Shown: positions 1 through 64,000 of the stretch, piece by piece | How the letters are laid out: each line of letters opens with the position of its first letter | How positions within the stretch are numbered: the stretch's first letter is position 1 | NCBI GenBank assembly: GCA_016180645.1 | Contig: JACPAV010000024.1 | Span: 62,001-126,000 of the forward strand | Direction: 5' to 3' | DNA from: Nitrospirota bacterium | Lineage (GTDB): Bacteria; JACPQY01 | Length of the DNA: 64,000 nt | The notes under the pieces: generated by a model | Database searches by the model: none | Told to the model about the DNA's origin: nothing | The model's input: the letters and a program-made list of their open reading frames with translations, nothing else | Position numbers and translations under genes: made by a program

Positions 1-2156
1 GCACGCCCGCCCCGTGCGGCTCTCCCGTTGAATTCACCGTCAGCCAGGGAGCCCACGCGTTCAGCGTCTACGCCGTTGACCAGGCGGGAAACAATGACCC
101 GACCCCGGCCGGCATTACCTGGACGGTCGATACCCCTCCGACGGTCCGGCTGCTGACGGCCCCTCCGCCGTGGACAAACACGGCTGAAGCCACGTTCGCG
201 TTCTCCGCCTCGGAAGAGGGCTGCCTGTTCGAATGTGCACTGGACACCGAATCCTTCTCACCGTGCGTGTCGCCTTTTCCCTCGCCCGCCCAATCGGATG
301 GCAACCATGCCTTCCACGTGAAGGCGACCGACACGGGCGGCGCCGTGTCCCCTACCGTGCATCACACCTGGTCGGTGGATACGGTCGTTCCTGATACCCT
401 CATGACTCCTGATCCCCCCCTGACGACGGGACCCGACGCGACGTTCGGATTCGTCTCGTCCGAGCCGAGCACGTCGTCGTTCGAATGCTCCCTGGATGGG
501 GGGCTGTATCGGGCGTGTGTGCCCGCCGCGTCCTACACCTTCCTGCCCGCGGGGAGCCACGCGTTTTCGGTCCGCGCGCGCGACCTCGCCGGGAACGTGG
601 ATCCCATGCCCGCCTCGCATGCGTGGACCGTGGATGTGGAGCGGCCGAGTTTCGGAGGAGTGATTTCTGCGACCGCCATTTCGGCGTCCATGATGGCGCT
701 TTCATGGGAGCCGGCAACGGACAACCTCAGCCCATCGGATCGGATCTCGTACAGAATCTGTCAGTCGTCTTTCTCCGGCGACTGCGGGTCGAATTTCGTC
801 GCCACGGCCACGGCCCCCTCCGGCGCCACGTCCTATTCCCAAGAGGCATTGATGGCCTCAACGTCCTACTTCTTCGTCGTTCGCGCCGTGGATGAAGCCG
901 GGAACGAGGATTGGAATGTCAATGAGGTCACGGCCCGCACCCTTGCTGCGCCCGGCTCGCTGCTCATGACCCTGAATGGCGATCGCGCCGGCGGGAACTT
1001 CGGCACGGCGGGGACGGTTCTGGGCGACATCGATGGGGATGGCAAGGATGAGTTCGCCGTGAGCCAGCCCGGTTCCTGGGATGGGTCGGGCCAAGTCTTT
1101 GTGTATTCCTGGGCGGACCCGATGGCCTCGCCAAGTGGACTGGACCTGCGCTATCAGATCCCGAATCCGGGCAATTCCAGGGCTTTCGGCGACATGGTGC
1201 AAGGGGGTGGGGATGTCAACGGGGACGGCACGCCCGACCTCCTCATCTCGGGGCGGTGGGATACCGAAGGCGGTGACAGCGTGTACGTACACTCCGGTCG
1301 CGATGGCTCGCTGCTGTTCCGGCTGCAATCGCCCGCCTTGGACGATGGGTTCGGCTGGTCGGCCGCGATACTTGACGATCTCGATCGAGACGGCCATGCC
1401 GAGGTTCTGGTCGGCGCGCCCCGCGCCTATGACATGTTCGGGCGGGCCGGCCTCGCCTACCTTTACTCCGGAGCCGACGGCACACTTCTGCGTGCGCCGT
1501 GCAACATGGCGTACAGCGAGACCGAATTCGGGTACTCCGTGTCAGCGATCGGCGACGTGGACGGCGATGGCACGGGCGACTACGCCATCGGTGCGCCGCG
1601 CGACCTTTCGGACGGTCCCTCGCCGAATCGGACCGGTGTGGTCTGGGTATTCTCCGGGGCGGAGGGCAATCTGCTGTACCACAAGACCGGGACGAACGAC
1701 TTGGAGAGATTCGGGCACGTCGTCTCCGGCGGTTTCGATTTGAAGGGGGATGGCTCACCGGACTTGGTGGTGGCTTCCTCCCAGTGGGGAAACGTCACGC
1801 TTCATGCCCTCTCGGGTAGGGACGGATCGGTGCTGTGGCAGAAGACCGATGTCGCCCTGCCCATCTCCATCTCTCGCGACCTCAACGGCGACGGCTTTGC
1901 CGACATTCTGATCCGATCCAACGCCTTGTCCGGCGTGGACGGCTCGTGGCTTTTCAACATGCCGATGCCCGTCCCATCGATTCAGCCCATGATGGGAGAT
2001 GCGGACTTTGGGCACTTTGTGAGTCCGGCCGGCGACGTGAACGGTGATGGCTTCACGGATGTCCTCATCGGCGCGCCCGGTACGACGGTTGCGTCCCCAT
2101 GGGGCAATCTGGATTTCGCCGGCGCCGCCTACGTATTCACCGGGGGCAGGCCATGA
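1..2156 (+). CDS. Surface protein, 5'-truncated: Ig-like repeats, FN3-like domain, FG-GAP (integrin-alpha-like) beta-propeller
   Basis: The frame of the 267..2156 ORF is already open at position 3 (TPAPCGSPVEF...HAFSVYAVDQAGN). It has repeated H.F.V.A.D.AGN...W.VD modules and multiple GD.NGDG..D..IGAP repeats. Confidence 0.85.
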   Translation, partial: TPAPCGSPVEFTVSQGAHAFSVYAVDQAGNNDPTPAGITWTVDTPPTVRLLTAPPPWTNTAEATFAFSASEEGCLFECALDTESFSPCVSPFPSPAQSDGNHAFHVKATDTGGAVSPTVHHTWSVDTVVPDTLMTPDPPLTTGPDATFGFVSSEPSTSSFECSLDGGLYRACVPAASYTFLPAGSHAFSVRARDLAGNVDPMPASHAWTVDVERPSFGGVISATAISASMMALSWEPATDNLSPSDRISYRICQSSFSGDCGSNFVATATAPSGATSYSQEALMASTSYFFVVRAVDEAGNEDWNVNEVTARTLAAPGSLLMTLNGDRAGGNFGTAGTVLGDIDGDGKDEFAVSQPGSWDGSGQVFVYSWADPMASPSGLDLRYQIPNPGNSRAFGDMVQGGGDVNGDGTPDLLISGRWDTEGGDSVYVHSGRDGSLLFRLQSPALDDGFGWSAAILDDLDRDGHAEVLVGAPRAYDMFGRAGLAYLYSGADGTLLRAPCNMAYSETEFGYSVSAIGDVDGDGTGDYAIGAPRDLSDGPSPNRTGVVWVFSGAEGNLLYHKTGTNDLERFGHVVSGGFDLKGDGSPDLVVASSQWGNVTLHALSGRDGSVLWQKTDVALPISISRDLNGDGFADILIRSNALSGVDGSWLFNMPMPVPSIQPMMGDADFGHFVSPAGDVNGDGFTDVLIGAPGTTVASPWGNLDFAGAAYVFTGGRP

Positions 2157-2215
2157 TCATCGTTCAGGGGAAACGGATTCCCCGAAGAACCTAATCCGCT
2201 TATCCACCTCTCCAA

Positions 2216-2251
2216 GGGCCACGGTTCGATTGCGGACCGTGGCCCTATTTT
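2216..2251 (+). terminator. Rho-independent terminator
   Basis: GGGCCACGGTTCG-ATTG-CGGACCGTGGCCC hairpin followed by TATTTT. Confidence 0.7.
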
Positions 2252-2382
2252 CTATGTTGTACTATGCAACGGACATAGGATATGCAACAACGGTACCGTT
2301 GTAATGATCATCATATTGATACGGAACTAATAGTAACAGATTATATGAACTATTATATCCATACAGAAGCGGTCTTGAATGT

Positions 2383-2397
2383 TGGCCGTCCTCTTGC
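2383..2397 (+). promoter_or_regulatory. sigma54 -24/-12 promoter
   Basis: TGGCCG-TCCTC-TTGC (GG-N10-GC). The upstream region is AT-rich and contains the palindrome ACAACGGTACCGTTGT (2287-2302). Confidence 0.6.
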
Positions 2398-2454
2398 TTT
2401 TCTCCAGGAATGAAACAAGCGAATTCAACTTTGGAGAGCAGGTGGAGGTGTTAC

Positions 2455-4761
2455 ATGAAAAGACGAATGAGCGTGATTTTCGGATTGGTGTTGTTGCTTG
2501 CAGGTTGTGCGGAGGATGACAATCCCAACGGCCAACTGGAAGCGCAACTTGAAAGCCGGCCGGTGCAAGTATCGGAAGAGGCGAAACCGGAGAATATTGT
2601 TCCACCCCCGGTGATTGAAGTCAGGCCGGAGCCCAAGGGAGTTGTCCAGGAGATCACTCCTCCGGTCACGGAGCCGACGCCCGAGGTTAGTCAGCCATCT
2701 CAGCCTGCTGCGGAGCAGCCCGTGGAGAGCCGTCAGCCCGTGGTCGTGCCGCCGGTTGAAGCCGTTGTGGCGAGCAGCGTGGCACAAGCGACAAACGGAA
2801 CCACGGCGATTTCGGCTCTCCCTGCCCCCGAAACCGGCTCCACCATACAGTGTTCAGTGGACGGGGGTCCGTGGGCGGAATGCAAGAGTTCGGACACGCT
2901 GAGCTTGGCCGAAGGGACTCATTCCCTTTCCGTCCGGGCGATCGATGCAGAAGGGAAGGTAAGGACTCTCGCGGCCACGTTCACGTGGATCGTGGACACG
3001 ACCCCCCCCGAAACGAGCCTGACAAGTGATGTGCGGGAAGCGACGAACAAGACATCGGCCACGTTCACGTTTGCGTCTCCCGATGCGACGGCGACGTTCG
3101 AGTGTTCAGTGGACGGTGGTCCATACGCCTCCTGCGCATCTCCGGTCACCGTGAATGCCGTCGAAGGATCTCACACGCATTCCGCTCGCGCGACCGATCC
3201 TGCCGGGAACACCGGGGCGCCTGCCTCCGTCAAATGGACCGTGGACATGACACCGCCGACGTTCGACGGCCTGCGCGAGGCAACAGCCGTCTCGTCGGTC
3301 CGCGCCGATCTCTCCTGGAATCCCGGGCCGGAAGCGGATGCTGTTTATCATGTTTGCCGGAGTGCCGTGGCGGGCGCCTGCGCCTCGGCATTTACGTCCT
3401 CGTACGTGACTGCTCCCGGTGAGTCGAGCTATTCCATCACGGGCCTTACCCCGTTCGCCACCTATTTCTTCCTCGTGAGAGCGGAAGATCCCGCTGGGAA
3501 TGTGGATTCGAACGAGGTCGAGAAGTCCGCGAGAACGCACTTGGTCCCAACCTTGGCTTACCAGGTGGATGGAGAGGCGGAATTCGACGGACTGGGTTGG
3601 GATGTATCCTTGATGAGCGATCTCTACGGCGACGGCATCCCCGAGATCCTAGCCGGGGCCCCGGGGGAGAACTCCCCGATCGGGGTGGAATATGCGGGGG
3701 CTGTCTATGTCCTTTCGGGTGCGGATGGGTCGGTTCTTCTCACAACATGTGGGACCCAGGTGTCGGGACAGCTGAGCTATGTCTTTTCGCCGGGCGATCT
3801 GAACGGTGATGGGCTGGCCGACTACGGCGCCTCTGAATGGAGTGGACGCGCCGAGAAAGTGACCCGGATGTTCTCGAGCCGGGATGGCTCCGTATTGGCG
3901 GCCAGGAAAAGAGACAGCTGGATGCCGGCGCAGTACGACGTCGCACCCTTGGGGGACGTTGATGGGGATTCGAAGGTGGACTGCGCGTGGGGACATACGG
4001 GGTTTGATGAGACGGCAGGCACCTATGTGGGGGGGGTGGAGGTGGGGCCCTGCCTTGGCGGACGGGAGGCTGACCTATACACGCTCCGAAGCGAGCAGGC
4101 CGGCGATTTGTTCGGGACAGTGATTGCCTCGGCAGGCGACGTCAACGGCGACGGCAGGCCGGACCTGCTCGTGGGAGCTCCATATAGTGACGTGGAATTC
4201 GTTCCAGGGGTCGGACGAGTGTACTTGTTCTCCGGTGCGGATGGATCCCTCGTCCTGAAGATAAACGGCTCTCAGACCATAGGCAAACTTGGTAGCGCTA
4301 TCGCTTCGTTGGGCGATGTGGACTCCGACGGTGTTCCGGACTTCGCCGCAGGAATACCTGGGGCGACGGTCGAAGGTCAGCGAGGGGTGGGGCGTGTCTG
4401 TGTCTACTCCGGCAAGAACGGCCGGACAAAGTTCTGTGTGGATGGCGAGATCGCTTCCAAGCGGTACGGGGAGACTCTCACGGCCATCGGCGATCTTGAT
4501 GGGGATGGTCTACGCGAGCTTGCCGTGACGGTGTTGACGACTAAAGCGGACGAAAAGGATCGCGTAGACATCCGATCGGGCAAGGACGGTCGCCGACTGC
4601 TCACGCTGAACCGTCCCGAGGTGGAGACAAGCTTCGGTCAGGCGATTGCCTCGGGCGATCTGAACGCTGACGGAAAGCCAGACCTCGTCATTGGCGCCCC
4701 GAACGCGAAACCGAACGGACTGCAAGGGGCCGGAAGTGTGTACGTCTACATTGCGCAATAG
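2455..4761 (+). CDS. Lipoprotein with Pro-rich linker, Ig-like repeats, FN3-like domain and FG-GAP propeller
   Basis: GGAGGTG RBS before ATG 2455 (the track starts at 2410). Lipobox LLAGC and FG-GAP repeats. Confidence 0.85.
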   Translation: MKRRMSVIFGLVLLLAGCAEDDNPNGQLEAQLESRPVQVSEEAKPENIVPPPVIEVRPEPKGVVQEITPPVTEPTPEVSQPSQPAAEQPVESRQPVVVPPVEAVVASSVAQATNGTTAISALPAPETGSTIQCSVDGGPWAECKSSDTLSLAEGTHSLSVRAIDAEGKVRTLAATFTWIVDTTPPETSLTSDVREATNKTSATFTFASPDATATFECSVDGGPYASCASPVTVNAVEGSHTHSARATDPAGNTGAPASVKWTVDMTPPTFDGLREATAVSSVRADLSWNPGPEADAVYHVCRSAVAGACASAFTSSYVTAPGESSYSITGLTPFATYFFLVRAEDPAGNVDSNEVEKSARTHLVPTLAYQVDGEAEFDGLGWDVSLMSDLYGDGIPEILAGAPGENSPIGVEYAGAVYVLSGADGSVLLTTCGTQVSGQLSYVFSPGDLNGDGLADYGASEWSGRAEKVTRMFSSRDGSVLAARKRDSWMPAQYDVAPLGDVDGDSKVDCAWGHTGFDETAGTYVGGVEVGPCLGGREADLYTLRSEQAGDLFGTVIASAGDVNGDGRPDLLVGAPYSDVEFVPGVGRVYLFSGADGSLVLKINGSQTIGKLGSAIASLGDVDSDGVPDFAAGIPGATVEGQRGVGRVCVYSGKNGRTKFCVDGEIASKRYGETLTAIGDLDGDGLRELAVTVLTTKADEKDRVDIRSGKDGRRLLTLNRPEVETSFGQAIASGDLNADGKPDLVIGAPNAKPNGLQGAGSVYVYIAQ

Positions 4762-4771
4762 GAGGTGACTC

Positions 4772-6946
4772 GTGAAACTTTGGACGAGTTCAGTATGGGT
4801 TGCGATGGTGCTCTTGGCGGCTTGCGAATCAGGGGAGAATACGGGAGGTCAACCCGCACGCACCGTCGAGAGCTCAGAAACCGATCTCGCTTCCCCGACA
4901 CCGCCGGAATCCGGGCAGGGGACCATTATCGTCGAGGGCAGGAGGGGCTTGGAGCCGGTGGCCTCCTCAAACGAGCCGGAGCCGGTGGTCATCGCGGCCA
5001 TTGAGCCACCCCCCGTTGTGAACGCAGCGCAGGTCGTTGTTCCGGTCCCCGTCACTACGCCCGTTGTGTCCGCAACGGTCCCTGCCGCGCCGGTGAACAC
5101 CGAACCGCCCGACACGGTGCCGCCCGAGACCGCGTTTCGGAAAACGCCGTTACTCGTGACACGTGACACGTCGCACGTGTTCGAGTTCTCCTGCACTGAC
5201 CCGGTAGCCGCACCCTTTATGGGTGCGTCTTCGGACGCAGGGGTAAAGCCTGCGCCTACCTGCACCTTCTTCTGTGAACTGGACGTGGGGACTCCTACCT
5301 CTTGCGTGTCGCCTGTTACGTTGTCACCCGTCACGGAAAGGAACCACACGTTTTCCGTGTACGCGGTAGACAAGGCTGGAAACAAGGATGCGACTCCATC
5401 GACCTTCACGTGGACGGTGGACCTCACTCCACCCGCGTTTGCCGGTCTGAAATCGGCGAAAGTGATTACGACCACGCAAGCCGACCTGTCATGGGATGCC
5501 TCGCCGGAATCGTCCGCTGTGTACCACGTTTGCCAGAGTGCGGTGCCGGGCGCGTGCGCATCGGCATTCGCCTCCACGTTTCTGACGTTACCGGGCGCGC
5601 CAGGCTATTCTGTGAAGGGGCTCACTCCGTCGGCCTCCTACTACTTCGTGGTCCGGGCTCAAGACGCGGCCGGCAACATCGATTCAAATGAGGTTGAAAA
5701 GTCCGTGGTCATGGCTTTGGGGCCGACCCTCGCGTTCCAACTCGACGGGAATGCGGTTCAGGACATGTTCGGCACCTCGGTGGCCATCCTGGATGATGTC
5801 AACGGCGACGGCCGCCCTGAGATCCTCGTTGGTGCGTCCGGTGTCAAAGCCGGCGAGTTGGAGGTTGCCGGCTCGGTTTATATGTTTTCCGGCTCCGATG
5901 GATCACTCCTTCTCCAGGTGGCGGGCAGCGCCGTTGGAGATCAGTTGGGATTTGGGATCTTCCCTGCGGGAGACGTGAATGGGGATGGCACACCCGATTT
6001 CGGCGCGGGGGCGCCCACCGTCGGATCGGAACAAGCGCCCTTTACCGGGGCCGTTCGAGTGTTTTCGGGACTGGATGGATCGCTCTGGAGCGAAAGAAAG
6101 GGCGAACCCATGAGCATGCTGGGTGTGAACGCCGCCCGCCTTGGCGATGTGAATGGAGACGGCCAGGACGATTGCGCGTGGGGACACAGCCGACTTGACG
6201 CGGAGACTTGGACCCTGACGGGTGTCGTCGAGGTCGGTCCGTGCGGGGGAGGGGAGGGCTCACTTCTCTTCACGGTTCAGAGCGAGACCGTTGATGATGA
6301 ATTCGGCGTTGCGGTCTCGGCGGTGGGCGACGTGGACGCGGACGGAACCCCGGACTTTCTCGTAGGTGCTCCAAAGACGGAGGTGGGGGCGCTCGAAGAC
6401 GCGGGTCGCGTGTACGTCTACTCCGGCGCCAACGGCGTTCTCATCCGAAGCATAGACGGCACTGAAAACTTCGGTGAGATCGGCACGTCATTGGCGAAAC
6501 TTGGCGATGTGAATTCGGACGGAGTTCCGGACTTCGCTTTCGGTGCGCCGGGGGGCGGTGAGTCGGACGGCATGGACGGTGTCGGACGAGTGTGTGTGTA
6601 CTCCGGGACCGATGGTCGGAAGATTTACTGTCGGCTGGGCGATCCGGCCTCCCTCATGTTTGGGATGGTCGTTGCCTCGGTGGGGGATTTTGACGGAGAT
6701 GGCAGCCCGGATCTCGCCGCCGCCGCGCTGGATCCGGCCAACACTCAGGTGGAGATTCTTTCGGGCAGGGACGGATTTCCACTCTTCACGCTGGGCGATC
6801 CGGGAATCGCCACTGTATTCGGTCAATCCATTGCCGCGGGCGATCTGAATGGTGATGGCAAGCCTGACCTGGTGATCGGCGCTCCGCAGGCATCGCCGAA
6901 CGACCGCCAGTTCGCCGGCAGCGTATTGGTGTATCTTACGCGGTAG
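4772..6946 (+). CDS. Paralogous lipoprotein: Ig-like, FN3-like, FG-GAP propeller; contains an in-frame REP insert
   Basis: GGAGG RBS, lipobox LLAAC, clear similarity to 2455..4761 (e.g. AGN.DSNEVEKS, GDLNGDGKPDLVIGAP). Confidence 0.85.
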   Translation: MKLWTSSVWVAMVLLAACESGENTGGQPARTVESSETDLASPTPPESGQGTIIVEGRRGLEPVASSNEPEPVVIAAIEPPPVVNAAQVVVPVPVTTPVVSATVPAAPVNTEPPDTVPPETAFRKTPLLVTRDTSHVFEFSCTDPVAAPFMGASSDAGVKPAPTCTFFCELDVGTPTSCVSPVTLSPVTERNHTFSVYAVDKAGNKDATPSTFTWTVDLTPPAFAGLKSAKVITTTQADLSWDASPESSAVYHVCQSAVPGACASAFASTFLTLPGAPGYSVKGLTPSASYYFVVRAQDAAGNIDSNEVEKSVVMALGPTLAFQLDGNAVQDMFGTSVAILDDVNGDGRPEILVGASGVKAGELEVAGSVYMFSGSDGSLLLQVAGSAVGDQLGFGIFPAGDVNGDGTPDFGAGAPTVGSEQAPFTGAVRVFSGLDGSLWSERKGEPMSMLGVNAARLGDVNGDGQDDCAWGHSRLDAETWTLTGVVEVGPCGGGEGSLLFTVQSETVDDEFGVAVSAVGDVDADGTPDFLVGAPKTEVGALEDAGRVYVYSGANGVLIRSIDGTENFGEIGTSLAKLGDVNSDGVPDFAFGAPGGGESDGMDGVGRVCVYSGTDGRKIYCRLGDPASLMFGMVVASVGDFDGDGSPDLAAAALDPANTQVEILSGRDGFPLFTLGDPGIATVFGQSIAAGDLNGDGKPDLVIGAPQASPNDRQFAGSVLVYLTR
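5203..5260 (+). repeat. 58-bp GTAG-family REP doublet inside a CDS (copy 1)
   Basis: GGTAGCCGCACCCTTTATGGGTGCGTCTTCGGACGCAGGGGTAAAGCCTGCGCCTACC has two hairpins and GTAG/CTAC ends. Near-identical copies lie at 35310 and 63824. Confidence 0.9.
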
Positions 6947-6976
6947 CAACCGTCGGCCGGAGAATCAGGCCGGCGC

Positions 6977-7831
6977 TCAGACCTGAATCGCCAGGCCCTC
7001 GCGGGCGACGAAGCACTCCATCGAAACGCCCTGCTTGGAGAGCTCGGCGGCTTTGGATTGGAAAAGCTGGTCCATGAACTCGTCGGAGTGGGTAGGGTCG
7101 TGATGAAAGAGGGCGAGGGCTTTCACGTGCGCGTGGGCGGCCAGCCGGAGGACGTCGTCGATGATCGAATGGCCCCAGCCCTTCTTCCCCGAGTGGTATT
7201 CATCTTTGGTGTATTGCGTGTCGGCGATCATGAGGTCAACGTCCCTGACGAAATCCGCAAGCGCTGCCGCCGAAGGGGGAATGGGCCCGTCGGGCGATTC
7301 AATGGGAGCGAGTTCATTGTCGGTGATGTAGGCGACCGAATGATTGTCGAGAGTGAAGCGGTAGCCGATCGCGCCCCCCGGATGGGTTAGCCCGGCCGAA
7401 AGAACCTGGACTTTCCCGACATGGACGCGTGATCCCGGCTGCAATGAAACGAAGTGGAGCTTGCCGCCCATGGCGGTGAGGGGGACGGGGAAGTAGGTGT
7501 TGGACATCTGGCCGTGGAGCGCGCCTTTGATGTCTCCGGGTCCGTGAAACGTGAATGCGTTTCCGGATTGAAAGGCGGGCGTGAAGAAGGGGATGCCCTG
7601 AATGTGGTCCCAATGCGTGTGGCTGATGAATACGTGGGCCTCGATGGGCTTGTCCTTGAATTCCGTCAATAGAGATTGCCCCAGTTCGCGGATCCCGGTG
7701 CCCGCATCGCAGACGAGGATCTGACCGTCGTCCGTCCGGATTTCCACGCACGAAGTATTGCCGCCGTACTTCTCCGTCCGACGGCCCGGTGTCGGGATGG
7801 ATCCGCGCGTTCCCCAGAACTTGATCTTCAT
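6977..7831 (-). CDS. MBL-fold metallo-hydrolase (phosphodiesterase-like)
   Basis: N-terminal FWGTRGSIP, HTHWDH (HxHxDH) motif, GWGHS and HHDP motifs. Confidence 0.85.
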   Translation of the reverse strand: MKIKFWGTRGSIPTPGRRTEKYGGNTSCVEIRTDDGQILVCDAGTGIRELGQSLLTEFKDKPIEAHVFISHTHWDHIQGIPFFTPAFQSGNAFTFHGPGDIKGALHGQMSNTYFPVPLTAMGGKLHFVSLQPGSRVHVGKVQVLSAGLTHPGGAIGYRFTLDNHSVAYITDNELAPIESPDGPIPPSAAALADFVRDVDLMIADTQYTKDEYHSGKKGWGHSIIDDVLRLAAHAHVKALALFHHDPTHSDEFMDQLFQSKAAELSKQGVSMECFVAREGLAIQV

Positions 7832-8218
7832 TTATTTCGTGCTGGTTATCGTCCGCAGGACTCTGAATCGCAACACGGTTTGACCGATCTGGATGATGTC
7901 CCCGTCGTGCAGGGTACACTCTGCCACGCGCACCTGGCCCACAAACGTTCCGTTGGTGCTTCCAAGATCGTGAAGGCGATACTCTCCCTCGTGGTGAGCG
8001 ATTTCGGTGTGACGTCGGGACACCTTCGCATCCTGCAGGCAGATTTCGCACTCGGCGGCCCTCCCGACCACGAACGGTCGGTCACGATCGATTCCGAACA
8101 TGCGCCCGACATGTTCTCCCTGGATCGGCTCGACATATGCCGTTTCGTGGGCCTTGGGTTTGTATGAAGCGCGCACGGCCTCGAAAATAGTCGTCCGCTC
8201 ATTCGAATCTTCGCTCAT
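7832..8218 (-). CDS. FHA domain protein
   Basis: GR, VSRRH, DLGSTNGT and LHDGDIIQIG motifs. Confidence 0.9.
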   Translation of the reverse strand: MSEDSNERTTIFEAVRASYKPKAHETAYVEPIQGEHVGRMFGIDRDRPFVVGRAAECEICLQDAKVSRRHTEIAHHEGEYRLHDLGSTNGTFVGQVRVAECTLHDGDIIQIGQTVLRFRVLRTITSTK

Positions 8219-8437
8219 GACTCACCTATCTGTGTTGTGGGTGATTGTGGGTGAGCACCCAGCTCGATCTGCTCTCTTCATGCTCGCCATATTCAGGGTC
8301 GCCGCCATGGTGTGAAGGCTGATTGCCGAGCGCACAGTATAAGCTTTTTTTCAGTCGAGTCGAGAGGAATCCGTCGCATCAGCTCTGCGCGTTGCGCGAT
8401 CACACGCTTCGTGGCGCGGCCCCACAGCGACCGCCTC

Positions 8438-8453
8438 TGTGACGATCGTCACA
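8438..8453. promoter_or_regulatory. Perfect palindrome TGTGACGATCGTCACA (CRP-type box or bEBP enhancer, TGT-N10-ACA)
   Basis: Seen directly, about 50 bp upstream of a sigma54 motif in a divergent intergenic region. Confidence 0.6.
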
Positions 8454-8503
8454 TTTTGTTCGAAAGTCTTGTGCATTCAGGGCATTGGCACGAACGGGGG
8501 TGA

Positions 8504-8518
8504 TGGTACGGCCGTTGC
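8504..8518 (+). promoter_or_regulatory. sigma54 -24/-12 promoter of the giant protease gene
   Basis: TGGTAC-GGCCG-TTGC, 60 bp before ATG 8578. Confidence 0.65.
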
Positions 8519-8577
8519 GCTTGAGAGGGCATGGCGACGAGATGCGATCCTTGTTCGTATCCCACGAGGAGGTGCCC

Positions 8578-11500
8578 ATGAACGTTTATCGCGGGGAACC
8601 GGTCATCGCCGGCCTGCATCCATCCGGTCTGTCGATCCTCATTCTTGCTCTGCTACTCGCGCTCCTGTTGGCGGGATGTGAGGGAAAGGGTGGGCGGGTG
8701 TTGGGTCGGGGTCAGGATCGGAGTCCTGGGGCGCCCGCAAAAGGCATCATCTTCAACAAACCTTTCGATGCGGGCCACGTTGTGAAGGACCCTGCCACGG
8801 AACAGGACGTGGTGCGAGACGAGATTCTGGTGACGGTCAAGGAGGGAACGTCTCAAGCTGACGTCGAGTCCCTGGCCAAACGCTTGGGCGGCAAGGTCGT
8901 CGGTTTCAACTCGGTTGCGGGCCTGTACCAGATCCAATTACCTCCGAACGTGACCCCAGCGGAGGGCATACGGCAGATCCAGGCCGATCCGCGTGTCGCC
9001 GGGACGGCGGTCCACCCGGTGTTCACGCTCGATTCGGAGAGAAAGTCCCGTCGTGCCGTCCCGAGGAAATCACCTCACCTCGCGATCCCGGAGGGTGTTG
9101 ATGCGAGACACGTGGTTGTGAAATTTGTTGAAGGCACGGCGGTGCGATTGCGCGAGGGCGATTTTGTGTCCGAGGCGAAGGCCGATCTTGTCCCTCTGGA
9201 AGCGGCTCTGGGGGCATTCTCCGGTATTTCAGCCGAACGACATTTCTCGCAAGATGAGACCGCGATCCAAAAAGAGAGGACCGCCGCCGAATCGTTCTCG
9301 GATCAATCCCTGCCCGACCTCAATCTCTACTACAGCTTCAAGTTGTCCGATTCCGTGGACCCCGAGGCTTTCATCAATGCCCTGAGTGCGCTCGACGTGG
9401 TGGAAGTGGTCTACTTCGAGCCGGTGCCCGAGCCGGCCCACACGACCGGAGACAATCCTCCACAGACCCCTGACTTCTTCCCGAAGCAGGGATACCTGAA
9501 TCCCGCGCCGCAGGGGGTGGATGCGCTCCACGCTTGGACGATCGCAGGTGGCAAAGGCGACGGGATTACGATCTATGACGTGGAGGGGGCGTGGGCCACC
9601 CATCATGAGGACCTGGACGTTCACGAGACGGATATTTTCGGAACGCCGACCACGGATCCGGGCTGGCTCCACCACGGCACGGCCGTTCACGGCGAGATGG
9701 TCGGCTTGGAGAACGGGTATGGCATCAAGGGCATCGTGCCGAAAGCGAAGGCCAAGGGAGTCTCGGTCTTTGCGTACGGTACGGCGAGTGCGATCAGTCT
9801 GGCCGCGAGCAAGGCGAAACCGGGAGACCTCATCCTGATCGAACTGCACGCCAAAGGTCCCTCAAGCGGTCAAACGTGCACGTGCAATTGCGGTCAGTTT
9901 GAGCTCATCGCGATGGAGTACTGGCAGGCGACGTTCGACGCGATTCAGGTGGCGGTGGCAAAGGGTGTGGTGGTGGTTGAAGCGGCAGGGAATGGGTCGA
10001 TGAATCTGGACAACCCCATCTATGGCGGCGCCTTCGACCGGGCGAAGCGGGACTCGGGTGCGATCCTTGTGGGCGCGGGCGACAACGTGGCCCACGCGCC
10101 GGAATGCTGGACCAACCACGGTTCGAGGGTGGACGTGCAGGGGTGGGGACGATACGTGTTCACCACCGGTTATGGGGATGCGTTTGGCGGAGATTCGAGC
10201 CAGCTCTACACGAACAGTTTCGGGGGTACATCGAGCGCGTCGCCGATTGTTACCGGCTCGGCCGCGGCCTTGGAGGGCATCTTCCAGCAGAAGAAGGGAA
10301 CCGCCCTTCTGCCGGCGGATCTCCGGAAGATTCTGGTGGAAACGGGAACCCCGCAATCCACGAGTGCGAAAAACATCGGCCCGTTGCCCAACCTCAAAGC
10401 GGCTGCGGCGAAATTGGACGGCGGCCAGGGCTGCTCGCCGGGGGCGTTCCCCAACGACCCGAATTTCCAGAATTGCGATCCCCAGGATGATTGGGGCTAC
10501 ACGAAAATCGACGCTATCGCGGCGTGGAAGACGCCGGCAAAATCGTCAGACATCGCCGTGGCCATTCTGGACACGGGCGTGCAGTCCACCCACCCGGAAT
10601 TCCAAGGGCGGATGCTGAAAGGGAAAAACTTCGTGACGGGAGGCGACCATACCGAGGATGGTCACGGCCACGGAACGCACGTGGCGGGCACGGCGGCGGC
10701 GAAGGGACACAACGCGCTCGGTATGGCAGGGGGTTGTTGGGACTGCAAGATCCTCCCGGTTAAGGTTCTGGGCGATACGGGGAGCGGGAGCTATATCGGC
10801 ATCCTGAATGGGATCACGTATGCCGCGGATGCCGGCGCCCGGGTCATCAACATGAGCCTCGGCGGGGGACGGTCAGATGACGTTTACAACGCTTTCGTGA
10901 AGGTGATCGACGATGCGCGGAACAAGGGAGCCGTTGTGATTGTGGCGGCGGGGAACAACGCGGGAGATGCCTCACTAAAGGTACCCGCGGCGGTGCCTTC
11001 GGCTGTTACGGTCGCCGCGACCGGTCCGGATGACACCCGGGCATACTTTTCAAATTATGGGTCCGTGGTGGACCTCGCCGCGCCGGGTGTGAATATCTGG
11101 GCGACCGTTCCGACGAACGGGTACCGGTACATGAGCGGCACTTCGATGGCAACGCCGATGGTAAGCGGGGTGGTTGGCTGCATCGCGAGCCGCAATCCGC
11201 AGCTCACGGTGGAGGAAATCGAATCGATCCTGGTTTCCACGGCGGACAAGATCGCGACGGACAAACCCGTGGGTGCGGGGCGGATCAATCTGGGTCGGGC
11301 GTGCGCTTTCAATCCGAACCATCCGCCCGTGGTGACCGTGAAGGCCGATCCGGCCTCCGCCAAACCAGGCGCGACCTCGCTGCTCACTGCAACCGCAGCG
11401 GATGCGGACGGAGATCCGATGACCTTCGCGTGGTCGGCAAGCGCGGGGACGGTCGTCGGCGCCGGGGCATCCGCGACCTGGACGGCCCCGCAGACGATCG

Positions 11501-14500
11501 GCATTCAGACGGCTAAGGTGACCGTGAGCGACGGGAACTACAGTGTGCCGGCAGAGGTGTCGATCTCCGTCCTGACAGGGGAGGTCTTTAACCTGGTCAT
11601 CCGGCCGGGCTTCGCGAAATTGGCCAAGGGGGCCTCCCAGCAGTTCTCCGCGGAGATTTCCGATGAGGTGGGCCGGCGAGTGACGGACTCGGTGCAATGG
11701 AGCGTGGACGGGATCGCGGGGACGGTCGATCCCAACGGTCTCTTCGCAGCGACCCAGGCGGGCGAGGGACATGTTAAAGCGACGTACCAGGGCCATTTCA
11801 ACACGGCGAAAGTGAGCGTGAACCATCAGCTGCCGACGTGTTCAGCCTCGGCACAGCCGCTCAAAGGCCACGTGCCCCTCACGGTCAACTTCTCCGCCAT
11901 TTCCTCCGACCCCGATGGGAAGATCGTTTCCACGATCTGGTTGTTTGGAGACGGGGGAACGACGACGACCCCTGCCGCGACCCACACCTACGCGACTTTC
12001 GGGAACTACACGGCAACCTTCACGGCGACGGATGATGACCAGGGGACCTGCGTGAAGGAGATGGCGATTGTGGTCGAGCCGCCCAATCGAGCGCCCACGT
12101 GCGAAGCCTTGGCGACCCCGCAGAAGGGCAAGGCGCCGCTCACCGTCAGTTTCGCGACCGTCGCCAAGGACGTTGACGGCACCCTTGTTTCGTATGCATG
12201 GTCGTTCGCCGATGGCGGTTCCTCGGCCCTCGCGCATCCCAAGCACGTGTACACCGGTCAGGGGTCCTACAAGGCTATTGTGACGGTGAAGGATGATGAC
12301 GGTACCGTGTGCGTCGATGATGTTCTGGTCAACGTCGATCCCCCGAACACACCCCCGGCGGTATCCGCAAGGATCGAACCTGGCTCCGGGGATGAACCTC
12401 TGGCGGCGAAGCTTACCGCCACGGCATCCGATCTTGACGGGACGATTTCCTCGTATGCCTGGAATACAGGTGACGGCGGCACTTTCTCCCAATCCTCGTT
12501 TTCGTACACCTACAAGCGGGACGGCATCTTCACAGCGAAGGTGACCGTAACCGACAATGACGGCGCGACTGCGAGCGCAGCCGTTCAGGTAACCGTCCAC
12601 CAAGTCATTAAGCCGCCCACGTGCACGGCCACGGCCAGTCCTACGAATGGAAAGGGGCCGCTGGCTGTCGGCTTCAACGGGAGCGCGACCGACCCGGATG
12701 GCTCGATCCAATCGACGGTCTGGACGTTCGGCGACGGCGCCTCCGCAAATTCCCCCGCGATCCAACACATCTACCATAAGGAGGGGGCGTTCACGGCGCT
12801 GTTCCGAGCGACGGACAACGACGGAGCCTCCTGTGAGAAGTCTTTTCCGGTCAACGTCCATGCCCCCAACATCGGCCCACAGGCTTTCGCTTCGGCCGAT
12901 CCGTACGAAGGTACCGCGCCCCTGTTCGTAAACTTCGTGGGCTTCGGCGTGGACCCGGATGGAACCATCATGGCGTTCCACTGGGACTTCGGCGACGGCA
13001 CAACGAGCGCCCTCCAGAACCCGAACCACGTCTACAACCAGTGCGGCTCATACACGGCCAAGCTGACGGTGACGGATAACGACGGCGCGACGGGCTCCAC
13101 GTCGCTCAAGAATGCGGTCCAGTGCTCCTCCAACGCCACGGCCTCCGACTGGCCGATGTTCCAGCACGATGCCTTCCAGACCGGGCGGGCGGTTGCCTCG
13201 ATCACGCTCCCGCTCGCGAAGCGGTGGGTCTTCAGCGTGCCGGTCCCGACGTCCATTTCGCCCACGGAGTGGACGGCGCAGATTCTCTCGCCGTCGGCGG
13301 CGGAGAAGAAGGTCTTCATCGCTTCCAAGATGGGGCTGCACGCGCTGGATACAAACACAGGCAAGAGCCTGTGGCACTTCCCGGTGAAGGACAACGCAGA
13401 CGATCCGACGCCGGCCTACGGCGATGGTCGCGTCTACTTCACCGATGGGAAACGGCTCTACGCCGTGAGTTCCGCGGATGGATCGATCGCATGGACCAGC
13501 GTCCTTGGGACCTGCACGGAATCGACGTCTCCCGTGTTCGAGTCGGGCGTGGTCTACATCGCCTCATGCGAGGGAACGGTCTTCGCCTTCGACGCGAAGA
13601 CCGGCGCCAAGATTTGGACCTTTGTGACGCCGGACGGCTCTCATTTCATGACACCCTGGGCGGCCCCGATGGTGGCATCCGGTCGCGTGTTCGCCGTCAC
13701 CATGGGGATCGCGGGCAGTTCCGGCTCGGGCTATGTCAACAGCCGTCTCCACGTGATCGACGCCAAGACGGGCAAGTCCGTCAAATTCAAAAACATCGGA
13801 GACTCTTTCTGGGCGAGCGCGTCGTTCGAGAACGGGATGCTCTACCTGGCGAACATGGACGGCAAACTTTACGCCGTTGATCTCCAAACGCTCGACGTGG
13901 TGTGGCAGACGCTTCTTGGGGGGCAGCTCCAGACCTCCCCGGCGATCACGGAAAAGAGGGTCTTCGTCGCATCCACCGACCACTTCGTGTACGCGGTGGA
14001 CAAGGCCAGCGGCAAGGTGGCCTGGAAAAAGGACCTCAAGGGCCAAATCCGCTCGTCCATCGCCGCGGCAAGCCAAATGCTGTTCGTCGGCTCGTCGGAC
14101 AACAGCCTATACGTCCTTCAACAAGATTCCGGCGACGTTCTCTACACCCATGCGACGGGCGGCATGATCTGGTCGTCACCGGCCATCGCGGAGAACATGA
14201 TCTTCATTGGGTCGGAGGACGGCAAGGTCTACGCGTTCGGCACGGGCGGAGCGACGGTCGCCCGCGTCTGGCCGATGTTCCGCCATGATCCGCGTCACAG
14301 CGGCGCATCCCAGTTCGAGGCGTCGCACCTGCCGAGGGTCCGCTGGGCCTTGGACGCGGGAAATTGGGTCCACAACTCCGTGAGCCTTGCGGACGATGGC
14401 ACGGCCTACTTTGTCAATTTCTCGGGCGTGCTCAAGGCGGTTGCCCCCGATGGAAAGGTCAAGTGGGAGAACAACACGATCGGCGATACCCACGCTTCGC

Positions 14501-17500
14501 CGACGATTGCAGCGGACGGCACGATCTACGTCACGGGCCGCGACAACGGAAACCTGTTCGCCTTCAGTGCTGACGGCTCGCTCAGGTGGAAATTGGGCCT
14601 GGGGGATCCGTACTTGGAGTCCTCGCCCGTCATCCTCTCCGACGGAACGCTGGTGTTTGGCGGCTCGATGAGCGCCGTGTACGCCGTCTTCCCGGATGGA
14701 AAACTTCGATGGAAGTTCACACCGCAGGGGGTGACCGCCGTGCCGTCCCCTACCTCGCTCACGGAATCGGCGCGCCTATCCGGAACCGAACCGGCCGCCG
14801 CAACCGACAGCTTCTACTCCTCGCCCGCCCTGGACGATCAGGACCGGATCTATATCGGCGGGTTTGGCGGCACCCTGTACGCGCTCTCGCCGGCCGGGGA
14901 CCTTCTTTGGAGCTATGGCGCCGGTGCTCCGATCGTCGGTTCGCCGACCGTTACCCCAGACGGGCGCGTGGCCGTCATCTCCACCAAGGCCGTCTCCACC
15001 GATGTAAATCGGCTTCATGTCGTAGACCTCAACGGGAAGCAGGTCTGGAAGAAGGATCTCGGCGGCGTCAAAACCAACGAATCGGTTCCGGCGGTGGACG
15101 CACAGGGGCGCATCGTTGTGAACGACAACAACGCACTCCTGGCCCTGGACGCGTCCGGCAGGGAGATTTTCAGATTTGATCCTGGCACGTCCTGTGATTC
15201 AGACACGGCGGTCGCCTCGCCCACGATGACGTCGGACGGCCGCATCCTATTCAAGACGCGTGCCTGCGGAAGCACGCGGAATCTGTACGCGATCAAGCCG
15301 GACGGCATCGTCGAATGGCAGTTGCCGGTGGAGGAAGACTTCGCCTATCGCAGGTGGGACTCGTCTCCGTCCGTAGGCGAGGACGGCACGATCTACCTCG
15401 TGGGCGGAATGACACTTGTCGCGATCTACGGCACGGGCACGAACCAAGCGCCGACCTGTGCGGCCACGGCCGATCCGACGAGCGGCGTGGAGCCTCTCGA
15501 TGTGAAATTTGCGGCGACGGCTTCCGATCCTGAGAAGGACCCGCTTACGTACGCGTGGGACTATGGCGATGGCTCGACGGGAGCCGGCGCACAGGCAGCG
15601 CACAAGTTTGCGGCGGTCGGCACGTACGCAGCGGTCCTCACCGTCACCGACGCCCTCGGCGCGAAGTGCCAGGGCAGCGTCCAGATCACGGTAAACCCGA
15701 ACCGCGCGCCGGTCTGCGCAGCCTCCGCTACGCCGACCACCGGGGCCGTGCCTCTGGCCGCGTCGTTCCTCGGTTCCGCAACCGACCCGGATGGCGGAAC
15801 GCTCACCTATGCCTGGACCTTCGGCGACGGCTCCTCCGCGAACCTCGGTCAGACGCAGCACACCTACGCGGCCGTCGGTTTGTACAACGCGCAGTTCAAG
15901 GCGACCGATCCCCAAGGCGCCTCGTGCTCGAATACGGTGGCGATCGCCGCGAATCCGAATCGAAACCCCGTCTGCTCGGCGTCGGCGACTCCGCTCGCGG
16001 GCATTGCGCCGCTCTCTGTGGCGTTCAGCGGAACGGCCTCAGATGCCGATGGCGTGATCAAGGCCGTCCTGTGGACATTCGGTGATGGCTCAAGCTCAGG
16101 ATCGGCCCAATCGACGCACGCCTACTCGGTCCATGGCGCGTACACGGCCGAATTCCGGGCCGATGACGACAAAGGTGGCGTCTGCCATTCGACCGTGGGG
16201 ATTCAAGTCGACAAGCCCCCGAACAAGCCGCCGACGTGCTCGCTCTCGGTTTCACCCCAGAGAGGGAAATCTCCTCTGGCGGCCCAGTTCGCCTCCGCGG
16301 CGGCCGATACGGATGGTTCCATCGTGAGTTACGAATGGACATTTGGCGACGGCACGCCGGGATCGAACATCCAGAATCCATCCCACGCCTACATCCTCAT
16401 CGGCACCTTCACCGCCTCGCTGACCGTGCGCGACAATGAGGGCGCCCCGTGCATGGCCACCGGAACGGTGACCGTGCTGCCGCCCAACAAACCGCCTGCG
16501 GTTTCGATCCAGGCGGTACCGGAGAGAGGGCCGGAGCCTCTCTTGGTTCAGTTCAAGACCACCGCCTCCGATCCGGACGGAACAATCGTTTCGTATGCGT
16601 GGACGCTGGGTGACGGCGCAACCTCGACGGGCGTTGAGCCGTCTCACTCCTACCAGAACGACGGCGCCTACACGGCAACCCTCACGGTGAAGGACGACGA
16701 TGGCGCATCCGCCAGCGCGAGCGCCAAGGTCACGGTCGAGAGAGTGCTGATCCCGCCGACGTGTTCGGCTAACGCGACGCCGCTCAAGGGCCACGCGGCG
16801 TTGAACGTTTCCTTCAACGGTTCTGCGACGGATGCCGACGGATCGATTGTCGTGACAGGCTGGACTTTCGGCGATGGGACCAACGCTTTAGGGTCGCAGG
16901 TGAGCCACGTATATCCAGCGCAGGGAACTTACACCGCGGTCTTCAAGGCCACCGACAATGACGGAATGTCCTGCGACAAGATGCTGACGATCCTCGTCGA
17001 ACCGCCGAACAAGCCGCCGGTGGCGGTCATCTTCGCCGATCCCGTTAAAGGTTTCGCGCCGCTCGACGTGGGGTTCAAGGGTGATTCGAGCTTCGACACG
17101 GACGGAACGGTGGCCGCGTACGCCTGGGACTTTGCCGATGGAGCGACGGCCGCAACCGCGAAGGGTCCGCACTCGTTCACGAAAGATGGAGTCTTCAACG
17201 TGAAGCTCACCGTCACGGACGACGATGGAGCGACCGGCACCAGCACACTCTCCATCGAAGTCCTGGAGGGTGATCCGGGCGACCCCTACGTATGGCCGAT
17301 GTTCGGGGCGAGCGCGGGGCACACGAGCTACTCGCCCGCGATGCTGCCGGCCCACGTTCAGGCGGTGTGGAAGAGCGCGATTGGCAACGGCGGATTCGGA
17401 GGGACGGAGCTGAATGTGAAAGTCCTCGGCCCGGCGGTATCCGATGGGCTTCTGTTCACCACATCTCTGAATGAACTGGTGATGCAAGATGCCCTGACGG

Positions 17501-19443
17501 GCAAGGACTTCTACCGAAAGAGCGTTCCATACGCCTCGGACGATCCTACGCCGGCGGTGGCGAACGGCAAGATCGTTTTCACGACGGGCAATGAATTGTA
17601 CGCTTTCGATCTGGCCACGCGAAAGCTCCTCTGGGGACCGGTGAATCTCGCGACGTGCAGCGATTCGACCTCGCCAACCCTCGCGGAGGGGGTGGTCTAC
17701 ATCGCGGGCTGTGACTCGGCCGTGTACGCGTTTGCGCTCGCGGATGGCCGCCTCAAATGGAAGTATTCAGATGCGGAGGGGCAACGGATGAACACGCCCC
17801 AAGGCAGCCCGACCGTGTACAGAGGACTGGTGTACCAGCCAACGCTCGGCATTCCGTCCGGGCAGAACTACGTGAATCCGAAGGTGTTGGTCCTCGATGC
17901 GTCCACCGGAGTCGCGAAGGCAGCTTTTGCGATGGCGGGGTCGGTCTGGTCGGCGCCCTCGGCAAAGTACGACACGCTGTTCGTGGCCGATCAGTCGGGA
18001 GCACTTACGGCCTTCGACGTAAAGTCGCGTGCGACCCGGTGGCAATTTAGGGCGTCGGCCGGCTTTTCCACGTCGCCGTCCGTCGTTCGGGGCAGAGTGG
18101 TCGTGGGAGCGTGGGACAAGAACGTGTACGGCCTTGACGCCTTCAGTGGCCAGTTGCTCTGGCAGGCGGCCACGGACGGCGAGATCCGTTCGAACGCGGC
18201 GGTTACATCGAATGAGGCGGTCATGGTGACGCGACCGGGCACGGTATTTCGCCTGAACATGGCCGACGGCTCGCAGATCGAATCGATCCCCCTTGACGTG
18301 GAAGTCTGGTCTTCGCCTGCCCTGGCCCACTCGATGATCTACATCGGTGCAACCGACGGCAGGGTCTACGCCCTCGGCGATCCCGCGAAACAGACCCTGC
18401 TGGCGAAGACGTGGACGAGCTTCGGCGCCGACAGCCGGCACAGCGGGCTTGCCCCCACGCTGGGGCCGACGACCATCGCGCCGAAGCTCGCGTTCAATTC
18501 CGGGGGCGGCGTGAACGGCAGCCCCGTGTTGGACGATGCGGGCAATATCTACGTGGCCACGGCCTCGGGAGTGCTCTATGGACTGGAGCGGGACGGTACC
18601 GTGCGCTGGACCTACAACACGGGACTGGTGCTTGGAAGCCCGACCGTGGATACCCAGGGCAACGTGTTCGCGGCATCGCAGGGCGGGATCGTTCACAAAT
18701 TCAACGCGCGGGGTCAGTTGCAATGGACCCACTGGGTGGCCAATACCATACAGGCGTCTCCGTGCGTGGGGCCGGATGGATCGGCATACATCGGTGACAA
18801 CGGGGGAAACTTCTTCGGAATTGACCCGACCGGCAGTCGGACATTCAAGATTTCGATCGGGGACGCCATGCGGAACGCGTGCGCCGTGGACGAAGCGGGG
18901 AGCGTCTACGTGGGAGGCGGCGATGCGAGCCTAAGAAAGTTCAGCCCGAGCGGTTCCTTATTGTTTTCGCGCTCCCTCCGGGAAAGGATTCTGTCGACCC
19001 CTGCCATCGCGGAGAATGGGACCATCATCGCGAGTACCTACAACAGCTACACCTACGCCCTTTCAAGTGGCGGCGGCCTGCTGTGGTGGGCGCCGGTGAG
19101 CGGTTCGGTGTCCACTGCCCACGGACGGGTGTACATTCAGTCGTCGGATGGACTCCATGTGTACACGGTGGGCGGTGTGCCCGTTTGGACGTTCGGCGCG
19201 CCTGGGACGTGCTCCGATCCGATCGTTGAAAGTCCGGCAGTGGATATCGACGGGAACGTGTACTTCAAACACCTCGGAAGCGGCTGTGGCGGCAGTGGGA
19301 CGATCTACGCCTTGGATCCTGACGGCAAGCTTCACTGGTCGCAATCGGTTCCCGGCGGCTCGCGTTCATCCCCATCGCTCGGCCGGGGCCGCGCCCTCTA
19401 CATCGGTTCCGGAGCCGGCCTCCACATCTTCGGCTCGGAATAG
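8578..19443 (+). CDS. Giant lipoprotein: two S8 subtilase domains, Ig-like domains, 12 PKD domains, four PQQ/BamB-type beta-propellers
   Basis: GGAGGTG RBS before ATG 8578 and lipobox LLAGC. Triad 1 is YDVEG/HGTAV/GTSSASP; triad 2 is LDTG/HGTHVAG/GTSMATP. PKD W.FGDG repeats, WP.F..D..H.G propeller starts and SSP blade repeats. Confidence 0.9.
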   Translation: MNVYRGEPVIAGLHPSGLSILILALLLALLLAGCEGKGGRVLGRGQDRSPGAPAKGIIFNKPFDAGHVVKDPATEQDVVRDEILVTVKEGTSQADVESLAKRLGGKVVGFNSVAGLYQIQLPPNVTPAEGIRQIQADPRVAGTAVHPVFTLDSERKSRRAVPRKSPHLAIPEGVDARHVVVKFVEGTAVRLREGDFVSEAKADLVPLEAALGAFSGISAERHFSQDETAIQKERTAAESFSDQSLPDLNLYYSFKLSDSVDPEAFINALSALDVVEVVYFEPVPEPAHTTGDNPPQTPDFFPKQGYLNPAPQGVDALHAWTIAGGKGDGITIYDVEGAWATHHEDLDVHETDIFGTPTTDPGWLHHGTAVHGEMVGLENGYGIKGIVPKAKAKGVSVFAYGTASAISLAASKAKPGDLILIELHAKGPSSGQTCTCNCGQFELIAMEYWQATFDAIQVAVAKGVVVVEAAGNGSMNLDNPIYGGAFDRAKRDSGAILVGAGDNVAHAPECWTNHGSRVDVQGWGRYVFTTGYGDAFGGDSSQLYTNSFGGTSSASPIVTGSAAALEGIFQQKKGTALLPADLRKILVETGTPQSTSAKNIGPLPNLKAAAAKLDGGQGCSPGAFPNDPNFQNCDPQDDWGYTKIDAIAAWKTPAKSSDIAVAILDTGVQSTHPEFQGRMLKGKNFVTGGDHTEDGHGHGTHVAGTAAAKGHNALGMAGGCWDCKILPVKVLGDTGSGSYIGILNGITYAADAGARVINMSLGGGRSDDVYNAFVKVIDDARNKGAVVIVAAGNNAGDASLKVPAAVPSAVTVAATGPDDTRAYFSNYGSVVDLAAPGVNIWATVPTNGYRYMSGTSMATPMVSGVVGCIASRNPQLTVEEIESILVSTADKIATDKPVGAGRINLGRACAFNPNHPPVVTVKADPASAKPGATSLLTATAADADGDPMTFAWSASAGTVVGAGASATWTAPQTIGIQTAKVTVSDGNYSVPAEVSISVLTGEVFNLVIRPGFAKLAKGASQQFSAEISDEVGRRVTDSVQWSVDGIAGTVDPNGLFAATQAGEGHVKATYQGHFNTAKVSVNHQLPTCSASAQPLKGHVPLTVNFSAISSDPDGKIVSTIWLFGDGGTTTTPAATHTYATFGNYTATFTATDDDQGTCVKEMAIVVEPPNRAPTCEALATPQKGKAPLTVSFATVAKDVDGTLVSYAWSFADGGSSALAHPKHVYTGQGSYKAIVTVKDDDGTVCVDDVLVNVDPPNTPPAVSARIEPGSGDEPLAAKLTATASDLDGTISSYAWNTGDGGTFSQSSFSYTYKRDGIFTAKVTVTDNDGATASAAVQVTVHQVIKPPTCTATASPTNGKGPLAVGFNGSATDPDGSIQSTVWTFGDGASANSPAIQHIYHKEGAFTALFRATDNDGASCEKSFPVNVHAPNIGPQAFASADPYEGTAPLFVNFVGFGVDPDGTIMAFHWDFGDGTTSALQNPNHVYNQCGSYTAKLTVTDNDGATGSTSLKNAVQCSSNATASDWPMFQHDAFQTGRAVASITLPLAKRWVFSVPVPTSISPTEWTAQILSPSAAEKKVFIASKMGLHALDTNTGKSLWHFPVKDNADDPTPAYGDGRVYFTDGKRLYAVSSADGSIAWTSVLGTCTESTSPVFESGVVYIASCEGTVFAFDAKTGAKIWTFVTPDGSHFMTPWAAPMVASGRVFAVTMGIAGSSGSGYVNSRLHVIDAKTGKSVKFKNIGDSFWASASFENGMLYLANMDGKLYAVDLQTLDVVWQTLLGGQLQTSPAITEKRVFVASTDHFVYAVDKASGKVAWKKDLKGQIRSSIAAASQMLFVGSSDNSLYVLQQDSGDVLYTHATGGMIWSSPAIAENMIFIGSEDGKVYAFGTGGATVARVWPMFRHDPRHSGASQFEASHLPRVRWALDAGNWVHNSVSLADDGTAYFVNFSGVLKAVAPDGKVKWENNTIGDTHASPTIAADGTIYVTGRDNGNLFAFSADGSLRWKLGLGDPYLESSPVILSDGTLVFGGSMSAVYAVFPDGKLRWKFTPQGVTAVPSPTSLTESARLSGTEPAAATDSFYSSPALDDQDRIYIGGFGGTLYALSPAGDLLWSYGAGAPIVGSPTVTPDGRVAVISTKAVSTDVNRLHVVDLNGKQVWKKDLGGVKTNESVPAVDAQGRIVVNDNNALLALDASGREIFRFDPGTSCDSDTAVASPTMTSDGRILFKTRACGSTRNLYAIKPDGIVEWQLPVEEDFAYRRWDSSPSVGEDGTIYLVGGMTLVAIYGTGTNQAPTCAATADPTSGVEPLDVKFAATASDPEKDPLTYAWDYGDGSTGAGAQAAHKFAAVGTYAAVLTVTDALGAKCQGSVQITVNPNRAPVCAASATPTTGAVPLAASFLGSATDPDGGTLTYAWTFGDGSSANLGQTQHTYAAVGLYNAQFKATDPQGASCSNTVAIAANPNRNPVCSASATPLAGIAPLSVAFSGTASDADGVIKAVLWTFGDGSSSGSAQSTHAYSVHGAYTAEFRADDDKGGVCHSTVGIQVDKPPNKPPTCSLSVSPQRGKSPLAAQFASAAADTDGSIVSYEWTFGDGTPGSNIQNPSHAYILIGTFTASLTVRDNEGAPCMATGTVTVLPPNKPPAVSIQAVPERGPEPLLVQFKTTASDPDGTIVSYAWTLGDGATSTGVEPSHSYQNDGAYTATLTVKDDDGASASASAKVTVERVLIPPTCSANATPLKGHAALNVSFNGSATDADGSIVVTGWTFGDGTNALGSQVSHVYPAQGTYTAVFKATDNDGMSCDKMLTILVEPPNKPPVAVIFADPVKGFAPLDVGFKGDSSFDTDGTVAAYAWDFADGATAATAKGPHSFTKDGVFNVKLTVTDDDGATGTSTLSIEVLEGDPGDPYVWPMFGASAGHTSYSPAMLPAHVQAVWKSAIGNGGFGGTELNVKVLGPAVSDGLLFTTSLNELVMQDALTGKDFYRKSVPYASDDPTPAVANGKIVFTTGNELYAFDLATRKLLWGPVNLATCSDSTSPTLAEGVVYIAGCDSAVYAFALADGRLKWKYSDAEGQRMNTPQGSPTVYRGLVYQPTLGIPSGQNYVNPKVLVLDASTGVAKAAFAMAGSVWSAPSAKYDTLFVADQSGALTAFDVKSRATRWQFRASAGFSTSPSVVRGRVVVGAWDKNVYGLDAFSGQLLWQAATDGEIRSNAAVTSNEAVMVTRPGTVFRLNMADGSQIESIPLDVEVWSSPALAHSMIYIGATDGRVYALGDPAKQTLLAKTWTSFGADSRHSGLAPTLGPTTIAPKLAFNSGGGVNGSPVLDDAGNIYVATASGVLYGLERDGTVRWTYNTGLVLGSPTVDTQGNVFAASQGGIVHKFNARGQLQWTHWVANTIQASPCVGPDGSAYIGDNGGNFFGIDPTGSRTFKISIGDAMRNACAVDEAGSVYVGGGDASLRKFSPSGSLLFSRSLRERILSTPAIAENGTIIASTYNSYTYALSSGGGLLWWAPVSGSVSTAHGRVYIQSSDGLHVYTVGGVPVWTFGAPGTCSDPIVESPAVDIDGNVYFKHLGSGCGGSGTIYALDPDGKLHWSQSVPGGSRSSPSLGRGRALYIGSGAGLHIFGSE

Positions 19444-19475
19444 AGGAGGTCGGAGAATCCGCCTCTTGAGGCTGG

Positions 19476-19573
19476 GAGCCTATCCCAAAACGTATCGCGG
19501 ACCCCGCCGGAGCGGCAGAGCCTTTAGGCTCCGCGGAACCCGCTCCGCTTCCGCCGGGTTTTGGGACAGGCTC
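19476..19573. mobile_element. 98-bp MITE-like element with 16-bp terminal inverted repeats
   Basis: GAGCCTATCCCAAAAC ... GTTTTGGGACAGGCTC (15/16 match), too short to encode a transposase. Confidence 0.65.
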
Positions 19574-19662
19574 TGAGATCGACTTTTGGCATTTTTCCGT
19601 GCTGTGTGAACATCGCTCAGAATCTCGCTCGGATGGGAAGGCATCTTCAGACACCGCTCAAG

Positions 19663-19926
19663 CGATTCGTAGGGGAGCATCTTCAGATGCTCCCTCTTGT
19701 CGGGAGGGTTGTCGGGAGGGTCTGAAGACCCTCCCCTACGCATAATGACCAAACATAAACCTTTCAAAAAATGGCAAAAGTCGAGCTGAGAGCCTCTGAC
19801 AGAATGCCGATTCGTAGGGGAGCATCTTCAGATGCTCTCTCTTGTCGGGAGGGTCTGAAGACCCTCCCCTACGCATGATGACCAACATAAACCTTTCAGA
19901 AAATGGCAAAAGTCGAGCTGAGCCTC
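19663..19926. repeat. Tandem duplication of a ~120-135 bp unit, each holding a GTAG REP doublet of a second family
   Basis: GTAGGGGAGCATCTTCAGATGCTC...GGGAGGGTCTGAAGACCCTCCCCTAC at 19669-19739 and 19814-19872. Both are followed by the shared tail AAATGGCAAAAGTCGAGCTGAG. Confidence 0.85.
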
Positions 19927-20117
19927 GGGAGACTGTTTCGTTGACCCACTCGCATGCCCGGCGTACCCTCCTGGGATACTGCTCGCCGCACTTCTCGCGG
20001 ACCGCAGACAGCAATGTCCGTGTCCGGGATGGAGCCTGGCGTTCGGCCGCCCTTTCCGCGAAGGGCAGGCATCCCTGCCTGCGCGCAATGTCGAAAGGGC
20101 GGTTGACATCCTGTCAA

Positions 20118-20155
20118 GCCGGAGTGGCGGAATGGCAGACGCAAGGGGCTGAAAA
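20118..20155 (+). pseudogene. 5' half of tRNA-Leu (att-like fragment)
   Basis: GCCGGAGTGGCGGAATGGCAGACGCAAGGGGCTGAAAA matches 21689-21726 at 35 of 38 positions. Similarity ends at the anticodon loop. Confidence 0.8.
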
Positions 20156-20500
20156 GCGATAGCGGACAGTGAGTCAGTAGTACCCCATGTCACTGCAACG
20201 GAAGACGATTCCTCGGAGTCGTAGGGGATTGCGCTTCACGGCGCTGCAAGTTGCGCCGATACACGTTCGGCGTAGTTCGGCGGGGGGGTTCCGTACGTGC
20301 CGGAAGCCTGCCGGAAGTGGATTTCTCGCTGCTCCGCGGAAGGGATGCGCCGTGAAATGGCCGATTGCTGGCCCGTGGCGCGGTTTCATTTACGCGGCCG
20401 AGGATCGATCATCCGCCAGGCCGGATCGCGCCCACGCGCCAGCCGCCGGGGAAGGCGCTACGGCTTGACAAGGCCCGCATGATCGGCGCACCATTCAAGG

Positions 20501-20586
20501 GCCACGGGGGAGGCCCACAAAAGCCCACATAGCCCTGGTCCCCACGCTCCCCCGTATCCTCGCTGGGGGCCGGGGCGCTTCTTTTC
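20501..20586 (+). ncRNA. Candidate structured RNA (H-type pseudoknot with terminator-like stem)
   Basis: TTGACA(20465)-N18-CACCAT upstream. 20504-12 pairs with 20547-55 and 20532-44 pairs with 20564-76. U-rich tail. Confidence 0.4.
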
Positions 20587-20672
20587 GGTTCTCCTCACCT
20601 TGACTGGACTCTTACAGACTCGGTGCAATTCCTCCCAATGGACAAGGATGTACCATCCCGCACGGGGGCGGG

Positions 20673-20997
20673 GAAGAAGATGCCGACACGCGAATCGGTT
20701 TGTTGCGCAGGGAACTTCAACTTCACCCCCGGTTTGAGTTCAGGTTCAACAAGTGCTCCAAGGCGATCCGAACGGAGTTTCTTCGAGGCGTGGCTCGGTA
20801 CGAGTTCTTCTACGATGCCATCGCCGTCAACAAGGAGCCTGGGCAACTATGGGGAGAAGGGTTTAGGCACAAGGAGTCATTCTACATGTACACCTGCAAC
20901 CTCGTTTTTCAGAATGCGAAGCCGCATCTGGCGGATGCCGTTGTGGTCATCGATGGAAGTGGAAGCCGTGACTTCCGGCTTCAACTTGAGCACTACT
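20673..20997 (+). pseudogene. DUF3800-family protein, internal fragment
   Basis: FEFRFNK, GFRHKESFY, LVFQNAKPHL..AVVVIDGSGSRDFR resemble DUF3800 proteins. The N-terminal DESG motif and the C-terminus are absent. Confidence 0.55.
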
Positions 20998-21022
20998 CAG
21001 GCGGGGGTCAATTCCGAGGGCA

Positions 21023-21253
21023 TTATCCCCCGGCCGGCACAAAAACTTCAATGGCAGGATTGGGGATGCCGTTAGTGGGACGAAGCAGCGGTTCGCCCCC
21101 CGGACCCTTGATCTTCTCGGTGCGCAGAGAGGGATACGCAAGATCAACCGACACAAGCCTACAGGTTTTGACGAAGCGAACCTTGAGGCTTTTGTCCCAC
21201 GAATCAACCGTGTCCCAGGCAGACGGCGGCACGAGAATGTGTAGGCGAGACAA
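21023..21253 (-). pseudogene. RelE/HigB-like toxin, probably truncated
   Basis: YPSLRTEKIKG resembles the HPSLRT.K..G motif of RelE-superfamily toxins. It follows a small antitoxin-sized ORF. Confidence 0.4.
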
Positions 21254-21269
21254 GAACGAATCGGATCGG

Positions 21270-21452
21270 CTAGAGGGAAGTTCGGCGCGTCTTGCGGAGC
21301 ATGGCCCACTCTTCCGGCGTGAAGGCTTCCTTCCACGTGCGGTAGTGAATCTCCGGGAGCTTGTCCAGCATCTTCTTGATAGCGAGGGATTCCTTGAAGG
21401 TGCGCCCGTAGTTGGGGACCTTCACGGATTTTCTTCCTCTCCCGTTCTTCAC
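21270..21452 (-). CDS. Small basic protein, putative antitoxin
   Basis: GTG start with GGGAG upstream, 60 aa, directly upstream of the RelE-like ORF. Confidence 0.4.
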   Translation of the reverse strand: MKNGRGRKSVKVPNYGRTFKESLAIKKMLDKLPEIHYRTWKEAFTPEEWAMLRKTRRTSL

Positions 21453-21688
21453 GCTTTCAGTGTACTCCCGGCCCGGAAGCCGGTCAATTGAAAGGGGGAA
21501 AGTAATGCCAAGACCGAGACTCAACTTTGCAAAGGCGCTGGGCATGAAGCAGAATATGGCCCGTGCGCTCTCTGGGGAGAAGGCATCGGCTGAACCCGAA
21601 AAGGTGGGGTTTTCCGCGCCTACCGGAAGCCTACCGGAAGTGGAAAAGCTTGCTTCCGGGATGCCATCTAGCGCATTGATATTTCAAG

Positions 21689-21775
21689 GCCGGGGTGGCG
21701 GAATGGCAGACGCAAGGGACTTAAAATCCCTAGTCCCGTAATGGGGGCGTGCCGGTTCAAGTCCGGCCCCCGGCA
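21689..21775 (+). tRNA. tRNA-Leu(TAA), long variable arm, CCA not encoded
   Basis: Acceptor GCCGGGG/CCCCGGC-A, anticodon arm AGGGA-CTTAAAA-TCCCT, T arm GCCGG-TTCAAGT-CCGGC. Confidence 0.95.
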
Positions 21776-21925
21776 TCATTGAAGTGGATTTCGAGCCGAA
21801 GCGCCTTGCGGGTACGCCATCTGTGCGATGTGATGCGAATGGCGGTTCTCATGACCATGTCGAAGGGGCACCCAAGGTGATGGGTTTTCTGCAAATCGTC
21901 AGATACTTTTTCTGACCGCCCGCGC

Positions 21926-22273
21926 CTATCCGGCGAGAGTGAACAATGCGGATATCTTGCTGCTCACCTCCGCCTGCCTGCCGGGAGACAGAGTGCCCAA
22001 CTCCCTCCGAATTAGGCTCGATGACACGGTCATGAGGCGATGCAGGCGTACCGTGGACGCGACTCGCAGCCCGGTCGACGGAAAATCGGGGTGATCGGCG
22101 GGAAGCACGAGGTCGGTTGCGACAGGATCGGGCGGGATCCGACTGGTAATGAAGGCGATGATGACGTGTCGCTGGACGCCGATCGGATCAGTCAGGCATA
22201 GCGCCGGTCTGACCTTTGTTCCAGAGAGATCATCGAATGGGAAAGGGACGAGGACGATCTTATGCCGCGTCAC
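21926..22273 (-). CDS. PemK/MazF-family toxin
   Basis: IVLVPFPF.D....KVRPAL, AFITS and TGLRVAS.VR motifs. Confidence 0.9.
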   Translation of the reverse strand: MTRHKIVLVPFPFDDLSGTKVRPALCLTDPIGVQRHVIIAFITSRIPPDPVATDLVLPADHPDFPSTGLRVASTVRLHRLMTVSSSLIRRELGTLSPGRQAEVSSKISALFTLAG

Positions 22274-22502
22274 GGAACGGCTTCCCGTCGGCAGGATCGT
22301 AGATATCCTCGGCCGGATCCTTCAGGAAGTCGAAGGCTTCGTTCGCCGACGCACTCCGGAGCCATGCGGATTCTGGCAGATCGTCGTCCTTCTCTCGTAG
22401 GCCTTCGACGGTGACGTAGACGCGCGCCTGCTCCGCGAGCGGCAACGGCTTGGACAGCCTGAGCGTCCCGTTTTCGTACACGGCTTCCGTTTTCCGTTTC
22501 AT
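22260..22502 (-). CDS. Antitoxin (AF2212/DUF104-like)
   Basis: EAVYENGTLRL.KPL.L N-terminus, acidic FLKDPAEDIYD tail, overlaps the toxin start. Confidence 0.8.
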   Translation of the reverse strand: MKRKTEAVYENGTLRLSKPLPLAEQARVYVTVEGLREKDDDLPESAWLRSASANEAFDFLKDPAEDIYDPADGKPFRDAA

Positions 22503-22693
22503 GAGAATAGGATACGACCACCGGTGTGGGAAAGCAATGACAGCAACGAAGCGTTCACTTAGACTGAAAGATACTTGCCTCTAGAGAAACGCTCCTCCAC
22601 AACCCATTTCGACACGACCGGTGGCTTTCCGGCATACACTCTAATGTCAAGATGCGGCCCTGATTCCGACCCGCTCGCCATTCCGGAGTTCTG

Positions 22694-24979
22694 ATGGTTC
22701 CTCGTGCTCTGTGGCTGCTACCAGAGAGAGACAAGTCGCCTTCCCAAATCATATACCGTGGCCAGACGGGCACCCCTCGTCGATGGGAAGAGCCCAATAT
22801 TCTTCGGGCGAGATATTTGGGGCCTAGTGATGCCAAGGAGCTCCGCTCGATCTTGGATATCGGCAGGGGCAGGGCCCCCGCGCTGTTCCTCTCGATTGAG
22901 GAGCGTTCCGACGGTGCAAGAACAGGTGTTCTCTACGGGTGGCTCTCCGAAGAGGCGCTTAGATGGCATACTGGGAGTCAGTGGAAGGAGTCTGTCGGTG
23001 CGATGAAGTATGTGTCGCAGGACAGGAACGGGCCTTGGCAGTGGGAAATTGATGAGCGATCAGGCCGACAGGGATTTGTAGCGTTCTCCGGGCGGAGGGG
23101 AATGTGTCGGGTGTTGAGGGTCGAGACGCATGCAGAGGGTTACCCGGTTTTCATCCTCGGCCCGCCTGGGTTGGAATCGGACCACTCCGAAGCAAGACAT
23201 TCTGGCGGGGAAGTGAGTAGGGATGGTGGGTTCGAGCCGGAGGAGCAATTGCAGGTCATGATTAGTTCAACGATTGGAGACTTGGAGAAGGACCGAGAGA
23301 TCGCTGAACAAGTTGTGAAGCAGCTTGGACACAAGGTGTTCAGAAGCGACAGGGAACATGCTCGACCCCAATCGTCGGTGCAGGTGTGTATCGAGAAGTC
23401 GCAGGGGTGCGACATTTACGTAGGGATACTCGGTGCCCAGTATGGTTCGTTCGTTCCGGATCGACAGGTCTCGTTCGTGGAAATGGAGTTTGATGAGGCC
23501 CAGGGCTCAGACCCGACGAAGGTACTGATCTTTGCTAGAAACATGCCGGCCGCTGATGATCGTCAGAAGGCGTTCAGGGACCGAGTGCTCCAAGGCCCGA
23601 AGGGGTATTTCGCAACCATGTACCAAGCACCAGAGCAACTTGAGCGGTCGATTCGTGGGGCGCTCGTTGATTGGATTGCCAAACGTGTTAGGGCGACGGC
23701 CCAGAAGGGGCGTCTGGGAGGAGGTGACGCGGTCCAGGGGGTGCCGCTTCCCGTGGTCGCCTCCGCAGGCTCACTTCCTGCGCTTGAGGTGAAACACGAG
23801 CTTGAGGGACATGGAGTTTCCCGGGGTCCGGAAGGCACAGCGTACAACCTCTACGTCAAGCTGGGGGTTCACAACCCTCACCTGGGCGTCACAGCGAGGA
23901 GCGCCTTGGTCCGCTATGGGTGCAAGTCGCATCACAGACTGGACATGGACGGCGGTGTCGACGGGAACGGCCAATTCCCCTTCCCGCGGGTCCCTGGGAC
24001 GTCGGACCAATTCGAGGATGATGGACGTCACCCCATTCGAGGTGGCCAGACGCGGTGGGTCATCCGCATTCCGGTGGAAGTTCGTGAACCGGCAATGGCG
24101 GTTGAGGATTTCGAAGTGGAATTTGATGTAACGGCGGAGGGGTTTGGGCGTGCAGAAGGTCGTCTGACCGTTCCCAGGGGTGAGATCTTGAAACTCATTG
24201 AGGAGAATTATGGGGGTCCAAAGAAAGAATCGCTGAGTGAGGAAAGGCCGTTCGTTTGGTATAGCTTTCTTGTTTGCCCTGCGGGGGAGTTCTCATTTGC
24301 AACGCTCGCGCGGCTTCATGATGCTATCAAGGTGGCCAAGTTTGCGTTCAGAGGAGGCGATTCTTCTTCCAGGCGGATCACATTTCCCCCAGGCCGGATC
24401 ACTGCGATCGGGGGTGGGAAATCGATCTCCTGGTCCCATTCGGTGACCGACACGGACGTTCAATCCAGGATGACGTTTGAGTGCGAGGCGACGCTGGATG
24501 GCTCGTTTCGTTTTGTTGTGCAGGAGGAGCCGATCGACCAGAGCCATGGGAGGAAGGATGTTATCCCGGTCCGAGTGGCCACGATTCTGTCCTATAGCCT
24601 GCTGGTGCTGGTCCTTGCAGATCGACTCTTTCCCCGATTGCGTACGGAGAAGTTGGAGCTGGATCTGACAGTGGAAACCGCCGGACCTTGCCCGTTGGAT
24701 ACGCTGCCTTTCGAAGCCATGGCCACATCGGCCATGTTGCACGTGGCAGATCGGCGCGATCTCAGGTCGAGGGTACGGATTCCCCGCAAGATGATACGTA
24801 GTAGGGACGCGTTGGAAAACGGTGAAGGAGTGGAATCGCTAAAGGATCTGCTGGATGGCATCACCAATGCGTTTCAATCAAGCACCGGACTCGCAAGTGT
24901 GAGTAGCGAGGACCTCCATCAAGAGGTGAAGCGCTTTCTGGATGGAGTGGTGCGAGGGGACGGTAGCCGTGGAGCGTAG
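22694..24979 (+). CDS. DUF4062 (TIR/nucleoside deoxyribosyltransferase-like) domain protein, candidate defence gene
   Basis: VMISST..DL..DR, CDIYVGILG.QYG and SFVEMEFDEA motifs at about 23250-23680. The start codon is uncertain. Confidence 0.65.
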   Translation: MVPRALWLLPERDKSPSQIIYRGQTGTPRRWEEPNILRARYLGPSDAKELRSILDIGRGRAPALFLSIEERSDGARTGVLYGWLSEEALRWHTGSQWKESVGAMKYVSQDRNGPWQWEIDERSGRQGFVAFSGRRGMCRVLRVETHAEGYPVFILGPPGLESDHSEARHSGGEVSRDGGFEPEEQLQVMISSTIGDLEKDREIAEQVVKQLGHKVFRSDREHARPQSSVQVCIEKSQGCDIYVGILGAQYGSFVPDRQVSFVEMEFDEAQGSDPTKVLIFARNMPAADDRQKAFRDRVLQGPKGYFATMYQAPEQLERSIRGALVDWIAKRVRATAQKGRLGGGDAVQGVPLPVVASAGSLPALEVKHELEGHGVSRGPEGTAYNLYVKLGVHNPHLGVTARSALVRYGCKSHHRLDMDGGVDGNGQFPFPRVPGTSDQFEDDGRHPIRGGQTRWVIRIPVEVREPAMAVEDFEVEFDVTAEGFGRAEGRLTVPRGEILKLIEENYGGPKKESLSEERPFVWYSFLVCPAGEFSFATLARLHDAIKVAKFAFRGGDSSSRRITFPPGRITAIGGGKSISWSHSVTDTDVQSRMTFECEATLDGSFRFVVQEEPIDQSHGRKDVIPVRVATILSYSLLVLVLADRLFPRLRTEKLELDLTVETAGPCPLDTLPFEAMATSAMLHVADRRDLRSRVRIPRKMIRSRDALENGEGVESLKDLLDGITNAFQSSTGLASVSSEDLHQEVKRFLDGVVRGDGSRGA

Positions 24980-25188
24980 TTGGAGTATTGGCTGATGGGG
25001 TCAAGCTTAATCCTATCACCATTCGTAGAGGCTTGAGGGGGACTTGGCGCCAATTCTCGCGCATCCGCTTCTGAACTTCGTCGGGATACGTCGTAAATCT
25101 GCTGCCCTCGATGAGGCCTGGGGCGATGCAATTGAAGGGTCGCCCGCTTCCAAGTCCCGGGCCAAACTGGTAGGCTGATCCGGTCGAT

Positions 25189-25998
25189 ATGCGCGATATT
25201 CAGCGCAACGAGCTGGGGCGAACGGGGATCAAGGTCTTTCCGCTGGGACTCTCCGCCACCTACCGTCCGGGGAAGGATACGGTGTTCAAAGCCTTGGACG
25301 AGGGCGTCAACCTCTTTTTCTGTTTCGGCTTCGATTCCCACATGATCAAGGTCCTCCGCGGGCTGTCTCATGATCATCGTCATGACGTTGTGATCGCCAC
25401 GGGGGCGTACAATCTGCTCTGGGGCCATCCCAATCTCCGTCGAACGCTGGAGAAACGGCTCCGGCAGCTCCGGACGGATTACATCGATCTGTTCCTGTTT
25501 CTGGGCGTGACAAAGCCGAAACACCTCACGGATGATGTGCGCGAAGAGATGGCCCGCTTTCGTGAGGAAGGGAAGGTGCGCGCGATCGGCATCTCCACGC
25601 ACAACCGTCCCTTCGCAGGTCAGCTATGTGCGAACGGAGCCTTGGACGTCATCATGATGCGCTACAATGCAGCCCATCGCGGCGCGGAGGAGGACATTTT
25701 TCCCCACTTGGGCGTCCACGACCCGGGGGTGGTGGGCTACACGGCCACGCGGTGGAGGTATCTGATGCGCAGACCGACGGCCTGGCCATCGGAGGGACGC
25801 ATTCCGACGGCGGGGGAGTGCTATCGTTTCGTTCTGTCCAATCCCAATGTAGATGTGTGTCTCACGGCTCCTCGGAATCGCAAGGAATTGGGCGAGAACC
25901 TGGCCGCCGTGCGCCGCGGGCCATTGACGGACGATGATCTCGGGTTCATGCGGCAGTTCGGCGACGCCGTGCACCACACGAAGAAATGGTTCATGTGA
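25189..25998 (+). CDS. Aldo/keto reductase
   Basis: LGRTGIKV, LRQLRTDYIDL and GKVRAIGISTH motifs. Confidence 0.9.
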   Translation: MRDIQRNELGRTGIKVFPLGLSATYRPGKDTVFKALDEGVNLFFCFGFDSHMIKVLRGLSHDHRHDVVIATGAYNLLWGHPNLRRTLEKRLRQLRTDYIDLFLFLGVTKPKHLTDDVREEMARFREEGKVRAIGISTHNRPFAGQLCANGALDVIMMRYNAAHRGAEEDIFPHLGVHDPGVVGYTATRWRYLMRRPTAWPSEGRIPTAGECYRFVLSNPNVDVCLTAPRNRKELGENLAAVRRGPLTDDDLGFMRQFGDAVHHTKKWFM

Positions 25999-26114
25999 GC
26001 GGCTCTCGCGCCAACTCCTGAATCTTCACCGAACAGATCCCCTCTGGCGTGGTTTGACATAAGGACCGGGCGGGTCTACGACTCTCAGGAACCGCATTTC
26101 AAGGGAGGTGTCTC

Positions 26115-26975
26115 ATGGCGAACATGAATCCGCAGGAAATGATCGCGGCGCAGAGGGAAGAGTGGACCCGCGTGGCTCCGGCGTGGGAGAAGTGGGATGA
26201 GGTGTTCGATCGGAACACGTCGTTCGTCAACTACAGACTACTGGCGGAGGCCCGCCTTCGACCGGGCTACCGCGTCCTGGATCTTGGCTCCGGCACGGGC
26301 TACCCGGCGCTCTTGGCGGCCGAAGCGGTGGGCCCGACGGGATCCGTGATCGGCCTCGATCTCTCAGAAGCCATGCTGAACGTTGCCCGCCGTAAGGCGA
26401 ACGCCAAAGGCCTTGCCAATGTTGAGTTCAGAACGGCCGATGTGTGTGCGCTTGATTTCGATGACGGATCCATCGATGCCGTGACGAGCCGTTTTTGCCT
26501 GATGTTCCTTCCGGATGTTTCCAAGGCCGCAAGGGATATCGCGTGCGTGCTGCGACCGGGCGGATATGTAGCGGCCGCCGTCTGGTCGGCGCCCGAAAAG
26601 AATCCGATGACCTCCACGCCGATGGGTGTGCTCAGGAAAATGATGACGCTGCCCCCGCCCGATCCGAACCAACCGGGTATTTTCAGGCTGGCGAAACCGG
26701 GCGATCTCCGAGGGATCATGGAATCGGCCGGTTTGGAAGTGGTGTCGGAAGATGAGACCGAGGGGGAATCGTTGTTTGATTCGGTGGACGAATACTTTCA
26801 GGCCCTCATGGAGATTGCGGCGCCCCTCCAGACGCTGTTCGCGAAGCTCACCGCGGAGCAGCGGGGAACGGCGGAATCGGAGATCAAGCAGTTGATTTCG
26901 AAGTACCGAAGGAATGGCAACGTGGCGCTACCGACGGCCGTGCGAGTCGTCGCCGCTCGAAAGCGGCTGGTGTGA
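26115..26975 (+). CDS. Class I SAM-dependent methyltransferase (UbiE-like)
   Basis: VLDLGSGTG, GLDLSEAML, LRPGG motifs and a GGGAGG RBS. Confidence 0.9.
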   Translation: MANMNPQEMIAAQREEWTRVAPAWEKWDEVFDRNTSFVNYRLLAEARLRPGYRVLDLGSGTGYPALLAAEAVGPTGSVIGLDLSEAMLNVARRKANAKGLANVEFRTADVCALDFDDGSIDAVTSRFCLMFLPDVSKAARDIACVLRPGGYVAAAVWSAPEKNPMTSTPMGVLRKMMTLPPPDPNQPGIFRLAKPGDLRGIMESAGLEVVSEDETEGESLFDSVDEYFQALMEIAAPLQTLFAKLTAEQRGTAESEIKQLISKYRRNGNVALPTAVRVVAARKRLV

Positions 26976-27844
26976 TCGACGCCCGTGGCCGGGTGGAACC
27001 CACGATGACGGGGAAGACCTGCATAGTGACTGGCGCCAATTCGGGGGTGGGGTACTTCACCGCCCTGGGGCTGGCGAAGACAGGCGCACGGGTGGTGATG
27101 GTCTGTCGAAGCCGCGAGAGGGGCGGAGAGGCTCTGGATACGATCCGCAAGGAGACGGGGAGCAAGTCCGTTGAGCTGATGATCGCCGACTTTTCGTCCC
27201 AAACCTCCATTCGGACATTTGCCGGGGAGTTTGTGAAACGTCATCCGCGGCTTGACGTGCTGATCAATAATGCCGGAATCATCGCGGGTCCTCGGGTGGT
27301 GACCCCGGAAGGGTTGGAGTACACCTTCGCGCTGAATCACATCGGATACTTTTTGACGACAGCACTGTTATTGCCCCACCTGAAGAAAAGCGCGCCGGCG
27401 CGGATTATCAATGTGGCGTCGGAGGGCCACCGGATGGGGCGGATTCGTTTCGACGATCTCCAGATGGAGCGGGGATACACGGCTATGAAGGCGTATAACC
27501 AATCGAAGCTGGCGAACGTCCTTTTCACTTACGAATTGGCGCGGCGGCTGGAGGGAACCGGTATCAGCGCCAACTGCCTGCACCCCGGCGCGGTGGGTTC
27601 CAATTTCGGCGGCACTTCCGTGTGGTGGATGCGGGTCGGGATGAAACTCGGGAAGCCGTTTCTGTTGACGCCTGAGAAGGCGGCGCGCGGGCCCGTCTAC
27701 CTGGCGACTTCCTCGGAGGTGGCGAACGTGACCGGTAAATATTTCTGGAACAAACGCGTCATGCCATCGTCGGGGCGATCCCATAATAATGAAGATGCAG
27801 GAAAGTTGTGGGAGGTGAGTGAGAGGTTGGTGGGGGTGAGATAA
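26972..27844 (+). CDS. Short-chain dehydrogenase/reductase (retinol-dehydrogenase-like)
   Basis: TGANSGVG, NNAG, YNQSK and LHPG motifs. Alternative ATG at 27005. Confidence 0.9.
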   Translation: MIDARGRVEPTMTGKTCIVTGANSGVGYFTALGLAKTGARVVMVCRSRERGGEALDTIRKETGSKSVELMIADFSSQTSIRTFAGEFVKRHPRLDVLINNAGIIAGPRVVTPEGLEYTFALNHIGYFLTTALLLPHLKKSAPARIINVASEGHRMGRIRFDDLQMERGYTAMKAYNQSKLANVLFTYELARRLEGTGISANCLHPGAVGSNFGGTSVWWMRVGMKLGKPFLLTPEKAARGPVYLATSSEVANVTGKYFWNKRVMPSSGRSHNNEDAGKLWEVSERLVGVR

Positions 27845-27860
27845 GAGACTTCCTTCGATG

Positions 27861-27925
27861 GACGCGGGCTGAAGCCCGCAGCCACCAAGATGCAGATCAG
27901 GGGTAGGCGCAGGCTTTAGCCCGCG
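27861..27925. repeat. Two single REP units related to the 58-bp element
   Basis: GACGCGGGCTGAAGCCCGCAGCCACC and GGTAGGCGCAGGCTTTAGCCCGCG. Confidence 0.7.
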
Positions 27926-27949
27926 GACCTTCCATGGTCCGTCCGGTGG

Positions 27950-28068
27950 TCTTGGCAGCGACCTACTCTCCCATCCACCTAAGGCGGATAGTATCATCGG
28001 CCCTGAGGAGCTTAACGACCGTGTTCGGAATGGGAACGGGTGTTTCCCCCTCGGCATGACCACCAAGA
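27950..28068 (-). rRNA. rrf: 5S rRNA, stand-alone gene
   Basis: The reverse strand contains the conserved CCCGTTCCCATTCCGAACACGG and GGGAGAGTAGGTCGCTGCCAAG segments. Terminal helix TCTTGG/CCAAGA. Confidence 0.95.
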
Positions 28069-28100
28069 CCACCTGACGGACCATGGGCCGAGCGCCGCTC

Positions 28101-28128
28101 TGTATAGCACGTCCCACGATATTTGCAA
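28101..28128 (-). promoter_or_regulatory. sigma70-type promoter of the 5S gene
   Basis: TTGCAA-N16-TATACA with an extended -10 TG and a GC-rich discriminator. Confidence 0.65.
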
Positions 28129-28155
28129 GACGCCGCCGGCGGAGGGGCGCCGGGG

Positions 28156-31100
28156 CTAGGAATCTTTGCCCTTGAGCTTCAGCTTCTTGACCCAGATGGA
28201 GAGCTGGGAGCGATCTACCCCGAGATCGCGGGCGGCCTCGGAAATATTGTTCTCCGCGCGGCGAAGGGATTCGATGATCAGTTCCCTCTGGTACTCCAGC
28301 ACGGCGCTCTTGAGATTCTGACCTCTCCTCCGCCCCTGTGGCATTTCGGGAGTAGAAATGCCTTCGCCCTGGGCCAAGTCCTGGACGTCGATTTCGGCTT
28401 CACGCGCAACGACGTGTGCCGTCCGCAGGAAGTTTTCCATCTCACGGATGTTGCCGGGCCACGGCCGGCCCATGAGAGCGGACAGGGCGCGTTTGCTGAT
28501 CTTCTTGGGCGATTCCTTTTCTTCCACAGCGATCTGATCCAGAAAAGCGCGGGCGAGCGCGGGGATGTCCTCCCGCCGCTCACGCAAAGGCGGGATCTGG
28601 ATCCGGTACACGCCCAGGCGGTAGTAGAGATCTTCCCGGAACGTTTTCTCCGCCACAAGGGTTTTCAAATCGCGGTTCGTGGCGGCGATGATGCGAACGT
28701 CCAACTTTCTTTCGCGCGTGTCTCCCACCCGTCGTATGACGCCATCTTGAAGAACCCGGAGGAGTTTGACCTGGAGGGGGAGGGGCAGCTCCCCGATTTC
28801 ATCCAGGAACAGAGTTCCCCCTTCAGCCACTTCGAACAGGCCCGGTTTCTCCCGATCCGCCCCGGTAAACGCGCCCTTCACGTGTCCGAAGAGTTCGGAC
28901 TCGAAGAGATCCTGCGGCATCGCCCCGCAATTGACCGGCACGAACGGTTTGTCTTTGCGCGGCGAATTGAAATGGATGGCTCGGGCCGCCAGTTCCTTGC
29001 CCGTTCCGCTTTCCCCTTGGAGGAGGACGGGGACTCGACTCTCCACGGCCCGATCCACGGAGAGGAGGACGCGCCGGAGGGCCGGACTCGATCCGACGAT
29101 GCGTTCATACTTGTATTTCGGCTGTTCCTCGCGGATCAAGACACTGAGCTTTTCTTCGGCCTCCTCCAGCCGGGTTTCCTGTGAGGCCAATTGGTCCTTG
29201 AGTTTCCGATTCGCCTCCTCCAGTTGGTGGTTCAGCGTCTCAATCTGATCCTTGGAATCTTTCAGTTCACGAACCGTTTTTCTCAACTCGCGCTGGTCAC
29301 GCACGTTTTGAGCGATCAGTTGGGCCTTGTAGATCGCCACGGCGGCAAGTTCGCTCAGGACGGAAAGCAACGGGACGTCCTGCTCGGTGAAACGTCCCGC
29401 CTTCAGACGCGTGTCCATGTACAGGGCGCCGATGGCCTCGCCGCGCATGAAGAGGGGAACGGCAATGACGGAGCGGAGCTGGAGCTGGTAGATGCTGGCG
29501 GAATCCTTGAATCGCGGATCCTTCATGGCGTCCAGTGCGATGACGGGCTGGTGCGCTTCGAGCGTTTCCTGGGCAACGGTGAGAGAAAAGTTCTCCGCGG
29601 TGTCGCGGATGTCCTTCTTGTCATGGGACCGCGCGACGCGGACCACCGGCGCACCGTTTTCCATGAGGAGGAGAAAACCGCGCTCGGCATCGGTAAACGC
29701 CAGGAGGGAATCGACGATGTCGACAAGAAGATCCTGGAGATCCAGGGCCGAATTGATCTTGCGTGCCACATCAAGGAGGTTGAAGGCCTCCGTGTCGGTC
29801 CTCCGGCGGTGGAGTGGGGGGTCAGCCGACGGTTGGGGTGGATCGGCGGGTGTGACCGTGGGTTGGACCGGAACCTGCCGTGTTCCACCGGGTTCCGGTT
29901 CCTGACCTTTGGATGGATTCCCGGCGGACCCGCCGATCACGATTCGTGACGACATGAGGGTTTTGCCTTCGGATGACATAGGGACCTCCTCGGACGGTTC
30001 GGAAGAAGATGGGGAAGAGACTCGCTCCGGTGGCGTGAGAGCCGACCACTCGCGAACGATCTTTTCCCGGATCAACGGGTCTTTCGAGGGCGACTGATCC
30101 AGCGTCGTGAGGGCCTTTTCGAAGCAGGCACGGGCCGAGCGTGGATCGGTCTGTCGAAGAGACTTGCCCTTGGCAAAGAAGAATCGAATTTGAACGAGGG
30201 GGGGCGATGCCTCCCCCACCTGCGGCTCGCACGCGGCCAACTCCGAGTGGGCTTCGCGGAGGAGGCCGCGGTCGGCGCGGATCTCGGCCAGTTTGAGACG
30301 GGAGAGCATGAGATCGTCGGGCATGCCGAGCCGCTGAAACAGGTCGATCGCCTGCTCGCACTCCCGTTCCGCACGGTTGAGATGGGATCGCTGCTCGAAG
30401 CATTCAGCCAGTTCGAGCCGGAGAGCGGCCTCGAGGTGGATCATCCGCAGATCTTGAGCCAGGCGAAGGGCCTCTTCATACGCATTCTCAGCGCCGGCCA
30501 TGTCCCTCGCCTGCGCCCGGAGGATGCCGAAATTGTACAGCGCGCGGGCCTCATCCGTCCGGTCTGAAATTCTTCGGAAAATCGTGAGGGCTTTCTCGTA
30601 ATGCTTCGATGAAACGTCGATGTTCTGGGCTTTGTGGAAGGCGACGCCGAGGTTGACGTAGGCGAGCGCCGTTCCCCGAAGATCGCCGATTTCCTGGCTA
30701 AGGGTAGCGCACGATTGGAACAGGGAAACGGCTTCATCCAGGCGCCCCTGGGCGAGATGGGCGACGCCCAGTGAATTCAGCGCGAGGGCGTGACGGGCCG
30801 AGCGTCCGGAACCCTTCGTCTCCTCCGCATTCCGGTGAAAGAGGGGAATGGCGGACTCCATCTCTCGCCGGTAGAGATGAAACTTGGCGAGGACATGGCG
30901 AAAGGCCAGCCGTTCATCATCCGGGCATGACTTGCCTCCCGACAGATAGGAACGGCAAAGGGCGGCGGCCTCATCGTATTGGGATTGTTCCAGAAGGATG
31001 TCGGCAAGAAGCGCATCCAGGACCGGCAGCCAACGGGAATCGAGAGCCAGTCTGGACGTGATTCCCCGGATCGCCTCGGCGGCTTCGTTCAAACGCCCCC

Positions 31101-33495
31101 CATGTCGGTAGGCGTGGGCGAGCCCCGAGGTGAGTTCGGCGCGCGCATCGAGCCCTTCGGCTTGATTGAGGAGTTGCCGGAAAGTTTCAATGGCATCCGG
31201 AAAGCGGGCGGTGGCGGATTGGGCCTGGGCCAGGAGCGTTCGGTATGTGATGGCGTCGGCCGGGGGCAAAGGCGCCGCGGCGTCGGCGTGCTCTTCGAGA
31301 AAGCGCAGGGCGGGTCCCGGCTGATGGAGCCGGACGAGGAGTTGGAGGTCCGGACGCGCAAGGGCGAACGCCTGGGCCGGTTTCCCGGCGAGGAAATATT
31401 CATGGGCCCGATCGAAGGCGGACATGCGACCATCCGCGTTGGTCTCGTTCCGACCGAAGGAGAGCTGGGTCCAGCGTTCCGCGAGCTGGAGGTGTTTGGC
31501 GGCCCGCTCCGACGGATTCATTTGCGACAGGACGGCTTCGCGGCGCACGTCACTCGCGAGCTGGGAGCCCTCCGGCCCCTGGCGGACCCAGCCGAGATCT
31601 TGAGTCCGGCGCAGATGGCTCGTGCCCAGGCCACTCAGGAGAGGATCGAGGGATTCGAGATCCTCGGCCATCATCCCTTTGGGTGACACACAGAGCCATT
31701 CCAGAATCGTCCTTTCCGGTTTGCTCAACCGCTTGAGTTCTTCCGCGAACCAGACAGAGAGATTGAGCGTGGCGTCGAGCCGGCTCCAATCCAACGTCTC
31801 GAGTTGGGCTTCGAGGTCCTCCCCGGGCCGGAGGACCTTTTCCACCAGGAGCCTGAGATACTCGACGAACAGCCCCGGCACGCCCTCCGTCTTGTCCATC
31901 AGGCGCCTCAGAAGACGGCCGGGTGGATCGGCGACTCCGAGGAGGGATTTCAACACGCCTCCGGCTTGCTCGTCGCTCCACGGCCCCAGCATCAGGGTCC
32001 GATCCAGAACGAGCCGGATCGGAAGCGCTTCCTCCGATGCGCTTGTCACCAAGAGGAAGGTGGAGCCGTCGGCCTTCGTATTCGGGTCTTCACCCAGTGT
32101 CATGCAGTAGTAGGACAGGAGTTCGCGGACATCCGCCTTCCGATCCAGGTCATCCACCAAGACGATGAGATTTCGCCGGACCGTGAGGACACTTAGCGCG
32201 GCGGCGAGTTTCTCGAGGAATTGGACGTGCTGCATGTCGGGAGTGGTTTCGAGCGACGGGGGATCGGGGGCCTCCTTGAATGTTTCCGGGAGGAGGGCCT
32301 TGAGATAGGGTGCATAGGGCCGCAGGGCAGCCGCATCCTGCGTTACCGGCAGCCTCTCGAACAATTCCGGAAGACCTGATTTCTGATCGGCGAGCGAAAC
32401 GACCCTTTCATCGCGGAGTTCGGCCCATCGCCGGAACTCATCGAGAAGTTCGGATTTTCCCGTCTCCGGCCGACCCACGATGGCGCCCACGAAGAGGGGC
32501 TGGAAGGCGTTTCGGCATTCGTCGAACCATGCGCACATCTCTTTCAAGGGCGACTCCAATCCCGAGAGCATCGCCGTGGCCTTGTCCGGCAACCGCTGAC
32601 GGCCGGGTTCGAGGGCGTAGCGCGTGGAGGAGCGAGCGTTGATCCGAGAAATCACCTGGTTGGCCGACCAGAAACGGTGCCTTGGATTGGGCTCCAGAAG
32701 GGTGACCAGGATTTCCCGGAACAAATCCGGCACGTCGGCGCGGAAGGCTTCGGGTGGAGGAGGCACTCGCCCGACGGTCTCCCGTACGAGTTCCTCGATG
32801 CTCTTTCCGGTGGAGCCGGCACTCGATGCCGAATCGTCCTCCGGGATTTTCTTGAAGGTCCGGCTGAACATGACCGCGAGCGAGTAGAGGTCGGCACGAC
32901 CGTCCACCTGCTCGCCGAGGGCCACCTCCGGCGCGATATACGGGAACGTTCCTGCGATCAGCCCCTTTTGATTGAACCGGCTGATTTCATCGGCGATACC
33001 GAAATCCAGAATTTTGACTTGAGGGGGCATGCTGCCGGAGCCGGGGTTGACGAGCACGTTGGAAGGCTTGATGTCGAGATGAATGACGCCTTGGCGGTGG
33101 AGAAATTCGAGGCCTTGGAGAATCTGGACGAAGGCTTCCCATCGCGAAGGCCACGAGGCATCCCGGAGAAACTGAGAGAGGCTCGGCCCAGCCACGAGGT
33201 CTTCCGTGAGGTAATGGGTGCCTGTCGCATCATCGATCAGCAGGTCATGCACTTGGACGAGCGCCGGATGATGGAGATGGGAGAGGAGCCGCATCTCTTT
33301 GCGAAAAGATTCGTCCCCCCACTCGGTAACGTCCTTGAAGAACTCCTTGACGGCCACCTCGCGATTGAGCGTGCGATCGAACGCCCGATGGACGCGACCG
33401 AATTGTCCTTGGCCGAGGCTGTTCAATATTTCGAGCCGGCCGAAGAGCATTGTACCCATCTGGATGGATGATAACCGGACCGTTGTGTATTGCAA
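28156..33495 (-). CDS. Ser/Thr kinase - P-loop NTPase - TPR - GAF - sigma54 AAA+ activator - Fis HTH fusion
   Basis: Kinase motifs GQGQFG, VAVK, HLDIKPSN, DFG, APE. GRPETGKS. TPR helices. GESGTGKE, GAFTGA, LFLDEIG, FREDLYYRL, WPGNIRE and a C-terminal HTH. The start may be ATG near 33459. Confidence 0.9.
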   Translation of the reverse strand: MQYTTVRLSSIQMGTMLFGRLEILNSLGQGQFGRVHRAFDRTLNREVAVKEFFKDVTEWGDESFRKEMRLLSHLHHPALVQVHDLLIDDATGTHYLTEDLVAGPSLSQFLRDASWPSRWEAFVQILQGLEFLHRQGVIHLDIKPSNVLVNPGSGSMPPQVKILDFGIADEISRFNQKGLIAGTFPYIAPEVALGEQVDGRADLYSLAVMFSRTFKKIPEDDSASSAGSTGKSIEELVRETVGRVPPPPEAFRADVPDLFREILVTLLEPNPRHRFWSANQVISRINARSSTRYALEPGRQRLPDKATAMLSGLESPLKEMCAWFDECRNAFQPLFVGAIVGRPETGKSELLDEFRRWAELRDERVVSLADQKSGLPELFERLPVTQDAAALRPYAPYLKALLPETFKEAPDPPSLETTPDMQHVQFLEKLAAALSVLTVRRNLIVLVDDLDRKADVRELLSYYCMTLGEDPNTKADGSTFLLVTSASEEALPIRLVLDRTLMLGPWSDEQAGGVLKSLLGVADPPGRLLRRLMDKTEGVPGLFVEYLRLLVEKVLRPGEDLEAQLETLDWSRLDATLNLSVWFAEELKRLSKPERTILEWLCVSPKGMMAEDLESLDPLLSGLGTSHLRRTQDLGWVRQGPEGSQLASDVRREAVLSQMNPSERAAKHLQLAERWTQLSFGRNETNADGRMSAFDRAHEYFLAGKPAQAFALARPDLQLLVRLHQPGPALRFLEEHADAAAPLPPADAITYRTLLAQAQSATARFPDAIETFRQLLNQAEGLDARAELTSGLAHAYRHGGRLNEAAEAIRGITSRLALDSRWLPVLDALLADILLEQSQYDEAAALCRSYLSGGKSCPDDERLAFRHVLAKFHLYRREMESAIPLFHRNAEETKGSGRSARHALALNSLGVAHLAQGRLDEAVSLFQSCATLSQEIGDLRGTALAYVNLGVAFHKAQNIDVSSKHYEKALTIFRRISDRTDEARALYNFGILRAQARDMAGAENAYEEALRLAQDLRMIHLEAALRLELAECFEQRSHLNRAERECEQAIDLFQRLGMPDDLMLSRLKLAEIRADRGLLREAHSELAACEPQVGEASPPLVQIRFFFAKGKSLRQTDPRSARACFEKALTTLDQSPSKDPLIREKIVREWSALTPPERVSSPSSSEPSEEVPMSSEGKTLMSSRIVIGGSAGNPSKGQEPEPGGTRQVPVQPTVTPADPPQPSADPPLHRRRTDTEAFNLLDVARKINSALDLQDLLVDIVDSLLAFTDAERGFLLLMENGAPVVRVARSHDKKDIRDTAENFSLTVAQETLEAHQPVIALDAMKDPRFKDSASIYQLQLRSVIAVPLFMRGEAIGALYMDTRLKAGRFTEQDVPLLSVLSELAAVAIYKAQLIAQNVRDQRELRKTVRELKDSKDQIETLNHQLEEANRKLKDQLASQETRLEEAEEKLSVLIREEQPKYKYERIVGSSPALRRVLLSVDRAVESRVPVLLQGESGTGKELAARAIHFNSPRKDKPFVPVNCGAMPQDLFESELFGHVKGAFTGADREKPGLFEVAEGGTLFLDEIGELPLPLQVKLLRVLQDGVIRRVGDTRERKLDVRIIAATNRDLKTLVAEKTFREDLYYRLGVYRIQIPPLRERREDIPALARAFLDQIAVEEKESPKKISKRALSALMGRPWPGNIREMENFLRTAHVVAREAEIDVQDLAQGEGISTPEMPQGRRRGQNLKSAVLEYQRELIIESLRRAENNISEAARDLGVDRSQLSIWVKKLKLKGKDS

Positions 33496-33611
33496 CAGTA
33501 ATCGTTATGGCAGGTCACACACCTATGTGACGAAAATCACCAAGCATTGAACGATCATGGATATCATATCGTCATTACATGCAGAACAGCGCGGAACTCA
33601 TGCCATACAGT

Positions 33612-33626
33612 TGGAACGCCGATTGC
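33612..33626 (+). promoter_or_regulatory. sigma54 -24/-12 promoter, with TGTGACGAAAATCACC site at 33526-33541
   Basis: TGGAAC-GCCGA-TTGC (GG-N10-GC), divergent from the bEBP gene. Confidence 0.65.
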
Positions 33627-33688
33627 GAATGCGGGGGTATGGAAACGATCAGAACTTGCAGACAAGTGGTACAGCATGGAGGTGAAGG

Positions 33689-33928
33689 ATGAGGAGCATT
33701 TTATCGATGCTGGCGGGAGTCTCGTCGCCGGGAACATCCGTCATGATCTGGACGTTGCAGGATTGTGCGCATGGAGCGCCCCATCACGACGGACAAGTGA
33801 CAGTGAGTCACCCACCTGCGTCGGCCGGTGCGCCTCAAACGAAACCGGCGGCTTCACCCGAATCCGGACCTGCGGAGAGCCATATGGTGGATCGAGGCGA
33901 TCACCGAAAGAGGAAGAATTCTCGATGA
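33689..33928 (+). CDS. Small hypothetical protein (79 aa)
   Basis: Strong GGAGGTG RBS just after the sigma54 promoter. Its stop overlaps the next ATG (ATGA at 33925). Confidence 0.4.
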   Translation: MRSILSMLAGVSSPGTSVMIWTLQDCAHGAPHHDGQVTVSHPPASAGAPQTKPAASPESGPAESHMVDRGDHRKRKNSR

Positions 33929-36900
33929 TCGTGCCCCGTTTTGCCTTGAAGCGATGGGGTACCCCCCGTACACTGCGATACGGACGGATGCAAGACTCAC
34001 CTTGGACAGGAGCCACGGCATTGAATGGAGATTGGCTCTACCGGATTTTGATATGCGGGCTCGCATTTTTTCTGGCGATCGGATTCTCCGGGTGCGGACT
34101 GACCGGCAAGGCGGGGCGGTCGGAATCGGCGAAGCCACCCGAAGCCGTGGATCCCGGCACATTGAAGGTGGAGGCGGTGTTGCCGCTGACGGTCGAGCAG
34201 GCTGCGATGCTGGAGGCGGTGAATCAGGGGTTGAGGTCGGGTGTTCGGGGTGCGGGGAAGGATGCGGGCGTGCTTGCGGATGTGCTCTGGGACGAGCAGG
34301 TTGTGGCTGAGGGTGTTCCCGCGGCGGTGCGCGGGGGAGTGAGGGGCGGCGTGCGTGGATTTGGAGAGCCCGTGGGATTGCCGGGTGCGCCGGCTCGCCC
34401 CAATGGAAACATTCCGAAATCAAAAAAGCGACAGTCCTCCGATTCGGGGGACCTCGGGATCGAGATTTCCGCCGCCGTGCCGAGATCCATTCTTTCACCG
34501 GGCTTGCATGCCTTGGGCATCCGCATTCGAGTGGCCTCGCGCCCGGAAATGGTTCTTGCCAGTACGCTGCTTCGGACGGAAGTCGGACTGGGCGGGGGTG
34601 TCCCAGGAACGGAGACGATTGTGGAGCGCCCGGTGGAACCGGGTGAGATCCAACTGCCCGATGCGGACGGGGACGGAGTGTCGACCCTGATGGAGATTGT
34701 TGTGATTCAAGCCGAGGTGGGTTTGGAGGCCGCGCTTCTCATGGCTGCGGATCCCGCGAGCGCACCGGCTCCGGAGCAGGCGGAAAAAGTTTTTCTTGTG
34801 CTCCAAAAAGACCTCAAGCCGTTCCTGACGAAGCAGGGGGTGCCGGAATCGTACGAACTGCCTTCGCCGGACTTGACGCCGCCGGACACCGCCGTCGTCA
34901 GTCGTGAGCCGTCAGTCGAAAGTGGTCAGGAGGTTGTTGCTGCCTTCTCGTGCAACGAGGACTTCTGCGCGTATCGCTGCTCACTCACGGGACCGGAGCG
35001 TTTCGAGGCAAGGCCGTGCACATCACCGTTTGTCCTGAGGCTGTCGAAGGACGGTGCGTATGACCTTGCGGTCCAGGCGGCCGATGGCTTCGGCAATGCA
35101 GACCCCACACCGGCCCGATTCTCGTTTGTCGTTCTCCCCACCTGCGTCCCCAGCGTGGAAATCTGCGACGGCAAGGACAACGATTGCGATTCCGAGATCG
35201 ACGAGGGGAACGTATGTGACACGACGCCTCCCGAGACAGCTATCAGCGTTCAGCCGTCAGCGGTCAGCAACAGGACTTCGGCCGGGTTCGAGTTCTCCTG
35301 CACTGACCCGGTAGCCGCACCCTTTATGGGTGCGTCTTTGGACGCAGGCGTAAAGCCTGCGCCTACCTGCTCCTTCTTCTGCCAATTGGACATTGGCACG
35401 CCTTCTTCTTGCGCGTCACCCCTTACGCTCTCTCTCCTCTCGGACGGCAGCCACACCTTCTCCGTCCACGCCGTCGACACGGCGGGGAACAAGGATCCCA
35501 CACCGGCGACGTTCACGTGGACGGTGGACACGACGCCCCCGGACACAGCGATCAGCGATCAGCCGCCGGCGGTCAGCAACCAGACCTCGGCCACCTTCAA
35601 GTTCACGTCGCCTGACACGGCGGCAACATTCCAGTGCTCCACGGACAATGGAACGTATTCTGCCTGCGTGAGCCCGCTCGTCCTGAGCGTGTCGAAGGAC
35701 GCGGGCCACACGTTTGCCGTGCGGTCCATCGATCCTGCGGGGAACACCGACCCCACGCCGGTTTCCTATGCGTGGTCGGTGGACACGACGGCGCCAACCG
35801 TAGCGATCAGCTCTCAGCCGTCAGCTATCAGCGGATCAACGACTGCGACGTTCACGTTCACGTGCAACGATTCTTCCTGCACGTTGGAGTGTTCACTCGA
35901 CACTGCGGCCTTTGCGGCATGCACCTCGCCGAAGAGTTACACGGGGCTCTCGGGGGGATCGCATACGTTCCAAGTGCAGGCGAAAGACGCGGCGGGGAAC
36001 ACGGGACCGGCGGCCTCCTCCACGTGGACAATCGATGTAACTCCTCCGACGTTCTCGGGTCTGGTCTCGGCCACCGCGGTTGCGACGTACCAGATCAACC
36101 TGGCGTGGTCCGCGGCGACGGACAACGTCAGTGCGAGCTCGAGCCTCGTGTACAAGATCTGCATGAGCACGACGAGGGGAGCGTGCGGCAGCTCGTTCGT
36201 AACGTCCTACACGACCTCCGCCGGTGCAACGAGCTACTCCGTCAGCGGCCTGAGCACCGGGACCTCCTACTACTTCATGGTCAAGGCGGTGGACACGGTG
36301 AATAATGCGGATGCAAATGGGACCGAGAGGTCGGCCATGACGTGGGGCACGAGGATAGCCCAGGCCGTCACCAATCACTTTGGGCAGCATGCCTGCACGT
36401 TGCTGTCGAACGGAACCGCCCGGTGCTGGGGCGACAATGTCTACGGACAACTGGGTGACGGTTCGTCCGTCAGCATGCAGACCGCTCCGGTGGCCGTAAC
36501 AAGTCTGACCGGTGCCGTCGCGCTGTCGGGGGCTCGAAATCATACGTGCGGTCTGCTGGCGGACGGCTCCGTCCGGTGTTGGGGAAAGAACGACTTTGGA
36601 CAATTGGGTGACGGATCGACGGTGTTGAGGTCCGTGCCTACGGCCGTCTCATCCCTGACGAGCGCGGTGCAGGTTGCGGGAGGCCACTTTTTCTCCTGCG
36701 GGTTGGTGTCGGGCGGCTCGGTCCGGTGCTGGGGCAGCGATCAGTACGGGCAGTTGGGGGACGGATCGTCCAACAACAGCAAGAGCACGCCCGTGGCGGT
36801 TTCGAGCCTGACGAACGCGATTGCCGTGGCATCGGGAGGCTATCACACTTGCGCGTTGTTGCCTGATGGCACGGTCAAGTGCTGGGGATGGAACAATTAT

Positions 36901-38559
36901 GGAGAGATCGGCGATGGTTCCACGGTGGACAAGACGACGCCGATTGCGGTCTCATCACTGACCAACGCCGTTTCCCTCGCGGCCGGCGGCAATCACTCCT
37001 GCGGACTCGTATCGGACGGCACGGTTCGATGTTGGGGGTCCAACCTGTTCGGTCAGCTCGGGGATGGCACCACGGTCGACAGGTGGACCTCCGTGGCTGT
37101 CTCCACGCTCACCAACGTGGCGGCGGTTGCGGGCGGCATAGACCACACCTGTGGATTGCTTTCGGATGGGACCGTGAAGTGCTGGGGACTCAACGGCAAT
37201 GGTCAGCTTGGAGATGGCACTTCGAACAATAGCTGGACGCCTGTCGCCGTGTCGAGCCTCACGGGGGCCGTGGCGGTTGCGGGTGGCAACAACTTTACGT
37301 GTTCACTCCATTCGGATGGCTGGGTGCGGTGCTGGGGAATCAATACTGCGGGCGGGCTGGGCGACGGGACCGTAACCGAGCGGTTCACTCCTGTTTCAGT
37401 GACCATGCCCGCGGGCCCCCTCGGGGCAAAGCTCCCGCGAGTCAGAGATACCGCCGCCACCGGCGCATCCGCACGCCCGTTCCGCAAAGGGCTTGATGGA
37501 GGCACCCTCCATATGTGCGCCCTGGTCTCGGAAGGGACCGTCCGGTGTTGGGGCGGCGGGAACGTCGGCCAGCTCGGCGATGGCGGCACGACCGTCGCCG
37601 CCGGAAGCCCCGTCGTTCCCTCTTCGCTCACCGGGGTGGTGGCGCTGGCGACCGGGACTACCCATTCCTGCGCCGTCACGAGCGACGGCGGGGTCAAGTG
37701 CTGGGGCAACAACGGCACCGGCCAGGTCGGTGATGGAACGACAACGACTCGGCTCACTCCGGTGGCTGTGACCGGCCTCAGCAATGCCGTCGCGATTGAC
37801 GCCGGGAAAGCTCACACTTGCGCGCTGGCTGCGGAGGGTTCCGTGAAGTGCTGGGGCCTGAACTTTGCCGGCCAACTTGGCGATGGGACCTCGTTGAGCA
37901 AGAACACGCCGGTGGCGGTCTCGACGCTGACCGGAGCGGTGGCGGTAGAAACCGGCGGCGGGTACGACGTGACCAGTGGTCACACCTGCGCCCTGATATT
38001 CGATGGAACGGTGAATTGCTGGGGATATGGAGCGAGAGGTGCCCTGGGTAACGGCTCCGGCATCAACAAACACTCCCCTGTGGCCGTCTCATCCCTCACC
38101 AACGCCGTCTCGGTTATGGCCGGCGTCGAGCACAGTTGCGCCCTGCTCGCCGACGGTGCGGCACGATGCTGGGGGCGGGACAACTACGGGCAACTCGGTG
38201 ACGGCACAACCACCAATGCTTCTGTGCCCGTGGCGGTCACTTCCCTCACCAATGCCATTGCGATGGCTGGCGGTTACACCCACACCTGCGCGCTGCTTTC
38301 GAACGGCGCGGTGAAGTGTTGGGGACGCAACAACAGCGGGCAGCTTGGTGATGGAACAACAACCGACAGTTTGATCCCCGTGAACGTGACTTCACTCAGC
38401 TCGGTGGTCGCCCTTGGCGGTGGCGAGGAGTTCACCTGCGCCATGATCTCCGATGGCACGATCAAGTGCTGGGGAGAGAACAACCTCGGCCAGATCGGTG
38501 ACGGCGCCGATTCGCCTACGAACAAGAGCATTCCTACCCAAGTCCTCAACTTCCCGTAG
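33925..38559 (+). CDS. Surface lipoprotein: Ig-like repeats, EICDG.DNDCD motif, FN3-like domain, two RCC1/BLIP-II propellers
   Basis: Hydrophobic stretch ending in FSGC and about 14 HTC.L..DG.V.CWG.N..GQLGDG repeats. Start is 33925 or 33988 rather than the track's 33547. Confidence 0.85.
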   Translation: MIVPRFALKRWGTPRTLRYGRMQDSPWTGATALNGDWLYRILICGLAFFLAIGFSGCGLTGKAGRSESAKPPEAVDPGTLKVEAVLPLTVEQAAMLEAVNQGLRSGVRGAGKDAGVLADVLWDEQVVAEGVPAAVRGGVRGGVRGFGEPVGLPGAPARPNGNIPKSKKRQSSDSGDLGIEISAAVPRSILSPGLHALGIRIRVASRPEMVLASTLLRTEVGLGGGVPGTETIVERPVEPGEIQLPDADGDGVSTLMEIVVIQAEVGLEAALLMAADPASAPAPEQAEKVFLVLQKDLKPFLTKQGVPESYELPSPDLTPPDTAVVSREPSVESGQEVVAAFSCNEDFCAYRCSLTGPERFEARPCTSPFVLRLSKDGAYDLAVQAADGFGNADPTPARFSFVVLPTCVPSVEICDGKDNDCDSEIDEGNVCDTTPPETAISVQPSAVSNRTSAGFEFSCTDPVAAPFMGASLDAGVKPAPTCSFFCQLDIGTPSSCASPLTLSLLSDGSHTFSVHAVDTAGNKDPTPATFTWTVDTTPPDTAISDQPPAVSNQTSATFKFTSPDTAATFQCSTDNGTYSACVSPLVLSVSKDAGHTFAVRSIDPAGNTDPTPVSYAWSVDTTAPTVAISSQPSAISGSTTATFTFTCNDSSCTLECSLDTAAFAACTSPKSYTGLSGGSHTFQVQAKDAAGNTGPAASSTWTIDVTPPTFSGLVSATAVATYQINLAWSAATDNVSASSSLVYKICMSTTRGACGSSFVTSYTTSAGATSYSVSGLSTGTSYYFMVKAVDTVNNADANGTERSAMTWGTRIAQAVTNHFGQHACTLLSNGTARCWGDNVYGQLGDGSSVSMQTAPVAVTSLTGAVALSGARNHTCGLLADGSVRCWGKNDFGQLGDGSTVLRSVPTAVSSLTSAVQVAGGHFFSCGLVSGGSVRCWGSDQYGQLGDGSSNNSKSTPVAVSSLTNAIAVASGGYHTCALLPDGTVKCWGWNNYGEIGDGSTVDKTTPIAVSSLTNAVSLAAGGNHSCGLVSDGTVRCWGSNLFGQLGDGTTVDRWTSVAVSTLTNVAAVAGGIDHTCGLLSDGTVKCWGLNGNGQLGDGTSNNSWTPVAVSSLTGAVAVAGGNNFTCSLHSDGWVRCWGINTAGGLGDGTVTERFTPVSVTMPAGPLGAKLPRVRDTAATGASARPFRKGLDGGTLHMCALVSEGTVRCWGGGNVGQLGDGGTTVAAGSPVVPSSLTGVVALATGTTHSCAVTSDGGVKCWGNNGTGQVGDGTTTTRLTPVAVTGLSNAVAIDAGKAHTCALAAEGSVKCWGLNFAGQLGDGTSLSKNTPVAVSTLTGAVAVETGGGYDVTSGHTCALIFDGTVNCWGYGARGALGNGSGINKHSPVAVSSLTNAVSVMAGVEHSCALLADGAARCWGRDNYGQLGDGTTTNASVPVAVTSLTNAIAMAGGYTHTCALLSNGAVKCWGRNNSGQLGDGTTTDSLIPVNVTSLSSVVALGGGEEFTCAMISDGTIKCWGENNLGQIGDGADSPTNKSIPTQVLNFP
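35310..35367 (+). repeat. 58-bp REP doublet inside a CDS (copy 2)
   Basis: Two mismatches to 5203-5260, same reading frame and same flanks. Confidence 0.9.
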
Positions 38560-38681
38560 CACACCCCCGGCCATCTTGGTGGGGGGTGATCCGAAAGTGA
38601 ATAATGGGTGACGGCGGTCATGAAAAAAAACTTGATGGGCGTCATTTCGGGGTAGGACCGGGTTGGGTACCGTGACGGTCC

Positions 38682-41600
38682 ATGAACGACCCGAAATCGG
38701 TTTCGAGTAGCCCTAATCTTGACAATAACGATCATAATAAGAGCGACGAATCACCCTCTCGAAGAACTTTTCTCCAATTGATGGCCGGCGCGGGCGGATC
38801 GCTCGCGTTCATGACGAAAGACGCGTGGGGAAGCGTGTTCACCTTCTTCGAACCGTTCGACACGCCGAATCCACTCGCGCAGTACCCGAATCGCGGATGG
38901 GAATCGGTGTACCGCGATCTCCTTGCCTACGACAGCACGTTCAGTTTTCTCTGCGCCCCGAACGACACGCACAACTGCCTCCTCCGCGCCTACGTGAAGA
39001 ACGGCGTCATCACGCGCCTCGGTCCCACCTACGGTTTCGGCAAGGCCGTGGACCTCTATGGAAACAAAGCATCGCACCGTTGGGAGCCGCGCTGCTGCCA
39101 GAAGGGACTCGCGCTCGTCCGCCGGTTTTACGGCGACCGCCGATGCAAATATCCGCTCGTGCGGGCCGGATTCCGGCAGTGGGTGATGGACGGATTCCCC
39201 CGCGATCCGGAAACCGGCCGAGTACCGTCCAAGTACGTCAATCGGGGGCGCGACGGCTGGCTCCGAGTGTCCTGGGATGAAGCGTTTCAATTCTCCGCGA
39301 AAGCGATGGCCAACATTGCGGAGACATACTCGGGAGAGCAAGGCGTGAAGCGGCTGAAGGCGCAGGGGTACGACGAGGCCATGGTCGAAGCCGTCGGTGG
39401 AGCGGGCGTGCAGACGATCAAGTTCCGCGGCGGAATGGCCGCCCTCGGGGCCACGCGCATTTTCGCGCAGTACCGTCTGGCCAACAGCATGGCCCTCCTC
39501 GATGCCAAAATCCGAAACGTCGGTCCCGACAAGGCGATCGGCGCGCGCGGGTGGGACAACTACTCGTGGCATACGGATCTCCCGCCGGGCCATCCCATGG
39601 TGACCGGCCAGCAGACGGTGGACTGGGACCTCGTGTGCGTGGAGAACGCGAAGCTCGTCATCGCCTGGGGAATGAATTGGATCGCCACCAAAATGCCGGA
39701 CGCCCACTGGTTGACCGAGGCTCGCCTCAAGGGAACCAAAACCGTGGTGATCGCGTGCGAATACAGCGCCACGGCGAACAAGGCGGATGCCGCACTTGTC
39801 GTTCGTCCCGGCACCACTCCCGCTCTGGCCCTCGGACTGGCCGGCGTAATCCTCAAAGAGAAGTTGCACGACGAGGAGTACATTCGCCGCTACACCGACC
39901 TTCCGTTCCTCGTCCGCATGGACAACCTGAAACTCCTCCGCGCGGCGGAAGTCTGGCCGGATCGGAAAGCGTCGACGCTCCGGAACTACGTGTCCGTCGA
40001 GGCCTCGGGCGCGAAGTCGCCTCCGAATCACCTTCAGCCCACTCCGATCGTCCCCGAAGCCCTCCGGAACGAATGGGGCGATTACGTCGTATGGGACGAG
40101 ACGGCCAAGGGGCCGAAGGCCGTCAGCCGGGACGAATACGGAAAGAAAGCGGCCGCGCTCAAGCCGGCCGTGTCGGGAGCGTTCACGGTGAAACTGGCGT
40201 CCGGGGAAAGCGTGGCGGTGAGAACGGTATTCGATCTCCTGTCCGAGTATGTCGAGAAGAACTTCAACGTGGAGCAGACGAGCGAAATCACCTGGGCGCC
40301 GAAGGAGGGGATCGAATGGCTGGCGCGGGAGATCGCGAAGAACAAGGCCGCCACGCTGTTCGCCGTGGGCATGGGCCCGAACCAGTTTTTCAACAATGAT
40401 CTCAAGGACCGCGCGATCTTCTTCCTCGCCGCCCTCACGCGGAACATCGGGCTCATCGGCGCGAACGTGGGCAGTTTCGCGGGCAACTATCGCGCCGCCT
40501 TCTTCAACGGCCTGCCGCAGTTCATCGCGGAGAACCCCTTCGACCTGGAGCTGGACGGCGCCAAGCCATCCCGCCCCAAAGGCTACTCGAAAGCCGAATC
40601 GGTCCATTACTTCAACGACAGCGAGCACGTCCTCCGCGCGGGCAAGACGCTGATTACGGGGAAGAGCCACATTCCTACGCCCACCAAGGCGATCCACGTC
40701 ACGAACAGCAACTCCCTCATCGGCAATGCAAAGGGACACTACGAATCGGTGATCAACGTGTTCCCGCGCGTGGAGTTCATCGCCGTGAACGAGTGGTGGT
40801 GGACGGCCTCCTGCGAGTACGCCGACGTCGTCTTCCCCGTCGATTCCTGGGCGGAGTTCAAATATCCGGACCTCACCATTTCCGTGACCAATCCGTTCCT
40901 CTACGTTTATCCCCGGTCGCCGCTCCCGCGAATTTTCAACACGCGATCCGATCTGGAAGTGGCCGCCGGACTCTCGAATGCGATGGCGGACGTGACGGGC
41001 GATTCGCGGTTCCGCGACATGTGGAAGTTCGTGAACGAGGGCACCGCGGAGCCGTACCTCCAACGCGTGCTCGATCACAGCAGCGCCACGCGCGGATACA
41101 AGATGAACGACATCGAAAAGAAAGCGCAGGAGGGCGTCCCATCGATTCTCCTGAGCCGCACGTATCCGAAAGCCGCCGGATGGGAGCAGTCGAACGAAGA
41201 CAAGCCTTGGTACACGAAATCCGGCCGGCTGGAGTTTTATCGCGACGAACCGGAATTCATCGACAGCGGCGAGAACATGCTGGTCTACCGGGAGCCGGTG
41301 GATTCCACCTTCTACGAGCCGAACGTCATCGTGTCGGCGCCGCACCCGGCCCTCAAGCCGAAATCCCCGGAGGATTATGGCGTGAATCGCGCCGAGTTAT
41401 CCGGCGACAAACGCCAAACCCGCCACGTGGTCAAGCCCTGGAGCGACGTCAAGAACACGCAGCATCCGCTTATGAAGGAAGGGCACCGGTTCATCTATCA
41501 CACCCCCAAGTATCGTCACGGCGCACACACAACGCCGGTGGATACGGACGTCGTGGCCGTGTGGTTCGGCCCGTTCGGGGACGTGTACCGGCACGACAAG

Positions 41601-42209
41601 CGCAAGCCGTTCGTGGTCGAGTCGTTCGTCGACATCAATCCGCTCGACGGCAAGGAACTGGGAATTGAGGATGGGGATTACGTGTGGATCGACGCGGACC
41701 CGGCGGACCGGCCCTATCGCGGTTGGAAGAAGGGTACCGAGGAATACAAGTTGGCGCGGCTCCTGTTGCGTGCGCGGTACTATCCCGGTACACCGCGCGG
41801 CGTGGCGCGAACCTGGCACAACATGTTTGGATCGACCTACCAGAGCGTGAAGGGGCACGAGACGAATCCGACGGGCTTGGCGAAGGGTCCGGAGACGGGC
41901 TACCAGTCCATCTACCGGTACGGCAGCCACCAGAGCTGCACGCGCGGCTGGCTCAAGCCGACGTGGATGACCGACTCGCTCGTGCGAAAGGATCTCCTGG
42001 GCCAGAAAATCGGGAAGGGTTTCATGCCGGACGTCCACTGCCCCACCGGCGCGCCGCGTGAAAGTTTCGTCAAGATCACCAAGGCCGAGGACGGTGGGTA
42101 CGGAGGCGAAAAACTCTGGAAGCCTGCGAAGGACGGGTTCCGGCCCGGATATGAGAATGATTCCATGAAATCCTTCTTGCAGGGCGGTTTCGTCAAGGTG
42201 AAGGCGTAG
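38682..42209 (+). CDS. Periplasmic type II DMSO-reductase-family molybdoenzyme alpha subunit (NxrA/NarG-like)
   Basis: Tat motif SRRTFLQ, FS0 motif CAPNDTHNC...PRCC, WHTD Mo-ligand Asp, DLYGNKA and TPKYRH segments resembling Nitrospira/anammox-type NxrA. Confidence 0.85.
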
Positions 42210-42217
42210 GCGAAGCG

Positions 42218-43345
42218 ATGCCGAAGGTGAAGAATTGGCAGATTCGGCGCGAGATGGAGTACCCCTACGAGGAGTCGCGCCCCAAGAAGCAGGTCGCCTA
42301 CATTTTCGATACCAACAAGTGCATCGAGTGCCAGACGTGCTCCATTGCCTGCAAGACGACGTGGACCTCCGGGAAGGGCCAGGAGTACATGTTCTGGAAC
42401 AACGTCGAGACGAAGCCGTACGGGTTTTATCCGCTCGGGTGGGATGTCAAAATCCTGGAGAAGCTCGGTCCGCAGGAGTGGAACGGCGGCGCTTACGCAG
42501 GGAAAACGGTTTTCGAAGCGGCGGCCCCCGGCGAACGCGTGTTGGGATATCAGCCGCAAGAGGAGGACTACGCCTCACCGAACGTCGGCGAAGACGATGT
42601 ATCCGCGGTCGTCGAAAAGGGCGCGTTCTTTCAGGGGATCCACAAGACGTGGATGTTCTACCTCGCGCGGATCTGCAATCACTGCACGTATCCCGCGTGC
42701 TTGGCGTCGTGCCCGCGGAAGGCGATCTACAAGCGTCCGGAGGACGGCGTGGTATTGATCGATCAGTCGCGGTGCCGCGGCTACCGTGAGTGCGTGAAAG
42801 CCTGCCCGTACAAGAAAGTGTTTTTCAATCTCATGACACGGGTCTCGGAGAAGTGCATCGCCTGTTACCCGCTTCTGGAACAGGGGAAGCAGCCGCGATG
42901 CGTGGAAACGTGCATCGGGAAGATCCGACTCCAAGGCTGGCTCAGCAAGCCGGGCGAGGAGAAGAAGGACAATCCGATCGACTATCTCGTTCGCATCAAG
43001 AAAATCGCCGTGCCGCTTTATCCTCAGTATGGATTGGAGCCGAACGTCTACTACATTCCACCGATCCACGTTCCGCGCGAATTCCTGCTCCAGATGTTCG
43101 GACCGGCGTTGGACCCGGCGGTCGCGGCCTATCGCGCCGCGAAGGACGACAAAGATCTGCTCGCGGCGCTCCTCTTGTTCGGATCATCGGACCAGACCTT
43201 GGGATCGTTCCGGCGCGAGGGAGAGATGGCGGTGGGACTCAACACGAACGGTCAGGAGGTGGTGCGTGTTCCTCTCAAGGAACCGGTCTACATCCGCCCG
43301 TATTTCGACAAGGAAAACAATGTCTACCGGCACAATATTTCGTAA
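42218..43345 (+). CDS. Fe-S beta subunit (NxrB/NarH-like)
   Basis: [51 protein letters not shown] and CIAC...CVETC motifs. Confidence 0.9.
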
Positions 43346-44222
43346 CGTCGCAGGGACGATCCTCGCGTTGTTCATGGTGGCGCCCGCGCCGATGGCGGGC
43401 GATTTCGAGGTGGAATCGAAGAACATTGGACCCAAGCCCGTTCCGTCCGGTCCGGCCGACGACGCATGGGGTTCGGCGCCGGAAACAGAGCTTGCGCTTC
43501 TGCCGCAGAACATGATCGCGCCCTCGCTGATCGAACTCACCATCCCGTCGCTGAAAGTCCGCAGCCTCCATAACGAGACGGACATCGCCATCCGCCTGCA
43601 GTGGCCTGACAGGACGCGTGACAGCATCCAGGACATCGGCCGTTTCTCGGATGGTTGCGCGATCGAATTCCCGATCGGCCCGGCGGACCCTTCGCCGTTC
43701 ATGGGTCACGCGTCGCCCGGTCCGGGCCAGCCGGCAGGCCGCGTTCACATCGTTCACTGGAAAGCCACGTGGCAGGATGACATGGACCTCGGATTTCAGG
43801 GGGTTGCGAAGATCTATCCGAACGGATGGTGGGACGTTTACCCCTTTCTGAACGGCGCGTATCCGTTCCTGACGGAGGACAGCCTGACGGGCCGACAGAC
43901 CATGAACTACTCGCCCGGAACGTACGTCGGCAATCCGGTCTCCCTGATGAAGCGAAAGGTGCCGGTCGAGGAGTTGATCGCGGAAGGGTTCGGGACGCTT
44001 ACCACACAGCCGCGGCAGGACGCGTCCGGCCGGGGCGAGTGGAAGAGTGGTGCGTGGACGGTCGTTCTCATCCGCCCTCTTGTGTCGAAGGACGCGATGG
44101 ACAGCGTCCTTCCCTTTGACGGCGAATCGAAAATCGCGTTTGCGCTGTGGAACGGATCCGATGAGGACCGCGGCGCGCGCAAGCACTACTTCCCATGGAT
44201 TCCACTCAAGATTCAGAAGTAG
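43320..44222 (+). CDS. Heme-b gamma subunit (EbdC/NxrC-like)
   Basis: AAGGA RBS, signal peptide, [20 protein letters not shown] (Met ligand), [15 protein letters not shown]...RG.RK (Lys ligand). Confidence 0.8.
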
Positions 44223-44947
44223 GCCGGCCTGCGGTCGGCGGCATCGGTCCGGTCGGCCATGACGAGGTTAACCGCTGGATCGTTTGCGCCGATGTGTATC
44301 GCTTCCTGGCGGGGTGCTTCCGCTATCCCGAGACGGATGTGATGGCGACGAATCTTTCAGTGCTGGCGCTGGGGCTGGAGAAAATACAGACCGTTCCCAA
44401 ATCCGTCCGAGCCCACATGCATCGGATGGCCGGCCTGCTGAATGGGGTGGGGGGACAGGATCTCCGTATCGAGCACGAACGCTTGTTCGGGACAAACCCG
44501 CTTTGTTCACCCTATGAGACTTCGTATTGCCCGGCGCGGAAGGAACGGATCCTTGGAGATTTGGCGGGCTTCTATCGGGCGTTCGGACTCCTGCCGGTCG
44601 CGGCTCGACCCGACATGCCGGATCACATTTGTGCGGAGATGGAGTTCATGTCAGTCGTCCTCCTCAAGGCGGCGTATGGATTGCGCCGAGGCGCCCGCGA
44701 AATGTCGGAAGTGTGCTTGAACGCCCACCAATCCTTCCTCGCCGATCACGTCGGCCGCTGGTACGCGGCCTTTGCGGATGCAGCGGAGGAACGGACGGAC
44801 CTGGACGTATTCCGGAGCACAGCCGATCTGCTTCGTGAGTGGGTCGAGACCGATCTTCGCCTCTCCCACGTGAGCGCTACCTCCTACTCAGCCTCCCCTA
44901 CCATCCCCTTCGGCGATTCCTCCCCCGCCTGCCCGATCGTTTCCTGA
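44195..44947 (+). CDS. TorD/DmsD/NarJ-family maturation chaperone
   Basis: PYETSY, GFYRAFG, PDHICAEMEFM and FLADH motifs. Confidence 0.85.
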   Translation: MDSTQDSEVGRPAVGGIGPVGHDEVNRWIVCADVYRFLAGCFRYPETDVMATNLSVLALGLEKIQTVPKSVRAHMHRMAGLLNGVGGQDLRIEHERLFGTNPLCSPYETSYCPARKERILGDLAGFYRAFGLLPVAARPDMPDHICAEMEFMSVVLLKAAYGLRRGAREMSEVCLNAHQSFLADHVGRWYAAFADAAEERTDLDVFRSTADLLREWVETDLRLSHVSATSYSASPTIPFGDSSPACPIVS

Positions 44948-45264
44948 GCCGACCGGAGAATATTCACTTGAGATCCCATCCCGTAGCTTGGACAGAATGC
45001 GCGAACCACGGGGCCACGGCTCTGGAGAACTTCGGGCTCGACGCAGATCCTTGGAATCGAACCCTGAAACCCATTGTAGCCATTGTCGGCGGTCACCTGA
45101 CGGGTAGATAGTCCTGACGAGGGCGTGGCTTGCGGGGCATGGCAGAGAGGATGCAGGCTGAAGCCCCATGCCAAGGAGGGTATGGGGCCATGATATGTTG
45201 CCGTGCCATGGAGGGCATGGCATGGAACATGGCCTGCGGCTACCAACCAGGGAGGGGGGAGCGG

Positions 45265-46368
45265 TCAGGAGGAGTGGTTGAGGGTGTCCAGGTGGGCGAG
45301 GAGGCGGTCGCGGGCGTGTTCTGAGACTTCCACGAACTGGCCGCGGACTTGAAAACCGCGGTCTTCCAAAGCCGTCAGCCCCAAAACGCGGCAGAGCAGG
45401 GGCACCGGCTGATCCTGCAAAGAGAGCGAGAGCGCCATGAGATCGCCCTCCTCGAGAGGCGAAGGCGTGAATGCGAGAAGACCGTCCGTGCTCAGATTGA
45501 TCATGTCGGCCTTTTCCAAGGGGAACAGGTCGTCCTTCATGATCCGTTCGACCGAGGCCCGATCGCTCCGGCTGAACGGGATGCGCTTGAACGAGAACGC
45601 GCCGTTGGCATCGAGCCTGACGAACCGCAGCTTCTCCATGACGCCCTTTGGAGGGGACTTCGGCTCAATGTTCAGACCGTCGCGGGACACCGCGGCATCC
45701 TGGATTCGACCGTCGCGAAGCTGAAGCACGCGCCGGGCGTGGAACGCGACGCTCTGATCGTGCGTCACCACGATCACCGTCACCCCGTGCTCCTGGTTGG
45801 CGGAGACCAGGGCTTCGAGTACTTTTTCGGCGGAGGAGGTATCGAGGTTCCCCGTCGGTTCGTCGGCCAGAATCACCTCGGGCGAATTGGACAACGCGCG
45901 GGCGATCGCCACCCTCTGACGTTCTCCGCCCGAGAGTTGATGGGGACGAAAATGGAGCCGTTCATGGAGGCCGAATTCATCGAGGAGAGAGACGGCGCGA
46001 TGCGACCGCTCGGCAACGTCCACTTCGGTCGCCATCATGGGAATTTGCACGTTTTCCAGAGCGGTAAGCGTGGGGATCAGGTGAAAAGCCTGGAAAACGA
46101 AACCGATCTTGCGGGACCGGAAGTCGGCGAGATCGGTCTGGCTGAACAGGGTGCGTCCCTCGAACAGAATCTCCCCGGCTTCGGGTGGCTCCAGCGCGCC
46201 CAGGATGCTCAGGAGAGTGGATTTCCCGCTTCCGCTCGGTCCCATGATGGCCATGAACTCGCCGCTCTCCACGGTGAGGTTGACGTCGCGGAGAGCCTGC
46301 ACGCGGCCTCCCTCGAAGGATTTTGAGACGTTCTTCGCGATGATGATGGGTTGTTTCTTCGTTCCCAT
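45265..46368 (-). CDS. LolD/MacB-type ABC ATPase with C-terminal PilZ-like domain
   Basis: GPSGSGKST, LSGGE, LADEPTGNLD and VTHD motifs. The C-terminus has EKLRFVRL...NLSTDG...GQF. Confidence 0.8.
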   Translation of the reverse strand: MGTKKQPIIIAKNVSKSFEGGRVQALRDVNLTVESGEFMAIMGPSGSGKSTLLSILGALEPPEAGEILFEGRTLFSQTDLADFRSRKIGFVFQAFHLIPTLTALENVQIPMMATEVDVAERSHRAVSLLDEFGLHERLHFRPHQLSGGERQRVAIARALSNSPEVILADEPTGNLDTSSAEKVLEALVSANQEHGVTVIVVTHDQSVAFHARRVLQLRDGRIQDAAVSRDGLNIEPKSPPKGVMEKLRFVRLDANGAFSFKRIPFSRSDRASVERIMKDDLFPLEKADMINLSTDGLLAFTPSPLEEGDLMALSLSLQDQPVPLLCRVLGLTALEDRGFQVRGQFVEVSEHARDRLLAHLDTLNHSS

Positions 46369-46434
46369 GGAAGGGGGATTATACTCCGGTTGGCGTTGAA
46401 TGGGGCGGGAAAGGCTTGGGTCCGAGTCGTGTCC

Positions 46435-46491
46435 GGTAGGCGCACCCTTCATGGGTGCGTCTTGGGACGCGGGCTGAAGCCCGCGGCTACC
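46435..46491. repeat. 57-bp REP doublet, intergenic variant
   Basis: GGTAGGCGCACCCTTCATGGGTGCGTCTTGGGACGCGGGCTGAAGCCCGCGGCTACC. Confidence 0.85.
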
Positions 46492-46565
46492 CCGAGCGAA
46501 TCGAGGTATTCACGCTGAGCGGCCAGCTTAATTGCCGCAACGTGATGCCGCAATGTAGCGTCAAT

Positions 46566-46610
46566 TGTGACGTAAATCACGTTTGACAAATACTGCCCTC
46601 TGGTTACAAT
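46566..46610 (+). promoter_or_regulatory. CRP-like box next to a sigma70 promoter
   Basis: TGTGA-CGTAAA-TCACG, then TTGACA(46583)-N16-TACAAT, with the ATG only 9 nt downstream. Confidence 0.6.
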
Positions 46611-46619
46611 GGGTTAGAT

Positions 46620-47873
46620 ATGCCCTCCGAGCAGGATGATCTACTCAAGGATGGTCTGACCGGTTTCCCAAGTCTGCCGGCGGCACTTCCCAAAGTAAAG
46701 GATCTGCTCGCAAACCTCCGCCAACTCGGTCTGATTTACGTGGACCTCACCCAGTACAGCCGCTTCGAAGAAGAGGCCGGACGGGAGAATTTCGATCACT
46801 TGGTCAAGTTGGTCTCCGCGAAGTTTGAAGAGTTCATCGGGGAGCTGTCGTCAGAGCACGTTCTCACGGTGGACTGGCCGAGCGGGGGCGACCTCATCGC
46901 GTTCGTGGGCTTCCGGGACGAATCGGTGGATCGAACGGCCATGCACGAAATCTGCCAGATGCTCAACTTCGAATTGATGGCCGTGCTCGAATCACAGTTG
47001 AATCGAAACGGGGGGGGGCGCCACGGTGTGTTCGTGGGCTATGACGTGATCGAGCACAATCCGCTTGTCCGCTTCGAACGGCTTGTCCATCGCGGGATCA
47101 ACGAAGCCCTCCACATGGCGTTGAACGAGGATGTGCGCGAGCGGAATTACCGCGCGGAGCGGCTGCGGGACATTGTGCGCCGCGGCGACTTGCGCCCGAT
47201 GTTCCAGCCGATCGTCAATCTTCAGAAAGGGTACGTCCTTGGATACGAAGTCCTGATCCGCGGTCCCGAGAATACGAAGTTCGAAGATCCTTCCATTCTT
47301 TTTTCGACGGCCCATACGTGCAGTCTCACGCTGCCCCTTGAGCAGGCCGGGCAGAAGCGCATGGTGGACATGCTGAGGGGCAACGGCAAGCACCTGTACT
47401 TCATCAACGTCGAGCCGAACATCATCGAGAGCGGCGATTTCCAGCAACTGCCGATCCTCCAGGACAAAACCCTGCCCCTTCACCGGATTGTCATCGAGGT
47501 CACCGAGCGCGCCGCGATCAAGGACCCGGAGTCGTTCGCGCGCATCCTGAAGCAGATCAAGGCGCGCGGACTGCGAGTGGCGGTGGACGACGTGGGGTCC
47601 GGATACTCGTCCATCGAGTCGGTCGCTTTCCTCAAGCCGGATTTCATCAAGATCGACCACATGCTTGTCCACGGCATTCACGAAGACTCCACGCGGCGGG
47701 AGATCGCCACGACCATTCTCCAGCTCTCCCAGCGCATCAACTCCAACACCATCGCGGAGGGCATCGAGAGGGCGATCGATTTCGAAACGCTCGTCAACCT
47801 CGGTGTGGAATTGGGCCAGGGATTTCACATCGGGCGTCCGCGCTCCGAGCCGTACCAGCCGCAGTTCCGATAG
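46620..47873 (+). CDS. EAL c-di-GMP phosphodiesterase with degenerate GGDEF domain
   Basis: DGLTG and SGGDL (degenerate GGDEF); FQPIV, YEVLIR, DDVGSGYS, IKID, EGIE and QGF motifs. Confidence 0.85.
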   Translation: MPSEQDDLLKDGLTGFPSLPAALPKVKDLLANLRQLGLIYVDLTQYSRFEEEAGRENFDHLVKLVSAKFEEFIGELSSEHVLTVDWPSGGDLIAFVGFRDESVDRTAMHEICQMLNFELMAVLESQLNRNGGGRHGVFVGYDVIEHNPLVRFERLVHRGINEALHMALNEDVRERNYRAERLRDIVRRGDLRPMFQPIVNLQKGYVLGYEVLIRGPENTKFEDPSILFSTAHTCSLTLPLEQAGQKRMVDMLRGNGKHLYFINVEPNIIESGDFQQLPILQDKTLPLHRIVIEVTERAAIKDPESFARILKQIKARGLRVAVDDVGSGYSSIESVAFLKPDFIKIDHMLVHGIHEDSTRREIATTILQLSQRINSNTIAEGIERAIDFETLVNLGVELGQGFHIGRPRSEPYQPQFR

Positions 47874-47927
47874 CGATCCGCCGCGGCCCACCGAGACGCG
47901 CGGGGTCGGTTGCGGTAGACTCTCCCC

Positions 47928-49340
47928 ATGGCTGACGATTCTCTTCCTCTTTTCGAAAAGCGGGCCGTGAAAGGTGGAATTCCGCCTGCCGCCGCTCCCC
48001 TCGCCGAGCGAATGCGACCCGTCATGCCGGATGAGGTGCTGGGACAGGAGGCCGTGCTGGGAGAGGGATCGCCCCTTCGAGAACTGATCGCAAGGGACAC
48101 CGTGCCGTCGGCCGTTCTCTGGGGGCCTCCGGGATCGGGGAAAACGACCGTTGCCCGGCTGGTACAGGCGGCGACGAAGAAAAGCGTCGTTTCATTTTCT
48201 GCGGTCGCATCGGGGACGAAGGAAGTCAGAGCCGTTCTGGAACGCGCCACCCAGGAGTGGAAAAGCCTCGGACGGGGAATCTTGGTTTTTGTAGACGAGA
48301 TCCACCACTTCAACAAGACCCAGCAGGACATTTTCCTGCCGCACGTGGAGGAGGGTAGCGTCACGCTGCTGGCCACCACCACGGAGAATCCATCCTTCTA
48401 CATCATCAGCCCGCTGCTCTCGCGGTGTCAGGTTTACGTTTTCAATCGGCTGGACACCGAGCACGTCGAGAAGATCCTCCGGCGGGCGATCCACGATGCC
48501 GAGAAAGGGCTGGCCAAACAGGGGGTCCAGGTTCCGGATTCCGTGGTTCGCGAAATCGCGGAGCGGGCGGATGGGGACGCTCGACGCGCCCTGAACACGC
48601 TTGAGGTGGTATCCCGATTGGCTGCTCCGGGATCGGCGGTGACCGCGGAGATACTGCAAAAAGCGCTTGCGGGGAAAGTCTATCGCTACGATCGCGATCG
48701 CGAGGAACACTACAATGTCATTTCGGCCTTCATCAAGAGCATGCGCGGAAGCGACGCCGATGCCGCGGTCTACTGGCTCGCGCGGATGCTGGAAGCGGGC
48801 GAGGAGCCACTTTTCATCGCACGGCGATTGGTGATCTTTGCGTCGGAGGACGTTGGGAACGCCGACCCGCAAGCCATTCAGGTCGCCGTGTCGGCCATGC
48901 AGTCGCTCGATTTCGTCGGGATGCCCGAGGGGTATCTCCCTCTTGCTCAGGCCACCACCTATCTGGCCACGGCCCCAAAGTCGAACGCGTCGTACAAGGC
49001 CTACTTAGAGGCCAAGGGGGACGTAAAGCGCATGGGAACGCTCGATGTGCCGGTCCATCTCCGGAATGCGCCGACCGAATTCATGGAGGGCCTGGGGTAC
49101 GGGCGCGATTATGTCTATCCGCACGATGCGTCGGCGGCCGGAGTCCGCCAATCTTACTTGCCCAAATCACTGGAGGGTAGGCAGTACTATCGGCCGAAGC
49201 CGGTGGGTTACGAAGAGGAGATCGCCGAGAGGATGAAAGAATGGGATCAGATTCGAGAGAAGGCGCCCGATGGAACTCCCCGAAGCGGAAGTCGTTTGCC
49301 GACAGCTACAGGAAAAGCTGGCCGGTCGACGACTGAATGA
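47928..49340 (+). CDS. rarA: Replication-associated recombination protein A
   Basis: PLAERMRP, WGPPGSGKTT, DEIH, ISAFIKSMRGSD and ASEDVGNADP motifs. Confidence 0.95.
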   Translation: MADDSLPLFEKRAVKGGIPPAAAPLAERMRPVMPDEVLGQEAVLGEGSPLRELIARDTVPSAVLWGPPGSGKTTVARLVQAATKKSVVSFSAVASGTKEVRAVLERATQEWKSLGRGILVFVDEIHHFNKTQQDIFLPHVEEGSVTLLATTTENPSFYIISPLLSRCQVYVFNRLDTEHVEKILRRAIHDAEKGLAKQGVQVPDSVVREIAERADGDARRALNTLEVVSRLAAPGSAVTAEILQKALAGKVYRYDRDREEHYNVISAFIKSMRGSDADAAVYWLARMLEAGEEPLFIARRLVIFASEDVGNADPQAIQVAVSAMQSLDFVGMPEGYLPLAQATTYLATAPKSNASYKAYLEAKGDVKRMGTLDVPVHLRNAPTEFMEGLGYGRDYVYPHDASAAGVRQSYLPKSLEGRQYYRPKPVGYEEEIAERMKEWDQIREKAPDGTPRSGSRLPTATGKAGRSTTE

Positions 49341-50094
49341 TCTCCACGTTCACACCGCCGGTTTCGTTCAGAATCCGGATCGGCTGGACCTGCGAGGGCT
49401 GGACGTCCGGGCGGTTCGGCGGATGGGGAAGCTTGGTGTCATTTCGCTTTCAAGAAACGGACGGGGCGAAAAACGGATCGTGGCGCTCCGGTTCGGCATG
49501 ACGGGGCAGCTTCGTTTTCAATCCAGTGGAGAAACGGCGCTGAATCACACGCACGTTCGCTTCGTTTTCGGCGCATCCGAATTGCATTTTCGGGATGCGC
49601 GCCGGTTCGGAAAAGTGGTGGTGTTCGGCCGGGATCGATGGGAGGAGTGGGCGCGTTCCACCCTCGGGCCGGATCCCTTTGAAGTGGACCCCGGCGAATG
49701 GGCTGCTCGAGTCCGGGCTCATCGTGCCCCCATTAAGCACATCCTCCTGAATCAGAAGATCATCTCGGGGGTGGGGAATATCTATTCGGACGAGGCCCTG
49801 TTCGAGGCCGGAATCCATCCGCTTGCTCTCGGCCATCGCCTGCCCGTCACAGCCTTGAAACGACTGCACTCGTCTCTCACGGAAATCCTTCGTCGCGCCA
49901 TTGCGTCGGGCGGGTCGACCATCTCAGACTTCGTCGACGTAGACGGCCATCCCGGACGGTTTCAGGAACAGCATCAAGTATATGGAAAATTCAGGCGGCC
50001 ATGCCCAAAATGCGGGCGGCCGCTCCAACGCGTCCGCGAACCCTCGCGGAGTTTCACGTATTGCGAAAAATGTCAGAGAAGACGTCCGAAGTGA
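49270..50094 (+). CDS. mutM: Formamidopyrimidine-DNA glycosylase with atypical MELPE N-terminus
   Basis: ELPE, R.GK, GMTG, D.RRFG, LGPDP, G.GNIYSDE motifs and CPKC...CEKC zinc finger. Confidence 0.9.
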   Translation: MELPEAEVVCRQLQEKLAGRRLNDLHVHTAGFVQNPDRLDLRGLDVRAVRRMGKLGVISLSRNGRGEKRIVALRFGMTGQLRFQSSGETALNHTHVRFVFGASELHFRDARRFGKVVVFGRDRWEEWARSTLGPDPFEVDPGEWAARVRAHRAPIKHILLNQKIISGVGNIYSDEALFEAGIHPLALGHRLPVTALKRLHSSLTEILRRAIASGGSTISDFVDVDGHPGRFQEQHQVYGKFRRPCPKCGRPLQRVREPSRSFTYCEKCQRRRPK

Positions 50095-50134
50095 TCCATG
50101 GGGCCAAGCATCCTGCAAACTGGGGAACAATCCC

Positions 50135-50157
50135 CGTTTGACATTCCGCGTCAAACG
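50135..50157. promoter_or_regulatory. Inverted repeat overlapping a TTGACA upstream of pal
   Basis: CGTTTGAC-N7-GTCAAACG. Confidence 0.4.
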
Positions 50158-50175
50158 TGAGATAAAGTAAGGATC

Positions 50176-50931
50176 ATGAAGAGAAACGGATTTCTCTCAT
50201 TGGTTGCCGGTCTTTCCATTCTCCTTTATGCGTGTGGCCCCAAGCCTCCCACCCAGGAAATTTCCGATGCCCAGGCCGCGTTGGAAGCGGCGAGGAAGGC
50301 CGGGGCCGAAACGCTGTATGCCGAGGAGTACAAGACCGCGGAGGCCGCGCTGACGGAGGCCCTCGCCCGGCTGCGGGAGAAGAAATACGACGAAGCGAAA
50401 AAACTCGCCGTCGACGCGAAATCGAAAGCCGACGATCTCTCAGAGCGAATCAAGAAGCTGGCGCTGCCCCCGGTCGAAGCACCCACGGAGGAAGCCAAGA
50501 AAGCAGCCCCTCCACCTCCGGGTGTAGAAGCGGCCACCATCACCGGCGAGGGGAAGGTGCTGACGAGGGAGAACGCGTTTGTTCCGGACGAACAATTGGT
50601 CCTCAAGCGGGTTTACTTCCCCTACGACGACTACTCGCTTACGGAGGAGGCCAAAGGCGTCCTCCGGGCCAACAGCGATTGGCTGCTGTCCCATGCCGGC
50701 ATTCGGATCCAAATTGAAGGGCATTGCGATGAGCGCGGCACCAATGAGTACAATCTGGCCTTGGGCGAGCGGAGGGCACTCGGGGTGCGGGACTACCTCG
50801 TCGCGCTCGGGGTGCCCGCCGATCGCCTTTCCATCCTCAGTTTCGGAGAAGAAATTCCGCTCGACCCCGGACACGAAGAGTCGGCCTGGGCCAGGAACCG
50901 CCGGGCGCAGTTCGTTCACCTCGGCGACTGA
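50176..50931 (+). CDS. pal: Peptidoglycan-associated lipoprotein with N-terminal helical (DUF4398-like) domain
   Basis: Lipobox LYAC, EGHCDERGTNEYNLALGERRA and NRRA motifs. Confidence 0.9.
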   Translation: MKRNGFLSLVAGLSILLYACGPKPPTQEISDAQAALEAARKAGAETLYAEEYKTAEAALTEALARLREKKYDEAKKLAVDAKSKADDLSERIKKLALPPVEAPTEEAKKAAPPPPGVEAATITGEGKVLTRENAFVPDEQLVLKRVYFPYDDYSLTEEAKGVLRANSDWLLSHAGIRIQIEGHCDERGTNEYNLALGERRALGVRDYLVALGVPADRLSILSFGEEIPLDPGHEESAWARNRRAQFVHLGD

Positions 50932-50947
50932 AATCGCCGCTTCTGGT

Positions 50948-51697
50948 TTGAGACTCCTTTTGCCGGTCCTGCTCGCCTTCGCGTCATCCTGTTTCCCCTA
51001 TCAGCGGGGGATCAAGGGTGAGGAGAACATGATCGATGCCCATGCCCGGATACGGGAGCTGGAGAAGAAGGTCGAGGTGTTGGAACGGGCGAAGGGGGCG
51101 CAGGCGGACGTTTTGGTTCGAATTGATCGGATGGGACAGGAAATCAGCCAGGTGCGGGGAAAAGCGGAGGAGATTGGGAAGCAGAAAGGGGGAGGGTCGG
51201 ACCCCCGCGTGCTCCAGCAACTCGACTTGTTGGAGGAAAAGACGCGGGCCCTCGAGGAGCGGATCCGCCAATTTGAGAAGGCACTGCTGAGTGAAACAAG
51301 TCCGGACGCTTCTCCGGACGTTCGTTCCGAGCAGGAAAGCTATGAAGAGGCGCGACGGCTTTACCTCCAGAAAAGGTATGGGGAGGCCATCGACAAGTTT
51401 GACGTCTTCCAACAGAGTCATCCGAAGTCCACGCTGATCGACAACGCTCTTTTTTGGCAAGGCATGAGCCGCTACAGCAACGAAGAATGGGAGAAGGCCA
51501 TCATCAAGTTTGAGGACGTACGGAACCGGTTTCCGGATGGGGACAAGGCGCCCGACGCCGCTTATTTCGAGGCGCTGAGCTTCCGGAAGATGAATGATTC
51601 AAAGAGTGCCAAGGCACTTCTTCAAGACTTCGCGAAGAAGTATCCCAAATCGGACAAGGTTCCATTGGCGGAGAAGCTGCTCAAGGAGTTGAAGTAA
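50948..51697 (+). CDS. Tol-Pal protein CpoB/YbgF-like (coiled coil plus TPR)
   Basis: Follows pal. Probable TTG start with lipobox ASSC; ALFWQG, FPDGDKAPDA and KYPKS TPR motifs. Confidence 0.8.
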   Translation: MRLLLPVLLAFASSCFPYQRGIKGEENMIDAHARIRELEKKVEVLERAKGAQADVLVRIDRMGQEISQVRGKAEEIGKQKGGGSDPRVLQQLDLLEEKTRALEERIRQFEKALLSETSPDASPDVRSEQESYEEARRLYLQKRYGEAIDKFDVFQQSHPKSTLIDNALFWQGMSRYSNEEWEKAIIKFEDVRNRFPDGDKAPDAAYFEALSFRKMNDSKSAKALLQDFAKKYPKSDKVPLAEKLLKELK

Positions 51698-51701
51698 GCG
51701 T

Positions 51702-51805
51702 TCAGCCATCAGCAGTCAGTTCTCAGCTCCCGGTCAATGCACCGGAATCCCCGCTATTCACGCTTGCCTCAGAATCCGAGGCTGACGGCTGACCGCTTAC
51801 CAGCT
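51702..51805. repeat. Inverted arrays of heptamer (TCAGCNN) repeats
   Basis: TCAGCCATCAGCAGTCAGTTCTCAGC ... GCTGACGGCTGACCGCTTACCAGCT. Confidence 0.6.
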
Positions 51806-51817
51806 AAGATAGCCTGA

Positions 51818-52834
51818 ATGCTGACCCTTGGGATCGAGACGTCCTGCGATGAGACCGCCGCCGCTATTCTCGAAGATCGACGGATCCGGTCAAGCATCAT
51901 AGCGTCACAGGCCGATCTTCATGGCCCGTTCGGCGGCGTCGTGCCGGAATTGGCCTCGCGGAGTCACGTGGAGGCCGTCGATACCGTGGTCCGATCAGCC
52001 TTGGAGAAGGCGGATTGCAGTGCGAGCGATATCGACCTCGTGGGCGTTACAGCCGGTCCCGGCCTCCCGGGTGCGCTGATTGTGGGTGTGGCCTTCGCCC
52101 GCACCCTGGCGTGGGCCCTCGACAAGCCGCTCCTGGCGGTCAACCACCTCGAGGGGCACATTCTGGCGGCGAGGATCGAGAATGAGGAAATCGGGTTTCC
52201 TTATCTGGCCCTGCTTGTTTCAGGAGGGCACACGGAGTTGGTGAATGTGCGCGGTGTGGCCGACTACGAGGTGCTGGGGCGGACTCGGGATGACGCCGCC
52301 GGAGAGGCGTTTGACAAGGTGGGCACTCTTTTGGGTCTGCACTATCCCGCGGGACGGGAGATTGAGGAACTGGCACGAAGGGGAGATCCGTCGCGCGTCA
52401 AATTCCCGCGCCCCATGGCCCGAAAGGAAGGAATGGACTTCAGCTTCAGCGGGCTCAAGACGGCCGTGGCGGTTGAACTGCGCCGACTTTCCCGGGAGGA
52501 GTTGGAGAGCCAGAAGCCGCATCTGGCCGCGGGATTCCAGGAGGCGGCGGTCGATGCGCTCTCCCGGAAATTGGAACTTGCGGTGGACCATCTTCATCCC
52601 AAGTGGGTTGTCGTCTGCGGCGGGGTGGCGGCCAATGGGCGCCTTCGTGAGAAAGTCCGGTATATGCTGAATGCCGTGCCGGGGGTCAAGGTTCATTTCC
52701 CCGCGCCCGCCCTCTGCACGGACAACGCGGCGATGATCGCGTACGCGGCGTTCGAGCGGTGGCGGGCGGGTCGGCGGGAAAGCGGGCCGTCCGAACCGGT
52801 GCCGAGGTGGGAGCTTGGTCAGGCCGCTGCGTGA
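51818..52834 (+). CDS. tsaD: tRNA t6A threonylcarbamoyltransferase
   Basis: LGIETSCDET, GGVVPELASR, HLEGH, VSGGHT, DDAAGEAFDK, FSFSGLKT and CTDNAAMI motifs. Confidence 0.97.
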   Translation: MLTLGIETSCDETAAAILEDRRIRSSIIASQADLHGPFGGVVPELASRSHVEAVDTVVRSALEKADCSASDIDLVGVTAGPGLPGALIVGVAFARTLAWALDKPLLAVNHLEGHILAARIENEEIGFPYLALLVSGGHTELVNVRGVADYEVLGRTRDDAAGEAFDKVGTLLGLHYPAGREIEELARRGDPSRVKFPRPMARKEGMDFSFSGLKTAVAVELRRLSREELESQKPHLAAGFQEAAVDALSRKLELAVDHLHPKWVVVCGGVAANGRLREKVRYMLNAVPGVKVHFPAPALCTDNAAMIAYAAFERWRAGRRESGPSEPVPRWELGQAAA

Positions 52835-53711
52835 CGTTTTCCGGGAGACCGCCCTCCGGCCGTCGAAGTCGCTGGGGCAAAACTTTCTTCATCAGAAGGG
52901 CATCATCGAGAAGATCGTCTCGCTGGCGGAGGTGGATCGGGAGGATCGAATTCTGGAGATTGGGTCCGGGTCGGGGTTTCTCACGGAGGCTCTGGCGAAA
53001 CGCGCCCGGAAAGTGTGGGCCTTTGAGCTGGACCGCCGGTTGATCGAATCGCTGCGGCGGGAGATGGGGGCGTTTCCTAATGTGGAGGTCATTCACGCGG
53101 ACGCGATGGACTTCGAGAAATGGGTGCCCGGGGGGAGCGCGAACAAGGTTGTGGCCAATCTTCCCTATTCGATTGCGACGGTGTTGACGCTCAAACTGTT
53201 GTGGGCGTCGTCCCGCTGGGTCGCTTCCGGCGAGTCGCGGGACGGCCATGTCGTCCTGGCGCCGTCTGGACTGGAGCTGTTATGTCTCATGGTTCAGAGA
53301 GAGGTGGCGAACCGGATGACGGCCGCCGTGGGTTCGAAGGAGTATGGATTCCTCGGAGTCATGTGTCAGGCGTTTTCGGTTCCATCGATCGCGTGGAAAG
53401 TGTCCGCCGAGAATTTCGTTCCCCGGCCGGAGGTGGAGTCGGCTGTGGTGCTCTTCAGGCTCCCCGGCCCGTGGAGGGACGAAATTCCGGACCCGGAGGT
53501 CTTCCGAAAAATTGTATCGGCGGCATTCGGGCACCGTCGGAAGACGATCCTGAATTCCCTTCGGCGCGCGGACCCCAAACTGGAGTTGAGCGATGAGGTC
53601 ATTGAGATCATGATGAAGGCGGCCGGAGCGGGGAACTTGACGCGCGCTCAGGAACTTACCGTGGAGCAGTTCGTGCAACTTTCGAACGCCTACTCGCGGT
53701 CCCGCTCATGA
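52815..53711 (+). CDS. rsmA: 16S rRNA m6(2)A dimethyltransferase
   Basis: KSLGQNFL, LEIGSG.G, VANLPYSI, MVQREVA and F.PRPEVES motifs. Confidence 0.95.
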   Translation: MVRPLRDVFRETALRPSKSLGQNFLHQKGIIEKIVSLAEVDREDRILEIGSGSGFLTEALAKRARKVWAFELDRRLIESLRREMGAFPNVEVIHADAMDFEKWVPGGSANKVVANLPYSIATVLTLKLLWASSRWVASGESRDGHVVLAPSGLELLCLMVQREVANRMTAAVGSKEYGFLGVMCQAFSVPSIAWKVSAENFVPRPEVESAVVLFRLPGPWRDEIPDPEVFRKIVSAAFGHRRKTILNSLRRADPKLELSDEVIEIMMKAAGAGNLTRAQELTVEQFVQLSNAYSRSRS

Positions 53712-55198
53712 GAAAGCTTGTTTTCCCCTTCTGGCTCCTCACGTTTCTCGCCTCACACCTCACGCCTGCCGGCGCGGAGCCCTTCAACTACGGGCAGGCC
53801 CCGCTGGGCGTGCAGTCGAGTGGACGAGGTGGGGTGAACGCCGCGTGGGGCGGGGATGCTTCGGCGGTGTTCTTCAATCCCGCGGGACTGGGTCTGTTGT
53901 CACCGGGACAGTGGAACGGCGTCGTGTCCGGTTTTGCGGAGTACGGGCAGGCAACGCAGAAGACGGTGTTTACGGACAAGGACGTGTCGGGGAAGACGTT
54001 GGACGGAATGCTGACGTACGCCGGCGCAGTTCGCGGCACATCCTGGGGCGGGGTCGGCTTGGCGTTCGTCGTTCCTGAGAGGCTTTCCGTTAAGACGCTG
54101 AAACGGTACGAGGATTTGAAGTTTGGAGAGGATCAGTCTGAACGACAGTTTCCAAGTGGGAGCGTGTCGATGAATACGGATGTGACCACGTTTCTCCTGG
54201 GGCCAGCCGCGGCCTGGCGGGCTTGGCCGGAGGTCCTATCCATCGGCCTCCACGGATTCTACTCGCTGAGGAGCGCCCACACCGGGCGCACGGTCTTCAT
54301 CAAAGTGGATCCCGATACGTCCGTCGGGCTCGAAACCGTCACTCAGCAGATCAGCCAGGCCTTTCAGGTGGGCTTGGGCTTTTGGGTTCGGCCGTTCCAT
54401 GCTCTTTCGCTGGGCGCGGCTGCGGACTACACCCTCCCTGTAAAGAATTCATTCACCGTTTCCCGAGCGCTCGTTTCCGTCGACAAGGAGCGCTTGCGAG
54501 AGTTGGCCGGCGAGGTGGTGACCGGACGGACGACGATCGACCAGGCGACCACTGAACTCGATCGGTTCATTGTGACGCCGGAGGTGTCTTCGACCCGCGA
54601 GGACTACCGCCAGCCCCTGAGCGTGCGGGTGGGACCGCGCGTCGACCTGCCGACAGGAACCAGCCTCGGATTCGATGTGGTCTGGTACGCGGCCGAGCGC
54701 CAATACACTCGCATGCGGGCGTTACCCGGATTTGATCCGGAAACCCAGGTGGTTTCCGAGCCGTGCGATCCGAAGGCGGAGGAGAAGAACCCATTCTTGG
54801 TGCCGGAAGTGCCCGCCCCGTTCCATTGTTCGAAGCAGGAGGCCATCGTAAACGTCCACTTCGGTGCGGAGCAGACGTTGCGGCCGGGACTGGTTGTGGC
54901 GGCGGGATTCTATACGGATTTCAGCAATCATCCGTCCATTTCGGCCTTGTTTGAAGAAGAAGGGGAAGAGAGGCGGGAGTTGACCGACCAGAGCGGTTTT
55001 CAGATCCAGGCCCCGAGCGAAGTGAATGTGTATCACCTGACGGCAGGCGTCTCCTTACGGAGGGGCGCGATGCTCGTTTCGCCGGCCCTGAGCTACGGTT
55101 GGGGAAGCGGTGCGACACTGTCCATCGCGCCGGTGCAGAAAAGGAAAGAGCTACGCCGGGATGTCCGCGCGGGTTTGGGCGTTTCGTTCGACTTCTGA
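53708..55198 (+). CDS. FadL/OmpP1-like outer-membrane beta-barrel
   Basis: Signal peptide, GRGG..A...DASAVFFNPAGL and a C-terminal Phe. Confidence 0.75.
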   Translation: MRKLVFPFWLLTFLASHLTPAGAEPFNYGQAPLGVQSSGRGGVNAAWGGDASAVFFNPAGLGLLSPGQWNGVVSGFAEYGQATQKTVFTDKDVSGKTLDGMLTYAGAVRGTSWGGVGLAFVVPERLSVKTLKRYEDLKFGEDQSERQFPSGSVSMNTDVTTFLLGPAAAWRAWPEVLSIGLHGFYSLRSAHTGRTVFIKVDPDTSVGLETVTQQISQAFQVGLGFWVRPFHALSLGAAADYTLPVKNSFTVSRALVSVDKERLRELAGEVVTGRTTIDQATTELDRFIVTPEVSSTREDYRQPLSVRVGPRVDLPTGTSLGFDVVWYAAERQYTRMRALPGFDPETQVVSEPCDPKAEEKNPFLVPEVPAPFHCSKQEAIVNVHFGAEQTLRPGLVVAAGFYTDFSNHPSISALFEEEGEERRELTDQSGFQIQAPSEVNVYHLTAGVSLRRGAMLVSPALSYGWGSGATLSIAPVQKRKELRRDVRAGLGVSFDF

Positions 55199-55200
55199 TA

Positions 55201-55259
55201 CGGAAAAGGGGTCGGGAGTCTTTTCCCAGTCACAGAAAAGACTTCCGACCCCTTTTCCG
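55201..55259. terminator. 25-bp-stem hairpin between convergent genes (bidirectional terminator or palindromic repeat)
   Basis: CGGAAAAGGGGTCGGGAGTCTTTTC-N9-GAAAAGACTTCCGACCCCTTTTCCG. Confidence 0.7.
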
Positions 55260-55274
55260 GCTCCCGCGAGAGGG

Positions 55275-57167
55275 TCAGTTCTCGTCGCGGCGTTTGAGCG
55301 ATGTGACAGCGGGATCGAGAAACGGTCGGTACGTGATCCCGAAGTATTTCAGCTTAAGGCTGAGGTTCGGGGGGCTGAGACCGAGGGCTTTCGCGGCCTC
55401 CACGTTCGACTTGGACCTGTGGAGGTGGTACTCGATGAGCTTGGTCTGAAAGAGGCGTACGAGGGAAGCGTAGTCTTTAGCTTCCGAGAGAGAGGCCAGG
55501 AGGAACGGAAACAGATTCCCCCTCGCCTCCGGAAAACGCTCAAGAAGTTGGGAATCGATCAAGCCACGCACGTACCGGCTGGCTGCGATGGAAGTTTCCA
55601 CGATGCGCGTAATGGTGGCGGAGTCGACGGACTCAATCGCGTGGACTCCGAGCACCTGCTCCGGCCATGCAGCCGGAGAGGACGCGGCGGCGGGGGCGGC
55701 CTGACCTGTCACGACGAGCAGGGGGAGATTCGGGTTTAGATTGCGCAGCCGCAAGATCACGGAATCCGGCGTGACCGTTGACGATTCACCGGGGTGGATG
55801 ATCGCCAGGTCGAATCCGCCGCTCCGGACCTGGCGGGCATATCGACCGGCGTCCGCAACGAACTCCGTTTCCACACCTACGTTCCGCAACACCCCGCCCA
55901 GGGCCGCGAGTTGAGCTCGCGGATCATAAATCAGCACCCGCCGTTTGGCCGATCCCTGCACCCAGCCGCTCTGGGCCACGGCCATGGAGGTGGAGACGCC
56001 TTCGGCGGTCTGCCGGACTGGAAACGGCTGGAGCCGGGTAATCTTCACGATCATCTCCATCTGTCGGGCGATCATTTTCAGGAGGGCGAAATCCTGGCGC
56101 GAGAACAAGACGCCTTCGAACGATTCCCCGAGGCTCAGGACGCCGACGGGTTTCGTGGAGCTCCCGAGGCGGACCACCGCGGCCAGCCGCTTCTGCCGCA
56201 TCTCTTCCCGGTAGGGCGATGGCACCTCCGAGGCCCCGACAATAGGTCCGTTCTGGTAGGCCATGATCTCGGGGCTGGGCAGGGGCAGTTGGGTGTTGCC
56301 GACGACGGCGGTGGGTTGTCCCTGATCGTCGAGAACGGCCACATTGAAATCCCGGCTGTCGAAAGCCTCCTGCAGCGATTCAAAGACGGAGGGCAGGGTG
56401 AGCTCGGCATCGGGACTCATCACGGCTTCTCGCACGCGCACATGGAGGCGGTAGCGTTTCGTATTGAGGAGCGGGCCGAGGGCCACTTCGGGATCGAAGA
56501 ATTTCCTTCCGGCCACCGAATAAGCCGTGGCGAGAGCGCCGGGCAGGAACGCGTAAGGCCCGTAGAGATACGAATCCACGTAGCCGAACATCGGGAGTAG
56601 GAGATTCGGAACCGTCGTCAGGAGACCGGAAAACGCCATTCCCGCAAGAAGGATCTCGCTTCGGACCCGTTCGCGGTCGGAAAGGCGGCCGCTGATCCGG
56701 GCACATTCGACAAATGTGATGAATCCAAGAATTCCCAATCCGACGAGTTCGATGGGGTACGCTTTTCCGTACTCGAACGTTACGAGCGGGATGTCGGCCG
56801 TGGTGCCCCGGATCACTTCCGGATGAAAGGCGCCGGCGCCCAGGAGCCCGCTCAGGAATACAGCGGGGGCGAGCGCCCAATTGGTCGGGTGTTCGTCCCG
56901 CCGGGTTTCCAAACTGCGAACGACGAATCCCATGGCCGGGAACAGGAGGGCCATCCCGACGAAAGAAAGCCGGGCCCAGTTGGCGGCGGCCGCGGTAGAG
57001 ACATCCGCAGACGTCATGAGAAGACTCAGGCTCCACAGGGCAATCGAAAAGTGTACGCCAAGCGCCAGAAGTCGCGTCCTGTCTTTCGCTTGAGGAAGCC
57101 AAGTGGCCAATCCCAAGGCCACGTAAAGCCCCACGAGGTAAGGCAGGGCCGATTGCCAGAAGTTCAT
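55275..57167 (-). CDS. Membrane regulator: 7TM (HisKA_7TM-like) sensor, GAF-like domain, pseudo-receiver, Fis-type HTH
   Basis: About 7 hydrophobic segments, GVLSLGE...FS..D..LL and NVEAAKALGLS..NL. No H-box or AAA motifs seen. Confidence 0.6.
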   Translation of the reverse strand: MNFWQSALPYLVGLYVALGLATWLPQAKDRTRLLALGVHFSIALWSLSLLMTSADVSTAAAANWARLSFVGMALLFPAMGFVVRSLETRRDEHPTNWALAPAVFLSGLLGAGAFHPEVIRGTTADIPLVTFEYGKAYPIELVGLGILGFITFVECARISGRLSDRERVRSEILLAGMAFSGLLTTVPNLLLPMFGYVDSYLYGPYAFLPGALATAYSVAGRKFFDPEVALGPLLNTKRYRLHVRVREAVMSPDAELTLPSVFESLQEAFDSRDFNVAVLDDQGQPTAVVGNTQLPLPSPEIMAYQNGPIVGASEVPSPYREEMRQKRLAAVVRLGSSTKPVGVLSLGESFEGVLFSRQDFALLKMIARQMEMIVKITRLQPFPVRQTAEGVSTSMAVAQSGWVQGSAKRRVLIYDPRAQLAALGGVLRNVGVETEFVADAGRYARQVRSGGFDLAIIHPGESSTVTPDSVILRLRNLNPNLPLLVVTGQAAPAAASSPAAWPEQVLGVHAIESVDSATITRIVETSIAASRYVRGLIDSQLLERFPEARGNLFPFLLASLSEAKDYASLVRLFQTKLIEYHLHRSKSNVEAAKALGLSPPNLSLKLKYFGITYRPFLDPAVTSLKRRDEN

Positions 57168-57179
57168 GGTATCCCCCTT

Positions 57180-58367
57180 TTACAGGAAGTAGCTGTTCTT
57201 GACCTTCTGTGGGTTGGAAGCAAGATGCTCGGATTCGAAGCCCACAATTTCGACAATCGGATCGGCCGAGGCCGGATTGTCCTTGTATGATTCCCTGAAA
57301 TCAGTATTCACGGTTAATAGTTTTTGAACGATAGCGCCCTTGCATTCAAGAGTCAATCCTTCTGACGGGGGGATTCCCTTAACCGCTTGAAGAAGGAATT
57401 TCAGCCGGGCCGTGCCGGCGGGGGTGTGCGTTACGCCCATTTTGAAGGTGCGGATCGTGGCGGCGGCGAGCGGGTGTTCCAGAAGCGCAGAGGCCACGGT
57501 ATCGGGATAAATGTTGGCCCCGTCGATGGAAACCGTACCGTCGCACCGGCCGAAAATAAAGAGAATGGGCAGAGCGAGCCGTTCAGCCGGGGCATCCACT
57601 CCGAGCGCTCGAAGGCGCGCGAAGGTGGCTTCACAATCGAGGACGCCGCCTTCGTCGCCCACGCAGAATGTCACCCGCGGCGAAACAGAGTGAGGGTTGA
57701 GCGTGGTCACTTCCACTTCGTTCTGGCCCGCTGCATTTCGCGTGGACCGGATGTAGTCGCCCGATGGATTGTACTGCCCGAGAAACACTGGCTCACGTTC
57801 CGTTCCCAGAATCTCCTTCCGCAAGGTGGGAGAGTCGAGGAGGATTCCGAGCAGTGCCTTGGAGCAGGGAGTTTCGGAAGCGATCCCGACTTCGAGATCG
57901 GAGGCGCCGTAGGCTGAGACGAGCCGCGCTCCGGGCCTGAGCCCCGATTCCATGAATGTCCGCCAGCCGGAGGGGAAGCCTTCGCCGCCGGACATCACGT
58001 CGACCCGAAACGACTTGACGTCGAATCCCGGCCGGGCGTGGAGGAAGCGGACCAATTCGGCCAGGAAGGGAGGATAGCCCGCCAGGAGATACCGCTCTCC
58101 GGGGCCGAAGATTTGCATGGCTGTCAGGGCGAACCGCCTGGAAATGAGGTGTGCCACGGCGGTGTCGGCGCTCTTGAGATAGGCTTCGATTCGCGCCGGA
58201 TTCCTTCTTGCCTGGCGAATCGCCCACCTCAGAATGGGGATGGGGATCCTGGAGTAGAGCGAATGAAGGGTCCTCCACCGAAGATTTGCGGGAAACATCA
58301 TCCAAGCTGCCTGAGAGGCCGATCGACATGAATGCAGCTTAAGTGAATGCATTTCGCTTGGGCACAC
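57180..58367 (-). pseudogene. Phenylacetate-CoA-ligase (PaaK)-like protein lacking the N-terminal P-loop
   Basis: AGYPPFL, GGEG, SAYGASD, GD.G and GR.DG....GANIYP motifs are present. The SSG.(T/S)G motif is absent. Confidence 0.5.
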
Positions 58368-58639
58368 ACATAGACTCTGTATTACAATGCCGACCTTATT
58401 TCAAGCATAATTAATATATTTTAATATTATTAACTATACTTCTGTGATCTGCATAATTCCATGGCTTCCGTGAGCAGGCATCGGATCTCCGGTCCAAAGC
58501 CACATGTCATTGACGCCATGCAGTAATGATGGTAATTGTGTCACTTAGTGACTATATTGAATTCGTATAAGTAATGTTACGTTAATGAATGGGTAGAACA
58601 CCCTAAATATATGGAAGTCTGCGATGGACGGGGGTTAGG

Positions 58640-60202
58640 ATGGGAGTGATCAGAGCCGGCCAAGAATTGAGAGTGCTCCATTTGGAAGACGATGCCGCCT
58701 ATCGGAAATTTGTGGTTAACTTGCTTCGGAGGGAGGGGATGGCCGTACGATTCTCGCACGCGGAGAGTTGCGAGGAGTTCGTCCATCTGCTCCAAGGGGA
58801 GCGATTTGACTTGGTGATTTCGGACTACACGCTTCCGGCCTTCGACGGCCTATCGGCGCTCAGCATAGCCAAGTCGATTCGACCGGAGCTTCCGTTCATC
58901 TTCTTGTCCGGCACGATGGGGGAGGAGCGGGCGGCCGAGGCGGTCCTGAACGGTGCAACGGACTACGTGCTCAAGGATCGGCCGCTTCGCCTCGTCAGCG
59001 TCATCCGCCGGGCCATCCGGGAAGAGGGCGAGAGGGAAGTGCGCCGGAGTTTGGAGGCTCAGCTCCTACAGGCGCAGAAAATGGAGTGCGTGGGGCGACT
59101 GGCCGGTGGGGTCGCGCATGATTTCAACAATCTCCTGACGGTCATTTCGGGGCGGGCGGACATGCTTCTCTCGGGGAAAGGCGAATTGGATCCCGACCGC
59201 GAAGACCTGGTGGAAATACGTCAGGCCGCAACGAGAGCCGCGGAGCTGACGAGGAGACTCCTTATGTTCGGCCGGGCGGATCACCCTCGCGCGCAAAGCC
59301 TGGATCCGAGGGTACTGGTCTCCGACCTTCTCAAGATGATCCGCCGCCTCATTGGGGAAGACATCGAGGTGGTCGCCGAGCTGGCCGAGGACGCCGGATG
59401 GATTCGGGTGGACGCGGCGCAGATGGAGCAGGTGTTGGTGAATCTCGCGGTGAACGCGAGGGATGCCATGCCGAGGGGTGGAAAGCTGATCATTGGGGTG
59501 AGGACTCTCGACCTCGATGAGGACTACGCCTCGCGGCACCTCGATGTCCTTCCGGGGCGATACATCGAACTCCGCGTGGAGGACAACGGCCAAGGCATCG
59601 CCCCCGAGGTACTTCCTCACATCTTCGAGCCGTTTTTCACCACGAAAGAGCCCGGAAAGGGAACGGGTCTCGGCCTGTCCATGGTGTATGGCGCCGTGCG
59701 CCAATGGGGAGGTCACGTGGAGGTTCGGACGTCGCCCGGTGGCGGCGCCGCTTTCTTGATTTACATGCCTCAAGCGGCGGAATCTGAGTTCTCCGTCTTG
59801 CCGACAGAGGCGCAGACGTGTCCACGCGGCTGCGAGACGGTCCTGCTTGTGGAGGACGATGACATGGTGCGAACCATTGCCTGCCGGATTCTTCGGGCGG
59901 GGGGATACGAGGTCATCGAGGCCTCGAACGCTCAGGAGGCGCTGGCGAGGATCGAAAAAAGCGGGCCGCGTCTGGATCTTCTGGTCACGGATGTGGTGAT
60001 GCCGGGAATGAGCGGTTGGGAACTCGTGGATCTCGTCCGGCAGAATAGTCCCAAGACCCGCGCGCTTCTGATTTCAGGTTACGAGGCCCATCAAATGCTT
60101 GAGAAGCGGATGTCCGATTCCTACATGCACTTTCTTCCGAAACCCTTTTCCATGAAGACCCTTTCCGAGAAAGTACGCGAGGTCCTGGACGCAGTCGAGT
60201 GA
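58640..60202 (+). CDS. Cytoplasmic hybrid histidine kinase REC-HisKA-HATPase-REC (CckA-like)
   Basis: LHLEDD/ISDY, AHDFNNLL, NARDAM, FEPFFTTK..GKGTGLGL and LLVEDD/TDVVMP motifs. Confidence 0.92.
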   Translation: MGVIRAGQELRVLHLEDDAAYRKFVVNLLRREGMAVRFSHAESCEEFVHLLQGERFDLVISDYTLPAFDGLSALSIAKSIRPELPFIFLSGTMGEERAAEAVLNGATDYVLKDRPLRLVSVIRRAIREEGEREVRRSLEAQLLQAQKMECVGRLAGGVAHDFNNLLTVISGRADMLLSGKGELDPDREDLVEIRQAATRAAELTRRLLMFGRADHPRAQSLDPRVLVSDLLKMIRRLIGEDIEVVAELAEDAGWIRVDAAQMEQVLVNLAVNARDAMPRGGKLIIGVRTLDLDEDYASRHLDVLPGRYIELRVEDNGQGIAPEVLPHIFEPFFTTKEPGKGTGLGLSMVYGAVRQWGGHVEVRTSPGGGAAFLIYMPQAAESEFSVLPTEAQTCPRGCETVLLVEDDDMVRTIACRILRAGGYEVIEASNAQEALARIEKSGPRLDLLVTDVVMPGMSGWELVDLVRQNSPKTRALLISGYEAHQMLEKRMSDSYMHFLPKPFSMKTLSEKVREVLDAVE

Positions 60203-60334
60203 CCTCCGGTGGGATCGGGGCTGCGGGGAGTCTTTGGAGCGGAGCTTCCGCGCTCTTTGCGAGCGGCCGGCCCAGGCCCCCGGACTCGGTCGCGGCATGA
60301 TAGGCGTTTCAGCGCGGAGCCGACTCCGTATCAA

Positions 60335-61266
60335 TTATTGGGGTGTGAGGCGGGCTGAGTATAGGGTGTGTTGGATCGGCAAGTCGGCGGGATAGTCGAT
60401 CTTGCGCCGGGCTGCTTCGGTCATGAGGTGGTACGCGACCTCCACATCCAGGGTGTGGGATCCCGGCGCTCCGGCCACTCGTTCGGCGAATCTGAACGAG
60501 CGTTCCTTACCGGGGTGGAGCCGGTTGTCCCGAAGTTCGAGAATCATCGGACGCCAGAGGATCCATCGCTTCAGGGTATGAGTCTGCGTTCTGACCATGC
60601 TTCCGTCGGCTGCGTTCCGAAGCGTGAACGTGACCGTCACAAAGCGGTCGGGATCACCGGTCGGGAAAGTGTGACCTGCTCCTACGTTTGACAATTTCAA
60701 TTCAACGTCGATCGTGCCTCTCCCATTCTCAAACCGGCTGCGATCTTCCGGTTCGATGCTCACGGCCTTCCGGACCATGTCCCCATCATGCCCGCCTCTC
60801 CACAGGTGGCGTTTGGAAGGTCTCACCGGGCCGCCGAATGCCACGGGGCGCTCGACGGCAGGCATGTGACACTGGATGCAACCGTATCCCTGAACGGGGT
60901 CGTCCCTGACTTCCGCATAGGTTCCGCACGGCGGGCCGATGTAGAACATACCGGGGTCCTTCCCTTCCACCTCGTGGCAACGGCGGCACACACCGCCGCC
61001 ATCGAGAAATGAGGCATCCTGTCGAACCGGGTGAGGCGCCGCCGAATCCGCGTACGGGCCAACGATAACGCCGTCTTGAACGTGGCAGATAGCGCACGTT
61101 CCGAAACCGTGAAGATTCTCAGCGGGCCGAACAGGCGATAGCCCAGCGAACCCATCGACGCAACCAGCAGGGCGATCACCCCGATGGCGGCCTGACCGTG
61201 TGCGGACCATCCAACCCCGATCACCTTCCCCCACGGCGTTGTTGAATTCGGCCGGCTCCACAACAT
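60335..61266 (-). pseudogene. Multiheme cytochrome c, frame-broken near 61105
   Basis: CAICH, CRRCH, CIQCHM and GH.FPTG lie in one frame. The N-terminal TM anchor (AIGVIALLVASMGSLGY) lies in another frame. Confidence 0.6.
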
Positions 61267-61279
61267 CTTCAACGCAGCA

Positions 61280-61801
61280 CTAAGGCTTGAAGGAGAACGC
61301 ATCCAACGTGAGTGGCGGTTCCTTTTCGCCGGCGAATTCGAAGTGGCCGCGAACGGAAAGCGGCGATGGCCCCCGAGAGTGCGGGTCCGCCAGCAACTCG
61401 TGCAGCACTTCGTTTTGCGCCAAGCTCAAGCGTTGTTCACTGCCTGAGACGACGAAGAAGAACGAGAAACCTTGTCGGAGGAGGATTCCCTCGGCCTCGA
61501 TCCGCACCGCGCCGACTTTCTGCCCGGCCTTCTCTACCAATTGTCTTATCCTGGGGAAGTCGACGGGTTTCCCCGGCTTCGGGATGATTTCGGCCTTCTG
61601 CTTCTTGAGACTCACGTCCACGCGGTCCACGGTCGGTAACTTGGCGAGAGCCCGACGGGCCCCCAGCGCGCAGAACGGTCAGGTCATGCCGAGGACCTCC
61701 ACCTCGATCCGCATGATCTCGGCGCGGGATGGGAGGGGAACCGCCACGACGCTCAGCACGGAAGCGATGAAGAACATCTTGAAAAGGTCTCGGGGTTTCA
61801 C
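61280..61801 (-). CDS. Exported HMA (MerP/CopZ-like) selenoprotein, GMT-U-PFC
   Basis: An in-frame TGA at 61681-61679 joins track ORFs 61679..61873 and 61280..61630 at the first Cys position of GMxCxxC. A SECIS-like hairpin follows. Signal peptide ends SRA. Confidence 0.8.
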
Positions 61802-61814
61802 CGGTCGTCCCTTC

Positions 61815-62696
61815 TCAAAAGAGGGCGTACGCACCGGCGCGAATCTTCCGGTCCTGAGAAAGTTGTGTCCCATTCAAGTTCTCCCATAGTGGAAGTTGGT
61901 ATGAAATCTCGAAGGTGAAACGATCCATCAGGAAATACTGGATCCCGGGGGCCGCGAAGAGGGAGTTCCCACCCGAGTCGGTTATGGCCTGGTTGAAATG
62001 CCTTGACCGACCGGCGACCCCGCCGTTCAGTTCAAGCATGACATAGAATTCGGATCGCGCTTTTTCACTCGACAGCGCGAGGTATTCCGCGGAAAGGTTG
62101 ACGCCCACGACATGCCCTTGTCGCACCCCGCTGTTCGACCCGTTGAGTTGCCCGGCGGGTCCCGCGTAGATTCCCGCCTTCTTGTGTATGTACTGGAAGG
62201 GCAGGTCCCAGATGAAATCGTAGGAGCCGCTGCCGATGTTGTCTGCGCCCGTCGGGACTTTTACCCCGGCAGCCGGCCCGAATTGTAGGCGTGTCGAGGG
62301 GCCCAGACGTTTGAAGACATCCGGGGAATAGCGAGCGAGGAACACGGCTTCGCCGATTCCACTCGCCTCGCTGCTTGCACCGCTTGAATCGCGGGCTTCA
62401 GTTCGCACGTATGGAACAGCGGCCGCCAGGGTCAGATCTTCATTGACCGGGAATGCGCCCATGAGGCCGATGACCTGGGCTTCCATCTTGGGCCGGCTGC
62501 CGGGGATGTCCCCGGTGGTCCCAAGAAGCGTTTCCTTCCGAATGATGTCGGTGAAAACCCGCGCGAGTCCGACACCGGAAAAGAGCGTCTGGGCCGCCGA
62601 GCCTTGAATCGGCAAAGCGTGTGCCGTCGCCGCCATCGTAACCACAGCCCCCATCAGGAGCCCCAAAACGCGGGCCGGCCATTGGACGGATCTCAT
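61815..62696 (-). CDS. Outer-membrane 'transporter' beta-barrel (MetA-pathway/CopB-like)
   Basis: Signal peptide (AHA), SGIGE, GVKVPTG, GSGSYD, SGG..LF.APGIQ motifs and a C-terminal Phe. Confidence 0.7.
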   Translation of the reverse strand: MRSVQWPARVLGLLMGAVVTMAATAHALPIQGSAAQTLFSGVGLARVFTDIIRKETLLGTTGDIPGSRPKMEAQVIGLMGAFPVNEDLTLAAAVPYVRTEARDSSGASSEASGIGEAVFLARYSPDVFKRLGPSTRLQFGPAAGVKVPTGADNIGSGSYDFIWDLPFQYIHKKAGIYAGPAGQLNGSNSGVRQGHVVGVNLSAEYLALSSEKARSEFYVMLELNGGVAGRSRHFNQAITDSGGNSLFAAPGIQYFLMDRFTFEISYQLPLWENLNGTQLSQDRKIRAGAYALF

Positions 62697-62744
62697 GCTT
62701 CCTGCATCCTCACGCCGCGCAGCAGGAGAGTTCCGCCATTTTCT

Positions 62745-62939
62745 TCAACTCCTCTCTTTGGTTTTTCCTGAGAAGATCCAGGCCGCGCCGATCAGGCCGA
62801 CGGCCGTGAAGAGGCCGAGGCTCAGGAGACCGCTCGCGCCGTCGCGGGGGCAGAATGCGCCGCAGGCCCACGCCGTTCCGGCGTCCGCCAGAACGCCCGA
62901 AGCGGCGGCCCATGCCGTTGCTTTCACCATGAATTCCAT
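62745..62939 (-). CDS. Small exported/membrane protein with CGAFC motif
   Basis: GGAGGTG RBS, signal-like AWA-CGAFCP, C-terminal TM segment and basic tail. Confidence 0.6.
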   Translation of the reverse strand: MEFMVKATAWAAASGVLADAGTAWACGAFCPRDGASGLLSLGLFTAVGLIGAAWIFSGKTKERS

Positions 62940-63076
62940 CAGGTCACCTCCTTTTCAAGAAACCGAGTTTGCGAGGGTTGCAGAACGCGTACACGACAAC
63001 GGAAGCACCGCCGAAGACCATCCATGCCGGTTTTCTTCGGCGGCCATAGCCAAGGGACCGAAGCCGACGAACAGAA

Positions 63077-63664
63077 TCAGCCGCATCCGCACGCACCGCC
63101 TCCGTCTTTCTTGGGAGGGTTCTCCGACCGTGGGGCACAGCATTCGGATACGTCGTTTGACGACCGTTCCGACGGCGCTTCGGTTTGGGACATAGCCTTT
63201 TGGACAACTTGTTTCACGTTGCCGAGGCAGCAAGCGCCTTGTGGATTAAGCTCTTCGCAGCGGTCCAACCCCTGACGGCATTTTTCGGCGATAGAGTCGA
63301 GCGCCCCGGATTTGCCCGTCCGCCGGACTTCCTCCTCGATGCTCCTAACGGTGTGCTCAAAGCAGTAGCAGACGGTCCTGGAATCTCCCGTCGATTTCTG
63401 AAACACGGGAACCTTGATGTCCCGGGCAACGAACCGGATGCCGTCGGCTTCGTGGAAATAGACGATTTCGCAAGCTCCGCCCTTGCAGAACCGATAACCG
63501 CCGGAACCGTTGAGGCACTTTAATGCGGCCTTGGTGAGCAAGGAAACAAGAGTGATCGTCTTGACCTTCCGCCCTTGGGTCCCGCAGGCGGGACAACGGT
63601 CCGAGATCACCCGGGTCGGTTCCGAAACGGATCGGTGGGGCGCGGTGTCTTCAGGATTCTCCAT
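63077..63664 (-). CDS. CopZ-type zinc-binding / BFD-like [2Fe-2S] metallochaperone
   Basis: CPACG, FC.G..CEIVYF, VCYCF and C...NPQGACC motifs, as in the N-terminal domain of Archaeoglobus CopZ; Cys-rich tail. Confidence 0.8.
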   Translation of the reverse strand: MENPEDTAPHRSVSEPTRVISDRCPACGTQGRKVKTITLVSLLTKAALKCLNGSGGYRFCKGGACEIVYFHEADGIRFVARDIKVPVFQKSTGDSRTVCYCFEHTVRSIEEEVRRTGKSGALDSIAEKCRQGLDRCEELNPQGACCLGNVKQVVQKAMSQTEAPSERSSNDVSECCAPRSENPPKKDGGGACGCG

Positions 63665-63779
63665 GGCGATCCCCACTATTGTTCCGGCTCATGATCGAGA
63701 AGAAACCCAAGAGGAGAAGCATTCCGCCCCCCACGACGCAGCAAGCCAACCCTCCGCCGGACAGTGCTTCGAGATTCAT
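63651..63779 (-). CDS. 42-aa membrane peptide with CC motif (below the ORF-track cutoff)
   Basis: MNLEALSGGGLACCVVGGGMLLLLGFFSIMSRNNSGDRHGES*, overlapping the start of the next gene. Confidence 0.45.
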   Translation of the reverse strand: MNLEALSGGGLACCVVGGGMLLLLGFFSIMSRNNSGDRHGES

Positions 63780-63788
63780 GAGCGTTCA

Positions 63789-63920
63789 CCCCCGCCCCTA
63801 CCCTCGTCCTTCAAGGGGGAGGAGGTAGGCGCAGGCTTTATGCCTGCGTCTGAAGACGCACCCATAAAGGGTGCGGCTACCATCCCTTCCCCCCTTGCGG
63901 GGGAAGGGGAGGATGAGGGG
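63789..63920. repeat. Composite repeat: 58-bp REP doublet (63824-63881, reverse orientation) nested between two C-rich/G-rich hairpin arms
   Basis: The reverse complement has 3 mismatches to 5203-5260. Flanks are CCCCCGCCCCTACCCTCGTCCTTCAAGGGGGAGG and CCCTTCCCCCCTTGCGGGGGAAGGGGAGGATGAGGGG. Confidence 0.85.
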
Positions 63921-64000
63921 TCCTGAACAGTTACCAAGATTCACGTCGGCCCCTCAACTTGCGCAACAGGAAAGCTTGGTTACGTCCCGCTTGAACGAGA

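Follow-up and report, generated by a model that had tools for sequence, protein, structure and literature searches.

Selenocysteine (Sec) has a documented place in the metal-binding sites of HMA proteins. The table of a 2026 review includes a cation-transporting ATPase with a UxxC motif and NF041115, a metal-binding protein with UxxU, a table of the 2008 GOS selenoproteome has a row for 'Mercuric transport protein MerP', and a preprint by Haft deals, in its available part, with other families in which Sec is a ligand of heavy metals. On the strength of these tables and excerpts, the occurrence of Sec in the HMA CxxC motif is already established. HMA selenoproteins being already catalogued, as NF041115, as NF045683 and in the tables of the review and of the GOS study, the novelty of the gene described here is smaller than the original prediction implied. 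Among the proteins relying on Cys, MerP is an exported single HMA domain featuring a GMxCxxC motif, and CopZ-type chaperones are small cytoplasmic single-domain proteins.

The candidate selenoprotein gene lies on the minus strand of the window (the whole 64-kb stretch of DNA analysed) at 61280..61801. It begins with a GTG (61801-61799), preceded at a spacing of 6 nt by the Shine-Dalgarno-like sequence GAAGGGA, and ends with a TAG (61282-61280). Translation of the minus strand gives a single open frame of 173 codons, if the TGA at codon 41 (61679..61681) is taken as Sec. The codon string GGC ATG ACC TGA CCG TTC TGC, reported in the original prediction with no indication of the strand, is found at 61690-61670 of the minus strand. 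The TGA at 61681-61679 gives G-M-T-U-P-F-C, where the proposed Sec41 would be the first ligand of a U-P-F-C metal site, at a column held by Cys in homologues. The read-through product, MKPRDLFKMFFIASVLSVVAVPLPSRA / EIMRIEVEVLGMT-U-PFCALG..., includes a signal peptide, an HMA domain and about 70 additional residues. As a normal stop, TGA ends 16 of 30 genes of the window, more than any other codon, so the code has not been globally reassigned. Automated annotation was expected to split the gene, and databases do store two proteins, P0015 (64 aa, ending in GMT) and P0002 (111 aa). The antisense strand hosts a 200-aa open frame (61287-61889), competing with the HMA gene.

From the gene, its relatives and its surroundings, we consider it likely, if far from assured, that 61801..61280 (minus strand) encodes a real selenoprotein, acting as a periplasmic soft-metal chaperone. 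The main rival, which we hold to be rather improbable but serious, is a pseudogene: an ordinary Cys-type member of a decaying operon, in which a nonsense mutation changed TGC or TGT into TGA. Translation would then end after 40 residues, and the hairpin following the TGA would be a by-product of GC-rich Ala, Arg, Gly and Leu codons. Against a pseudogene, no second lesion is found in the 173 codons, and residues invariant in the family are all kept. Long open frames are nonetheless cheap at 61% GC, as the 200-aa antisense frame exemplifies.

Residues 1-27 (61721..61801, minus strand) correspond to a predicted Sec-type signal peptide, MKPRDLFKMFFIASVLSVVAVPLPSRA, read by eye from the sequence and devoid of a lipobox Cys. 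In the alignment the N-termini of homologues are likewise hydrophobic and end in A-x-A-like sites, and residues 3-19 are modelled as a helix. The HMA domain (61502..61720, minus strand, about residues 28-100) has a ferredoxin-like beta-alpha-beta-beta-alpha-beta fold, recognized by both Pfam and Foldseek. The Pfam model PF00403 matches over profile positions 3-61 of 62, with 34.7 bits (gathering score 24.8; E 2.4e-8). The AF2 model of the read-through protein, obtained with the family alignment as input, has a mean pLDDT of 93.8 and a pTM of 0.83. The predicted elements (E29-37, H42-53, E58-64, E69-74, H82-91, E95-110) follow the standard HMA topology; U41 directly precedes the helix 42-53, and U41 and C44 flank the start of helix 1. 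The first domain resembles MerP 1osd (TMt 0.82), CopZ 6ff2 (TMt 0.87), Atx1 and CCS according to Foldseek, TMt values to MerP, CopZ and Atx1 ranging from 0.73 to 0.87. These structures belong to Cu(I) and Hg(II) proteins. About residues 101-173 (61283..61501, minus strand) make up a beta-rich C-terminal domain, which is family-wide according to alignment and AF2, is covered by no Pfam or NCBIfam model, and bears in Foldseek a loose, weak fold resemblance to NlpE 2z4i. The HMA fold, the export signal and the C-terminal extension originally proposed all find support in Pfam, alignment, AF2 and Foldseek data.

With phmmer, 1.84 billion representatives were searched exhaustively, and 1378 matches were obtained at E <= 0.001. 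Thirty-four full-length homologues (146-200 aa), picked by length and span from the best 150 of the 1378, were aligned (alignment A1). All share a common architecture, consisting of a signal peptide, the motif G-[ML]-x-C-P-F-C-A-x-G and residues G93, G105 and G152. Their identity with the window protein is just 20-30%. Before and after the TGA, homology is in a single frame, and it extends as far as the C-terminus; G93 and G105 are invariant and G152 nearly so, the latter two residues belonging to the C-terminal domain. The most conserved block of the alignment, G-M-x-[C/U]-P-F-C-A-x-G, is the one around the TGA. The TGA had been assigned to the first metal-binding Cys, and it aligns exactly with the first Cys of the CPFC motif, present in 33 of the 34 homologues (P0113 lacks both Cys). 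None of the 34 aligned members contains an in-frame TGA. Members of the family reach no curated HMA-type cut-off. ESM-Atlas clusters around the member P0007 are labelled 'Heavy-metal-associated domain-containing protein', and their commonest phylum is Acidobacteriota. A search of plasmids by tblastn found 8 records, in which similarity is confined to the HMA domain (36-47% of the query), and no full-length family member.

Selenoproteins have been recognized by the presence of at least two Cys homologues and of a TGA/Cys pair, in the terms of the available part of PMC1088965, and a TGA/Cys pair with conservation on both sides is what the window gene features. A single base change is enough to turn a Cys codon into TGA, as a pseudogene demands. 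The mutation would however have had to strike the Sec-typical codon among dozens of codons from which a single change leads to a stop. Among the phmmer matches listed and in a word-indexed protein search, no orthologue, whole or fragmented, exceeded about 36% identity. The latter search, run with the read-through protein on the 'near' and 'shorter' length classes, retrieved nothing but P0002 and P0015, the fragments of the window itself, which are also the only near-identical sequences among the phmmer matches listed. Retention of the TGA is accordingly seen in no close orthologue, which favours the pseudogene.

Homologues with Cys or TGA at this column had been indicated as a check of the original prediction. 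A degenerate pattern scan for G-[ML]-x-TGA-P-F-C-A-x-G was carried out over 185,579 species genomes, and 19 loci were found, versus about 17 chance matches estimated beforehand by hand. The window's own sequence, although it fits the pattern, was not retrieved, so the source genome lies outside this collection. Translation placed 17 of the 19 in unrelated genes or frames, as matches due to chance. Locus L011 has a TGA within the CxxxCxxC motif of a radical-SAM protein, presumably RlmN-like, unrelated to the HMA family. The two true homologues, L003 and L010, are located in one MAG and have the TGA at the same column. The search thus yielded independent TGA homologues with a conserved hairpin in another organism. 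Both loci encode a signal peptide and the stretch G-G-M-A-U-P-F-C-A-S-G, followed by about 145 more open codons. The L003 protein is 24% identical to the window protein, and matches the family profile over 150 columns spanning both domains (hhalign probability 99.2%, E 1.8e-19). In an hmmsearch of six-frame ORFs from the window and all the loci with the family profile, which includes the window sequence, only the three TGA genes were detected, and no Cys paralogue. Downstream of L010, on the same strand, are genes for an NHL propeller, an uncharacterized 309-aa protein and a membrane protein of DoxX/MauE-like type. Just beyond, on the opposite strand, is the gene of a metal sensor of the MerR family, closest to MerR (131 bits, with a cut-off of 150.85) and CueR (116.8 bits).

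L003 and L010 are paralogues, with 71% identity at the DNA and 69% at the protein level. Both have the hairpin CCUCC-GGUCU-GGAGG, which begins 10 nt after the UGA and is extended by a bulged lower stem. The longest run of identity between the two loci measures 26 nt (the next longest 18 nt), starts 6 nt after the TGA and spans the hairpin. From the second motif Cys through the hairpin, 8 of 8 codons are identical, whereas codons for the same residue coincide overall in 72 of 124 cases (58%). The TGA, the conserved hairpin and its fdhF-like loop make it very probable, from comparison of the sequences, that the family of proteins combining HMA and beta domains includes genuine Sec members. The window gene would be a third, independent one. 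Two further TGA members with a conserved hairpin are not what one would expect if the window gene were a mere pseudogene.

A candidate bacterial SECIS hairpin follows the TGA of the window gene at 61645..61665 (minus strand). This structure, UGGGGGCCC-GUC-GGGCUCUCG, has 9 pairs including G-U pairs, and a stability of -12.7 kcal/mol. Its sequence is the one originally described, and the loop GUC (61656-61654, minus strand) is correctly placed 22 nt after the UGA; the stem starts at 13-14 nt, and not at 15 nt as had been stated. Of 1806 TGA trinucleotides found on both strands of the window, 0.9% precede an equally stable contiguous-stem hairpin with G in the first two loop bases. A pseudogene has thus to combine the nonsense mutation with a strong G-U-loop hairpin set at the right distance. 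The origin of the hairpin as a by-product of coding is favoured by synonymous recodings made with the window codon usage, since 13% of 2000 do as well as the native hairpin. The MFE of the 45-nt segment is unremarkable, 62% of recodings being as good or better.

The tendency to form the hairpin is a peculiarity of this member of the family. With the same codon usage, -12.7 kcal/mol is reached by 12% of the recodings of the window peptide, and by 0-5% of those of the peptides from the 34 homologues. The post-TGA peptide of the window ranks first out of 35 in the aligned family for hairpin propensity. ALGARRALA is found where the family consensus is AFGVEKxLK. The codons for ALGARRALA are GC-rich and mutually complementary, and this is why recoding so often preserves hairpins. 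The stem rests on amino acid changes unique to the window member, which argues against the pseudogene. The residues here seem to have been shaped by the need for a stem, as with a SECIS located in a coding region, or may have drifted. The local departure from the consensus (VEK to ARR) is also compatible with a relaxed constraint.

In the E. coli fdhF SECIS (NC_000913.3, folded for comparison), as in the window, a stem-loop is found directly 3' of the UGA, and G-U is in a small apical loop. The fdhF SECIS needs G23, U24 and the bulged U17. The loop starts 18 nt after the UGA in fdhF (GGUC), 15 nt in L003 and L010 (GGUCU) and 22 nt in the window (GUC). The loop letters GGUC of L003 and L010 are those of the fdhF element. 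In the window the stem forms a 9-bp helix, GC-rich and perfect, closed by a 3-nt loop, and, unlike that of fdhF, has no bulged U. The window hairpin and the one shared by L003 and L010 differ both in sequence and in loop distance (22 versus 15 nt), hence no alignable conserved element links the three genes. Fold z-scores relative to dinucleotide shuffles are not significant for the three hairpin segments (whole-segment values are positive for the window hairpin), nor for the validated fdhF SECIS, which has z = 0.09 and -2.1 kcal/mol on the contiguous-stem measure. The z-score was therefore dropped as uninformative. As fdhF itself fails to stand out, an unremarkable stability does not speak against a SECIS, and such tests classify poorly either way. 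Rfam detected no SECIS or other family at 61500-61760 with E up to 10, and one tRNA-Leu and one 5S rRNA over the whole window. All considered, the hairpin at this position is consistent with a SECIS, but taken alone is weak evidence for one.

The HMA gene is part of a tightly packed minus-strand operon. The upstream gene (61815..62696, minus strand), the stop of which is 13 nt before the GTG of the HMA gene, encodes a 293-aa protein having a signal peptide and a C-terminal Phe. This is probably an outer-membrane beta-barrel channel. It has no Pfam or NCBIfam match; ESM-Atlas feature matches to Phenol_MetA_deg (PF13557) clusters (0.99-0.98) are to be taken as a lead only. A small 64-aa ORF (62745..62939, minus strand), in translation a CGAFC motif followed by a hydrophobic helix, has no Pfam match and is possibly a member of the operon. 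The gene at 63077..63676 (minus strand) encodes a putative Fe-S metallochaperone of the CopZ N-terminal type, in the CC form. The protein scores 102.4 bits with NF047645 (cut-off 100) and 79.8 bits with NF045877, below the cut-off, and matches Pfam zf_CopZ with E 2e-16. Its sister family NF045877 has Sec (CU) forms.

Starting 13 nt after the HMA gene is a disrupted gene for a multihaem c-type cytochrome (60335..61266, minus strand), which had escaped the original prediction and strengthens the case for a pseudogene. The frame is split at about 61099. The signal-anchor part runs in one frame from the ATG at 61266 to about 61099; the segment 61099-60335, which has three CxxCH motifs, is in another and has no signal sequence in its own frame. 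In P0154, the closest homologue (389 aa, 79% identity), residues 5-30 match 61176-61099 and residues 135-387 match the other frame from 61099. The lesion thus results from a deletion of about 312 nt and a frameshift, and about 104 codons including two CxxCH are missing in comparison with P0154. Homologues of the cytochrome, mostly from Nitrospirota, are typically 420-430 aa long. The cytochrome fragment P0155 is recorded on 4 contigs, and the lesion therefore looks real rather than a one-off artefact. An adjacent gene clearly inactivated raises the prior that the TGA of the HMA gene is also a lesion. The pseudogene is favoured also by the lack of Sec machinery within the 64-kb window, where no tRNA-Sec, selA, selB or selD was found, a result which says nothing about the genome as a whole. 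When the window was screened for further genes interrupted by one or two in-frame TGAs, 7 frames were listed; two were translated, and by eye neither resembles a selenoprotein. The screen was crude, as its overlap filter dropped the candidate itself.

What decides between a selenoprotein and a pseudogene is how much has to be left to chance. The pseudogene needs the coincidence of a TGA at a Sec-typical codon, a hairpin built on atypical residues, 173 intact codons and TGA-bearing relatives, all of which are expected if the TGA is decoded as Sec. For this reason decoding as Sec is preferred. Far less probable than a pseudogene is a sequencing or assembly error, the true codon being TGC or TGT in an ordinary CPFC member. 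In favour of an error, the window seems to derive from an assembly that has no close genome in the collection scanned, and the deletion and frameshift in the cytochrome gene could in principle be an assembly artefact. The two HMA fragments P0002 and P0015 are however recorded on 4 contigs each, as is P0155, so that the sequence is reproducible and a one-off read error is disfavoured; a substitution creating exactly TGA at a Sec-typical column is moreover improbable. UGA-C is a weak termination context, and C follows all three TGA codons (window, L003, L010), and gene callers do predict both pieces, but we see hardly any chance for either two separate small genes (a 40-64-aa peptide and a 111-116-aa protein) or a leaky UGA-C read by a near-cognate tRNA, because the C after TGA is dictated by a conserved Pro codon, the break would fall within the HMA fold, after strand 1 and before helix 1, and would part the two metal ligands, and no member of the family among the matches listed is in two pieces, besides the window's own fragments.

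If the TGA is decoded as Sec, SelB carrying Sec-tRNA(Sec) would be recruited by the stem-loop at 61665-61645, and Sec would be inserted at UGA41. The pre-protein would be exported and the signal peptide cleaved after SRA. The mature product would be a periplasmic HMA-type metallochaperone, fused to a beta domain specific to the family. The two-coordinate site Sec41-Pro-Phe-Cys44 would replace the Cys-Pro-Phe-Cys of the family, and may bind a soft metal linearly, from Se(41) to S(44). The gene would be co-transcribed with those for the putative outer-membrane channel, the CopZ-N-type metallochaperone and the multihaem cytochrome, now broken. From the nature of these partners and from the Sec41-Cys44 soft-metal site we infer a hand-over between envelope components, in which the bound ion, plausibly Cu(I), Hg(II), Ag(I) or a similar thiophilic ion, would be passed to or from partners in the envelope.

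A bolder proposal, which we regard as doubtful, is that the family belongs with the selenoproteins, though as yet unlisted, U-P-F-C being rare among its members, and that the Sec form serves as the periplasmic relay of a dedicated envelope pathway. The outer-membrane channel, the Sec-HMA chaperone, the multihaem cytochrome and the CopZ-N-type Fe-S protein might conceivably make up this pathway. Just as speculatively, the pathway might capture, and perhaps reduce, an extracytoplasmic thiophilic metal or metalloid (Hg, Cu, Ag, possibly Se/Te species). That selenium has been chosen for a tighter or faster exchange of soft metals is a conjecture of the same kind.

If the window gene does encode a selenoprotein, a periplasmic metallochaperone family would join the short list of those in which Sec is a metal ligand and not a redox catalyst. 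UPFC and CPFC members would provide a natural Sec/Cys pair to gauge the effect of selenium on the binding and transfer of Cu(I), Hg(II) and Ag(I). How annotation loses such genes is made concrete by this one, which databases list as a pair of unrelated 'hypothetical' fragments. What is gained in practice is modest, given that selenoproteins of the HMA kind have already been described and curated.

No description of the two-domain HMA family as a selenoprotein was found in the literature searched, though the supplements of the papers might list it, and no periplasmic HMA form is mentioned in the available part of the 2026 review. MerP matches in fold, 1osd superimposing with an rmsd of 1.8 A over 68 columns. 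The window protein scores 26.6 bits with the MerP model TIGR02052 (cut-off 92.55), and differs for the CPFC motif of its family and for the extra C-terminal domain. No merT, merA or merR is found among the genes of the window. The models of CopZ-type chaperones NF047957, NF033795 and NF033794 give 35.6, 26.9 and 26.4 bits, to be compared with cut-offs of 85-95, and the window protein is distinguished from these chaperones by its signal peptide and second domain. As to catalogued selenoproteins, the best NCBIfam match is the UxxU metal-binding (seleno)protein NF041115 (E 3.5e-11). The score is 43.1 bits against a cut-off of 95, the motif is UxxC and not UxxU, and the window protein is about 100 residues longer. 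The MerT/CopZ fusion-like selenoprotein NF045683 gives 16.7 bits against a cut-off of 375. Unlike the catalogued families, the window protein has no ATPase or MerT part; a signal peptide, U-P-F-C and a beta domain of about 70 residues are found in it only. What it would have in common with the known HMA selenoproteins is the replacement by Sec of the first Cys of the metal-binding CxxC.

Two TGA-bearing paralogues, homologous to the HMA gene encoding the candidate selenoprotein, are found in loci L003 (9827-10546) and L010 (25-561) of one MAG. The encoded proteins share the C-terminus ...DDGWF. After each of the two genes, the same strand carries a gene for an NHL-repeat beta-propeller and, behind it, one for an uncharacterised protein 310-327 aa long. 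In L010 a gene for a DoxX/MauE-like membrane protein comes next, and a MerR-family metal regulator is encoded on the opposite strand. The pattern scan also retrieved, at positions 2369-2397 (+) of a Mycobacterium MAG locus (L011), an in-frame TGA within the sequence G-C-G-M-A-[TGA]-P-F-C-A-T-G. The TGA falls in a radical-SAM-type cluster motif (RlmN-like), and the locus is unrelated to the HMA family; the in-frame TGA is probably an error, or marks a pseudogene.

The HMA gene is entirely spanned by an antisense open frame of 200 aa (61287-61889, +). This frame is a GC-rich artefact, which could displace the true, split HMA gene in gene calling. Directly downstream of the HMA gene lies a disrupted gene for a multihaem c-type cytochrome (60335-61266, -), in which the exon-like signal-anchor part is read in one frame and the three-haem remainder in another. 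Cytochrome homologues, mostly from Nitrospirota, are 420-430 aa long; relative to its closest relative, the 389-aa P0154 (79% identical), the gene is short by about 104 codons, including two CxxCH motifs. Upstream, between the CopZ-N-type and the putative outer-membrane-channel genes, a 64-aa ORF (62745-62939, -) encodes a hydrophobic helix preceded by a CGAFC motif. The ORF has no family match, and may code for a small metal-binding protein of the membrane.

Two giant genes are hosted in the window. The 3652-aa product of the former (8485-19443, +) contains many BamB/PQQ-like beta-propeller repeats together with a protease region resembling subtilisin/mycosin; in the 1779-aa product of the latter (28156-33495, -) an N-terminal Ser/Thr kinase is fused to a C-terminal sigma-54 activator (NifA/NorR-like). 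A 5S rRNA gene (27950-28067, -; 89 bits) is located between this very large gene and an SDR oxidoreductase gene; across the whole 64 kb, nothing matched 16S or 23S rRNA.

A complete type-II DMSO-reductase-family operon (38682-44947, +), encoding alpha, beta and haem-b gamma subunits and a chaperone, belongs to the ethylbenzene-dehydrogenase/Nar-like type; none of its scores reaches the equivalog cut-offs. An ArsM/UbiE-like methyltransferase gene (26115-26975, +), which in the window copy lacks both an in-frame TGA and the extension of selenoprotein fusions, has several such fusion families (ArsM_AhpD_UU, MTase_UXPK_star) among its nearest NCBIfam neighbours.
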